Assembly (NCBI RefSeq): GCF_009834535.1 | Contig: NC_045696.1 | Span: 5,768,001-5,832,000 of the forward strand | Reading direction: 5' to 3' | Length of the DNA: 64,000 nucleotides | Origin: Camelus ferus | Lineage: Eukaryota | Part shown: one piece after another, positions 1-64,000 of the stretch | Layout: each line of letters opens with the position of its first letter | Numbering within the stretch: position 1 is the first letter of the stretch | Made by a program: the position numbers and the translations under genes | Notes under the pieces: generated by a model | What the model was told of the DNA's origin: nothing | What the model saw: only the letters and a program-made list of their open reading frames with translations | Databases searched by the model: none

Positions 1-593
1 TAGAGAAAGAAGACTCAGATTCAAATAGACACGAGGCCTTGGTAGGCAAGTTAAATCAAAAGCCTCTGAAATTTATGCTTCATTAGCTTTATGTTAATTA
101 ACCCAGCCTCTGTTTACAGAGGTGTTTTGAGAGTTAATTGAGATAAAAAATGTAAAACAATTTTTGTAGAGTACACTGTTTCCAGGTAGTAGATTTTAAG
201 AATTTGTTTTATTGCTGTGACTTTTAAGAAGTCTATTTTGAGCATAAAAAGCTGACTCCTTTTCCATAGATCTACTGTGGTAGGGCCCAGAACCTGCCTG
301 GACTAGCACTGGGTGCCCATTTTGAGGAACTCTTTTTAGATGTTTACTTTGCATTTTGCCTATTCAAATGAAGTAAAGAACGCAAATATTTCCTTGTGAT
401 TTCATGTTTTTAGTTTTGTTTCCCAATGGCATTTTTATTATCTGTTAACGATGTACTTAATGTAAATGGCTGTTATAGGAAAAGGTTAAGTTTCAATTTA
501 AAAGTAGCTGCTTAGTATCCAAGACCGGAACTTAAAGTAGGCTGTAACTGTTAAGGTTGTGGAAGTCAGATGGTCCTTTGTTCCCCTCTTCCC

Positions 594-2072
594 TTAAAGA
601 CTTCACGTGTTAGTTTAGGTTTACAGAAGACTATGCAGTAAGTATAGTGAGTTCCCTGTGCTCTTTCTCTCCCTGCTCAAGTCTTTCCTGTTAGTAACAT
701 CTTGATTTAGTGTGGTACAGTTGCTACAGCTGATGAACCAATTTTGTGTGTTATCATTAACTGAATTCCATGGTTTACATTAGGGATCACTCTGTGTTGT
801 CTGGGTTTTTACAGATGCATAATGTTACGTATCGACCACAAGAGTGTCGTACAGAATAGTTCTACTGCCCTAACCTGCCTGCCTCCACAGACCTAATCCT
901 CACTTCCTCCCTCTTCCTGAGCCACTGGCAGACACTGATACTTTTACTGTTTCCATAGTTTTGACTCTTCCAGAATGCCATATAGTAGGGGCAAACAGTG
1001 TGTAGCCTTTTCACGTTGACTTCCTTCTAGTTATATGAGTTTAATGTTCCTCTATGATAAATCTGTGTTTAGCTCTGTAGGAAACTGCCAAATTGTTACC
1101 GAAAGTGGCTGGATTACGTTGTGTATTCTGATCAACAATGAATGAGAGTTCCTGTGCTTTGCATCTTTGTTAGGATATTAGTTCTTCCCAATTTCATCTA
1201 TAGATTCAACACAATCCCAGTCAGAGTCTCAGCAAGTTAATTTTATGGATATTGGTAAAGAGGTTCTGAAGTTTATTTGGAGAAGAAAAAACCCAGAATA
1301 GCTAACAGAATACTGAAAAATAATAGAGTTGCAGGCCTGATAGGTACTACTTGACATTAAGACTTAGTATAAATCTAGTTTTTAAGACAGTTAGTACTGG
1401 TGAAAGAATAGACACATAGATCAGTGGAACAGAAAATGGAACCCAGAAATAGACCAATACAAATACAGTCCACTAGTGTTTGACAGAGGAGCAACACCAA
1501 CTCAATGGACAAAGCATAATCTTCTCAACAAGTGGTGCTGAAACAATCATATATTCACATGCAAAAAAAAAACAACAAAACACGTAGGTAGTCTTTTCAT
1601 AAAAACTAACTCAAAATATATCATAAACATCATAAATTTAATGTAAATGTAAAACACAAAACTATAAAATTTCTAAGAGATGACACATAATAAAATCTAG
1701 GTGACTTTGAATGATGACTTTGTAGATACAGCACCAAAGGCATGGTCCTTGACAGAAAAACTTGAGAAGTAGAAAAACCTGGAAGATACTGTTAATAGAA
1801 TGAAAAGACAAGCCACAGACCAGAAGAAAATATTTGTGAAACTCATATCTGATAAAGGAATTGTATTCTTAAAACTCAGGAAGAACACAGTCCAATTTAA
1901 AAATCGTTAAGAGATCTAATGGACACCTGTTAAAGAAGATACACAGATGGTAAATAAGCATATGAAAAGTTACTCAACATCATACATCTATCATTAGGGA
2001 ATTGAAAGTAATGATGGTGAGCTGCCACTACCCACCTATTACAGCGGCTTAAGTCCAAAGCACTGAGAACAT
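594..2072 (-). mobile_element. Old L1 (L1MC-like) with 5' inversion: 3' end on minus strand (~594-1178) joined to ORF2 segment on plus strand (~1180-2072)
   Basis: Recognisable L1M 3'UTR antisense and decayed ORF2 sense sequence (e.g. gacacatagatcagtggaacagaa, ccacagaccagaagaaaatatttg); subfamily from memory. Confidence 0.75.
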
Positions 2073-2349
2073 TTATATTGACTTACTAACTTCACTCAGA
2101 GAATAGCTTATTGTATCAGTTTCTTTTGTTAATAGTCATCAATTGTGTTAGGTCTCACAAATACTCTCTGTAGTCTAATGCCTTGATAAGAGAAAGGATG
2201 TAGTAAAGACATTTGCTTTTTAAATTTACCTAATTATATTTTATTACTCAGTTATCATGCTTACTTATGATTAGGGCGACTGGTTTTTCTTGACTTGTGT
2301 TATTTAATCTCATAGATCAAGATTTTTTATCCCCCCCCCCCCAAATTAG

Positions 2350-2447
2350 GAGACTTCCTGTGATCCAAGTGAAGGTTCTTGTTCTTCTTCTGAAGAAGAA
2401 GAATGGAAAAGTGACAGAAGAAGTGACAGTGACAGTGAAAGTTCAAG
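2350..2447 (+). CDS. BRWD1: BRWD1 internal exon (ETSCDPSEGSCSSSEEEEWKSDRRSDSDSESS); upstream exons lie outside the window
   Basis: ttag acceptor at 2348-49, ag|gtatct donor; 98 nt, ending phase 2 and matching the next exon; acidic Ser-rich peptide like human BRWD1. Confidence 0.88.
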
Positions 2448-2781
2448 GTATCTATTTTTAGTTGTTCTGATCTTTTAAACATTTTAGTTATAACCTTAAA
2501 TGGAGTCATACGTGAATGGCATTCAAGATATAAGAGCTCACAACTGTGGAGCAATTGACATTGAGTTGTTAATACATCTAAAAGGAGAAGAAAGCTGGAT
2601 TAATAATTGTTTCTATAGAAAATATTTTGGGTATTTTTGTTTGGTTATAAAACATTTGAGCCAACAGTGTAAAATACGTGTATTAAAAACATCAATTTAG
2701 TTTTGGGCTGTGTTTGTAGAAAGTAGTATCCAAAATCTGTGTGGTAAAACCACTGTTAAATTTATTATTAATTATTGGATA

Positions 2782-3293
2782 TGTTAAGGAAAATTCAATT
2801 AACTATCAGGTTAAGTAGAAAAATAAAGGGAATTTTATTTGAGCCAAATTGAGGATTATAACCTGGGAAGGAGATTCTCCGGAAGCTTTGGAAACTGTTT
2901 TGCCTGTTAGAAGTTGAAGGCACAGTCATAAACATATTTAAGACAAATGATGGTACATCTGAATGACATATGGATATTTTACATAAAGTTCACCAAGAAT
3001 ACAGGGTCCAGGTAAGCATGTACGAAGTCAGCAGCAAGTACCACGACCCCCTGCAGAGCTGGGAAAGCGTGCTGTTCTTTTAAGAAGTTACGTTGCTAGC
3101 CTCAGAAGAAAGAAAAAAAATGATCTTTACAGTCAAGCAGGCATCCCCACCTTTGAGGAGCTCTGGTTAATGTGCAATGTAATACAGATGCACACTGCAT
3201 ATTAGGGAAGGAGGAGGCCCAACTGGACAGAGAGAGAATTTTATTTTTAATTTTTCTTGTCCTGCCTTAAAATAGAAACTTTATTTTGTATCA
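2782..3293 (-). mobile_element. Probable ERV solo LTR
   Basis: About 510 bp, TG...CA ends, antisense poly(A) signal context ttttatttgagccaaattgagg typical of ERV1 LTRs; TSD not confirmed. Confidence 0.5.
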
Positions 3294-3639
3294 TGTGTTA
3301 CCTTTTTAGTCTTGGTATCCAAATTTTATGAGACTAAGAGTTAACGTCTGTTCCTCTTCTTTGTAAACATCACGTTTGTCCTGGCAGATGCTCAAGCCAG
3401 AAACCTGGGTGTCATTCTCTCTTCACAGCATTTCCGTCACCAAGTCTAGAAAATTCTCCCTTCTTACTGTGACTGAGATGATTTTATTTTCATTTCCATT
3501 AATACTGTGCTTTACAGCCCACCATACATACTCCCAGCTGCTTCCTTTCTTGTCTTCTTTTATTCTGGTATGCTTAAGAGCTGGAGTGATTTCTAGAACA
3601 TTTGTCTATTCTTGTTTTTGTTGTTTGTTTTTGTCTTTT

Positions 3640-3855
3640 AATTTTAATGGTAAAATATTCAGAACATAAAATTTACCATCTTAACTATTTTTAACTGTAC
3701 AGTTCAATAGTGTTATAGTACAGCCACATTGTTGTGTACCCAGTCTCCAGAATTCATCTTGCAGAACTGCGATGGTATACCTATTAAATAACAATTCTCC
3801 ACTCTATGCTGCCTGCCCTTGGCAATCACCATTGTCCGTTCCATCTCTATATTCA
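3640..3855 (-). mobile_element. L1MB-like 3' end fragment
   Basis: aacataaaatttaccatcttaactatttttaactgtacagttca... is the canonical antisense L1MB 3' terminus. Confidence 0.7.
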
Positions 3856-4640
3856 TTGTCTTTTTAATTCGGCTTTCTTGAATTTGATTATACAAAGCAG
3901 ATGCTCCTAAGATTTTTAAAAAGCTCTTCTTACAACGTAAAATATTCATACAAAAATAACAATTATAATAAATAGCTTTTGGAAATGTGTGTGTTTTATT
4001 GAGCCTGAGAGATATGTGGTTAGTTAGTGATGGCCCCAGTAGAGGGCCTTTGTCCTCTATGGTGTTTTTTGAAGCTAGGAGTGGACCAGGGCCTAGTTTT
4101 CTGGACCTTGTTTCCTGTTTGACTCTGCTGTTGTTCTAGGGTGGGCTAGAACTTGTCCCTCTGTGGATCTTTTCTCACATCAGGGATGGTCCCCCTCTTG
4201 GCAAGAAACTCTGCCCATTTACGACTCTCTGTTTGGTGTGGCCATGCTTTCCTTGTGCTTCTCAGTGTGTCGCTGATGGTTTTCACTCCAGTGAAACTTT
4301 CTTGGCCTCCTCCAGCGTGTGCTGCTCTTACGCTTCTGCGCTGTCCCTGCTGTCTTTGTAACTGCCCTTCACGTTGGGAAAGCGGAGTTACTAGTTGGCT
4401 CTAGATGTTGTCTTACGTGAGGGCTCATCCAAAGTAGACTTAAAAAACGTTTCTCAGGCTTTGTCTTTCCCTAATTTCCAATGTCAGTGAAGATTTTTCT
4501 CTTTTTCTCATGATCTGTGGTCGTTTCAATATTCCTTGATAGTGAGGGCAGATTGTTCAGTTGTATCTTCCTAGAATCTTTCTTCTTCCCTCCTTCTTGT
4601 CTCCTCCTCTCTTAAGGTTATAGGATTAATTTACTATTAG

Positions 4641-4895
<255 letters not shown>

Positions 4896-5164
4896 TAAAA
4901 ATAACATCTATCTACACTTTCATAGTTTCTATCCATATTTAGAAATTAGAAATTATTGGGAAACTGGAGCCTTTATGTACGTATGTATGTATGTGTGTAT
5001 TTTTTGATTGATGTTACGTCATCAGGAGTCAAATGTAAAATGGAAGCAAACTTTTATTTTTTACAAAAAAAATAAAGCAGCTTTATTATTAAAACTTCTC
5101 TTTCTAATCTGCTGTGAGTTAGACTTGGCACTTAAACCTTTCTGAGTGAATCTAAAAATTAAGC

Positions 5165-5327
5165 CTTTTATGATCTAGTCTTAACAGTCACACATTGTCA
5201 CTTCTGCTTTATTCTATTTGTTAGAAGCAAGTGGAGCCTACACTAGAGTGGAGGGGACCTCGGCTCTGCCTCTTAAAGAGGGAAGGAGAAGTATTAAAGA
5301 ATTTGTGGTCATGTTTTAAAATTACTA
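5165..5327. mobile_element. MaLR LTR (MLT1-type) fragment
   Basis: gtcacacattgtcacttctgctttattctatttgttagaagcaag...aaagaatttgtggtcatgttttaaa motif. Confidence 0.6.
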
Positions 5328-5751
5328 TTGTTAAAACCTGAAGTCAAGAGGAGATTCCCTGAAAAAGGAAAAAAAAAAAGATTCCCTGTGAAGATTAGCC
5401 TGTGGTGAAATGCAGAGTGGAGGGTCGGTCAGGCAGGCTCAGTGTGTTGAAGAGCATTTAGGTTGGAAAGTAGCCCCGTTTCATAGGATGTGAAGTGCTA
5501 GGAAGGATCTGTTAGAAATCCAAGAGACTGTAGGCAAGTGCTAGGTAGAGCTGTAGTGAATGCTTGCACAACTGGTAGTGTTCCTATGTACGTTCAAGGA
5601 CCAGATATGTATGCTGCTTAAAAACTAGTCGTTAGGTGACACGCCACGTGAAACAGTCATTCTGAATGGTGACGTTTCTTCTGTTTTTCAATTAAACAGC
5701 GCATGCTGCCCCTTTCTATTCTATTAAGCTTTGTTCTCGTCCCCTTGGCAG

Positions 5752-5877
5752 AATTTGCAGAGGATGACTCAGGCAGAGCTTACAAACATGGAACATTTAT
5801 ATGAATTTCATCCTCCGGTTTGGATAACTGACACCACACTTCGAAAGTCACCTTTTGTTCCTCAAATGGGTGATGAG
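5752..5877 (+). CDS. BRWD1: BRWD1 exon ([10 protein letters not shown]...[10 protein letters not shown])
   Basis: gcag acceptor, gag|gtgagt donor; 126 nt, phase 0-0. Confidence 0.96.
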
Positions 5878-5969
5878 GTGAGTAATAAAATTTAAAAACA
5901 TGAATATGAAATATAAAATTAATATTACTCTAAGGTTTTTATTTTTTAACGTATACTTCCCTTTTGTAG

Positions 5970-6083
<114 letters not shown>

Positions 6084-6252
6084 TGATGGTATCACTAAAT
6101 TATTAAATATTTAGCACATACATATATAGTTAAATTATTTATAAATTCATTAAAAATGCCTACTGGAGGCATATTTCATTACTGTCTTTCCATTAATGTC
6201 CTACTTAAGAATATTTTTGCTGTTACCTGGTAAATCTTAAGATCCAGTAGAA

Positions 6253-6779
6253 AATGGAAACAATCTAAATGTCCATTGACAGATGACTGGATAAAGAGGT
6301 GGTGGTATGTTTATACAGTGGAATACTACTCAGCCATAAAAAATAATAAAATAATGCCATTTGCAGCAGCATGGATGGACCTGGAGATTGTCATTCTAAG
6401 TGAAGTAAGCCAGAAAGAGAAAGAAAAAAAATACCGTATGATATCACTTATATGTGGAATCTTAAAAAAAGACAAATGAACTTATTTACAAAACAGAAAC
6501 AGACTCAGACATAGAAAACAAACTTATGGTAACGGGGGTGGGGGTGGGAAGATTTGCAGATACTAACTAATACATATAAAATAGATAAACAATAGGTTCA
6601 TACTCTGTAGCACAGGGAACTATTATATTCAGTATCTTGTAGTAACTAATGGTGAAAAAGAATAGGAAAAGAATGTATGTATGCTCATGTATGAAGCATT
6701 ATGCTGTACACCAGAAATTGACACAACATTGTGAATTGACTATACTTCAATAAAAACACATATATACAAAAAAAAAAAA
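6253..6779 (+). mobile_element. 5'-truncated lineage-specific L1 (ORF2 C-terminus, 3'UTR, poly(A)) with 14-bp TSD aagatccagtagaa
   Basis: ORF 6276..6479 is the L1 ORF2 C-terminus; A-tail; TSD at 6239-6252 and 6780-6793; tt|aa endonuclease site. Confidence 0.93.
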
Positions 6780-7693
6780 AAGATCCAGTAGAAGACATGC
6801 TTGTCAGTGGACACTGTATATTACTGGAAGGCAGCTTGGCTGTATATATCATTAATCTTAAAATGCTTATATTCAGGACAGATTTTCAAAAGAAGAAATA
6901 CACATTGGAAAAAAATGTTCAACCTCATGCATAATAAAATACAGGAAAAACTTTAGCTTCCCTGTACTTAACCAATTTTATAATTTTTCTTTTAACATTT
7001 AAAGGAAGAAAATACCATGTTTTAACAATAGCAAAGGTTTTGGTTTGTTAACTGTTACTCATCTTGGCGATAGGGTACATGAAACAGCTCTAGGCTTTCA
7101 AGAGGGTCTCTTGGCAATTGGAATTGAAAGTGAAAATATTTAGACCTTTGAAATCACTAATTTTATTTCTGGTAATTTAGGAAACAACCAGAAGTACGTA
7201 AAATTTATGAGCAGAGTAATCCTGTATCACTGTTTATAGAAACAAAAAATTAGAAGAAGTCCACATATCCCACATTACTGATGAATCAAACCATGGTATA
7301 TTCACACAGTTGGCTACTATGTAGAGCTCACAATGTAACTGAGGCTTTTACAGTATTTGTTAGGCACATACAGTGTATTGCTAAGAGGAAAAATGGGATG
7401 TGAAATTGTCTGTGGTTATCATAAGAATTTAAACAGTCAACCAAAATAAAGACATTAATATGTCAGTGGTGATTATATGTAAAATAGTATTACAAGTGAT
7501 TTTTATTCTTTATACTTTATGTTTCTGATATTTTCAGTAACTGTCAGAAGATGAAAAAACTAATTTTAACAAAGATAGCTGTTCTTAACACTCATTCAGC
7601 TTAATGGCTCTACTGCTGTGAATTTGGCTTTAGATACATTCATATTTATGTCTGCTTCACTGTACACTGTACACCACACTGTGTACCTGAGTA

Positions 7694-8338
7694 CACTTGA
7701 TCCACATTTTTCAGATTTCTGTATAGTGAGCTTGCCTACTCACTCTATGCTATTTTTAACACCAAAATCAATACTCAGGATGCTTTCTGCTCACTTGCAG
7801 ACATGCACAGAGTGGCAGAAAACTTGACTTTGCCCACCTAGCATGTTCCCAGCTGAGGTTGAACAAGGGGATACCTCTGAGCCCTCATATTACAAATAAG
7901 TGTTCTTTTCTATAGTCTTATTTAATACCACTTTTTTCACTTTTTTAAAGCTTTTTGTTGGTGATTTACTGTTTAAAATTGCCCCTAAGTGTAGTGCTAA
8001 AGTGTTGTATTGTGTTTACTAAGCACAAGAAAGTGAATTCTGTACTTCATGGAGAAAATATGTGTTAGATAAGCTTTGTTTAGGCTTGAGTTACAGTGCT
8101 GTGGCTGTCAGTTCAGTTTTAATGAATCAACAACATATATTAAATGAGATGTCTTTACACAGTAACTCACGTAAAATAAGATACTATATTAATTAGGTGA
8201 CAGAAATGTTGTGACTGGAGGCCTGTAGCAACCTAACCCTGTATTTTCTCCAGGAGCAGTGGTTAAGTATTCACTAATTCACTGTTTCAGGTAACTTTAT
8301 AGAATTATAAGAATGATGCAAATAATGAAAATCAGCTG
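7694..8338. mobile_element. MER82-like TcMar-Tigger non-autonomous DNA transposon
   Basis: About 645 bp, TA on both sides, diagnostic catgttcccagctgaggttgaacaagg internal sequence. Confidence 0.75.
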
Positions 8339-9000
8339 TACTCTTAGCACTTTGGTACATTATAACAATAACATTTGTGCAATGAATAAATGGATGAATG
8401 ATTTCTCATACTCTTAGAATTAGGAAACATTATGGGGAAGGCTTATGATACATCCATTAATGAGTAAGATAGTCAGTTATAGCAGGAACTGTCTCCTGTT
8501 CTCTGTCTTATCCCTACTGCCTAGAATAGGTCATAGCACATAGTAGATCCTCAACAAATAACTTTTTGAAATGTATTAGGTAGAGATTTAATATCAAGGT
8601 TTGGAAGAATATTTAATAAACCAAATGCCTATGTATTTTGACTTGCATAATACAAAATTGTATAATGAAAATGTGTCTCTAGGAAGAAAAGAAAGCCAGA
8701 AGGAAATTCAGATTGTTCACAGTGATTGTCTTTAGATATTGAGCTGATGGAAGATTTGTGCATTCCTTCTTACACTTTTGTTGTGTTTTTTCTGAAGTGA
8801 GTATATTCCTTATGTTAGGAACAGTATTAAATACCTGCCTCCAAAAAGATGTGAAGATTTAGCAGAAATGATTGTAATCAATGGTAAATTAAACCCCTCT
8901 CCTGGTTTGGAATTCTAAATTGTGAGTTGACTTAATTTGGCAATATGTGGAGAATTATAGTCTTAAGGAATTTCGTTATTTTAACCAGTTATTCTTTTAA

Positions 9001-9243
<243 letters not shown>

Positions 9244-9440
9244 TGAACAGCCTAAGGTATAAGCTGAAGTTCTGATGATGGGCCCACTAGAAGGAAAAAT
9301 AGTGGTGTTGCAGCAGCAGTTAGGCACAAGCATGTGTATGCATTTTCCTTGCCACTTAGATGTGTAGAGAATTCTGGCCTGTAGAGGAATTTGCTTCTGC
9401 ATTTGTTTTTGAGAAAACATTAGAGTAAATAATTTACTAA

Positions 9441-9912
<472 letters not shown>

Positions 9913-11935
9913 TGAGTTTTATTTATACCGTGAGAAATTATCTCTCACTTCATTGACATATTTTTTTGGTTGTAGTGTTGCTTATTATGGTGATGCAACC
10001 ATATAAATTCTAGAAAGAAATGTAAGTGATAAGTGTATTTTGCTTAGGGCTTGGTATGTAGGGGACCTTTTGGAAGGATGATTTCTTACTCATTGACTAA
10101 AGGCTAGAGTAGACCTTTTATTTCAGACTTGTCCATACAATATTACTGCTGTCTTTAATGTGAAACTGGTATAATTCACAGAATTACCCCGTGTTGCAAA
10201 ACAATCAGAAAGCTGAAAAATAATTCAGTTTATAGTTTCCTACCTATTGTGTTTTTCCTATCTATTATGTTTTTCAGCCCCCACGGTGTGTACTTTAGAA
10301 GCTCTCATTTTATTCTGCCAACATGCTCATTCAAAGAACATTTTTTTAACTTTAATTATCTACAAGTAAATGCTAGGGAATGATTCCCAACCACTCCTTG
10401 TAATCTGGTGGTTTTGTTTTATTTTTGAGGTTGTGAAATTACTGCACCAAATCTCTTATACTGATTAATTTATTTTTGCTCCCCATAAAATCTTACTTAT
10501 TCTCCTAAAGTTTGAGCAGTGATATTATAGGAAGCTTTTTTATATTTTTGCTGTATTGAGAACTTTTTACTCAGTTTATTCTATTCTTGACTAGCCAAAA
10601 TATCTAGCCAAAATCGGTTTATTTGAAAAAAATCTTATCTTACTTTGATATCATATCAACCCAGACAGCTAAAATATGTGGGAGTTAACAAGTCATGCGG
10701 CCAAGTCCCAAAGAACTATGTAACATTTTTCTTCCCTATTTATCTAATATTAGAAGGTGTTTTCAGCTGAAATAATACTTTTTCAGTGTAAGATGAGCAA
10801 CTTTAAATTAAAAGAAGGCTTAAGATCATTTTCTTTTTGATATCAAAGATTGGCTCTCTAAATAAACATGTTTTTATATTAGGCTTCTCAAAATGAAGTC
10901 ACTGGATTTGTTGTTATTACTATAATACTTATTTAACAAATTCTATAATTGATACTTGTTAAATTAGGTTATTTACATTATAGAATTAGGAACTATGGTA
11001 TTATATCAAAATTTTAGTATATACCTTCCATTGATTGATACTACCTCTGTAAAACTTTTCTTGAAGAAAGAATTGTTAATCTCTCAAAGAATTTCTAAAG
11101 AGGATAAGTATTATTTTTCATGGTGATTTGTTCTGAAATGACGGGATGGATGGGAAGAGAGACAGAGTTACTACAGCAGTCTGTGTTTCTGTTGTCATAT
11201 ATATAAGACAAAGGTCAGATACAGTTTGTTTCTCTAGAAGTGCTAACAGTTACAGAATCCATTTAGAAATGTGTATGTGTGATCTAAAATCACTGACGTC
11301 AGCTGAAACATTCTTCCAGCTCCTTTGGTTTGTATAGGTCCTCTCCTGAGGTCTGCTTGGCTGCTTTGATATCATGCTGAGATAATGGGATATGAGGATT
11401 GTTAATTCTTTTAAATAATAGATATGTAGGCATTGTCAGGGGTACATTTAGACCTGATTTTTCTTGTGAGATCTTAAGAATTAGAGCACTGTTTACTGTG
11501 GAGATACTTACATAGCAGCAACTTTAAAATAATCATGGATTAACTTCTAATCATACTTTTATAATTTTATTTTATTCAGGAAATGTTACATATTTCATAA
11601 GTATATTTAATACACTTAGTAAACAAGTATTTACTGATAGTATACATTGTTGTAAAAGATTTTTGAGTTTTAATTTTGTTCTTTGTAATAGAACTTATTT
11701 TGCAGTGGGTATTTGGATCCGCTAAATAATGGAACCTAGTTATAAATGACTTTTAAAAATTACTCGGTTCTATACCTTCAGTAAATTGCTGAGTGTAACA
11801 CTCTGTCTTTTTCACGTGTATTTTATTACTGAAAAATGCAATGGGGAAGGGTGGCTAATTTTAAGATAAAAATATTATTTGATTTGTTTTATCTGTATCA
11901 AATAGTATTTTGTAAATTAAAAATGTTAGTGTTAA

Positions 11936-12097
<162 letters not shown>

Positions 12098-12686
12098 TGA
12101 AAACCAGTCATCCATCTACAAACATTTATTCACTGCACAGGTCGTGGTATGAAAAACTAACGTGTTCTAGGTTAAGTCATTAAGTCATATTGGCCTCACC
12201 TTTGTAGTGTTTCTCTCGCATCCTCTGTTCACTAGTGCCCGCCTTGGTACCAGTTCTGCGTGCCTCCGTGGGACCTTTTTTGTAGCCTCCTCTTATATTT
12301 CCTTAACCCAATATTGCAGGATCATCGTTCAGAAACACGTAATACGTCATTTCCCTTGTTCAAAAAAATTTTTGCCGCCTCTCTATTGGTTGTGGAAATG
12401 AAGCCCACAATCTGAAGAGTGGCATTTAAGGCCTTCACACTCTTCCTTCACGCACCCTGAGTGCACTCCACACAGGGCTTCTGGTTTTGTCCTTGAACCC
12501 AGCATACGTTTTTATACTTCTTTTTTACAATATATTCTTTAAAAAAAACTTATTTGAACTTTCATTGCTACAATAAGGTTAATTTTTGTATTTTCTATGT
12601 TTTTGTTTACTCTTGTAGTGGGTACCTAGTTATTAGCCACAAGCTGTCTTTATAAAAGACTAACTAGACTTACATGGTTTTAACAG

Positions 12687-12748
12687 GTGGGACAATACAG
12701 AAATTGAAAAACTTAGCCCATGGGACATGGAACCAATACCTGATAATG
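12687..12748 (+). CDS. BRWD1: BRWD1 exon ([20 protein letters not shown])
   Basis: acag acceptor, g|gtatgt donor; 62 nt. Confidence 0.97.
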
Positions 12749-13820
12749 GTATGTAATCCTTTAATAATGAAAATATTTTACCTATGTGTTTTCAGTTTTT
12801 TATCTTAATGTACATAGAGTATATTTGTGTTTTTTGAGAAATGTTTTCAAATTACTCTGGTAACTGAGCTTTGCTAGCTAATAGAAATCAACAGAATTAT
12901 GTGTATCTAGCTCATTAATTCTTACCCAGTTTCCAGCTTGTTGCTGGCTGTATCCTAGTCGTGTGCTGTCATTTATCACCTGCTTTAGTCTGTGCTTGGC
13001 CTCCTTCATGTAGCCTCCATTTCATTTTCCTCATCCTTATTCTATTATCCTTGTTCTTTCTTCAAAGAGAAGGTCTAGCTTGGCTTCCATCTGTCTTCGG
13101 CATCACCTCAGCTTGCCTGTCTTACTGGGGACTGCCTGTTCCTTTCCAACGGGAGGTACATGTCTCTTCCAAAGCCTGCCTCTTCTCCAGTGCTGCTGTC
13201 CCACCCTTTGAGCTTCTCTTGGATCTGGTGTTTATACTTAGTTCATTCACTCAAACCATTTTAATTTCCTCCTTCCTGTCTCCATTCCGATTTCAATTTG
13301 TCTCTTGTACATCTTTCATTTGACTTTATTTGAACATTTTAGCTATTAAATTATTTTACTCTCGTTACAGACTTGTTGAAGGGCTGCCCTCTATATTGTC
13401 TTACCTCCCACCTCTCCACTATCAAGCTTTCTTTTATGCTAGTGTTGATTCAGCCTCAAAACACGCAGAAGCTTTTGTCCTTCCACCTCTACCATTTGTT
13501 GACACGGGAATGCTTTGCTTTGTGACTTCTTCTGTGTCTGCCTTAGGGGTCAAGCCGTTTTCCTTTGTGTTTTATTCTCTGGTGTATTTCCATCAACTGT
13601 TGTTTTGCTTTACATTAGAGATAAGGAATTTTTTTAAAAAATTAAATAATTACACTTTTAAAAGTCACCAGTGACTCCTTCATTAAATTTTCATTTGAGC
13701 TTATTAGCATCTTAACAAATAATACTTAGGAATCTGAAATGATGCTTTGCAATATATAAAGCATATATAGTTAAGTGAAAACCAACATTTCTTGAGGTCT
13801 TACTCTGCTCCTAAGAACTT

Positions 13821-13953
13821 TTTTTTTGATGGGGGAGGTAGCTAGGTTTATTTACTTTTTAATTTATTTTTTAGGGGGAGGTACTGGGGATTGAACCCAG
13901 GACCTTGTGCATACTAAGCATGCGCTCTACCACTTGAGCTATACCCTCCCCCC
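13821..13953 (-). mobile_element. tRNA-derived SINE (camelid Vic-1-like) inserted into a MIR (~13780-14140)
   Basis: Minus strand reads ggggagggtatagctcaagtggtagagcgcatgcttagtatgcacaaggtcctgggttcaatcccc (A and B boxes); T-tail; TSD taagaactt at 13812-13820 and 13955-13963. Confidence 0.88.
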
Positions 13954-14489
13954 TTAAGAACTTCTTATGTATTAGTTCACTTATTCTGCCCTGCAGTGAT
14001 GCTCTATTATTAATTTTACAGGTGAAGGAACTAAGGCTCAGAGTTTTTAGTAACTTGTCTAAGTCACACACTTCTGGAAAGGATAGGACTTTGGTTTCTA
14101 GCCTGAGCCATCTGCACCAACCAGTGCCTTTAACTACTATTTATAGCTGCTTTTTTATAAGTGATACCAAATCAATAAAAGCACTTACATAAAGAGATTT
14201 TACATATTAATGAGGCCGATAAAACCTTTACAAAGATTGTCAGAAGATATGAGCAGGCAAAAAAAATTAATTTGGAGGCATATGAAGAAAAGCTCAGTTG
14301 CGTTATCAGTCTTGGAAATGTACATTAAAATCGTAATAAACGGCATTTATCATTGTTGAGTTAATATGTTTTCTTCCAGTCCTGTTGACATATTTACTTA
14401 CAATTTTCAAGAAAATATTCTGAGTATTTACATTACCTCTTGTTCTTTTTAAAATGTACACTCTCTTCCATTATCAGTCTTTTTGCACT

Positions 14490-15030
14490 TTTTAAACATT
14501 TTATTTTGAAATAACTGCAGACTTAAGAATATTTCAAAAAGAGTACAGAGTTTCTGAACACTTGGTTTTCTGAATTGTTAACATCTTACATAAGTACAGT
14601 GCATTTATCAAAATCAGAAAAATACTGTTGATTCAGTTCTAATCTGTAGATCTTACTCAAATTTTGACTGTGGTCCTCATGTTCTTTGACACATTGGATT
14701 TCATCGCATGTCTTCTTAGTCTCCCTTAGACTGGGATCTGTAAGTCTTTCCATTATCTTTCATGACTGGGGTACTTTGAAGAGCACTGGCCACTTACTTT
14801 GTAGAATTTCCCTTGATTTAGGTTTGTCTGATGGTTCCTAATGATTAAATTCAGAGTTTGCATATTTGGCAGAAGTGTCAGAGAAGTGATGTTGTGGTCT
14901 TCTCAGTGCATCACATCGGGAGGCACATGATCGCAGCTTGTCCTATTACTGGGCATGTTAACTTAGTCATTTGATTCAGGTGGTGCCTGCTGGGTTTCTC
15001 TACTGTAAAATAATTACTTTTTCCATTGAT
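14490..15030 (-). mobile_element. Old L1MC-type 3' end fragment
   Basis: ttttattttgaaataac...ctttgaagagcactggcc...tttgtagaat...gaagtgatgttgtg pattern. Confidence 0.65.
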
Positions 15031-15094
15031 TAATGTTTTATTTATGAACTTTTGACAATTGAAATATAGGTGTATATTTGTTCTTTGGTTTTGA

Positions 15095-15331
<237 letters not shown>

Positions 15332-15459
15332 TAGTAGCATAATTGTGGCTGTGTTCTTTATTACAATTTCTATTTGTTATTTTTTGGTTAAGCCTGCAGT
15401 GTTAAATGTAGCTCTATTTTATGAATGATTTGCAGAGAAATATCACTTAGAGGTAATGA

Positions 15460-15633
<174 letters not shown>

Positions 15634-16513
15634 TAAAATAGCTTGAATATTTGGCCATACCAACTAGAGTTAACAGAGGTAGTGGTGGAGTTGGGGCTGA
15701 GTACATTTTTTTCTGTTTCATTCTCTTCTATCATTAGAGTCATGTCTTGGTTCTGTGTGTAAGACATTGTGTTAGATGCCTGTGGGTAGGTACAGATAGA
15801 ACCTGGATAAGAAAAAATGCCTGTTTCATTCATCAGTTTCAGTAATCTATTTTTCTTACAAAAGCTGCTCCATTTAAATATAAAGTTTAGTTAATTGGAT
15901 TTTCGGGCCTTTGAAAGATTAATTCCCCATAGTCATCAACTTTTTATCTCTGGCATCTAGAGCATTGATAATTATAAAATTTCCCATTCTCAATGATTTT
16001 TTTTTAAAGCAGTTTATGGTATTTTATTCTTTATGATTCATTTACTTCGAGAAATTATCTTTACAAAAAACTGACTTCTTGAGTTCCCATTTGTTGGTGT
16101 TAGTTTATCTCTGTAGTCACATGTGGGAACGTGCCCTTGATCAGAAACCACTTTGCTAGTTTACAGTGAGACGGAGTCTCTTAGGATTGATGGTATTTAA
16201 CACATTTTCTTCATTGAGTCCCCGCAACTTCCAATATGCTGACAGGCAATGTGAAAAGGGAGGTTGCTCTTCCAGTTTTCTGGATGTGATTAAGTGATTT
16301 GTTAAGACTTTTGGTCCTTACTCCCTGCAGCTCAGCTTCCAGCATCAGTGCTGATGGCTAGGTCAAGTTGACAGCGTTAAAGGTTATTCATTATGACTTT
16401 GCACTTATGGTTTAATCAATACATCATGCTGGCTTAACATGCTGGATTTCTTTTTTTACTTGATTTCTCTCTTTTCATTTTTAAAGCCCTAAATTGCCTA
16501 CTTTTTACTTTGA

Positions 16514-16642
<129 letters not shown>

Positions 16643-16839
16643 TAAGTGATCTCAAGTTACAGACATTTGCAGCAAAGTGGCTTTACATGCTGTGCTCTTG
16701 AAACTAGTCGGTTCTTAATTTTTGCTTTCTGAATTACACCCTTGGAATGTGTTCGTTAAGTAACATTTCTTTACATTGCTTCTTTTGTGATTGTAATTTC
16801 AGCAAAGAATGAGAAATAGAACAATCCAATTTTTTTAAA

Positions 16840-17210
16840 ATTTTGAAATAATTTTATTCTACAGAGAGTTGCCTTATATATACACTCTTCACCCGATTTT
16901 TCCCTATATTAACATTTTATGCAACTTTGGTGTCCTTATGAAATGTTAAAAAATTTACTTTTGGTACAGTGCTATTGACTAAAGTTTAGAATTTGTTTAG
17001 ATTTCATCCGTTTTTTACATCACTCTTTTTTCTGTTTCAGGATCCAATCCAGAATCCTCACTGCATTCACTGTTTTCTCAGTCACCTTTAATTTGTTGTC
17101 TAGTCTTTTCCTTTCTTTCATCACCTCATCACTTTTTATGAGTGTTGGACACATTTTGTAGAGTTTACTTAATTTGTGTTTGGTATTTACTCATGATTAG
17201 ATTGAGTTTT
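16840..17210 (-). mobile_element. Old L1MC-type 3' end fragment
   Basis: Same diagnostic blocks (ttctgtttcaggatccaatccagaatcctcactgcatt). Confidence 0.6.
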
Positions 17211-18096
17211 AACTTAATGTGGCTTGTGTCCTGTGAAAGTGTGTATGTGTGAATATTTCACACACTTTCTTGCATTTGGAAATCAATTTGGAACAATAGT
17301 AGGGTGAAAACTCACCTGTAAATTGAGATCCAGGCTTAACCTGATCTGTTCTAGTGAACATTCTGAGTGACTCTGGGCACATTATTCAGCCTCTTTCCTT
17401 TTAAATGAATGATTTTGACTTGTGACCTTACATGCCTTTTCCCCATAGTTATAAAAATTCTTTGAAAGAATTATATACTGGAGAAGATAATTTATGAACT
17501 GTGGCATCATTTTCAACATCTAGCTACAAACTGGGGAATAACTGATTCCATTCTGTTTCACTGCACTGGATTGAATCTGTCCTATGTCTGGAGGACTCTG
17601 ACTTACTGCCTCTTCCCCAAAACTTTCTTCTTTCCTGCTTTAGGAAGACCGCATACCCATTTTCATCTCCTGTTTTAGCATTCTTTCTCTGCTGGGTTTA
17701 CAGTGAGGTTAAGATATAATTTACTTTAGTTTCTACTTTCTTTTTTGCTTCTAATCTCTTACATCGCAAATTAACCATTTTCCTGGTACTCAACTGTACA
17801 AATATTACCAGTGATGATAACTTAGAAAAACTCATCTGTGTATTCTTCCAATTGAGGCCATACATGTGTTATTTCTAGGTTACCAGCTTAATTTCCATAC
17901 ACACTTAATTGAAAAAAAATTACTTTTAGTACTTTAATTGGTTGTTTCCATAGATGATAGGGTAAAAACCTGATATTCTTCTGATTGAAATTAGATGTAC
18001 ATAGTTGGGGAACTGTTTGTATCTTACCCTCTGATTTGAATATTTGGAAACAGTAACCATATTTGCATACCGTTAAAGTAAAAAATTGTCTTTTAG

Positions 18097-18169
18097 GAAT
18101 CAAGACTGTACCAATATCTCAGAACTTTCCAATACTTCAGAAAATGATGAGCAAAATGCCGAGGATTTG
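18097..18169 (+). CDS. BRWD1: BRWD1 exon (NQDCTNISELSNTSENDEQNAEDL)
   Basis: ttag acceptor, ttg|gtatga donor; 73 nt. Confidence 0.95.
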
Positions 18170-19101
18170 GTATGAAGTTTGTCAATTTTATAATGATTTT
18201 TGTTAATTTCAAATAACATAAAGAATGAAGAGTGAAGTAGAAAATGTTGGTTATCTTTATCAGTTCGTGCTGTATTCCAGTGAACTATGAAAATAGGGCA
18301 CTTGATAAAAAATACATTTTTTAAATTATCTAGATGGTCAGTGAAGTAATAGCCAATAATTGATATCAGATAAATTATGTCTTAGTAAATAAACTAGGTG
18401 TAGAATATGTTCTCTATCCAGATTTTAGCTAGAGGGAGATAAGAAGTACCTTGAAAATATTTTTGGTAAAATCAGTATCTAATTTAATTGTAATTAAAAA
18501 TTAATGACTTTTACCATGGTCTAAGTACCCTAAGTCCTTCACTCAAGATGGTATTAAAGTGTAAGTAACGGCAGGTATCAGTGGTGGTGTATAATTCCAC
18601 TTCATACAAAATCAGGTTATTGCATGGAGTTGTAGGAAGGATATTCTTTAAAAACAGTGTACTGTCAGTTTCTACACAAACTCTTACTGTAGTTCACTGA
18701 TTTTCATGCTAATTTACATTAGAATAAAATATGTGATGTAAGGAATAAGAAAATGTCTAGAGCACAAAATCCAGGAAACTGTGAGAAACTGTGTTTCTGA
18801 GTTTTATGGATGGATGAAAAACACAAATTTAAAGCTCCTTGTGCGTGTCTTGGAATTACATGTATATTTTGGAATTAGTGCATGTTCTCAGGGGATGTAA
18901 AAGAACTGTTAAGAATAAGAATACAGGTTGATTCATTGGAGTGTGAGTGCCACGAAGATCATCTGGTAGTCTGGCTTTTGAGATTTTGTTAGCAAGTTAT
19001 AACCTTCATAAGACCTGATGTCTTTGATATGCTTTTTATAAAGATTATTGCACATCTAATGAAAATATTAACACTTAAGTTGCTCTGATTTTTATTCCTA
19101 G

Positions 19102-19143
19102 GATGATAGTGATCTTCCTAAAACATCTTCTGGAAGAAGGAGA
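19102..19143 (+). CDS. BRWD1: BRWD1 42-nt exon (DDSDLPKTSSGRRR)
   Basis: ctag acceptor, aga|gtaagt donor; phase 0-0. Confidence 0.93.
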
Positions 19144-20089
19144 GTAAGTTAATCTGTGTGACTAACCTTTGTTGGTTGTTTATTCTGTGTTTTAAAATCA
19201 ATGTAAGATTTTACATGTTGACTTTGGAAAGTTACGTTGATATTGATATTGAATGTTTTATAAAAGAAATGGGAGAAATCACTGAAAGGTGGATGTCTAG
19301 GTAAGGTTTAATGGAAGAGTTGAGATTTGAATAATGTCCTCAGAATGAAACAGAGTAAGAAGACATTCAAAACATAGGTGTTATTATGATCTAAGCCAGA
19401 AAAGTAGGGAATTGTGGCCCACTGATTGGTGTAGGGTTTGAGTTTCAGAGTAAGCAAAGTAGTTTTGTGTCTGACTTTTATGTTGGGAGCAGATTATGGT
19501 AATATTGAAAACCAAGGATTTCATTTAAATTTATACTAGAGAGTCAGTTCTGTAGCCAAAATAGATAAATAGGTTTTGAGGGATAAGAGGATGGATATTG
19601 AATGTATTAATGTTAGGAGTTCACGGTAAGAATCTAGGAGTAAAAGATGGAAGTAGTGTTTCCATAGTGGGAATAGTGTTTGCTTGGAATGGAGAGGAAG
19701 GGAGGAAGATGAGACCTTTTAATGGGAAAATTAATGAGGATTTGGTGACTGAACCTTTTTAAAAACTGATTTGTTGGGGGTTGGGGTTAAGGAGAATGAA
19801 GTGAAGAATAAATTTTGAGTATTGAGTAGTTAGAATTGTGTCACCAGCAGCTCTTGAAGTTCTAATGTGATCTATTAATTAAAAAATAAAGGTTATTAAT
19901 TTGACAGTGCTTAAAATGTTCTTATTTTAAATTTCATCAAATGCTGCTTAAATTTAAGCTTTTAATCACAGCAGTTTTCATATTATGCTGCCTCAAATAA
20001 CATTGAAAAGTTAGACTTGAATTGTCTTGTGATTGTCATTTTCACATAATTTCATTTTTAAACAGACTTAAGTATTTAGTATCTGTTTA

Positions 20090-20529
20090 GTATTTGTTTG
20101 CTATGATTGCTGTATCAAATTATAAATCCTAGTGGCTTAAGCAATAAAAATATTATCTTGTAGTTCTGTAGATTAGAAGTTTGACCTGGGTCTCACTGGG
20201 CTAGAATCAAGGTGTCAGCATAGCTGTGTTCCTTTCTGGAAACTCTAGGGTAGAATTTGTTTCCTTGCATTTTCCCACTTCTGGAACCTCATGGCCCCAG
20301 TCTTCATCTCCAGGTCAGTAGCACAGCATCTTCCAGTCTGACTCTGACCCTTCTGCCTCCCTCACATAAGGACCCTTGTGATTCCATTGGGCCCACCCTG
20401 ATACTCCGAACTGTGTCCCCATCTCAAAATCCACTCCTTTAGTCTTACCTGCAGAGTCTCTTTTGCCATAGTCACAGGTTCTTGGACTAAGATGTAGACA
20501 TATTCGGGGCCATTATTCTGCCTACCGCA
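20090..20529 (-). mobile_element. MaLR solo LTR (MLT1B/C-like)
   Basis: tagtggcttaa...aatcaaggtgtcagca...ataaggacccttgtgattccattgggcccacc...ggccattattctgcctacc. Confidence 0.8.
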
Positions 20530-20807
20530 TTATCCAGTGTGATACTTCATGTTCTGTGAAAACATTTTCTAAGCTTCGGAGATAAGTGGTGGAATGAAAA
20601 TGTTTTTAGAGTAACAGATATGACATTACTGGGTTTTTACAAAAAAGTGAATTTTCCCCCAAGCAGATAAAAATTCACATAATGACATATTTTGACATAA
20701 TGTGGAAGACAACAGCTCAGTTGCATTTTTATCACCATACTAAACCATACCATAGTGTGATTGTTCCAAGACTGAAAAAACTTTTAATATTGTGCATGTA
20801 TTTTTAG

Positions 20808-21023
<216 letters not shown>

Positions 21024-21532
21024 TAAATTAAAGAGTAAGATTTCCAGGCTTCATGTTAGCTCTGTGTCCTACCGCTAAATCAGCCATGAAAGGGTTGTTT
21101 TACACAGTTGTCTTGAATTTGTAGACCTCCTTGTAACTTGGATTAAGATTTAACATTAGTAACCAATGTTACATAATAACTGGAGGATTATCTGCATGAT
21201 TACCTACTGTCTAAGTAGACCCAGCCCCAGGAAAACTATACACTGAATAAAAGTGTCTGTCTTCAGTTTCCAATGGGGAAATGGAAAATGACCTTTTGAA
21301 AAAAGAGTCAGATTATAAACCACAAATTTACTGTAGGAAGCTTAGAAATTATAGAAGAGTATAAAGAAGGAAACAAAAACTGTTCCATATCCTGCTACCA
21401 AGTATATAATTTTAGTATATTTCTTATCTTGCCTATATATTTGGGCCTCTTTTAAAAAATTATTGATAATTCTTAAGATCCCCTAAAAACAAGAATTGAA
21501 TCTTTGAACTTACTGTTGTTTTTAAAACCTAG

Positions 21533-21685
21533 GATTACCGAGATATTATAGATACTCCAATGGATTTTGGAACAGTAAGGGAAACTTTAGAAGCTGGAAA
21601 TTATGACAGTCCTTTGGAATTTTGCAAAGACATCCGGTTGATATTTAGCAACGCGAAAGCATATACACCAAACAAAAGATCAAAG
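21533..21685 (+). CDS. BRWD1: BRWD1 exon ([15 protein letters not shown]...[11 protein letters not shown]), bromodomain 2
   Basis: ctag acceptor, aag|gtaatt donor; 153 nt. Confidence 0.97.
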
Positions 21686-22689
21686 GTAATTTTAAAAGTG
21701 GTTTTTTTTTTTTCAAAAAGTATGTGTAATCTGTGTAGATGATAATTTTCTATTGATTGGTAGTGGTTGGAATATTAAAGATAAGTGAGTAGAGTGAGAC
21801 CAGTAGTAAGAATAGAGCTTTTCCACTGCCCAGGTGTCTGTTACTGTTTCCTTATAACTGCGTTTGTCTTTCTGAAGTTTTACGAACGGAAGAGAATTGG
21901 TGGGAGTGAGGACACCGGTGAAGAATGAGCAGATTTGTATTTGATGTGTAGAATGAGAAAAACCTGGTTTCTTACATATGGGAGTCCTGAAAAAGTGGAT
22001 TGGTAACTTTTTGATAGAGACTGGAAGAATATTAAAAGTGGAGGTGGGACAACTGATGGTGTACTAATATTTTGGATCTGAAGCAGAAACACATGAGTGA
22101 TCTGATTACTTAAGAATACAAGTAGAGAGGACATTCATAAATTTTTATTACAATGTTTTATGTTGGATAATTTTTCAAAACTTGTTGAAACATAATAAAT
22201 ACACAAAAGTGTGCACATACTCTCAGTGAATATTCACAAACCTTTTTAGCCAGTGTGCTGGGTAATTTAACAAAACAATAATTTGAGAGTAAGATTTTAA
22301 AATAAAGCACTTGTTTGATTATAGCACATTCTCTGTCATCAGTGATTATCACCGCTGATTAACCATTTTTTCTTAATTTCACTTTTCCCTCATTACTTAT
22401 TGTCAGACTCCTGCATTGTTAATACTTCTCTTAACCTGAGAACCTTTCATTGCATTCAATATCCAAATTGCTTACTGGATCACCTTAACATTCAAATCTA
22501 ATGTTTTTCCAAGCTTGTGTTATTGTCAGTGTTCACCATTTGTGAGACTTTGTTTCGAGAGAAAATAAATTTCATTCATGTCTTTTTTCCGTTTTGTTTA
22601 AGTAAAATACATGTTTGAGGATACATCATATAACTCTCCCATTTAAGAGTACAATTTAATGGATTTTGGTGTAGTACCAGTTTTTTCAA

Positions 22690-25600
22690 AATTGTTACAA
22701 ATATAAAACAAAATTTAACCATTTTAACCATCTTTAAGTATACAGTTCAGTGGCATTAATTGCATTCACAATGTTGTTTGACCATAACTGCTATGGATTT
22801 CCAAAAGTCTTTTTTATCACCCCAAACAGAAACTCTGTAACTAGTAAGCAATAATTCCACATTCTCCCCTTCCCTCGGCCCTTGGTAACATCTAATTTAC
22901 TTACTTTTTCTGTGAATTTACCTATTCTAGATATTTCGCAGAAGTTGAATCATACGATATTTGTCATTTGTGTCTGGCTTATTTCACTTAGCATAATGTC
23001 CTAAAGGTTCATGCCTGTTATTGTATGTACAGAACTTTATTCCTTTTTATGGCTGAATAATATTCCACTGTATAGGTATATGACATTTTGTTCCTTCATT
23101 TGTTGATGGACACTTAAATTGTTGTCTACTTTCTGGCTGTTGTGATTAGTGCTGCAGTGAATACGGGAATACAAGTATCTGTAAGAATTTTTGCCCTCAG
23201 TTTTCTTAGGTATGTATCTAAGAGTGGAATTTCTGGTTCTTAGGGTAGTTCTATGTTTAACATCTTCAGGGACCACTAAATTGTATTCCATAATGACCAC
23301 CAGTTTACATTCCCACCAGCAATGTGTGAGGATTCCAGTTTCTCCACATCCTTGACCAAGTTTGTTACTTTCTGTGTTCTTTCAAAAAGTTGTAGCCATT
23401 GTAGTGAATGTGAAGTATTAATCTCATTGTGGTTTTGATTTGCATTTAAGTTATGACTTATTGAAAATTGTGCCTGGAATTTATTTTAATCAGGTATGGT
23501 AAGACATGCAGATGGGAATTGTCATGAAGAAGTTTATATTCACAGATTCCTAGAAACAGAAGTATGATTCAACATTTGGGCCATATGGTGATGGAACAAG
23601 GCAAAGGGGAGTAGTAGGCAAAGGGGAGGAGGGGAAGAGCTTGGCTCAGAGCCTATATTGGGGTGTTTGCAGGAAGGCAAGGCAGGGCTGAGTAAACAGT
23701 CTAGGATTGGCTAGTTTGAATGACTGGAGCTTTGGCCTATAGGGGTGGTCTTTAGATGTCTGAATCCTGGCCCTGGGCTGATTTAGGTAGGGTAGGGGGA
23801 ATATTGGCGTGGTTTGTGAGAGCTTGATGAAGAAAGTAGTTAGGGATGTGAGCTCTGGACCGATTGTTTTGTTTATCAGAGGTGATTGTTTTGTATATCA
23901 AAGGTACACTTGCGAAAGAGCCATTTGCTGTCTCTGGGAATTAGCCCTAGGAGGGGCAGTCTCACCAGAATCAAGGCTCCAAATGCCAGAACATCAAGAA
24001 TACAGAAAATAGGGGATGAGGGTATAGCTTAGTTGGCGGAATGCGTGCTGAGCACGTACAAGGTACGTGGTTTGATTCCCAGTACCTCCATTTGGAAAAG
24101 CAAAAAAAAAAAAAAAAAGAAAAGAAAAAAATACAGAAAATAAAATTTAACCAGTACACTAATGATGTTGAGTTTCTTTTTATGTGCTTATTGACCACTT
24201 GTGTGTCTTCTTTGGAGAAATGTCTATTCAAGTGCTTTGCCCAATATTTAATTGGATTTTTTGTCTTTATTTGGTAAGTTGTAGGAATTTTAAAATATAT
24301 TCTCAATATTAAGTCCTTATTATATAAATGTTTTCCAGTTATTTTCTCATTCTATGGATTGTCTTTTTATTGGTTGATAATGTCCTTTGATGCACAAGTT
24401 TTTAATTTTGATGAAACCCAGTTGATCTCGCCCCCATCCCCCTTTGGTTTCTTGTGCTCTTGGTTTCCTGTTTAAGAATGTTGCCACTTAGGGTCACATA
24501 GCCTGTAAGATGCCCAACACTATTATGCAGCAATCTGAAAAATATGTATTAGAAGCTTAAGTGCCATTTGACTCATTAATTCTAATTTTAATAACTATTT
24601 TGTACAGACATAATATTAACTACTTGCACAAAAAATGTATTTTGAGTAATTTATATAGAGGTGAATGTTTAGAAATAAAGTGTTCAAAATAGTTTAAAAA
24701 GGATCCATTGCCAAATCCAGTGTTACAAAGATCTACTTCATATGTTTTTCTAAGAGTTTTATGGTTTAGTTCTTATATTTAAGCTGTTGAGCCATTTTGA
24801 GTTAATCTTTGTATATGGATGGTGAAAGGTGGAGGTCCAGCTCCTTCTTCTTGTGAAAGTCCAGTTTTCCCAGCACCACCTGTTGAGCTGGCCATTGATA
24901 CATGGGTTTATTTCTGAACTCACTTCTGTTCCTTTGGTTTGTACATAAGTGTGTCTGTCTATCTGTATGTCTATTTCTGTCTTTGTGTCAGTACTGTAAT
25001 GTTTTGTGTACTGTAGCTTTCGTAGTAAGTTTTGAAATAAGTAAGTATGAGTCCTACTTTATTCTTTTTCAGGATTGTTTTGGCAGTTCAGGGGGTGCAG
25101 TTCATTATGAATTTGAGAATCGACTTTTTCCATTTCTGTTTAAGAGCAGTTCACTGAATATTTGATAGGGATTACATTGAATGTGTAGATTGCTTTGGCC
25201 AATATTGACATCTTGACAATATTAAGTCTTTCTATCACTTAATACCAGTTTTTCCATTTATTTTAGGTCTAATTTCTCCCAGCAGTGTTTTGTAATTTTC
25301 AGTGAAAGTCTTATACCTCCTTGGTTAAGTTTATTTGCAGATGTGTTATTGTTTTAGATACTACTTGAAATGCAATTGCTTTCTTAATTTCCTATTCTAC
25401 TTGTTCATTGTTGGTGTATAGAAATACAGCCGATTCTTGTATGTGGATCTCATCCCTTGTAATTTTGCTGAATTAATTTGTTAGCCCTAATAGCCTTCTT
25501 GTGGAATCTTTGTTTCTATATATAGGATCCTTTCATCTGCAAATAGAGATGGTTTTACTAATTCCTTTCCAGTTTGAATTATTTTTAATTATTTTCCTGT

Positions 25601-25760
25601 TTAATTGCTCTGGCTAGAATTTAAAGTACAACGTTTAATAGCAGTGGTAAAAGCAGGCTTCCTTGTCTCATTCCTGATCCAAGGGGGAAAGTTTCATTCT
25701 TTACTGTCGTGTACGATGCTAAATGTGGGCTTTCTATACATGCCCTTTTTCACGTTGAGG
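22690..25760 (-). mobile_element. L1MB-like element (3'UTR plus decayed ORF2) interrupted at ~23447-24156 by an LTR that itself contains a SINE
   Basis: ORFs 23037..23300 and 23971..24306 (minus) give L1 ORF2-like peptides; consensus resumes across the insertion. Confidence 0.8.
24012..24129 (+). mobile_element. tRNA-derived SINE (Vic-1-like) with 13-bp TSD aatacagaaaata
   Basis: gagggtatagcttagttgg...ggtttgattcccagtacctcc plus A-tail; TSD at 23999-24011 and 24130-24142. Confidence 0.88.
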
Positions 25761-26055
25761 AGCTGATAATTTTACCACTCATTTATGTTAAATAATGTTT
25801 ATTTTTAGTTCAAATGTATTATTGAATTTTACATAAAAGCTGATGAGAAAACAGATATATGAAAATAGTGATATTCAAGATTATCAGGTTTCAAAGTTAG
25901 TATGATTGAGGGAAAAATTGTTAAAATTGGTAACTTATGTTAGAGTTCAGGTTTGAAGGAAAACAATATATACGCAAAATACTGGAAATAACATTAATCA
26001 TTTCAAGATGAAGAGGGATTACAGACTTCACATATACTCAACTCACGTGTATGTA

Positions 26056-26457
26056 CAGGTTTCCCCCTGTATTTGAAAGTAGAGCATTCCTCTAAAGTCT
26101 TTCGTAAGCTGAAACTGTGTAAGGTAAAGAAATAGGTAACTTTTGGACATACCTTGCTAACGGATGCACAGTATAGGTCAAGGTAGAGCTCAGATGCTCA
26201 CAGACAAGTTCAAAACTGGTGACCCGATGCTGAGATGCTGAGTGTAGTTGCTGGGGGAAGGAGGCTGGAATGCCACTCCTGCTGTTTGGGGTACACACTG
26301 CCTCTGTAATGGCTTGCTACGAACAAATGCAGAATGCTGTTTTCATCTTTTTTTTTTTTTTTCATAAAATTGAAAATCCTCTTTGAATTTCTTACAGTAG
26401 GTCTTTTGTAAAAGTGAAGTGTCATAAAGTGAACTTTCATAAAGTGGTTGATACTTG
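26056..26457. mobile_element. Tigger-type non-autonomous DNA transposon
   Basis: TA on both flanks; imperfect terminal inverted repeats caggtttccccc / ggttgatacttg. Confidence 0.6.
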
Positions 26458-27297
26458 TACATGTATTTGTGTTGTGTATGTATGTTTTTATATATATATA
26501 TGAATATGGGAAATTCATTTGTTTCACATACCTTTTTAAGGGTTCTCTAGTATTCGTCTCTCCACCATCCTCCACCATGCACCAAAGTGATTAATAATTA
26601 GCTTTTGAATATTATATTTTTATACTTATTTTCAGGAATGATTGTGGATGAGTAAAGAGTACTTCTGGTAAATATATAGCTCTACCAAAAAGTTATTTAT
26701 ACTAGCACTTAACATCACATTGCTGTTCTTGTAAAGATTTGATGTTATTGTAGAGGTTATTACAACACAGTCTTACATAATTAAAGTTATAGGGCATAAT
26801 GTATTCTACTGGGTGCAAACTTTTGTTCTAATAATAATTCTTTTTTAGATCTAAGTGGCATCAAAGGCAGTCACATTTCAAGTAGATACTGGTGCAGAAG
26901 TGCTTTTGTTCCCTTGCCCCAAGGAGACACTGCTCTTTTGCTGCCTGAATAGTAATCTTAAAACCAACCAACTTCCTATCTAACTTTAGGAGGAAGCATT
27001 TTGGGGTTTGTACTTGTAAATGTGGGAAAAATCAATCGAGAATCATTGACATACAGACCTAAACACTAGATTCTAGAGGACTGATTGACTTAAAACTACT
27101 TTCTTTTCAGCCGAGAGGTGTATATTTGATACTTCTGTTTGTTGCAGTGTCCTTGAAGGGAAATAGATAAAATAACAGCTATTACCTATAACAGTGATAC
27201 TATAGATTGAAAGTAGCCTCAGTAATTACAATTTTATTTGTAAAAAATATTTAAAAAGATATTTTATAGTTCAAGTTTTGCTTTCATATCCTTGCAG

Positions 27298-27464
27298 ATT
27301 TACAGTATGACATTGAGATTGTCTGCCTTATTTGAAGAAAAAATGAAGAAAATCTCCTCTGATTTTAAAATTGGTCAAAAATTCAATGAAAAACTTCGAA
27401 GAAGCCAGAGGTTCAAGAGACGGCAAAATTGTAACCGTGTCAGTCAGGCTAACAAAAGTATCAG
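27298..27464 (+). CDS. BRWD1: BRWD1 exon ([18 protein letters not shown]...ANKSI), end of bromodomain 2
   Basis: gcag acceptor, ag|gtgaat donor; 167 nt, ends phase 2. Confidence 0.97.
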
Positions 27465-28059
27465 GTGAATTGGTTATTCTAGGCTTTGTATGCAGTTTTT
27501 TTTTAAAAATTTCAGGTTGTGATATTTCTTTGATTTTATTATGATAAAAATTCTTAATCATTTTAGAGTGCAGTATGTTCAGAAAAGAACAGTCATTTCT
27601 TTACATATAGAGCTATTGCATTGATTTGTAATTACGTAAATTTGTAAGCATTTAATGAAAAGCATTGATTTAAAAATCCTATTAAGGATTGTTCAATATA
27701 TTTATCTTTTGCATAAGAAATTTTTTCATGCAGAGAATAAAATGATTACTATGTATGTCTGTTGAGCATTTGTGTAAGGGAAACGTCGACTAGGTATATA
27801 ATACACCCTCTTTATTGAGGATTGGTTGTAAAGAAGAAATATAAAATGCAGGATTTATTCTCTTTATCAGTAATTTAATTTTTATATTCTATCATCTTTG
27901 GACCATGTAGCTTACATTAATATAAAATTTATAGGTATTTTAAAGTGAAAAGTGAGTTATTCAATCCTTAGGCTGTTTCCATGTACATTTCAAATGTGTA
28001 CCGCACCCTTGATGGGTTTCCTCATGATGGTTCTTTGGAGGGCACCATACATCCTAATT

Positions 28060-30440
28060 CAGAACTGTCTACTTCCGGTTAATGCTATTTAATTCCCACA
28101 GATATGAGAATTTTGTTCTAGTTTAGCTCCCTTCCCTTCCATATTTATGATGTTACTGTCATACAGATCACATCTTTTTGTGTTATGTTTTATGCAGTTG
28201 TCTTTTAAGTCAGTTAAGAATAAACAAATTATTTACACTGTTACTTATATTTACCTATGTACTTACCTTTCCCCAGGGTATTTTTTTCTTTTTGTGGATT
28301 TGAGTTACCTCTGGTGTCATTTCTTTCCAACCTGAAGTCCTTTAATATTTCTTGTAAGACACATGTGCTATCAGTGAATTCCCTTTGTCTATCTGGGAAT
28401 GTCTTAATTTCACTTTTATTATGTAAGACCAGTTTTGCTGGATATAGGATTCTTAGTTGGCTGTGTTTTTCTTTTAGCACTTTGAATATGTCATCTTCCT
28501 ACTGCTCACCTCCAGTGTTTCTGATGAGAAGTCAGGCAGCTGTTAATCTTACTGAGGTTCCTTCCCTTGTGCATATGGGGTTCTCTCTTCCTGCTTTTTA
28601 GATTTTCTTTTGTCTTTATCTTGGAACTGACCGTGATGTGTGTAGGTGTGGATTTGTTTGAGTTTATCCTTCTTGAAATTTGTCCAACTTTGTGGATGCG
28701 TAATGTTTTTCATCAAATTTAGGTAGTTTTTAGCCATTATTTCTTCAAATATTTTGTTCTGCTCTTTCCTTCTCCTTTGGGGCTCCCATTACACTTAGTT
28801 GTATGTTTAATAGTCTCCAAAAAGCCTTTGAGGCTTTCTTCATTTTTTTCCTTTATGTTCTTCAGACTGGATAAATTTTATTGACCTGCTCTCAAGTTCA
28901 CTGATTCTTATTCAGCTCAGGTTTGCTGTTGGGCCCATTGTGTGAATATTTGTTTCAGTTATTACACTTTTCAGCTCCAGAATTTCTATTTGATTTTTTT
29001 TTTTACAATTTCTATCTCTATTGGTATTCTCTGTCATCATACTTTCCTTTAATTTTATAAATATGATTTCCTTCAGTTCTTCAAACATTTAAAAAATAGT
29101 TGATTTAAATATCTAAATATCTTTAGTCCAACATCTGGATCCTCTCAAAGATAGTTTCTGTTAACTGCACTTTCTGCTGTATATGGGCAGACTTCCCTGT
29201 TTCTTTGTCTCATAATTTTTTATTGAAAACTGGACCTGTTTAATAACAATGTGGCAGCTCTGAAAATAATATCTCTGTCAGGTTTTGTTGTTGCTATTTG
29301 CTGTTAACGTATTAGAGCAGTTCTGGATTCTGATCCTTCTCCCTCAGTGATGGTGGTTGTTGCTAGCTAGTTTGTTCAGTGAGTTGCCTGGACCAGTTCG
29401 GTAGTTTGTCTTCCCTGCAGTTTTTAGCCACTGAAGTCTCTGCTGGTTAAAAACCTTTTTTTCTTTTTCTTTTTCTTTTTCTTTGGGGTTTCTTTTTCTC
29501 TGTCTTTTCTCTTTTTTTCGATTGGTTGTCTTTCTTGGGGAGTCGTTTTAGTGGATGGTGAGGGGAGGCGATTTTGGGAGTTGGGTTGATTTTTTTTTTT
29601 TTTGTTCTTTGGGTGGGTATGTGCTTGTTTTTTGGGTGCTTTTCGTTTTATTTTTCTTTCTTTTTTTTATGTAATTACTTCCTACGTTACTCATCCTAAT
29701 CCCCTCCCTCTCCTCCCTCCCTCCCTCCCTTCCTTCTTTCCTTCCTTTTATCCCTCATCTTTGATCATGTCTTCCTGGATGTCTTCCCTGGCTCAGCATA
29801 GCACAGTAGTCCCAAATTTGTCCTTAAACACTGTTGGGCTTCCACACTTTTTGGAAGGGGTCTGTGTGCGAACTGGGGCAAACCTCACTTTCTGCTTATA
29901 TTTTACCAGATACGAGAGTCTCAAGGTCAGCCAAGGATGAGTAGATAACTGAGCTCTCTCCAGTCTTCCTTGAATATATGTGGGACTTTCCACATCCCCA
30001 GGAAGATATTGGAGCTTTTCAAAGACTCCTGTGATTGTCTCAGTCCCTAGATTTCTCCTTTAAATTTCTGGCTGAGCTCTTTCTTGCTCCAGCCAGTATT
30101 ACAGCCTGAGGCAGTGATGCTGTTGGCCTTCCTGGATTGCAGCAATTTTTATTGCTCTTAGGCATGCAGCTTTTCTGCAAAGCTCCCAGATCAGGCCAGC
30201 TTCTCAAGGCTGTTATGCCACAGAATTGGGGTGTGTGTGACTGGGAGTATCACCAAGCTAAAATGCCAGAGACTTTACTGTTTTTACTTAGATACAGAAG
30301 TTTTTCTTGAATCAGCATTTTTTTAAGATTTGTTATATGCCTCTGATTACTTTCTAGGGTTCTGAAATGGTTCTTGTGGGATATTTTGCCAGTTTTACTT
30401 TTGCTTTTTGGGTGAGAGAATTTGCTGAAGTTTGAGTACA
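28060..30440 (-). mobile_element. Old L1 5' region: decayed ORF1 plus 5'UTR-like sequence
   Basis: ORF 28241..28480 (LKEKHSQLRILYPAKL...EIKTFPD...LQEILK) is the L1 ORF1p C-terminus; boundaries approximate. Confidence 0.75.
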
Positions 30441-30867
30441 TTCCTGCCCCCAGTGTTTAGGATAGCAGGGCCTCATTGACACAGATAAACATACCTATTA
30501 AGTAAGTGACTTAGTCCTGTTCAGCTGCTTTGCAGCCTGTAGTTCACGTACATACATTACAGAGTTTTGTGGGAGTCCTAATTTCAGAATTATAGAAAAG
30601 TTGATGAATAATTCAGAGAGCTCTGTTACAGTCTACCTGGATTCATCAGTTGCTAACATTATGTTACATTTACTTGATTGTTGCTTTTATCATTCTGCTA
30701 TTTTTCTTTACCTTTTAAAACATTCAGGAGAATATTTCCAATGTCATGCCCCTTTCACTCCTAAGTACTTAGTATGGATTTACTAAGAACAAGGTTCCAA
30801 CTACAACTTGTGTTACTACGTTGACACACCAAAATGGCTATTTTTCCCCCCAATTTAGATCCAGTTT

Positions 30868-31849
30868 TTTGTTTTAACTTTTTTTTATTGAGTTTTAGTC
30901 ATTTTACAATGTTGTGTCAAATTCCAGTGTAGAGCACAATTTTTCAGTTATACATGAACATATTCATTGTTGCATTTTTTTTTTGCTGTGAGCTACCACA
31001 AGATCTTGTATATATTTCCCTGTGCAATACAGTATAACCTTGTTTATCTATTCTGCATATGCCTGTCAGTATCTACAAATTTTGAACTCCCGGTCTGTCT
31101 CTTCCCACCCACTGCCCCCTTGGCGACTACAAGTTTGTATTCTGTGTCTGTGAGTCTGTTTCTGTTTTGTATTTATGTTTTTTTTGTTTTTTGGGTTTTT
31201 TTTTTAGATTCCACATATGAGCGATCTCATATGGTATTTTTCTTTCTTTTTCTGGCTTATTTCACTTAGAATGACATTCTCCAGGGACATCCATGTTGCT
31301 GCAAATGGCGTTATGTTGTCGTTTTTTGTGGCTGAATAGTATTCCATTGTATAAATATACCACATCTTCTTTATCCAGTCATCCGTTGATGGACATTTAG
31401 GCTGTTTCCATGTCTTGGCTATTGCAAATAGTGCTGCTATGAACATTGGGGTGCAGGTGTTATTTTGAAGTAGGGTTCCTTCTGGATATATGCCCAGGAG
31501 TGGGATTCCTGGGTCATATGGTAAGTCTATTCCTAGTCTTTTGAGGAATCTCCATACTGTTTTCCACAGTGGCTGCACCAAACTGCATCCCCACCAGCAG
31601 TGTAGGAGGGTTCCCTTTTCCTCACAGCCTCTCCAGCATTTGTCATTTGTGGATTTTTGAATGATGGCCATTCTGACTGGTGTGAGGTGATACCTCATTG
31701 TAGTTTTGATTTACATTTCTCTGGTAATTAGTGATATTGAGCATTTTTTCATGTGCCTATTGATCATTTGTATTTCTTCCTTGGAGAATTGCTTGTTTTA
31801 AGTCTTTTGCCCATTTTTAGATTGGGTTGCTTGTTTTTTTCTTATGTCA
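30868..31849 (-). mobile_element. Young 5'-truncated L1 with 12-bp TSD tagatccagttt, nested in an older L1MC-type fragment
   Basis: ORF 31204..31698 is an intact ORF2 C-terminal segment; TSD at 30856-30867 and 31850-31861. Confidence 0.93.
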
Positions 31850-33160
31850 TAGATCCAGTTTAAGATCATGCATTGCATTTAGTTTCAATGTCTCTTTAGT
31901 CCTTTTTAATCTAGAGTTTTGAAGCTTTGTCTTCTTGATTGATGTTTTTGAAGAGTATGGGTCATTTATTTTATAAAGTGACTCAATTTGAGTTGTGTGT
32001 TGTTACATGAGTTTTTAAAGTTTTTGCTTAATTATTTTTAAAAAACTCTTTCTTTTTGAACCAACAAAGAATCTTCACAGTTCAGAATGCCATAGGATAA
32101 AAAGGAATTACCACCTTGTCTACTGTTAAAAAATCCAGTTTATGATAAGTATAAGCATGTAGTTATTTCTTTTTGTATTACCCTCAAGTTGATATTAACA
32201 GAAGTTAAAATTTTGACATTACAAGCTTGGATTGTCTTTTTTTGTCTTTTTTAATAAAGGGAGGAAATCAAGATAGAACACTTTGTAGTCGTTTCTGTAC
32301 CCCCTCCCCCCTACCATTTGTAACAGGCAGATTGGATTTAATACATGGAAATTAGAAGACTACTTGTCTTTAAAAATGGTCTTATTATATATGGAAGCTT
32401 GAATTTTCTTGACTGTGATAAATGGTTACTGCTTAAAAGAATTGTCATCTTTTTAAAATTGAAGGGTAGTTGATTAATTGTAGTTATCTTTAAGCTCAGA
32501 TGCCTTAGGTACTCCTAAAAGCTCTTTTATCTTTTTGCTTTAAAGGAAAATAGGATTATCTTAAAAAATATAAATATTACCCAGATCTGTAACTTAAAAC
32601 CAAAGATTTTCTTAAACTTCCACTCTCTTTGACCATAATCCATGGCTCAGGGGCCAAACTTGTGAATTGGGCCTTAGACGTAAACAGATTGGTCTCAGGA
32701 AAAAAATACAGCTTGCTCTGATGTTTTTTTTTGCCTCTCATTCTTTCTGTTCAGGCTTTGTTCATTTCTCCTTCTAATTTTATGCTGTTTTTGTGAGCAT
32801 ATAAATAGGAGCCTAGAGGGAAATGTTGTGTCATATTGAGACTCAAATTTGTAATATGAATGAATGCCTGTATCACATAAATGTTGGCTCCCCTTAGCAT
32901 TTAACCCATAGAACCTAAGGTATTCAGTACGATTTTCTGTAACTCTGTTCCTTGGATCATTTGTTCATTACTCTGATTTGGAATAAAATGATGTAAAATT
33001 GAAAGTAAGAGGATAGTAATCCATGCTAGAAGAAGGTGTGAATGATGAATACTTCCTGTCTCGATCATAAAGCTATTCTCAGATTGAGTCATAACACACT
33101 GTTATTTAGCCATCTCTTTGTTTTATTAAGTACTGTTTTATCTTTCCTTTCTTTGACCAG

Positions 33161-33391
33161 AAATATCAAACAGAAGCGGTTAAAATCTCAGGCAAAGGTA
33201 ACTCCTGAGTTGGTAGGTTCTCCTACTCAGTCTGCCTCAAGTAGGGCGGCTTACTCTGCAAGCCACAAGACAAGTGCTAGTGTCTCTTCGGGTGTTACTT
33301 CTGGGGACTCTTCAGATTCAGCAGGGATCATCAGAAAGAATGAGAAGAAATAGACCTGTCACTCGAATAACAAATGGGTCTTCACTATCTG
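33161..33391 (+). CDS. BRWD1: BRWD1 exon ([10 protein letters not shown]...SGDSSDSA / [22 protein letters not shown]) carrying an apparent +1 frameshift at 33324-33326
   Basis: ccag acceptor, g|gtgaga donor; 231 nt, whereas the flanking phases (2 in, 1 out) require 230 nt; BRWD1-like peptide continues in the shifted frame. Confidence 0.92.
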
Positions 33392-34566
33392 GTGAGAAAT
33401 GGAACGTTATGTGTTCAGCTTTTTGGCACTCAAGTGTGTAACATTATTAGTAACTTTCGGTTTTGAGGAAAGAGTAAATAAGACATTGCCTTGACATTTG
33501 AGGAACTTAAAATTGAACAGAAGATACTTAGGTAACAAATAGGGAAAATTAGATTATGTTTGATAAATACTGTTCTTTGCAAATGGTGCAGCCATTTAAG
33601 CAAATTTGAATTTTAAGCAAATTTGAAGCTTTCAAATTTTAAATAATGTGATATAAATATCATACTTGGGTGCAAAATTTGACAATTTAAAATTTCTTTA
33701 AATAAAAAAAGGACATGGTAATCATATAAGCTTAAAGCTAATGACCTAGTAAATTCTGGAATTTTATTCTAAAATGTAATTCCATTTGTTTTATTGCCAT
33801 TTGATAATATAGCTGATGCTGGCCCTTTGTGTGAATGAGGCCACGGTGTGTACGTATTTCTGTATTGCTCTGAGCTATCTTGGTAACTTGTGATAGTGTA
33901 ATAATTACTGTTGTGATTTAAAATAGGATCAAACAGGTAGAATTGCAGCCACATTTTAGAAATCGGCAAGACTTGCAGAAGAGTTTGGGTTACTTAATAG
34001 GGTCCTTTGTTAGGGAATCACGTGACAAATTCTGTTTCAGGAAGACTGATTAATTTGACAGTGATGCGCAGGGAAGGGGAAGAATCTGGAAAAATAGTCA
34101 ACACCTGGGAAGTAGACTACAGTAGGAGCAGTTTCAGAGGAAGAAGCAGTTTGGTGACCGATAGCCCTCTAACACAGCCACTTTCTTCTTTGAAATACTG
34201 GACTTGAAATGATTGTGTTTTTTTCTGTAGGAAGTACCTATTTCTAAGAGAAGAAAGTAGGTAGCAGGGCTAATTAAAATCTTAATGAAAGCTTGTTTAT
34301 AAAATATATAAATTATATTTTCTGAATCCAAACCAGTATTAATATGTTACTTGCAGACAACAAGAGAACAAACGATTTCAGTTGCTGATTGTGTACTTCT
34401 TAATACTAAAATGTTATCCACTGTTCTTTGAAACAATTAAAACAATATTCTCTTCTTCTAAGTATTTTAAGAGTCTGCTTTTAGTCTGTTGTTCCAAAAC
34501 AACTGCTCATGTGTGTAAAGATAGGAGAATATATGTAATGAGCTATTGATGCTTTATTTTTCTTAG

Positions 34567-34734
34567 AAAGTGAAATGGAAGATTCCTTAGGTACCTCTTC
34601 GTCATCTTCAGCTTCAAATAGTTCAGAGGGAAGCAAAGCGAGTTCAAGAGCTCGTGAATCCTCCTTACGTAGTGGGCTGGCCAGGAGCAATAATCTCAGG
34701 GTGACCAGAACCAGAGCGGCTCAAAGGAAAATGG
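34567..34734 (+). CDS. BRWD1: BRWD1 exon ([14 protein letters not shown]...TRAAQRKM)
   Basis: ttag acceptor, g|gtaaga donor; 168 nt, phase 1-1. Confidence 0.96.
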
Positions 34735-34854
34735 GTAAGAAGAGGCTCAGGGGTACTTCAGAGGAATGTATATCAAGAGAATCCAAAAGCTAAATATTGG
34801 CTGGTTTATTGACTTAATGCATCTACATATGATTACATGTCTTTTAGGCTTTTT

Positions 34855-36409
34855 TTTTTTTTTTTGAGGTGTAATTGACGTAAAACGTTTTATTAATTTT
34901 AAGTGTACAGCATAATGATTTGATATTTGTGTACATTACAAAATGATTACCACAATGTCTTTTTACCATGCATCACCATGAATAGTTACAGAAATTTTTT
35001 CTTTTTTCTTTTTCTTGTGAAGCCTTAAGATTTACTCTTAGCAACTTTCAAATATGCAATACAGTATTATTAACTATACTTGCCATGCTGTACATTATAT
35101 GTCCATGACTTACTTATTTTGTAACTGGAAGTTTGTACCCACTCCCTATCTGCCCTAGCAACCACCAGTCTGTTCTCTGAATCTATGAGCTTGTTTTTTG
35201 TTTTACTTTGTTTTGTTTCTGTAGATTCCACATATAAATGAAATCATGTCGTACTGTTTTTCTCTCTGACTTATTTCACATAGCATAATGCCCTCAAGGT
35301 CCATCCATGTTGTCACAAATGGCAGGATTCCATTTTTTTTTTTTCAAATGGCCGAATAGTATTCCATTGTGTATGTTTGTGCGTGTGTGTGTGTATACAC
35401 ACACACACACGTATATGTATGTATACACACATGAGTATATGTGTGTTTACACATGTTTATATGCCTTTATATACACACATATCACATCTTCTCTATCCAT
35501 CCATCCGTCAGTGGACACTTAAGTTGTTTCTGTATCTTGGCTGTTGTAAATCATGCTACAGTGAACATGGGGATGCGTACATCTTTTCAAATTCATGTTT
35601 TTATTTTCTTTGGATAAAAAACTACAAGTGGAATTATTGGATCATATTATGCTGCTTTTGTTAATTTTTTGAGGAACCTCCAGACTTTTCCATAGTGGCT
35701 ATACCAGTTTACATTCCCACCAGCAGTGCACAAAGGTTCTCTTTTCTTTCAAATCCTCACCAACACTTGTTATTTGTTTTCTTACAATAGCTGTTCTAAC
35801 AGGTGTGAGGTGATAGCTCATAGTGGTTTTGATTTGCATTTCTGTGGTGAGGTTGAGCATCTTTTCATGTTCCTGTTGGCCATCTGTATGTCTTCTTTGG
35901 AAAAATGCCCATTCAGATCCTCTGCCTACTTTTTAATTGGATTTTTCTTCGCTGCTGTTCAGTTGTATGAGTTCTCCATGTATTTTGGATATTAACCACT
36001 TATCAGATACATAATTTGCAGACATCTCCCATTTAGTAAGTTGCCATTTCATTTTATTGATGATTTTCTTTGTTGTGCAGGGGCTTTTTAGTTTGATATA
36101 GTTCCACTTGTTTACTTCTGCTTTTGCAGTCAGATCTAAAAAAAATCATTGCCAAGACTGATGTCAGGGATCTTTCTGCCTATGTTTTCTTCTAGTTTTA
36201 TGGTTTCAGGTTGTAAATTCTTTAATTCAGTTAATTTTTGTGTATGGTGTAAGACAGTGGTCTAGTTTCATTCCTTTGTGTGTGGCTGTCTAGTTTCCCA
36301 GCACCATTTACTGAAAAGACTGTCCTTTCCCCGTTTTATATTCTTGGCTTCTTTGTCATAAATTGATTGACCACATATGTGTGGGTTTATTTCTAGGCTA
36401 TTTCTGTTC
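34855..36409 (-). mobile_element. L1MA-like 3' 1.55 kb with internal (TG/CA/TA) low-complexity expansion and degenerate 17-bp TSD
   Basis: T-tail at 34850; antisense L1 3'UTR and ORF2; tgtcttttaggcttttt (34838-34854) versus tgtcctttagacttttt (36410-36426). Confidence 0.85.
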
Positions 36410-36549
36410 TGTCCTTTAGACTTTTTAAATTTAGAAAGGTAATCTGTTTTGGCATTAAACACTAAGGAACAGCTGCATTAAAATAATAAATCATTTAAAA
36501 TGTTGAAATGAGGAAGATCTTTCTAATCTTACCCTTACTTTATTTCTAG

Positions 36550-37446
36550 GTCCAGTTTCTTTAGAAAATGGATGTGGCAGAAAAGCCACTCGAAAGAGAG
36601 TCTATTTAAGTGACTCTGATAACAATTCTTTGGAGACTGGTGAAAGTCTAAAAGCCAGAGCTGGAAATAATCGGAAAGTGCTACGAAAGTGTGCTGCTGT
36701 GGCTGCCAATAAGATAAAGCTGATGAGTGATGTAGAGGAGAATTCTAGCTCTGAAAGTGTCTGTTCTGGCCGTAAGCTGCCTCACCGCAACGCTTCTGCT
36801 GTAGCTAGAAAAAAGTTATTACATAATTCCGAGGATGATCACAGCTTAAAGTCAGAACTTGAAGAAGAGGAGCTAAAAGATCATAATCAAACATTACCAT
36901 TTTCCAGTTCTCATGCTGCCCAGAATACTGAAAATGGAGATTCAGAGTCAGAAAGCAGTTTGCGGGTAGCTCGGAAAAATTGGCATGCTAATGGTTACAA
37001 GTCCCATACTCCAGCTGCTTCTAAAGCAAAGTTTCTTAAAATAGAGTCTTCTGAGGAAGACTCTAGAAGTGATGATTCCGATAACGGATGTAACAGAGCT
37101 GCTGGCCCATCAGCATCTGGGCAGAAACTTAAGGCAGAAAGCGACTCAGACAAAGAGGAGGAAGCAGATTTTGAACCAAGAAAATATGGTGGTAGGAAGT
37201 ACAACGCAGGCCGCAAAAATGCTACTTTCCTTAAAAAAGCAAAGATCTTCAGCGATTCAGAGGACTCTGAAGAACAAGATGGAGAAGACGGTAGATGTCA
37301 TAAAATGGAAATGAACCTGAGTTCAGGGAATTTGAAGCATGAACCTGTTGCTGGGTCCCAGTGTTTCTCAGATCATGTGTCTGAAACTGACTTGGATTCG
37401 GATGATGACAAACAAACAAAAGAAAAACCAGACAGTCTTATGAAAG
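36550..37446 (+). CDS. BRWD1: BRWD1 large exon ([17 protein letters not shown]...KPDSLMK)
   Basis: ctag acceptor, aaag|gtaatt donor; 897 nt open frame (ORF 36630..37478). Confidence 0.96.
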
Positions 37447-38318
37447 GTAATTCAAAACATTTAACCTCAGTTCACTGATTTATTCTCACTGTCCTCCCTT
37501 CTCTGTAGCATAATACATTGTTTTTCCCCCATGAAACTTTGCCACCTGTTTTCTCTCCACTCATACATCCTCCATTAGTCTTTTCTGTGTGTGCATTTAG
37601 TTTTGCTCATGTAACAAGCAGCCTTGGCCATAGCTTTTTTTTATTAAAGATTTCACTTCTTGTATTGGTATGGAGATACTGTATTGGCTGTGGGTTTAAG
37701 AAAAGCAAAGGTGACACACATTTATAAGCTATGGTGATAACAGTTTGAGAAGAGCAAAGAAAAGATAGGTTGAAAGGAATGTGTTACTGACCTGTTTCTC
37801 TTATCAGGAAGTTTTTCTAAATGCTTTACGTTCATTAACTGGTTTAGTCTTCATATCTTATATGACGTAAGTACTATTTCTATCATTGTCCATTTTACTG
37901 ATAATAACTCTGGAGCACAGTTAACTTGCTGAATTATCCTGGTAAATGGAGACTGAAAAATATTAAAGAGCAGGAGGCCTCTAAAGCTAGGATTAAAAGC
38001 AGCATGTGATGGAACTTGCAAAATTAACAAGGTGCAGGGAGGCTGAGAATGAGTAGTTTGCAGACCTTAGTGCAGTGGTAAGAGAGCTTAGTTGTGTTCG
38101 TGTAAGTAAAGTATTTGCGTGTCAAGTGCTTATGCAGCTAGAAAGGCATGGGATGCTGTTGATGGGCTGTATTGCACTTGCTGAGGCTGAAGAAGTCACT
38201 GTTGTGAAGTATTAAAAGCCCAGCCCATTCACTGCCATCCTCCTTCCAAGTTAGAATCCCAAATTTAAGTTGTATAAAATACTGAACATTTAATTCCTTA
38301 ATATTTGCTAATTTTTAG

Positions 38319-39481
38319 ATTCTACATCACAAGACCATGGACAAAGCAGAAAAGTTTCCAGGAAAAGGGTCTGTTCCAGTGACTCAGACAGCAATTCAAA
38401 GGTGGTTAAGAAATCATCAAAAGCCAAAACGGGTCTCCTAAGAGTTCCTCGAAGATGTGCAACCACCGCCGCTAGTAAGATTAAGCTAATGAGTGATGTG
38501 GAAGATGTCAGTTTAGAAAATGTGTGTACTAGCAGCAAAAATGGAAGGAAGAAGGCCCTCCGTTTTGCATGTACCACAGCTAAGAAGACAGTGAGTGATT
38601 CTGAGGGAGAGGTAAGCTGTGAAGTGCCAAATGAACAGTATGCCTGTGAAGGGAGTCCCCTGGAGGCCAACTCACGAGGTAGCACAAAAAGTATTAGCCA
38701 GTCTTTAAACGGAGACTCAGACTCTGAAGGTATGCTGAGTTCAGGACACAAGAACAAGCATACAGGTAGTCACAAAACAAATGTTGCACCTTCTAAAACA
38801 GAGAATTCCTTGATTGGGTCTTCAGAGGAAGATTCAAAAAGCCATATTCCAGAGGGTGAGGTTGGTAGAAAATGTTCTTCTGAGTCGACTTTGGTGCAGA
38901 AAGCTACTGCAGAGAATAACTTTGAAGAGGAACTGAATTACGGGCTGCGCAGGTGGAATGGCAGAAGACTCAGGACCTATGGGAAGGCTCCTTTCAGTAA
39001 GACAAAAGTGATGCGTGGTTCACAGGAAGCAGCCGAGTCAGAAGTAAAAAGGAAGAGACTACGTCCTGAATTGGAAAATGTGAAAGCTTCTGAAACAACA
39101 GGGAGTTCAAAGTGTGGACCTGACACTGGTCCCAAATCTGATTCAGATTTGGGGTCTGCGACTGAATCAGAGGCTGACTGTACTGATGATACAAAAACCA
39201 AAAAGAGGAAAACGAAAGGAAAAGCAAAAGTAGTTAGAAAAGGTAAAACTTTTACAGCTAACATATCTAAAACTGTGAGACGACAAAGACAAAGCAAACG
39301 TCCTAGGTTAACTGTGGATGATAATGACTGGGAGGATTTGGACTATGCAAAGTCTAAAAGAGTTCTTCGACGTTCAAAGATAAAGACGAGAAATCAGGGT
39401 AGAAGGACCGTGAGATACCATGATGGGGATGATGATAGAGGCTTAGAAAATGTGTTAGATTTTGATGATTGCACCTTATGA
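38319..39481 (+). CDS. BRWD1: BRWD1 composite terminal exon: spliced at the 39242|gtaaaa donor (long isoform) or read through to TGA 39479-39481 (…ENVLDFDDCTL*, isoform-B-type C-terminus)
   Basis: ttag acceptor; continuous ORF 38402..39481; internal donor after GKAKVVRK is phase 1, compatible with the 49307 exon. Confidence 0.95.
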
Positions 39482-42023
39482 CCTTGAGGGAAAACCAGTT
39501 CATTTAAGGAGGGAATGGACTGGAATTTATAGTGAATGCTGGCTGTTGAAATTACTTTTTGTCCTACAATTCAGGGAATATATTTATATTTTTCTATGAA
39601 AAGTTACGAATGTGACTAAATCATGACTGTTATTTTATTTGCACTTGCCTTTGTAGCAGCATTCAGCACAGGTGCCAAAATACGCTTCACTTTGGGGGCA
39701 GATCTACTTTGACAGTATTTAACTACATAGAGCAGGGGTTTGAAGTATGTTAAACACTAGACATCCTGGTTCTCAAAGCCAGTGAGCATTACTTTCATGG
39801 TAGCAAGTGTCATACAGTTATTTTCTGAGTTCGTCAAGAGGTGGTAGTTTCTAATCCCAGCCCTGTTGTAGTGTAAACTCCATGTGACCTATGTTTACAG
39901 AGTCGTCATAAATACTATGTGCATACTGACGTAACAGTCATGGGAGGTGGAACCATGATCAGTAGGCAAGGTACCTACCACTTCTTTTCTTTCCCTGGCT
40001 ACTTGAGTAGAATGCATTATACCAGATTTGGTCATTTTCATTGAAATCGTTTCCAGTTTTCTTTCCAAATCCTGTTGGGTCTTCCTCTTTTTGTTTATTT
40101 TTAAGGAAAATATCCATTTTATTTTATAAACTTGAATTTATAAAGTGCCGGTAAATTATTTTTTTTAATGTTTTGATTGTATATTTTAAACCTTTAAGGC
40201 CAGACTATAGTGGCAGCATTTTCTTTTAAATTGTGCACTAACAAAATGCTATATAAATGCCTTTCTCAGATCTCCTGGTTTCCATGTACGAGATTTAACC
40301 AAAATCTTGGTCTTCCGTAGTCTCACTCTGTGAAATAGAGGAGTTCGTGTGCCTTAGACTTAGGTGTAAGTGTGTTCTTCAATAGTGTGTACAGGGCTAG
40401 AAGTATTTAAATTACATGTAGTTTCCCCCATCTCTATTGAAATTGTAGAGTTGAGTTTTGTTGAAAGAGTGCAATTGCAAATCTCTTTTATATAGGAAAA
40501 TAGTTTAATTCATTCTCCGTCTCTTTTAGTTTACTGCTGCCATGTGCAATCCCAGGCATTCTTTGCTGGTGCAACTAAGTATCTTTATTAGTGACCTCTA
40601 ATTTAAATCTAAGAAATTGTTCTGTATTGTGGGAAAATAATTTTCGAATCCATTTAAAGCAGAACTTTGACCACATCATCAGATACCATCGTACACTTAT
40701 TTTTGAGCCAAATATTTTTACTTGATAGGTTGTGCTACTCCAGACAGTGTAGGTGGCCATTCCTAGCTTGTTTGTGCCTGAAGATGGACTTGATTCAAGT
40801 GGTTTACGTATTTTGTAGCTGAGGGGTATGTTACAGTACCCCTATCCTTTGTTATTTATTGGCCCTAACTGTATTTGGGTTCAGACAAAACTAACCCTTT
40901 TCTCCTGTGTATCCTTCAGGTGGCAGATATGGAAAAGCATCAGACTCTGGTATCAGTGTTAGAATGTGCTTAAGTGTTGTTACTTTTTAGTTATCTATTC
41001 CATTTAACAGGGTAGAAAGTCCTTTCTCTTTCTACTCTGGTGTAAGGGGAAGGATGTCCTTAGACGTTACCAGCTGAGATAGGTGGGGTACCCACCTCTC
41101 TTTTGGTTGTTCAGAGAGCTATCACCACTTCAGAACTATGATGCTTTTCTTCTAAAAGCTCGTGTTAACTGTGCTGTTGACAGATTGAGTCAGGGAATTC
41201 ATCCTTGACTGTTGACCTGAAAAAAATAATGGAATGGGCTTTACTTCCCTAATTTTAAGAAATGGTGATAGATGTCATAGCTATTAATTTATTTTAACTC
41301 TTCTTAAGCTTCTGTTTTATATCTATTCTCAGGGTTATAACTCCATGTTTACCATCATCTGCAAAAGGGTACCAAAAAAATCCATAAATAAATAGGGAAT
41401 ATATTCATAAACACATGAGTTCTTTTGTTTGGTGAAATGATACTTTGACAATTTAGGCTTCATCAATAGAACTGTTCTTATCTTTTGGACTGAATTAACT
41501 GAATTGATTGGCTAGTCAACCAATTCCTAATTTTTCATTTTGTCCAAAATGGTTAGACCCTAGTATGTAGAAGCAGTGTTTTGGTTTCATCCGAAAAAAA
41601 ATGAGAATTGGCCTGGTGACTTTGAAAGCATGGTTGACGATGGTAGCTTCTCAAGTTCTGAAGTAAAACTAGGGGATTATAGAGGGAATCATTTTTATGG
41701 GTTTTTTTGGTCATGGTGCTATTCCTAAGGGTTAACTTTGAATATGTGACACACACTCCTAAGTACCTTTAAGGAAAATTAATAAATAATTAATAGTTCA
41801 AAATGTTTACATTGAGCACTAGAACATGTTTGACTTTTTTTTTTTCTATTTCTCCTTATGCGAAATGAGCAGGGATGTAATGCACAGATGTACTTTAATG
41901 TGTTTGGGGTCAGTTGTGTTTTTCTTGTGAAAAAAGACAAAAGGTTACAGGTTAAATGTGAACTGATCCAGAAGTAAGTGCTGTACTTTCCATTGCACTT
42001 GAAGTAATTTAATGGTGTATCTG

Positions 42024-42054
<31 letters not shown>
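42024..42054 (+). repeat. A31 homopolymer in the BRWD1 proximal 3'UTR / last intron
   Basis: Read directly. Confidence 0.95.
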
Positions 42055-42056
<2 letters not shown>

Positions 42057-44599
42057 CTACTGTGGTTGTGTATGTCCAAAGTCCTATGATTTTATTCATT
42101 TATGGTTAAAAGGTTTGAGGTGTATTTAGGTTTGACTTCTGATTCCTTTGAAAGACTAATTTTACCAAGCGTATTAAGACAAAAAGATTTCAAACATTTA
42201 GAAAAGTAAGTGAGATTTTTAAAAGCTCTTTTTTTCCTTCATTTCCTGCTTATTTAAAAAGGGTATACTGACAGTGTATAGTAACTTCTGAATAAAAGGA
42301 AGAGTTTATCCCATTTTCATATAATTCCTAGGGTAATTATTCTCCCTTTTTTATTTTAGGGGAAAATCTGATTAAACCTTTTGTAAATTTAGTACTCCTT
42401 TGAAAGAATGATAAGGCATTTACAGCTTCTAAGTTACAACACAAAAGTTACTTCTAGATAGTTGAAGAGTTGTACCTACAAAAGAAAGTTTTATGGTAAG
42501 AAAAAGAGGCAGGGGGGAAAGAACTTATGTTTTAGGAAGAGGCACTTTAAAACCTAGAAGTGCAAATGGGGAAAGGAGACATAAACCAGTAAAAATGCCA
42601 TCTGAAGGTACTACTGTCCAAAAATAAGAGTAAGACACATAACCAAATCCTTCACACCCCATTGGTTGATGACCTCTTAAATAAAAATTCTTAACTTAGA
42701 ATAACGTTGGGCCTATACTACATTCCCTGTCCCTCTTCTAGCCTTTTTTCCTTTAGAATAATCAGAACACAGAATTTATTAACTTCACTGTATGATATTA
42801 AAAACTAAAATGAAAGGATTTTGTTAATCCCTTCTGTCAGTACAAATTGAGTTTGATTGTGTCACCTGAAAAAATTGAGAGGTTTCAAGAACATTGCTAA
42901 AGGTACATACAATATTTTTGGTTTTCCTTTCTACTCAGTTGTTTTGACTTTTCAAGTAGTATTTAAATGGCTAGAAAAGGTCTTTTTGCCTTGCCTTTTT
43001 TTATAGCTGAAATGCCATCTCATTCTTTTCATTGATACTAAGTTAATATATTTATCAGTTATCTTGTAGTTGTCACCAGCTCCTTTAGTTGGTACATTAT
43101 ATGGAAATTGTAGTTCAGTTTTTTTAGTATGGTGACAAGCACCTTCATTATAGAAGAGCTTTCCATCTGTTCATTATTTAGTTACATCTCTCATTCTGTT
43201 GTGGGTATCAGGGAACAGTAAAGCAGAAACCCTAAGAAATTTGCAACTAACAATAAGACGATCTCTTAACCTCTAGTATTTCGGAACATGCAGAGCAAAC
43301 CGAATAAATTTGTCAAAGGTAGGGAAAAATGAAACATAGAAAAACCCGGTCCAACTAGATTAGTAAATGCTCATCCTACTTGTAGCACAAATTGTGCATT
43401 TAATGGAAAGGATTGAACTGTAAACGGTGTTGGTGAGGGCTGTGTATTCTTTTCTCACATTTTAAGAGAAGTTTTTACAGCTATTTTTTAAGGTTACAGA
43501 TGCTGCCTGAGGATGCATGGGAATTCTCAAAAGTTTAGAGAAATTTCTACCAATCGTAATCTGTCAAGCTGGTTCCAAATATATTGTTAATTTGGTAGAA
43601 AAATATCAAGACTCCTACTTGGTATCTCCTCAAGGATTGCTCTTCCGGGCTGGCAGGAGGGAGGCGGGGCCGGGGCATCCGCAGCATGAGGGCGGGCCCT
43701 GCAGACCCGCAGGCAGTCTCTGGCAGAGTGTGCGTGCTACAGGCTGTCTGCACTGGTAGTGTGATTGAACTTAATTATCAGTACTGCAGCATGTTGTCTG
43801 GTCATGCTTTAGTCTTTACGCTCTTTTAAGGTAAGTTTTATCATTTATTAAAATTTTAATGGGGATTTGGGCTGTAAAGAGAAAGGCATTCTGAGGATTG
43901 AGATGAGACGGCGCAGACTGGACTGCAGCAGCCAGCCCGACCTGCCATTGGTTCCACAAAGGAAAGTATTTAGAAATTACCGCCTTTTTTGATCAGTGGT
44001 TAAATGTTAAAGGAATCTTTAATAAGTTGAAGTTGATTTTCTAAGTGTTGATCCACACTGAGTCCTCGGACTGTTCAGGTACATTCAATTCACCTATAAA
44101 ATTCTAACCGTTTTACTGGAGCTGGTCAGAAAGGCAAGTCTTTAATTTTCCACTCCCTCATGCGAGTTCTGCTTTAACTTACTAAATTCACTCATAACCA
44201 CATCTAAGGCTTAGCATTGTCAACTAGGAACCAGTTCTTTTTGACAACTAACTGAAGTAGTAGAGTATGATAAATTTAATACTGTGATAATTACAAGCAA
44301 ATGTTTTTTTTGTCTTTTTATTTTTTTTTTAAACTACTGCAAGCTTCTAGCTGGTTAATTCTGTGAGGTTTGCAACATCCAATCAGTTTCCCTTGCAATT
44401 CACCTTTCCTTTTTGTCTGAAGCAGCTCCCCAACCTTCATCCACTTGTGATTTCTTATGCAGGCAGAATGCAGCGCAGTTTGTTGTACGAGCCAGGGCAG
44501 GGGAAACTGGAGGGAATCAGATGTGCTTGAAAGGGGCTGCCATTGGACTGTGGCATTGCTGCGTTTCATTCGTAAACTAATAAAGTAGATTGAAAACCC

Positions 44600-45040
44600 A
44601 GTATTTACTTCTGATACCTTCTTATCCTGCCTACGCTGGTCAGAAATGATCTGAGCTATCTCTTTAAAAACTCAAGCGGGGCTGCCTTTCACCTCTCCAG
44701 CACCTTCTTCCTCTGAGCCTCAGAAGCTCACCTGCCATTCATTCTTTTTGATCCTTGTTTGTTCTTTGCGCTGTTGCCTGTCTGTAACTTCTAATTAGTC
44801 CACATTCATTCTTACACCACTTCCTCAGGGCGGCTTTCCCTGACCACCCACACTCCCCAACATTCAAATGTCTTGTTGCAGATTCTCCAGCATTTTTTCT
44901 CTCTCCTTCACAGCACTTGTCACAATTGCAGTTTTTAAATGTTGTCAAAATTGCAGTTTTAAAATGTGTATAATTATCTGATTACTGCATTTTCCTCCAA
45001 TAAACTGATAGCTCTGTGAGAGCAAGGATCATAAAAGAGT
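44600..45040. mobile_element. L2 fragment
   Basis: ttcctcagggcggctttccctgaccacc...cttcacagcacttgtcaca...gctctgtgagagcaagga pattern. Confidence 0.6.
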
Positions 45041-48000
45041 ATCATTAAGCAGATAAGTTCCCTGAATTCATATAGTTTTTATCAGATTTAAAAAAAAAAG
45101 TTGCAATAGCCATCACAACTCTTGTGAGAATCATTAAGAATGACTGGTTCCCACTAACTTTTCTAGGGATGAGAGAAAACTGTGTAAGGATCTAGACTAG
45201 CTGTAGGTGCAGAACAAAAGAAGGCTCTGTGGTACCCATCACTGAGTGTGCTGAAGACTTTAGTTCATCTCTTCAACCATAGAAGGACCAAACTAGTGAA
45301 GAACAACTCTAGGTTACAGAATTACTTCCTACAGTCTCTTTACCTGACACTGTCATACTGAAGTTGACTTCTCAGTGTTACCAACTCCCCCTAGAAAAAT
45401 GTTAAACCCAGGGAGTTACAGAAAACACGGTTCTATAGTCCTTCTTTAAAGAGACTGACAGTTTGTGGTATCTTTTGGAAATTTATGCTTTAGGGACTAT
45501 CAGTGATAACTGCTATTTGCTTCCTGAGTTGTGGTCTTTTTCATTGCTTATCAGTGAAGGGCAGGGGCAGAGAGTGAAGAAAGGACGTCTCAGACCTGCC
45601 CTGGTAAGAGGCTTGCAGGGGAGAGGTTATTTACAGCTTAGAGGTTTCCTCTCCATAGGGGTTGGATTTATCCACCAACCACAGCAGCAAGTAATGTCAA
45701 TACAGTATATGAAATAGGCCAGTATGTTGTTTTCATTTTGATTCAGGCATTCTTTTATCTTTTTCCATTCTCAAATTTGTTTATTATACACACAATTAAA
45801 ATGCTGATTAGATGAAAATTTTTTATACTTCTGTAGCAATGATGTGACGTTTACTTTGGATTTAGGAAAACATCTTTGTATCATGGAATATCCTAATTGG
45901 AATATGAGTCATCCTTAAAATACAGAAACTAGGGATTATTGCTTTGAATCAAACTAATGTTTACATCCAAGTTGCTATTCACTACAGACCTATTAGAGTA
46001 TGTAGTGATCCATGAGTTACAATTTAAAGTGGTCATCTCGGTAAGCTGTGATGGAGCGCTATTAAAGATACATCTTCACTCTACTAGTGAGGTTTGACCA
46101 CACCCAGATAGGGAATCATTTACAGAAAAGCAGAAGCACCTCCAGCACTGAATGACTGTTTCAACACAGGTGGCTGACCCAATACCATCTGGGACAGCAG
46201 GACCTGTGGGATGGTACCGATTCGTTAGTATTGAATGACAACATCACAAATGTATTGTCAGAGCTGTATCCTCCAAAATTTTTAAGCTTGTACCCTAACA
46301 TATAAATTGGATTTCTCTCTTACCCTGAACTTCCTGTGTATATTTCTAAAAATTAGTTTTCTCAAGAAGAATAAAGCACTTTATAATTTACTAAGTTCTC
46401 AGTAATAAAGTTAACACTGACACGTATGTATTATTATATTTTTAAAAATTCCCCACACCATCTTTGGCGTTCCTCAGATTGTTTTTATCTTAATGAAATT
46501 CCCATTTTTATGGTCTAAGTCTTTAGAGACACGGCTTTATCAAGTTGGAGTCACTGTATACGATATAATTTAGTCCTGTATTCTCTCCCCTCTGGACATA
46601 GCTAAAATTTCCTTAAAATATTTTTAAAAGCCTGGGTTATCTTAACTTTTGTGTTATCTTAACTTTTCCCTTATTTTGGATTACAAATGTCTTAATTATA
46701 TTTACTAGGTTCCTAAGTTGTCAGTATAGGTGCTTCCATCACTACATCAGAAAGGAATTAATTACTGCAACTTAAATCATTTTGTCCCACAGAAATTCTG
46801 GGTGTAATTTTCCATCTGTACCGTTCAGCTGGGTGTGCTGTTGGGAATGAACCAGTAGTCTATTTTTAGTATTTTTTTTTCAGCGCGCAAATGGATGCCT
46901 GCGTTTAGTTGGCTGATAACAGCACATCATCTTACCATAAAGCACAAATTTCAACTTAATTTTGCTATATATTTTTAAAAACTTCATTTATCTGTTGTAG
47001 TCTATTTATATTCTAACATTTACTAAACATTGATTTAATGTGTTAAAGATTCACTTTGAATCTAGGGGTGGTTTGCAGAGACAGAAGTTTATAATTTAAA
47101 AATTCCTAAGGAAACATTCTTGGAAGGTGAAAACGTTAAGCCACGCCTCCATTCACTCCCCTATCTCACGTGCACGTGACTCCGCGGAGCCCAGCCGAGG
47201 GTGCGGAGGGCACGTGAATGGGCGCGGCCATGCTCCGTCAGCTGCGAAGCTTGTCTTTAGAAATAGGATTAATCTGGGAAAGCATATGGATCTTGTAACT
47301 GGCAAAAAGGACGTGCATTTATGGGGGGACGCTTTTAGTAAAGTAGTTCGTAATGTGTTTTGGGGGAACTTTTATGGGTCTTGGAGAAAGCACAAGCACA
47401 TCTTTGAAATGAGTTTGATAGACTTTAGGTAAAATCTGAAGGGCTTTGCTTTTGAGGGTGGAACATTTTCCTCTTTAGTCCTTGGTCTACTGTTAACATG
47501 TCAACCCACAAGCCATTTTCACCTGTGCTCACTGCCTTTGGTGACAGAAAGGTAAACATCTCCTCTCACAAAAGGAAAAACCAAGAAGGTTGGTAGTTTG
47601 TAGTTTCACTCTACAGAGTAACAGTGTTGACAGCTGACAAAACCCTTACTGTCTAGTCCTTAGCTGTGAGAAGGATGTGTAGTGGAAATGAGTCCTCGGG
47701 GTGCCGTGCGGTTACTGCAGCATCTGCAGCGGCTGCTTCCCGGCTGCTGGCTGGCTGGAACCCCGAGGCGGGGCCCTGTAAGCTCGCCTCCCAGCCAGAC
47801 CTGGGAGCCCTGCAGACAGTTCTAGGTGGTTTGACTGTTAACGGCAGCAAGACTAGGTCGCCAAAAGATGAGGCCTAACATTCAGGAGCTAATGAACTTC
47901 AGATGCATTTTTATCAAGAAGTACTTTTTGCCCCAGAATAGTGCTAATTAACCTTGTATTTGAAATTTGAAAATCTGGCTTTGAGATGCTGGCAAAAATA

Positions 48001-49306
48001 AAAATGTTTTGAGCCCATCTAAGCTGGTGGACGTGGAGTAGTAGGCCCGGCACCACGTGGCTCCTCAGCCCTCCAGCGTGATCCACCTGAAGCCTCCCGC
48101 CCAGATCGCCCCAGCCCACAGGAAGGACTTGCCTCTGGAGGGCGCTGCTTTTTTTTTTAAACACCTTTATTGGGGAACAATTCCTGTACAGTAAGCTACA
48201 CATATTTCAGATGTACAGTTTGATAGATTTTGATAGATGTACACACTTATGAAACCACCACAACAGTCACTCCCCAGGAGGTGAAAATTTCGAACTCCTG
48301 ATTTATCCCTTCCCACCCCTTTTACCCCCCCCCCCCCCCGTAACCGTAAGTTTGTTCACTGTGTGAATCTGTTTCTGATTTGTAGGCAGAATGCTTTTTG
48401 TCCTGCCTTCTGACTGGTGGATCCCGTCACAGTTTCTAGCTCTCAGCTACAGTACCACATCCAAGCTGCCCTTGCCCCTTAGTTTAGGCTGGGTTTCTAG
48501 AATATGTTCTCACAGCACCCCGCACTTCCTGGTTCCTTACAGCCGCTGCACTTACACGTGTAGAGTTTGTTTTGGAATCAGCCTGGTCCTCCCTGTGCCC
48601 AGCACGTACCTAGCTCAGAAAATACTTGAGTAACAATGAAACTAGAGTCTAATTTCAGTTATATAAAATGCTGAAATAATTTGAAAAAAATGAATCTAGG
48701 ATTAAAACCACATTTCGGTTATATAAAACTAATATACAATTCCTTTTTATCTGCTAGTGACCCATGTAATTTTTTTGAGTAAAGGAAGTACTTGTGTTGG
48801 AATGAAAACCTTAAGGATCCCATTGGGCCAGGGCTTTTGCAGCATCACAGTCATGGTGGCGTTTCCTTCTTGTTTAGGTTCTAGGAAAATTATTTCAGAA
48901 ATCCTATGGACCATTTTAAAGTAGTTCAGCATAGATTAGAAATTATACTAAAAAATTTAAACCTATATAGTTTTATTTTTAAAAAGTGCTTTTAGGTCAG
49001 TGGCTTTATGACACTGAAGGTACTTAACATATTCTTACAAGCCTGCTGCTGCTGTGACAGTTATCCTCACAGATGGTAAAGTATGTGCGGTGCGAGGGAC
49101 CCTAGCTTCCACTCAAGACTTCCTTTTGTAGACAAGGAAATGGAAGCTTATATCAATGTCAAAAACGTGTAGTATCACTGATGATCACTTATGTCTTTGT
49201 TTTTTATTTAGCATCGTGAGTAGGAATGTATTGTTGAGGAATGTAAGTAGTAAAATCTTGTGTTACAAGGTTTTGGCATTTACATGAACTTTCACTCATT
49301 TTTCAG

Positions 49307-49698
49307 AATCTGTTCCTAGAGACAGAGAACCCAATACACAAATGAGAACATGTATGCATAATCAGAAGGATGCAGTGCAAATGCCTAGTGAAACTCTGAA
49401 AGCAAAAATGGTACCTGAGAAAGTTCCCCGCAGATGTGCTACTGTTGCTGCAAATAAAATAAAGATAATGAGTAATCTAAAGGAAACGATTTCAGGACCA
49501 GAAAATGTCTGGATTAGGAAGAGTAGCAGAAAACTGCCCCATCGAAATGCTTCTGCTGCGGCTAAGAAAAGATTACTGAATGTTTATAAAGAGGATGATA
49601 CAACCGTAAATTCTGAAAGTGAAAAGGAGCTAGAAGATATTAATAGAAAAATGCCCTTTTTAAGGCGGTTCAGATCCTGGAAAGAAAAAGCACAGTAG
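49307..49698 (+). CDS. BRWD1: BRWD1 distal last exon ([21 protein letters not shown]...RSWKEKAQ*), isoform-A-type C-terminus
   Basis: tttttcag acceptor, phase 1; ORF 49342..49698 matches the remembered human isoform A C-terminus; TAG followed by TGA. Confidence 0.93.
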
Positions 49699-52669
49699 TG
49701 ACTATGAAAATGTAGAAGTGGAATTGAGAATCAGGGGCCACAATAAACCAGCAGTTGCATTCTGCTCCTAGCTCTAACATTAATCCCTTGTTGGCACCTT
49801 TTGAGGAATTTTCTAAAAGCCATAACCCAGTGGGTCCAAGTGGGAGGACAGTGTCCTCTTAGTCAGCCCTGTACAGACACACCCTACAGACAACTGTGAG
49901 GTGGAACTAGATCACGGAGCCTGTAGTTGCAGAGGCACAAAGAAAAGAGAAATGGCCTGTCCTGAGCTTATTCCTTTTCAGAAAGGAAGGGCTGTGAAGA
50001 AATCTCTTGATTCCTTAGAGGAAGAAAATAATGGGAAGTGTACAGGGTCTGTAGCGAAAACTTCAAGGACTGAAAACATTTCAAAACATCAACCTGATGC
50101 TAATTTTCAGGGTTCTGCATTAAAGTATAAAAATTCAGGTCACCATGACTATGGGTGTCCTTACTGAAATAAGAGGGGGGAAAAATTAGGCACATTTCAA
50201 GAGGAAGTGCCATTGAGTATATCTTTTGAGTGAAGCAAATACTTTAACAAGATCCAGTCCCTATAATTCGCAACCCCAAAAGTCAAAAACCACTTCAACT
50301 AGAAGGACCGGGGATTCAAAGACGGGGATATTGATAAATGAGTTCTGAGATAGAGTGCTGGAAATAGAAAAAATCCATTAATGTCTTATTTTGTTTATAA
50401 TATTGGAATTCATACTGAATGATGACCACTTGATATGACTAATTCAGGGAATATATATTTTTCTATGAAAGCTATGAATGTGACTATCAACTTCTTTTTC
50501 TCATTTTTACTTTCACGTAGCAGCATTTACAAAGATGCCAAAATGTGCCTCAGTATGAGGCAGGTCTTAGTTTTAATCAGTTAGAAAATAAAAAGTATAG
50601 AGTAAGATCAAAACAGTCATATTTTTAGATGATAGTCAAATCTTATGTTTCTCTTCAGCACCTTAAAAAGTTAGAACTTTGTGAATACTTTGAGAAAATT
50701 TATTACAATCTCATCACAACAAACTTTAATGGCAGCATGTCTGGGCTTTTTCATTGTGGCCTTCACTAGGATTAGAAAATCTGGTCTTGATACTATAAAG
50801 AATTTCTTTGCAATGAGATTTAATTTGTTGTTAATGGGTATTTGTTGAAATGAAAATTCACCAGATTAAATGAACGCACTGTCAAATCTTTTTAACATAG
50901 TAACTATTGGAAAAATGAATTGTTATAAGCTAGTTTTTTTCCCATTAAAAAATATCTGTGAATATTAATATATGATTTGCATGTGTATATCTGAAAAAGT
51001 AAAACAGAAACCTAAGTGTTTCTTTTCCTTTTTCGTCAAAAGACTAATGTAATGCATATTTTTTGGTTATACAGCTCAACCAAGTGTCTTGATTACTTGA
51101 GAAATTTGTTTGTGGTTGCATGTCTGCTTAAAAACAGGCTTTTTGTTTTCTTTTTCTTTGCATAAGCCAGAATATTTCTATCCTATGGAGTCTGTTCTTT
51201 GCTCTGTTTATAGTCTGTTTTTGTCTGAAATACTGATACTAGTATCTTGTTACTAGTACAGATGAGAAAGGGAAGAATTCCTAATAAACTGCTAATATTT
51301 TTAGGTGCATGGGGTTTGATTTCTGATCTTTAACAAAGTGTTTAAACCTATTTCCGGTCCCATCTTTACACTTAATTTCATAGAAACTTCTTATTGGGTA
51401 TGTTATGTCCTCAACAAATGCCATAAAATGAAAATGTTAAAATCTCAAGAGTATTTTATGCAAAATTTTTGACAGTTTCAGTGTCATGAAGATTTCATTT
51501 TGATTTCATTTGGGGTTAATTTCTGTCAGTACTTGAGATAGTATCATCAGCCTTCTTTCATAGTGGAATCCTTTTTCTGATTTAGTATTTAATTTGAACA
51601 TATACTTGCCTATTTTTAAGTGCTTGGCCTAATTTTATTTTAACAACATGAAATAAGCATTTGTTTAAGACTTAACATTCTTGTAAAACTGTCTGAAATG
51701 TATGCAGAATTTTAATCATGGCCAAATGTACTATTATTACCCTATTTATAATTTTAATTGGCTTTACAGAAATGATTTCTTCATAATGTAACTGAAATCA
51801 AATTGAGGATCTTCCTGGTAAAAATGAAGTTATTTTATTCAACAAAAGGACTAAGACAAAGTGATACCCAAACTTTTATTCTGCAATTGTCATTCTATAA
51901 ATCCAGGAGTCTTAACGCAGTTTTAAAATATTGCACTGGTAATCTCGTTTATTCCTAGCTCACTAACTATACCCAAAGTTTCCTAAGCTCTTACTGTTAT
52001 AATCTTATTTGGTCAATTGGTCGTATTGTTTATCCTTAAATGTTCAAATTTTGCTTCAAAACCCAATATATTATTTTGCAGTAATGCGCAAAGTTGCTAA
52101 ATACTAATTTTATGTAAATGCATTTGTTGATCATTGTGTACCCACACCTTAAAACAAGATGTTTCCAGCAACAGATTTCTGAGATTGTTTTTCATCTCGA
52201 GGCTTCCTAATCCTAAATCAGTACTTAACTTTGTGACTATTGATAGGGTTCCAGAATGTAAGCAATGCCCTCTAGTTTCAGCACAACTAAATCTAGGTAA
52301 ATGCTATTTTTTTCGTTGCAATATTCGATATTTTCATTTAAACTATGTTACAGTGTCCCCTTTCCTCTCCTGCTTGGATTAGTGCTCCGTTAACTTTGTG
52401 TTTCAGCAAATTTGAAAGATGAGAACCAATTCAAAAACCATTACATACTTTGCTTATTACTGAGAGGCTATTTAAAGAGAAAGCAAATTTTGTACTAGAA
52501 ATGGCCAGGTTTTAAAAAAGCAGCAACTATTTTTGCATTCTCATGAAATCTTTTAGATCAGCTTGACAATCATCAAATTTTGAAATATGATTTCCTATTG
52601 CCAGAGTAAAGGCTCATTTTTACAGCATCACGAAGCAATGTATTTCTTCCTGCCCTACCACCCGCACTC

Positions 52670-53560
52670 TGTCCACTGTCCCGAGGACGCGCCGGGCCCG
52701 GGAGCCGGCACCTACCTGGGGGCGGTCGCAGTTTGGAGCCGGGTGCTTAATAAACCAAAGCTCACCCTGTCACTCCTAACAGAACAAAACGGAGACGGAG
52801 TTAAGGAAGGAAAGGCAACCGGGCTGGCCTCTTCCTGCAGCGTCAGGCAGGGGCCGCGGCGGCTGAACACCTTCTCTCCGCAAGTCCGTTACCTGCCAGG
52901 ACAGGAGGCCCCGCCCCCTGCCCGCACCCCCCCAACCCCCACCCCCGGCCCGCCTCTAGTGTCTTGTTTCTCTAGCCTGGAGTCATCCGATTTCTCGGTG
53001 GCCCCGCTGCGGGGCAGAAAAAATATGCTGGGTTTGCCATGAGTGCATGCGCGGGGACGTAGGGGGGCGTGGCGTTGCTTGGGGGCGTGGCGTTGTTTAG
53101 GGGCGTGGCTGCGGGGTGAGCCCGGCGGCCTTCAGGGGCGCGTGCGCAAGGCGCATGCGCTTCCTGTGGCGCCGCAGTTAGCAGAAGGTGAGGGAGGTGA
53201 TGGCCACGTTCTTCGGGGAGGTGGTGCGGGCGCCTTGCCGAGCCGGGACCGAGGACGAGGAGGAGGACGAGGAGGGGAGGCGGGAGACGCCTGAAGACAG
53301 GGAGGTCCGGCGGCAGCTGGCGCGGAAGAGGTGAGGTCCCGGGCGCGGCGGCGCGGTTGGCGGCCGCGCTCTGCCCCGGCGGAACCGGCCCCGGGCGTGG
53401 AGGCGGCGGCGGGCTCGGCGGAGGGACGGCTTCTCCCTTCGTGCCGCGTGGGTGCCGCTCGCTCCCTGCGGGCGCGGTGCGTCTCCCGGTGCGCGGGTTC
53501 GCCTGTCTGGCTCTTGGACGTCAGACGACTCTTGAAACTTCGTTCCCCGCCCCGCACTTC
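52670..53560. promoter_or_regulatory. CpG island / PSMG1 promoter with three GGGGCGTGG GC boxes, NRF1 palindrome GCGCATGCGC (53151-53160) and adjacent ETS core CTTCCTG
   Basis: Abrupt GC- and CpG-rich segment surrounding exon 1; motifs read directly; no TATA box seen. Confidence 0.9.
53200..53330 (+). CDS. PSMG1: PSMG1 (proteasome assembly chaperone 1, PAC1/DSCR2) exon 1 coding part (MATFFGEVVRAPCRAGTEDEEE...QLARK)
   Basis: ATG in good Kozak context (gtgATGG), ag|gtgagg donor; peptide matches the PSMG1 N-terminus. Confidence 0.95.
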
Positions 53561-53599
53561 AGTTAACGTTCTCTGTCAGTAGCAGATGGATAGATAGGT

Positions 53600-54340
53600 T
53601 TTTTTTTTTAAGTACTATTTCCAAACACAGAAATTGGAGAAAATAGTAAAATAACAGTTTCGCCCCTTCCAGTCACGTAAATTCAACAGTTATGAGGCTT
53701 TTGCCACATTTTATCTCCCACCACCCCTGAGGTGAGAGCCCCAGTCGCCGTGGCCTTTCACGCCTGCAGTTTTCAGACTGCGTCTCAGACGATCTAGGAA
53801 TTTTCTTACGAATGCTGTCACCACCCCGACACAATAATACTTTGGGGATACTATTTAGTAGCCAGTCCATGATCAGGTTTATCCAGTTGTCTCAGACATG
53901 GCATTTTGCAGTGGGTTTCTGTAAATCAGAATCCTGCCAAGGCCCACATTTTGTCTCTAGCTTACTTGCACTTAGGGCAGCCCCCCTCCTTTTTCACCTC
54001 TGCCGAGAGACTGATTGTCCTGTAGGGTGTCCCACGCCGGCTCTAGATTCGTCTGCTCGCCTCCTCTTGGCGTCATTTGTGCAGACGTGTGTCCATCACC
54101 TGCGTTTCCTGTAAAGGGAAGTTCCTTCTAGAGCCTTGGTCAGGGTGCTGCTGGCAGCAGTGCCTCGGAGATGGTGCTTGCTGTTCGTTAATGCACGCTA
54201 TGCCCGGTCGTCCTACTTTTAGGGCTGCTGAGATGCATTGATCAGCGTGTCAGCTGGACAGCCTGGTCCCTCCGGTCCAGTTCCTCATGAACTTTGCATC
54301 GAATGCTTTTACCTGTTAGTCGACGTTGACTGAATCCATT
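53600..54340 (-). mobile_element. Old L1M 3' end fragment in PSMG1 intron 1
   Basis: ttccaaacacagaaattggagaaaatagt...attcaacagttat...ttttgccacattt. Confidence 0.55.
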
Positions 54341-54489
54341 AGCTCCTTAGGATTATAATTATGTTCTTTATAAAATTAAAGTTTGCATTTTACTTACTAC
54401 AAAATCACACATACAGTATCCTCTTTGTCATAATAAGTTACTAAGTATGTTTAAATTGCTTTAGATATGTCTTTTGTTTCTCGTGTTAG

Positions 54490-54596
54490 GGAGGTGCGGC
54501 TCCTTCGAAGACAAACAAAAACATCTTTGGAAGTTTCTCTGCTGGAAAAATATCCTTGCTCCAAGTTTATAATTGCTATAGGAAATAATGCAGTAG
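54490..54596 (+). CDS. PSMG1: PSMG1 exon 2 (EVRLLRRQTKTSLEVSLLEKYPCSKFIIAIGNNAV)
   Basis: ttag acceptor, g|gtaagt donor; 107 nt. Confidence 0.97.
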
Positions 54597-55561
54597 GTAA
54601 GTGGAAATGGTTTTGATTACACATTTTGTTGAAAGCGCAAAATCTGAAGTTACTTATGTACTCCATCATAAAAGATTTCAAATGTCTGTTACCTTTGCAG
54701 AAAAAGTCATAGCTGAGTAACTGTATCTGACTGAAATCTGTCCCTGCTCATGTGGCCCTGTTTTTGTTTTTGGTTTTTTTTTTGGTTAACTTAAAAAATA
54801 AGATTTAAAGGGAATGTTCTTGGCTTCAGGAACTTACAAACTCAAGAACGCACTGTTTCCAGTGTCCAGGTTTCCTTACGCTTCTCTGCCTGTTTTGCCT
54901 GGGAGGGACAGGAGGCATGTGCACACGGCTCCCTGGTAGCAGCGGCTCTTGAATGTTTTTGAACTAACAGGTTCCTTTGAGAACATAATGAGAACTCTAA
55001 AAATAACAATTATTATCGCTACATTTTTCAGTACTTAATCTCTGAGATCTTTAGATGCATGAATGCATTTAATAGGTTAAAGTCAAAAGGGTGAAGAGTT
55101 CAGCTAGAACAGCACACACACGCAGGTACAAGGACACAAACCTGTGTAATTTTCGGGGGTTCGCGGGCTCAGAGGAGAGCCTTGGAGAACTCCGGTTGAG
55201 GTTTATTGCCCTGGAAGGCATCCCTAGTGCTGGTACGTGGTAAGTAACTGCTGACTCATTTACATAAAGTTCTCCTGGCCTGATGTTTTCCAGAAGAGTG
55301 TTACATGGTGAGATTATGGTCAAGTCTGTCCTTAAAACTGTCTTCTCAGTTCCTGGTTCCAATATTGTCTGTACTCAGGGCAAGGCCTTTACCTTCTTGA
55401 GACCTCAGTTTCCTTTTCTGCAGGATGGTGGTGTAAGGCTGATGGTCTTGAATGGCTCTTTTAACTCTTAAGATTCTAGAATAACTTGGATTTATTTTTT
55501 AGTGAATAGAAAGTGCCACTTGTGGAACCAAACACTAACTTATGTGAATTATTTTTCACAG

Positions 55562-55713
55562 CATTTGTGTCATCATTTATCATGAACTCAGGAGTCTGGG
55601 AAGAAGTTGGTTGTGCTAAACTCTGGAACGAATGGTGTAGGACAACGGATACTATACATCTGTCCCCAACAGAAGCTTTTTGTGTGTTTTATCATCTAAA
55701 ATCGAATCCCTCG
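55562..55713 (+). CDS. PSMG1: PSMG1 exon 3 (FVSSFIMNSGVWEEVGCAKLWNEWC...KSNPS)
   Basis: acag acceptor, tcg|gtatgt donor; 152 nt. Confidence 0.97.
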
Positions 55714-57460
55714 GTATGTGGGACCTAACTTGTATGTTCATGTAGTAGGTACCTAGGCATCCTTTATGTACTGTTCATGTGAAGTCCTTGTTCCTTAGTG
55801 TCTGCTTTTGGGCTGAGGAATTCTGCCTGTAGGCAGTGGTAGTAACCCCACTTTTTTGTTTGTATAAATATTAATGTGACTTGTACAGTGTGTTGGTAAA
55901 CTTCTGAGGAAATTGTGAGATAAATTTTTTAGAAACAAACCATAAACATTAGATATCTAAACCTTGCCCTTGTTCAAAAAATTATTTAAGCTGGCAACTT
56001 TAAGCGTGTTCACACTGTAGAAGCAGGGAGTCCTGCTTTGTGGCTGTTTACCCAGGATTTAACCAATGCCTGGGACATCCCAGAAACTCAGTTAATACTG
56101 AACAAAATGAGTGCCTTATGCATTCTATATACAGTTCTGTTGATGTCAACTTTTCATCCTAATCTGATTCATCTGGATTTTTTAAGTTATAAAAGATACT
56201 CTGTAGCTGGTGCTGAGTGGTTTCATTGGATCACATTTTCCTAATCTTAACCTTGGGTCCATTCAGGGAAAGCAGCATCTTGGGGCAGTTTGGGAGGCAG
56301 GTCAGGCAGGTGAGGTAACCAGGCGGGTGATGTATGTCTCCGCATCTGCTTGTCGGACAGAGCACCTGTCACAGCTGCTGAACGCTGGGTCAGGGGCCAG
56401 GGGCAGGGCTCGCACAAGGGAAGAAGTCAGTAGTCCCCTAATCTTATAATGTTGCTTATCTCAAACAGTAAGGACCGAATGTTAGCCTTGGGAACTGCAA
56501 AACTTGCTTTCATAAGACTTACAGTTTGTTCCTGTAACCTGTGATCTAAAGTTACTGAAGTTTACATAAAGATTTTTGTAAACATCCAGTATTGTAGGAA
56601 ATAAATAGTAAGGAAGCTAAGCATGTTCTTTATCTGATCCTTAATGGAAAGTGTTCACTCTCGAATAGACTGTGAAGGTCAAGTAGGAGAAATTTCTGTT
56701 ACTGCGTTTAGTTATGCCATTGATTGGTTAGGTGTCTCTTGCTTGTTCAGAACCCATGTGTGTAGCTGACTGTATATCCAGTCTTCTCCCCTCCCCTGTC
56801 CCTGGGCCCCTTTTTTCCCTCTTGTGCTTCCTTTGTGTTGTTAAGTGTTAGTGTTTCTGGCAATATTTTAATGGAAGACATGGTTGACTTCTCTGGATAA
56901 TAACATCCCATGAGCATTAATAATCAGGAATCTCATCCTTTGATGGCAATGTGGCATTGCAAGTTTTTTAACTTCGAGCATATGGCCTGGAACTTGGTTT
57001 CTAAAATACCATCTTCACAGACATCATTACTGTTTTAGGACACTGCTTGGGCTGAGGTGCTGTCAGGCTGCTTTCGTTTCTCTGACAGCACCTCATGTTT
57101 TTGTAATGCTTTCTGAGTTTGGTCTGCACAGTGTGTGACCCCAAGAAGGGCAGCAGGACTGGTACTGTCTGTTTTATAAAGAGGATTCTGGTACTATTCA
57201 CTGCTGGTATCTTCAGAGTCTCCAGTGCCGGCCCTCGTGGTTGCTCTCAGTGTGCACTTTATTCTGATGCTAATCACAAGTAGTGGCTTGATTCTTAAAT
57301 TTTAAATTTCAAAGGAAAATAAATACGCCAATAGCAAATAAAGCAAAACAAGTGTTATCCAAAGATTGTATTAGGATTCACATGATACGTATGTGATGAC
57401 AGTTTGGAGCGTGTGTAACATTTATTTGACCTGATGAAGAACTTGGGATATGATTTGCAG

Positions 57461-57523
57461 GTTTTGCTCTGTCAGTGCAGCTGCTACGTCGCTGAAGATC
57501 AGCAGTTTCAGTGGCTGGAAAAG
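57461..57523 (+). CDS. PSMG1: PSMG1 exon 4 (VLLCQCSCYVAEDQQFQWLEK)
   Basis: gcag acceptor, aag|gtaaga donor; 63 nt, phase 0-0. Confidence 0.96.
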
Positions 57524-57803
57524 GTAAGAGAGACGAAGCCTGGTGGCTGGTGAGACTGCAGGGGCTGCCACCTTACAAGGTTCAGTGTCTTTACACTTAA
57601 ACCTATGTAGCCAGATACTGAAGCGGAGGAAATATTTGCTTTTTCCCTTAAAAATATTGTGGGAATTTGTCACAGGATACAAAGAATAAAAGGACTCATT
57701 TGGCAGATGTAATCAGAATGTGCTGAAGGTTGTGGGTCATAGAAACATAAAACAGTTGGATTTTTCCCTTATTATTTTGTTTGAAATTATCCACATGAAA
57801 CAG

Positions 57804-57806
<3 letters not shown>

Positions 57807-57862
<56 letters not shown>
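57807..57862. repeat. (TA)n microsatellite at the tail of a very short L1 3' fragment (~57863-57930)
   Basis: Read directly; adjacent gtagtcagtttacaatgttgtgtca matches the L1 3' ends at 30895 and 62530. Confidence 0.85.
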
Positions 57863-59528
57863 TTTTATGGAAGTGTAGTCAGTTTACAATGTTGTGTCAG
57901 TTTGTAGTGTACAGCATAATGCTTCAGCCATAGAAGCAGGTGTTTTGTAGATAGATACTACAATTAAGTCCCTAAGCAATAGGAATTTGGTGTACACCTA
58001 TTTGAAACTAGACTGGTATTCTTAGAAACATTTAGTAAAAGTTATTAAATGCATTATATTAAATGAGGAATTGTTTAATAAGACCTGTGAACCTTCTGAT
58101 GGTAGTTTGTGTGATTTTATGTGTGTATTTTTCTAGAAAGTCTGTAGCTTTCAGCAGATCTCAGAAGGGTAGGCAGCTATTGTTTTAATTTGTACTGTGA
58201 ATGTAGAATGTTTTATTATTTTTGTAGTATGGAACAGCTTTTCTCCTCCTGACTTGAAAAAATTTAAAATTATCCATTTCCAAAACAAAAATTTTTAGGT
58301 TTTTTCCCTGGAGATAATACTCTTTGGGGCCCTCTGCTGTTTGGTTCATGTCAGCCACATAATCCTGATAATCGCACACAGTTGAACAGAATTGTCAAAT
58401 GTTTTGGCTTCAGACTATAAGTGTTTTAGGGAGGATGGTAAATCAGGCCTTGTGAGTGATGTTGTATCTCTTAGGATGCACCTGCTGGTAAATGTGTACG
58501 GTGTTAACTTTTGTGTTTATTTGCAGAGCTGCACAATAATGAAAGTAGCCTTATAAATCATTTATGATACATAATATAAAATTTTCTGTTCCCTGCCATT
58601 TTCTTCTCTTCATAAAATATTTTCAAACGAGGCGCAGTGACCTAAAATCTATTCCTTTTTTCCTTAAAAGATGGCTGCTTGTTTTCACGTCACCGTAGAT
58701 TTTAAAAGCTGGAAGCGTCCTCAGATATCCATGACATACCAGCTTAGGAGGACATTGAGGCCTCGAGTGCTTGAAACTTGCCTACAATTGAAATAAACTT
58801 AAAATGTATTTAAGAATCATTTACACTGATACAACACTGTTATGAATGCAGCTTGCAAGAGATGGTCTTAGCAACATCTTTAGTACAGTGTTCTCGGGCC
58901 CATCAATACATGCATTAGAGAAAGGGGGACACTTTCTGTTGCTGATACACTAGTCTAAATTAGGGTTCTTAGAGGTATCTGTGTCAAAAGAGATCTTAAT
59001 CACGTCACTACATCCAATAAAGAGTGGGTGTCACTTCCATTCACTGCAACACTGTTCTCAATACTGTTTGCAAGTAGCGCTCTCAGAAAGGAAACAAACC
59101 AGAACAAAACGGAAAGAATCATTTGCAGCTGTCATTGGCGGGAGGCGAGGGCGCGCACTAACAGGTGCTCATGGCTGAGTGACCGGCTTGCCTGTGGGTG
59201 GCATCCCTGGCTGCTGTCACAGCTGCTCTGCCGTCTTCGCTCCTGACTTCCTTAACTGCAGGTCACACTCCCTCAGGCAGCTGGTCTGTCCTTAGTTCAC
59301 AGATGAGGACAGTGACTGGGAGAAGGTCACCCAACCGGAAGGTGACAGAATTAAGATCAAACCCAAGTGAGGGGGTGGCAAAGTGTGGGTTCTGTTTCTC
59401 TGTGGGCACTTCCACCCCTGTGAGGCATGTGTATCCTGTGAGTGGTGTTAAGTAAACAATTGGAGGGATGTTTCTATTCCAGGACAAAATTACATGTGTA
59501 TTTTAACTTGCAATCAATTTTGTATTAG

Positions 59529-59727
59529 GTTTTTGGCTCATGTTCAAGGAAGAATATGCAAGTAACTGTTCTCACGTGTCGACACGTTACTGACTATAAA
59601 ACTGCAGAATCAACTAGCAGCCTTCACACTCCTTTCCTGAAAGCCCTAAAAACACAGAATTTCCGAGAGCCGCTGTGCTGTTCACTGCTAGAACAACCGA
59701 ATATTGTGCATGACCTTCCTGCTGCAG
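59529..59727 (+). CDS. PSMG1: PSMG1 exon 5 (VFGSCSRKNMQVTVLTCRHV...PNIVHDLPAA)
   Basis: ttag acceptor, cag|gtggtg donor; 199 nt. Confidence 0.96.
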
Positions 59728-60114
59728 GTGGTGTCACAGTTCGCAATGTGTACATGACGTCTTGTTCTTGCTTTGTTTTTAGTTCTTTCTTTGACTGGTG
59801 GAGATCTTTCTGAGCTAGTTTGTTAATGATGGTTGATACCAATGTATTGCTGGTAATCCTCAGCATCTATAGTTGCTGGACTTTTTATCTGGTTTGAGTC
59901 TTAAAACTTTCCAAACAGTTATCATGTGAGAGCAGCTAAGAGTTATTAACTCTTCAGAGCTTCAGAGTTGCTGTTTCTTTTTGGCCTCTGATAACTCATC
60001 ATGCAAGACAGTGTTAGACATAAATTACTGTATATGAAAAGTTGGTAAAGAGTGTTTTAATTGTCAAAATAGAAGTTTCAGATACTGAATTTTGGTAGTT
60101 GCTTTTTAAAAAAG

Positions 60115-60212
60115 TAATTTATTTTATTTTTTGATGGTGGGACTGGGGATTGAACCCAGGACCTTGTAGATGCTAAGCGTGCGCTCCACCACTGAGCTGT
60201 GCCCACCCCCTC
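60115..60212 (-). mobile_element. tRNA-derived SINE (Vic-1-like)
   Basis: ctggggattgaacccaggaccttgtagatgctaagcgtgcgctccaccactgagct; same family as the 13821 copy. Confidence 0.85.
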
Positions 60213-60777
60213 ACCCCCCCGGAATTGTGGTGGCTGCTTTAATAGTTTATTTTTAATTCCTGTTACCAGTTATACCCTGACATCATATCAAATTATGATT
60301 GTCACTTTTCAGTGGTTAATGTGTTATCATACAGAATTCATTGTTTTGTTTTTTTAAGAATTTAAAAATGTTTTTTAGAATTCATTGTTATTAACAAGTA
60401 ATAGGGTTTTTTAATTTTAGATGTTAAGTTTACCAGAATAAGTGGCTAAATATTTTACATTATACATTATATCTTTATTATTTACTTTACTTTAGTCCAC
60501 AAAATTTTAATCCTGTAGCTAACATAAATGTGTCTCTGCAGTATGTTCAGGAAATGCAAAATAAACATAATACTTGCAGAAGCAAGAGATTACTTAGGAA
60601 AATAAATTGGCTTTGAAAGAAAATATGCATTATAATTGGTTCAAAATGGCAATAAATGCTTTAAGAGAGACAACAGAGACAATTATTTTTAAAAGCAACC
60701 TTTATGATTTAGAGGTGTTTAATTTTAAAATCATACAACAGAAAATGTAAGTGATTTTTTCTCTTGTATATTCATAG

Positions 60778-60914
60778 TTCTGAGTTATTGTCAAGTATGG
60801 AAGATCCCTGCAGTGCTGTACCTGTGTTACACTGATGTGATGAAGTTAGACTTGATTACAGTGGAAGCCTTTAAGCCTGTACTTTCATCCAGAAGCCTGA
60901 AAGGTTTGGTTAAG
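60778..60914 (+). CDS. PSMG1: PSMG1 exon 6 (LSYCQVWKIPAVLYLCYTDV...SLKGLVK); final exon not found in window
   Basis: atag acceptor, aag|gtaagg donor; 137 nt. Confidence 0.96.
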
Positions 60915-61414
60915 GTAAGGATTTATCTCATTGACTTAATAGCTGAGTTATTATAATGAACTCAATAACAAACATGAACGTGTGGTGTGCGTGTAAAACC
61001 TAAGCAGCATGTGGAGCACCTTTTTTCTCTAAATAAAGGTCTGGCAGTTTGATTGTCACCCCTTCTTCCAGACACACTTCTGTAACTTGGAGAATGTTTT
61101 GTTCATGTCTTGTCACGATAGAGCAGTGCTGTAAATCCCAGATGTCTGTGTTGAAATGTGGTTTCACTGTTCGAGAAGTTTCTGTAACTGATTGATTTGG
61201 AAGGTATAATTTTTGAGAAGGCATTTTTGAGCACAGTGTGGGTCAGATTACCTTCGTGTTTATTCACTTAATTTTGCATGGCACTAGATGTGTGAAGACG
61301 AGATAAGCCTGTCCCCTGCTCTCAGTTTGTATGTATCTGTGGGCTCCTTCCCCAGAAAAATCACTGCAGATGTTTTTGTCACATAACTAATTGGCCATGA
61401 GGCAATTTTGCTGT

Positions 61415-61635
61415 GAATAATAAAAAATAAAAGAGGGACGTTAAAAAGGACATAAGAATGAGAAATAAATAACAAAATTAAAAACATTTTCACTGCATAA
61501 CTAAATGTCTAAAAGACAGTTTTGCCTTAAAAGATAAAATAATGGAAAATAAGAGGGACGTTAAAAAGGAGATAGTGAAACAAAAGGAATGAATAACAAA
61601 ATTAGAAAGATTTTATTGCAAAATACTAAATATTT
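61415..61635. repeat. Imperfect two-copy tandem duplication, 120-bp period
   Basis: aagagggacgttaaaaagga at 61431 and 61551; aataacaaaatta and actaaat blocks also repeated. Confidence 0.85.
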
Positions 61636-62510
61636 GAATACATTTAAATGTGCATAGACTTATGGCAGTACTGTGCAAACAACCGGTTTTATTTTGTGGA
61701 TTGTGCCTAAGCGCTTGACTTCCGAGTTGATCATGTATATACATAGATATATTGGCTGGCTGGTTCTGCTCTTCTTTCGGCGTTGCACTTCTTCTTTTTC
61801 GCTAAAATTTCTTCCTTAAGTGCGGTATCCGTTTCCATCCTGGGGTGCATATTTGTAACCTGAGGGTTGTATCATTGCCTTGTGAAACCTATTGTATGTA
61901 CCTCGTTGTTCTTGGCCTGCTGTCACATGTGCGTCAGTAGACGTTCTGAAATTCTCTGGGAAGCGAGGGCTTAACTCTGCACTTTAAAATCACTGACAGA
62001 TTTGTAAACTGATATGCAGTCATTTTCTGGTGGAGTATGCGGTCTGGCTTCATACTCTCTTATTTTGCACTTCCAGTAAGTTTTAGCACGGTATTTTCTA
62101 TCAAGTCTATGGACATAGTTGTTATGAACCACTGTTTTAAGACGCCAGGCCTGCTGGTCATTGTGGACACCACCAGGAGGGCTCAGATTCATGTGACGTC
62201 AAGGTGGGAGTGCTGCGTCAGTGGAGCAATGAAACCAAACTGTCAACGGGCTGTTTCATCTTTTATGGCAGAATTGCCTGGCAGCCAGTCAGTTGTGCGC
62301 TGCGAAGGCCTTGGGGAAGTGGTGCAGCAGAGCCGTCTGCGGGAAACACGCTGGCGGTGAAGGTGCTGGAAGGTTCCGCTCGTGTCAGCGGTGCTCGGGG
62401 CCTGGGCGCTCCGGGAACACGTGGGCTTGTTCCGAGTCTCCTAAATCATCTGTCCTGTAGAGTTTAAGTTAGCTTTCAGTGTTCAGAAACATTCTTTAAA
62501 GGGAAAATTT

Positions 62511-63522
62511 TTTTTTTTTATTGATTTATAATCATTTTACAATGTTGTGTCAAATTCCAGTGTTCAGCACAATTTTTCAGTTATTCATGGACATACACAT
62601 ACTCATTGTCACATTTTTTTCTCTGTGAGTTATCATAACATTTTGTGTATATTTCCCTGTGCTATACAGTGTAGTCTATTCTACAATTTTGAAATCCCAG
62701 TCTATCCCTTCCCACCCTCCACCCCCCTGGTAACCACAAGTCTGTATTCTCTGTCTGTGAGTCTATTTCTGTCCTTTATTTACGCTTTGTTTTTGTTTGT
62801 TTGTTTTTGTTTTTGTTTTTTAGATTCCACATATGAGCGATCTCATATGGTATTTTTCTTTCTCTTTCTGGCTTACTTCACTTAGAATGACATTCTCCAG
62901 GAGCATCCATGTTGCTGCAAATGGCATTATGTTGTCGGTTTTTATGGCTGAGTAGTATTCCATTGTATAAATATACCACATCTTCTTTATCCAGTCACCT
63001 GTTGATGGACATTTAGGCTGTTTCCATGTTTTGGCTATTGTAAATAGTGCTGCTATGAGCATTGGGGTGCAGGTGTCATCCTGAAGTAGATTTCCTTCTG
63101 GATACAAGCCCAGGAGTGGGATTCCTGGGTCATATGGTAAGTCTATTCCTAGTCTTTTGAAGAATCTCCACACTGTTTTCCATAGTGGCTGCACCAAACT
63201 GCATTCCCACCAGCAGTGTAGGAGGGTTCCCCTTTCTCCACAGCCTCTCCAGCATTTGTCATTTGTGGATTTTTGAATGACGGCCATCTGACTGGTGTGA
63301 GGTGATACCTCATTGTAGTTTTGATTTGCGTTTCTCTGATAATTAGTGATATTGAGCATTTTTTCATATGCTTTTTGATCATTTGTATGTCTTCCTTGGA
63401 GAATTGCTTGTTTAGGTCTTCTGCCCATTTTTGGATTGGGTTGTTTATTTTTTTCTTATTGAGTCGTATGAGCTGCTTATATATTCTGGAGATCAAGCCT
63501 TTGTCGGTTTCACTTGCAAAAA
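62511..63522 (-). mobile_element. Young 5'-truncated L1 with perfect 16-bp TSD tttaaagggaaaattt
   Basis: ORFs 62820..63428 and 63149..63496 are ORF2 C-terminal segments; TSD at 62495-62510 and 63523-63538; highly similar to the 30868-31849 copy. Confidence 0.94.
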
Positions 63523-64000
63523 TTTAAAGGGAAAATTTAAATAACTTTCTTTAACGTTTCCATTTCTTGCTCTGAACATGATGATTTGCGGGCGGGGTTG
63601 GAAGAGTGCTGTTTTCCTAGTGACCAAGTACCGTCCTCCTGGGTCACTGCGTAGTTTCTGTCCATTGAAAGTGTTGTTTGGGTAACCATGGGGAGTTCTC
63701 TCAAGTGCCCGCTGTGTGGACCCACAGTGTCTCGTGGGCCACAGCCTGGAGGTGGCGCAGGTGGCCGTGGCGCCAGCCAGGGTCGGGGGGAGCAGCGGCC
63801 AAGGTTAACCCGAGGAGAGGCTCCCGGGAAGGTGGCCGTTCAGCTACACTTGGCAGATGGGGGCTCCTAGTGGGTAGGGCTGTGCAGAGGGAGGCAACGT
63901 GAGCACGAAGTGGGCACGTTCCGGGCGCCTGGGGAGAGCGGCGTGAGTGTGGGTGGGAGTGGGGTGCAGAGGGAAGTGAGCTCACGTGGGAGGGGTGCGC

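Follow-up and report, generated by a model that had tools for sequence, protein, structure and literature searches.

One coding exon of BRWD1 in the assembled genome of Camelus ferus is, as written, one base too long to be read, which raises the question of whether the sequenced camel carries a truncated gene or whether the assembly carries a wrong letter. We addressed this question in a 64,000-nucleotide stretch of the assembly (the window), beginning from an earlier note that had proposed, from the letters alone, a +1 frameshift, a premature stop and, as the most likely cause, a homopolymer consensus error. We found that the observation is real, whereas the feature itself is most probably not a real one.

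The frame break and the gene around it

The letters around the break read gat tca gca GGG atc atc aga aag aat gag aag aaa TAG. In frame 1 the exon gives ...SGDSSDSAG and then foreign residues up to the stop, frame 2 carries on from the same point, and tblastn with an orthologous protein (P0005) places the change of frame at 33325/33326. Exact matching of two camel proteins (P0032 and P0126) assigns residues 1458-1512 to 33162-33326 and residues 1513-1533 to 33328-33390, with one base left as surplus. The TAG at 33351-33353 is confirmed by the sequence, and the frameshift by the sequence, by tblastn and by exact protein matching. The extra letter could be one of the Gs or the A that precedes them at 33323; both placements give Ala-Gly and a 230-nt exon, and protein data cannot separate them.

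Features of the window that bear on the frame break, with their strand and distinguishing details
Feature	Position	Strand	Details
GGG run with the surplus base	33324..33326	+	sequence; one base left over in exact protein matching
Contig position of the break	C1:5801323-5801326		window is C1:5768001-5832000
Premature TAG in the shifted frame	33351..33353	+	ends 38 nt short of the exon end
BRWD1 coding exon with the break	33161..33391	+	231 nt assembled, 230 nt in RNA; residues 1457/1458-1533 of P0126 and P0032
Upstream BRWD1 exon	27298..27464	+	end of bromodomain 2 and linker; closes on two codon bases, atc ag/gtgaat
Downstream BRWD1 exon	34567..34736	+	opens with the last two codon bases, ttcttag/aa agt gaa atg
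BRWD1 part inside the window	2350..49695	+	21 coding exons, residues 828 to the C-terminus
Exon of PSMG1 (PAC1 family)	55510..55728	+	outside the defect; PF16094, E 2.2e-20

The exon is bounded by an acceptor ag/A (preceded by gaccag) and a donor G/gt (gtgaga). Because the exon before it ends on two bases of a codon and it must itself end on one, its length must be 3n+2, which 230 fits and 231 (3n) does not; the phase arithmetic of the earlier note was right on this point, as the flanking exons (27298-27464 and the one opening at 34567) attest. Skipping of the exon, considered as a rescue, was rejected: 'ag' would then be followed by 'aa agt ga...', still out of frame, just as had been claimed.

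Judged by its domain set and its closest named relatives, the gene is the BRWD1 orthologue, the identity that it had been given before. The matches of the frame-1 peptide are BRWD1 proteins, and a search seeded with a bat orthologue gave 129 matches, of which, among the 120 listed, nearly all are named BRWD1 and a few are unnamed or hypothetical; in both protein searches every family-named match among those listed is BRWD1, and PHIP and BRWD3 are not the closest relatives. When proteins were ranked against the exons of the window, three from Camelus came first, with peccary, rhinoceros and carnivores far behind. Pfam found in P0126 the N-terminal BRWD1_N domain (PF25437, E 4.2e-38), WD40 repeats (PF00400, E 3.8e-48), the BRWD/PHIP ancillary domain (PF25313, E 2.4e-36) and two stretches of bromodomain (PF00439, E 3.5e-40). 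Both bromodomains precede the break, which falls at residue 1512, in agreement with its earlier placement just after the second.

A search of the same genome (G000, 2.09 Gb in 2043 contigs) with a BRWD1 query gave identities of 85-100%, mostly 92-100%, on the contig of the window (C1) and of 74-88% on two other contigs, where matches to the WD40 and bromodomain exons lie at C37:52.19-52.22 Mb and C8:17.69-17.76 Mb. These paralogous matches are presumably BRWD3 and PHIP. A second copy of the exon, or an alternate-haplotype contig carrying it, was sought in this genome and the one match was the exon itself.

Outside this site the gene is encoded without fault. P0126 is matched exactly in 2275 of 2275 residues over C1:5712854-5807478 (the window and 60 kb upstream of it), in 42 colinear segments whose 41 boundaries comprise 40 introns and one gap of a single base, i.e., a length difference of one base with all else intact. 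Residues 828-2326 of P0032, the C. bactrianus isoform X1, are likewise matched exactly in the window in 22 segments, with 33326/33328 as the sole junction that is not an intron. The frame break is no chance feature: apart from it, the gene is residue-perfect over 2275 codons and nowhere else interrupted. In a gene under decay, or in a stretch of generally poor quality, further lesions would be expected, and the single gap thus favours an assembly error. The earlier statement that all other exons of both genes are intact holds for BRWD1 in full, and for the second gene, PSMG1, it extends to the one exon seen by Pfam.

The first 67 codons of BRWD1 are spread over four small exons at C1:5712854-5713460, parted by very short, GC-rich introns of 98, 139 and 169 nt; the gaps between these segments were considered as extra breaks and rejected, being ordinary GT..AG introns. 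The gene has two 3' ends in the window. In one, a large exon is read through to a stop at 39479-81 (P0126, 2275 aa, last coding base 39478), and in the other, 39241 is spliced to a final exon, 49306-49695 (P0032, 2326 aa). A motif of this final exon recurs in the large exons 36552-37445 and 38318-39478, so that the C-terminal third of BRWD1 is internally repeated.

Farther downstream, a GC-rich island at 52500-53600 (GC 0.52 in 52001-54000) is followed by the PAC1-family exon; together they form the beginning of PSMG1, the adjacent gene, which has the same orientation and is, going by the human map, presumably the conserved downstream neighbour of BRWD1. Open frames at 31204-31710 (-), 62820-63455 (-) and 6234-6479 (+) are found within introns of BRWD1 and beyond exon 2 of PSMG1, and presumably correspond to the C-terminal region of LINE-1 ORF2, which they resemble.

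Orthologous proteins and public annotation

By BLAST-based contiguity, all 136 of the BRWD1 proteins retrieved cross the site in one frame. The offset between the segments upstream and downstream of it is 0 in 130, and the remaining 6 show a small difference that keeps the frame; the set takes in P0126 itself and three unnamed ORFs (P0001-P0003). The chimpanzee protein (P0066), for instance, reads ...DSAESSERRRRNRPITNGSTLS across the site. An ORF 100% identical to the frame-1 peptide was not found in the range searched (112-2000 aa), and 34 nt immediately to the left of the site, which the extra base does not alter, had 0 matches among metagenome contigs.

The RefSeq title of P0126 is 'LOW QUALITY PROTEIN: bromodomain and WD repeat-containing protein 1 [Camelus ferus]', and its sequence differs from the protein encoded by the assembled genome by exactly this one base. 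Such a title would be expected if the window belongs to the assembly of that species. As described in two sources (10.1101/2021.07.16.452324; PMC12906968), NCBI applies this label where a frameshift or stop has been corrected in the model; one of the two describes such corrections as typical of assemblies from noisy long reads, and frameshifts from residual indel errors are described as common in long-read-based assemblies (10.1101/2021.07.16.452324). The public annotation, by means of the LOW QUALITY label, seems already to compensate for the break. The P0126 sequence is filed for C. bactrianus too, there without the flag. A comparison with other assemblies, which the earlier note had proposed as a check, agrees with an error in this one: the isoforms of C. 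bactrianus, C. dromedarius and Vicugna pacos, on contigs of 149.7, 122.7 and 124.7 Mb, respectively, are unflagged and intact.

Transcripts and sequencing runs

The RNA-seq run X16 comes from a different animal of the same or a sister species, and five of its contigs were obtained and placed on 32750-34850. One of these (233 nt, depth 153.5) spans 33158-33391 with one letter missing at 33323 and 0 other differences. The letter is absent at depth 153.5 of 153.5, and the assembly's version is found in no contig of this run; contigs drop rare variants, and a minor GGG allele in X16 could go unseen. The place given for the gap, 33323, may be the A itself, or it may be the letter that precedes a gap left-aligned within the G run. 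A second contig (depth 101) joins 33390/33391 to 34566/34567 across a GT..AG intron and matches the predicted splice. Taken together, the two contigs indicate that the mature transcript of that animal has the in-frame 230-nt exon, spliced as predicted. The exon contig is about 17 times as deep as the flanking intron, i.e., the exon is expressed and spliced, and in its intact form. An RNA-seq check at this site had been suggested in the earlier note, and the contig, one letter shorter than the assembly, is what would be expected of an assembly artefact.

Intronic contigs of the same run, at a depth of 8-9, show two substitutions and no indel. The two differences from the assembly (32846 A>G and 32954 G>A, depth 9) are presumably ordinary polymorphisms. 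Over the 1,987 bases compared with X16, 0 of the 141 other runs of at least three identical letters differ, two 7-mers included. Homopolymer errors are therefore not widespread in the assembly here, which counts against a consensus error at this site, as does the site itself: a run going from two letters to three is an unusual place for a homopolymer error, and GG is no classic trap.

An RNA contig one letter short of the assembled DNA would also be seen if the DNA did carry the base and the frame were restored by transcript slippage, by editing or by programmed frameshifting. We consider this extremely improbable. The RNA and the DNA come from different animals, the other camelid models are not flagged as corrected, so that their DNA reads in frame, and BRWD1 is not known to have a slippage, editing or frameshifting mechanism.

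A further line of evidence comes from DNA. Twenty sequencing runs contain the 2-kb stretch around the exon, in whole or in part. The best 14 DNA runs, drawn from five studies with two organism labels and including eight flagged as possible sources of the assembly, each hold 0.98 of 193 sampled 31-mers, and none of them holds 1.00. By computation, one changed site costs 31 of 1971 words, which leaves 0.984, or about three of the sampled words. The uniform ceiling of 0.98 would thus fit a base that is private to the assembly, a reading drawn from word shares, which do not locate the missing words.

These data bear directly on the suggestion that this camel lineage is losing or shortening BRWD1, whether through a truncation fixed in the lineage and specific to it or as a young pseudogene. 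The assembled stop codon is all that speaks for it, and against it stand the remaining 2275 codons, which equal the domestic Bactrian protein, the 40 introns, all intact, the expression and splicing of the exon in intact form in X16, which contradicts loss, and the word share of 0.98, which is common to runs of both organism labels. Pseudogenisation was rejected on the grounds that the rest of the gene is perfect and the RNA contains the intact exon, and we give next to no credence to a lineage-wide loss.

The alternative that has to be weighed most carefully is that the extra base is a real germline allele, heterozygous or homozygous, in which a +1 frameshift truncates BRWD1 after residue 1512 and adds eight foreign residues. 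The assembly itself reads the base, the two substitutions relative to X16 in the same 2 kb are presumably real polymorphism at this locus, no other indel discrepancy was seen even at longer homopolymers, and heterozygous Brwd1 loss is tolerated in the mouse. However, the base is absent from the only independent sample that covers the site (the X16 RNA, with the shorter form only), none of the best 14 DNA runs reaches 1.00 of the words even though eight possible sources are among them, three other camelid assemblies have intact models, and the prior for a truncation in a conserved 2275-codon gene without any other change is low. We therefore regard a real allele as improbable, if far from negligible, and it is similarly unlikely that the base marks a segregating truncating allele of BRWD1, with the sequenced Bactrian-type camel as a natural knockout or a heterozygous carrier.

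For any one conserved gene in a single animal, a truncating allele is a rare event, and residual assembly indels are far commoner. Because of this prior, together with the RNA contig, the intact camelid models, the LOW QUALITY flag, the otherwise perfect gene and the ceiling of 0.98, we favour a consensus error. Sequence from independent animals of the same or a sister species is free of the base, both in the X16 RNA and in the unflagged models of three camelid assemblies. We conclude that the extra base is very probably an indel error of the assembly consensus, and we infer that the sequenced animal's own DNA has the shorter form. The true exon would then be 230 nt long and read in one frame, giving full-length BRWD1 of 2275 or 2326 residues. 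Of the cause first proposed, a homopolymer consensus error, the consensus error has gained support from the RNA, the camelid models and the word ceiling, and the homopolymer part may not hold, since the surplus letter could be the A at 33323.

Consequences and comparison with known systems

The significance of the finding is mainly one of quality control: scans for gene loss, tests of selection and variant annotation would misscore BRWD1 in this assembly as truncated at residue 1512. Were the truncation true, the WD40 and bromodomain part of the protein would be kept and the C-terminal third removed. As an established rule, nonsense-mediated decay (NMD) acts on transcripts whose stop precedes the last exon junction by more than about 50 nt; with several junctions following the stop, this transcript would be expected to undergo it. 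The NMD-type position ascribed to the stop in the earlier note is borne out, the TAG lying upstream of at least three coding exon junctions and more than about 50 nt before the last. BRWD1 is described as essential for both male and female fertility in the mouse (PMC4284233). A true truncation would make the camel a carrier for a fertility gene, which would matter in practice for breeding or conservation, and would introduce no new biological principle.

Three known systems invite comparison. The site resembles other RefSeq/Gnomon models labelled LOW QUALITY PROTEIN in that a single-base indel interrupts an otherwise perfect conserved coding sequence; the label has its limit, however, in that an error and a real allele both fit it. 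With BRWD1 of C. bactrianus, C. dromedarius and Vicugna pacos (P0032, P0033 and P0127), the window has in common the exon structure and both 3' ends, but these models run through ...(I/T)TNGSSLS unbroken, whereas the window needs one base taken out. Finally, the loss-of-function alleles of mouse Brwd1, which leave both sexes infertile, concern the same gene, and the assembled camel sequence, as written, is truncating as well; unlike the mouse alleles, the camel truncation is most likely not real.

Follow-up and report, generated by a model that had tools for sequence, protein, structure and literature searches.

The window, i.e., the whole stretch of 64,000 nucleotides of camel DNA analyzed here, covers the 3' end of BRWD1. 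This gene, which in humans maps to the Down-syndrome region of chromosome 21, encodes a bromodomain/WD40 chromatin reader. The original papers on its isoforms are said to be those of Ramos (2002) and Huang (2003). Three exons, named X, Y and Z, were located in the window. After splicing, 36550-37446, 38319-39242 and 49307-49698 matched 737 of 737 residues of the annotated Camelus bactrianus isoform X1 (P0059); thus, the internal donor in Y is real. X together with the full Y was identical at 680 of 686 positions to the C-terminus of the Camelus dromedarius protein P0181, which is the Y-terminated form. The named proteins matching the Z peptide were BRWD1 in every case. The features are as follows:

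36550-37446, + strand: unit X, internal exon, first of the three units (ORF; P0059 match; splice sites)
38319-39242, + strand: unit Y in its internal-exon form (splice sites; P0059 match)
39243-39481, + strand: Y tail, 78 codons, with the stop at 39479-39481 (ORF; P0181 match; amniote alignment)
39568-39705, + strand: conserved block of the Y 3'UTR, paralogous to 50441-50567 (blastn; UTR-vs-UTR shuffle test; alignment)
49307-49698, + strand: coding part of unit Z (130 codons), containing the third of the basic motifs (ORF; P0059 match; orthology to monotreme unit 3)
49655-49665, + strand: approximate putative frameshift site, in or beside the run CCCTTTTTAAGG (scores of the +1-frame peptide, the exact base being inferred)
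49699-50345, + strand: fossil coding sequence in the 3'UTR, i.e., the rest of unit Z and its tail (homologous blocks; stops)
50441-50567, + strand: conserved block of the Z 3'UTR, paralogous to 39568-39705 (blastn; shuffle test; alignment; kept in a retrocopy)
50568-52765, + strand: remaining 3'UTR of Z, as far as the polyA site (end of the retrocopy; AATAAA at 52749-52754)

Units X, Y and Z start in the same phase, with acceptors at 36549/36550, 38318/38319 and 49306/49307; the Z exon begins at 49307 directly after an AG. The donors of X (AAAG/GTAATT, after 37446) and of Y in its internal form (AAAAG/GTAAAA, last base 39242, GT at 39243-39244) are both phase-1 and lie at a homologous codon (..RK/G..), while the counterpart site in Z has decayed. 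An internal donor connecting the proximal with the distal exon had been proposed in the initial annotation, and the junction from 39242 to 49307 in the annotated isoform with 737/737 identity bears this out. The basic motif R[RK]CA..AA.KIK.MS is present in each unit. By blastp, X and Y shared 34% identity over 318 aa (E 2e-37), and the coding part of Z was 46% identical to X (E 9e-21) and 35% identical to Y (E 4e-10). The three exons have the hallmarks of tandem exon duplication: they are adjacent, similar and on the same strand, with homologous splice sites and phase, and the sequence they share is not an interspersed repeat. The disordered C-terminus of BRWD1 is, as read from the sequence, three tandem paralogous exon units. 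No fourth unit was found downstream of Z within the window, and the X-Y intron gave no signal for a fossil tail (z -0.9 and 0.1). For X and Y, the Pfam search returned 0 families, and for Z only sub-threshold noise; the Rfam search of 39400-51000 yielded nothing relevant.

Z is read up to a TAG at 49696-49698, and as had been claimed, 130 codons alone remain coding; their product is contained in the 737/737 match. The sequence beyond this stop had been described as collinear with the coding exon 38319-39481. This was borne out by blastn, tblastn and shuffle tests. Collinear blastn HSPs were obtained for 49422-49517 with 38443-38532 (71%), 49782-49835 with 38804-38857 (74%) and 50441-50567 with 39568-39705 (74% over 140 nt, E 3e-13), and the three string pairs quoted earlier were all recovered (49803/38825, 49892/38918 and 50300/39400; 3/3). 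With the peptide of 38312-39481 as query, tblastn yielded two blocks past the stop of Z with a joint E of 8.5e-7, namely Y151-194 at 49740-49871 (45%) and Y202-271 at 49889-50098 (29%). The ORF ending at 50167, regarded before as a remnant of the old frame, spans 49826-50167 and shares the frame of the second block. In the shuffle test, 49699-50440 scored 41 against Y 38700-39481, as compared with 13.4 ± 1.5 for the shuffles (maximum 19, n = 200). Per segment, z was 15.8 for the unit remainder, 6.7 for the tail and 25.6 for UTR against UTR, so that the claimed continuation of homology into both UTRs also stood. Taken one by one, the blocks are weak at the protein level (23-34 bits).

Both exons encode charged low-complexity sequence, and with protein blocks of 23-34 bits the similarity past the stop might be ascribed to chance, to Lys/Ser/Glu-rich low-complexity likeness or to a shared repeat element. 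Against this stand the shuffle z values of 6.7 to 25.6, the strict collinearity with a near-constant offset, and the controls, in which neither the paralogous exon X (z 0.1) nor the reverse complement (z 0.2) gave a signal. Moreover, when 49700-50600 was searched in the 2.09-Gb assembly of the same animal, it matched in only three places, namely its own position, the UTR block of Y and a single retrocopy (counts that are lower bounds); it is not a shared transposon, which the initial annotation had named as the finding that would speak against it. Likewise, a protein search of the same genome found only X, Y and Z (again a lower-bound count). This explanation is already refuted, and practically no weight is left on it.

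The extent of the similarity differed from what had been proposed. A duplication several kb long had been suggested, but no collinear HSP was found past 50567/39705; the faint pairs 41101/51061 and 41340/51360 were unsupported, and all other matches had E ≥ 0.1 and scattered offsets. Accordingly, 50568-52765 lacked collinear homology with the region after Y.

The sequence following the stop carries coding homology together with frame-breaking lesions. The final 12 residues of Z, up to the TAG, come from a shifted frame. In the +1 frame from 49664, the peptide scored 40 with monotreme unit 3 and 39 with Alligator unit 3 (shuffles 24 ± 4), versus only 24-26 with Y-type units. Further on, the frames of the fossil blocks (start mod 3) are 2, 0, 2, 0 and 2 after a coding frame of 1, which amounts to five frame changes, and 49699-50345 contains 10-18 stops in each of the three frames. 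An intact outgroup orthologue was found in the predicted protein P0109, which has a full unit 3 with tail. As first described, the part of the UTR that follows 49698 is fossil coding sequence with homology to the entire exon 38319-39481 and to its UTR. All placental Z units end early; 26 of the 38 placental rows, covering Euarchontoglires, Laurasiatheria and Xenarthra, finish in ..FR.WKE.AQ.

A unit HMM detected three units in 15 of 19 scanned proteins (five placentals, one monotreme, two turtles, alligator, five squamates and tuatara). Two units were detected in two birds, one crocodile isoform and one opossum fragment. Tracing across taxa, which had been suggested for dating the distal exon, was run on proteins: the Z end was found in all placental superorders, the marsupial proteins have two units and end in Y (4/4 examined), and the two birds have two units. 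No marsupial Z was found among the marsupial proteins examined, so that the truncation may have occurred on either the therian or the placental stem. The monotreme protein P0109 (2607 aa) reads X, Y and a complete Z with tail; it is a predicted protein whose assignment to monotremes rests on three motifs equal to those of platypus P0110. Its units are best reciprocal partners of X, Y and Z of the window, with 51%, 43% and 56.6% identity, respectively (unit 3 with Z: 56.6% over 106 aa, E 4e-33). In two anamniote-like representatives, a single unit is followed by the tail. The tail is present only on the last unit in the monotreme and sauropsid proteins. In tuatara, units 1 and 2 are near-identical to each other, and the same holds for alligator. 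PHIP and BRWD3 were considered as outgroups and rejected, since nothing outside BRWD1 was found to carry the unit (in the camel genome, only X, Y and Z). The search of representative proteins gave 27 matches, none of which was recognized as having the length and architecture of PHIP or BRWD3.

The initial annotation had regarded Y as the parent exon, a later duplication of which, including its UTR, made Z, with decay of all but 130 codons. The collinearity of Y and Z over unit, tail and UTR would fit this history, as would the marsupial proteins that end in Y (4/4 examined). However, the coding part of Z is nearer to X than to Y (46% versus 35%, see above), and the tail sits on the last-position unit in every non-therian amniote protein examined. 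The complete third unit with tail in the monotreme protein implies that the third unit is at least of crown-mammal age and was formerly a full terminal exon. Coding-part trees were calculated from residues 1-135 in alignments of 50 and 52 rows (quick trees of about 140 columns). They placed placental Z with monotreme unit 3 (support of 97-99), and this clade joined the last units of sauropsids, i.e., reptiles and birds, with an SH-aLRT of 91-92, a value that is not decisive. Mammalian X and Y grouped with a support of 85-89. In the AU test, a single clade of mammalian Y and Z was not rejected for the coding part (delta lnL 2.9, p 0.41), which leaves some room for Y as parent. The same holds for the tree of the unit remainder, in which the Z fossil fell among the Y units of mammals (SH-aLRT 90), away from monotreme unit 3. 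All in all, descent of Z from Y is improbable, and the proposed direction is probably reversed, Z being the third of units that predate the split of monotremes and therians.

The disagreement of the two trees, with a Z-type coding part and a Y-like remainder, could also reflect a mosaic that arose when neighboring units underwent non-allelic gene conversion or unequal crossing-over. In one version, the 5' 130 codons of Z would be ancestral and about 49740-50570 would have been replaced by Y sequence in stem therians or stem placentals; in the other, the tail and UTR of Y would have been copied from Z. The 74% identity of the UTR blocks is in line with such an exchange, as is the tail on Y, seen only in therians, and the near-identical units 1 and 2 of tuatara and alligator show that inter-unit exchange or recent duplication has occurred in BRWD1. 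On the other hand, the AU tests were non-significant in either direction: the Z fossil with monotreme unit 3 was not rejected either (delta lnL 4.5, p 0.25). The branch of the Z fossil is long (1.88), and its placement is therefore unsafe. In addition, the block just past the frameshift (49664-49747) looks Z-type rather than Y-type, and the tail characters RNQG and the W of WEDLDY are ancestral, given the anamniote-like sequences. A mosaic origin is thus considered unlikely. Per-unit tblastn on the fossil gave 56.6 bits for the camel's own Y, 53.5 for tuatara unit 3 and 51.2 for gibbon Y, with most others at 17-40; these scores are too weak to rank lineages.

Two other lines were discarded. 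The identity table of Z pseudo-translated in the Y frame was built on the alignment with Y of the window and is biased towards Y. RNQG and WEDLDY had been considered as mammal-specific tail characters proving an origin of the Y tail from mammalian Z; however, RNQG occurs in both of the anamniote-like proteins P0170 and P0172, and by eye (unaligned) a W of P0172 lies at a similar position.

Most likely, Z is the ancestral terminal exon truncated by a frameshift in placentals and not a young copy of Y; this polarity is the best reading of the comparisons, not a proven one. The ancestral last exon of about 390 codons would have comprised one unit, the conserved tail and the 3'UTR. An indel near 49660 in the placental stem, presumably a single frameshift and the first lesion in Z, would have shifted the frame and created 12 new residues and the TAG. 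The remaining about 260 codons would then have decayed and now form the first ~650 nt of the ~3.07-kb 3'UTR. The account as a whole, with three ancient units, Z as the ancestral last exon frameshifted in placentals and Y as a hybrid exon, is considered probable. A UTR-block identity of 74% is high for a split before the monotremes unless both blocks are constrained, and counts against it. Nor does the account explain where the Y tail and the Y UTR block came from; in the monotreme and sauropsid proteins, only the last unit bears a tail.

Y appears to be a hybrid internal/terminal exon and the sole holder of the intact tail. Both of its uses, internal and terminal, are annotated in camels and other mammals, largely as predicted models, and the junction peptides (...KGKAKVVRK/E[SF]VPRDR...) are present in isoforms of Papio, bat and mouse. 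The Z-ending protein is the long form, designated 'isoform A' by NCBI in Daubentonia (2224 aa), and the Y-ending protein corresponds to Daubentonia 'isoform B' (2173 aa), which is 51 aa shorter. The difference predicted from the window is 52 aa (130 versus 78 codons). With donor 39242 in use, Y would be internal and spliced to Z, giving an isoform of the A type, which has three motifs but lacks the tail. If cleavage/polyadenylation after Y wins, 78 more codons would be read, giving an isoform of the B type with two motifs and the tail. The third motif and the tail would thus be mutually exclusive in placentals, and the competition of splicing and polyadenylation may act as an isoform switch. 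The tail consists of RRSKIRTRNQGRRTVRY and an acidic run and contains the vertebrate-wide module RRSKIKTRNQGRRTVRYHDGDDDRG. It is nearly identical among camel, horse and aye-aye, aligns across amniotes and is also found in the two anamniote-like proteins; a function of the tail may be presumed.

The isoforms 'A' and 'B' of BRWD1 (WDR9) use the same exons, and Z-peptide ends as well as Y-tail ends are annotated in many mammals. The literature search found nothing in print on homology of the two BRWD1 ends, on a repeat of three units or on codon remnants within the 3'UTR; in its accessible parts, the literature describes the C-terminal ~900 residues merely as coil or disordered. Duplicated terminal exons and UTRs are reported as a class in the accessible text of Ivanov & Pervouchine 2022 (PMC9013439), and BRWD1 resembles that tandem exon duplication in that neighboring exons of a single gene, splice sites included, are homologous. 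In contrast to the mutually exclusive choice among intact copies described there, Y is spliced into Z via a donor inside the Y coding sequence, and two thirds of the reading frame are gone from the downstream copy. As far as their description is accessible, hybrid internal-terminal exons (bioRxiv 10.1101/2021.05.27.446076) are similar to Y, which either uses donor 39242 or reads to the stop at 39481 with its own UTR; unlike in that work, the hybrid nature of Y can be traced to paralogy with a terminal exon, and its usage is predicted. Z is similar to pseudogenized exon remnants, with decay after a frame-breaking lesion, recognizable homology and an intact frame in outgroups. Unlike an untranscribed pseudogene, the remnant sits in the 3'UTR of the long isoform, and the paralogous module survives upstream.

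New here are the composition of the BRWD1 C-terminal region from three repeats of one exon unit and the finding that the long isoform is without the tail conserved from anamniote-like sequences to mammals, which only the shorter isoform keeps. The frameshift would have stripped the tail from the ancestral last exon, leaving it, strongly constrained, only on Y. BRWD1 is needed for gametogenesis, as stated in the accessible parts of PMC4284233 and PMC9606253. It is tentatively proposed, as a possibility about which doubts prevail, that the placental frameshift ~100 My or more ago made tail and third motif exclusive, that the choice at Y switches functionally different chromatin-reader isoforms, and that the shared UTR element ties their regulation. 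If true, splicing versus polyadenylation at Y would be the switch, and the element kept in both alternative 3'UTRs would couple them. These findings give concrete isoform-specific hypotheses for experiments. More generally, a duplicated terminal exon can turn internal via a donor within its own coding sequence, and dead coding sequence can make up part of a 3'UTR, a point to bear in mind where conserved UTR sequence is taken to be regulatory.

Regarding the shared UTR block, RNA structure was not supported, with 30 predicted pairs and 1 compensatory change in three sequences. Metagenome scans for orthologous DNA, with a degenerate motif pattern and with the UTR block pattern, yielded 0 loci. 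The distal exon had been thought to end at 50570. A 5'-truncated retrocopy (G000:C1:60943294-60946150) matched window positions 49969-52649 and beyond with 75-83% identity, and its 3' end consists of AATAAA and an A-rich run. By this retrocopy, the Z exon reaches as far as a polyA site near 52765, with AATAAA of the window at 52749-52754, and the 3'UTR continues to about this position. The retrocopy shows that the Z fossil formed part of a polyadenylated germline mRNA. Of 24 sequencing runs, 18 contained all words sampled from 49288-50600, with no RNA run listed among these 18. The UTR block 50441-50567 is also retained in the retrocopy.

The window's 3' end of BRWD1 contained three paralogous C-terminal exon units, termed X, Y and Z:

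36550-37446, exon unit 1 (X)
38319-39481, exon unit 2 (Y)
49307 onward, exon unit 3 (Z)

With the 130-residue Z peptide, a protein search returned 46 matches, of which all named ones were BRWD1, and the peptide formed the extreme C-terminus of isoforms in baboon, sloth, bat and mouse. The product of 36550-37446, 38319-39242 and 49307-49698 agreed at 737/737 positions with the C-terminal end of BRWD1 isoform X1 from Camelus bactrianus (database protein P0059), while X joined to the whole of Y gave 680/686 identities to a Camelus dromedarius protein with the Y end. Since these products match annotated camel proteins, the internal donor that the initial annotation had proposed for Y is real, with 39242 as the last exon base followed by GTAAAA. 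Proteins ending in Z were longer than those ending in Y. Human BRWD1 isoforms A and B comprise 2320 and 2269 aa. In Daubentonia, NCBI naming assigns the Z end to isoform A (2224 aa) and the Y end to isoform B (2173 aa).

X and Y were paralogous over their whole length (34% across 318 residues, E 2e-37), and the coding part of Z matched X at 46% (E 9e-21), a closer relation than its 35% (E 4e-10) with Y. The donors of X (AAAG/GTAATT after 37446) and Y (AAAG/GTAAAA after 39242) interrupt a homologous codon in equal phase. Beyond this donor, only Y continued in frame, for 78 codons; this tail (..RRSKIKTRNQGRRTVRYHDGDDDRG..) was almost invariant in camel, horse and aye-aye and could be aligned across amniotes. 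Neither the unit nor the UTR block discussed below belonged to a known family in Pfam or Rfam.

The distal frame stops at a TAG (49696-49698), behind which the 3'UTR had been described as decayed coding sequence collinear with Y. All string pairs quoted for this were found in place on direct reading of both regions. Comparison of 48000-56000 with 36000-46000 by blastn yielded four HSPs, three of them collinear with Y at a near-constant offset of ~10.9 kb:

49422-49517 vs 38443-38532, Y, 71%
49782-49835 vs 38804-38857, Y, 74%
50441-50567 vs 39568-39705, Y, 74%, E 3e-13
49419-49660 vs 36674-36903, X, strongest HSP of the coding part, 67%, E 2e-14

Beyond the TAG, 49699-50440 aligned to 38700-39481 with a local score of 41, compared to 13.4 ± 1.5 (maximum 19) in 200 shuffles; as controls, the corresponding part of X and the reverse complement gave z of 0.1 and 0.2. 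By segment, z between Z and Y was 15.8 for the unit remainder, 6.7 for the tail and 25.6 for UTR against UTR. The peptide of 38312-39481 matched the DNA in two post-stop blocks that differ in frame (joint E 8.5e-7):

49740-49871, post-stop protein block 1, 45% over 44 residues
49889-50098, post-stop protein block 2, 29% over 73 residues

The full DNA alignment of Z and Y was collinear from the acceptor to ~50567/39705, and their homology past the stop is real and statistically solid. A common transposon is ruled out as its source: in the 2.09-Gb assembly of the species, 49700-50600 had no match besides itself, the UTR block of Y and one other locus, and the Y peptide found only X, Y and Z there. 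The core idea of the initial annotation, that the 3'UTR contains fossil coding sequence and that an internal donor leads to it, is right. The faint matches near 51061 and 51360, taken as hints of a duplication of several kb, were not recovered: nothing was collinear past ~50567/39705, and the other HSPs had E of at least 0.1 and scattered offsets. The duplication does not reach that far. The block common to both alternative UTRs (39568-39705 and 50441-50567; 74% identity) was conserved in patches, its invariant pieces including AATTCAGGGAATA, TATATTTTTCTATG, AATGTGACTA and TAGCAGCAT; it had no Rfam match, and covariation support was absent in three sequences.

Exon Z extends further than 50570, the end assigned initially. 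This was indicated by the other locus of the genome search:

G000:C1:60943294-60946150 (loci L002, L003, L009), 5'-truncated retrocopy of the BRWD1 Z-isoform 3'UTR, on the same contig 55 Mb from its parent

It matched 49969-52649 at 75-83%, lacked 50217-50344, and the match ran on to the AATAAA at 52749, followed by an A-rich run and then unrelated sequence, a pattern characteristic of a 5'-truncated retrocopy. From this copy it is clear that a germline mRNA with a polyA tail ran through the fossil and ended near 52765, so that the Z 3'UTR measures ~3.07 kb. Just past this polyA site, G+C was 0.52 in 52001-54000 (0.31-0.42 around), which may be a CpG-island-like stretch of a neighbouring gene. 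Near the window end, 62512-63525 (~1 kb) had an 80% inverted match to G000:C1:60947937-60948959 (opposite strand) close to the retrocopy, with further, weaker similarity at other places of the retrocopy locus; this stretch is probably an interspersed repeat.

The Z frame aligned with monotreme and bird last units up to ..EDINRKMPF. From 49664, the +1 frame reached its highest scores with last-unit sequences (monotreme unit 3, 40; Alligator unit 3, 39; shuffles 24 ± 4) and remained at shuffle level against Y-type units (24-26). Since the +1 frame fits last-unit sequences, the last 12 coding residues of Z are evidently a frameshifted reading. Later homologous blocks lay in frames 0, 2, 0 and 2 (start mod 3), giving five frame changes in total, and 49699-50345 contained 10-18 stops in every frame. 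Among 38 placental proteins, 26 ended in ..FR.WKE.AQ (Euarchontoglires, Laurasiatheria, Xenarthra), a sloth model stopped inside this motif, and ten stopped sooner or in a different frame (four afrotherians, four bats, two rodents); the Mirounga row was uninformative because the search pattern caught its first unit. None of these proteins read into the Z remainder in the ancestral frame, and truncation of Z is general in placentals.

Three of the four afrotherians (elephant P0088, aardvark P0085, elephant shrew P0090) shared a shorter end, ..SE[SH]E[KN]ARR[YH], different from that of other placentals; a further lesion or splice confined to this lineage would account for it. Tenrec P0095 differed again. 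Short predicted isoforms of birds (P0010, P0012, P0015, P0017, P0023) and platypus (P0110) depart from the full last unit where placental Z shifts, after ..CPESS, ..REMRSP or ..RKMPF (~49655 in the window). This spot may be an old alternative protein end or reflect read-through gene models.

In a unit profile search of 19 selected proteins, three units were present in five placentals (the third shortened), one monotreme-type protein, two turtles, alligator, five squamates and tuatara, and two units in two birds, one crocodile isoform and one opossum fragment. Four of four further marsupial proteins had two units and ended with Y and the tail; two anamniote-like representatives each had one recognisable unit plus tail. 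Decisive was the monotreme-type protein P0109 (2607 residues). This protein, so called because its three motifs equal those of platypus P0110, has a complete unit 3 ending ..RTRNQGRRTVRYNDGDDDDRG.., and its units 1, 2 and 3 had window X (51%), Y (43%) and Z (56.6%, E 4e-33) as best partners. On the basis of this complete unit and these partners, the X-Y-Z triplet predates the monotreme/therian split, at which time Z was a full terminal exon.

Coding-part trees were built from the first 135 residues per unit, with 50 rows, or 52 with the two anamniote-like sequences added; six rows were left out, namely an opossum X that was only partial, two units of a crocodile isoform without one unit, and three camel units duplicating the window. 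In both, placental Z grouped with monotreme unit 3 (support 97-99), this clade joined the sauropsid last units (91-92), and mammalian X and Y were sisters (85-89). From these groupings, Z most likely corresponds by orthology to the ancestral terminal exon, with Y as an internal copy. The opposite polarity and younger age, with Z as a newer copy of a parent Y, are most likely wrong, given the complete monotreme-type unit 3 and the grouping of Z with sauropsid last units; on the short coding-part data, a mammalian Y+Z clade was not rejected by the AU test (delta lnL 2.9, p 0.41). In a unit-remainder tree (45 rows, with the fossil translated in the frames of its two blocks), the fossil, a very long branch, was placed with mammalian Y units (SH-aLRT 90), and grouping it with monotreme unit 3 was not rejected either (delta lnL 4.5, p 0.25). 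Since the placements disagree and the AU tests reject neither alternative, the deep unit history is only partly resolved. Z may be a mosaic to which gene conversion from an adjacent unit contributed. That units exchange sequence or were recently duplicated in BRWD1 is clear, since units 1 and 2 are almost identical within tuatara (P0007) and within alligator (P0114). They differ between these species, a pattern that points to concerted evolution, or to a recent new duplication, of internal sauropsid units.

The following mechanism is proposed. First, the terminal exon natively codes for ..RK-GK.., in DNA AAAG/GTAAA, which makes a good 5' splice site. Second, tandem duplication would supply a downstream acceptor, making the upstream copy usable as an internal exon. 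Third, the copies differ in what they kept: X lost everything behind the donor (no tail fossil was found in the intron after it), Y retained tail, stop and UTR block and would act as a hybrid internal/terminal exon, and placental Z kept only its first third. Splicing from Y to Z yields proteins with three motifs but without the tail, and polyadenylation after Y those with two motifs and the tail.

Terminal-exon tandem duplication has been described as a class (PMC9013439), as have hybrid internal-terminal exons in a preprint, and the present case adds one more instance of known processes, in a gene that is itself well known. No paper was returned by a literature search on BRWD1 and exon duplication; its reach did not include the first publications on WDR9 isoforms, which may bear on prior knowledge. 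In a BRWD1 structure preprint, the accessible text describes the C-terminal ~900 residues as coil or disordered; C-terminal isoforms are not mentioned in the corresponding text of PMC4284233 or a CRL4B preprint. A useful functional corollary concerns which BRWD1 isoform bears the conserved tail.

Elsewhere in the window, a 168-residue open frame at 31204-31710 (minus strand) resembled, by eye, the C-terminal part of LINE-1 ORF2 and is probably an intronic repeat fragment.
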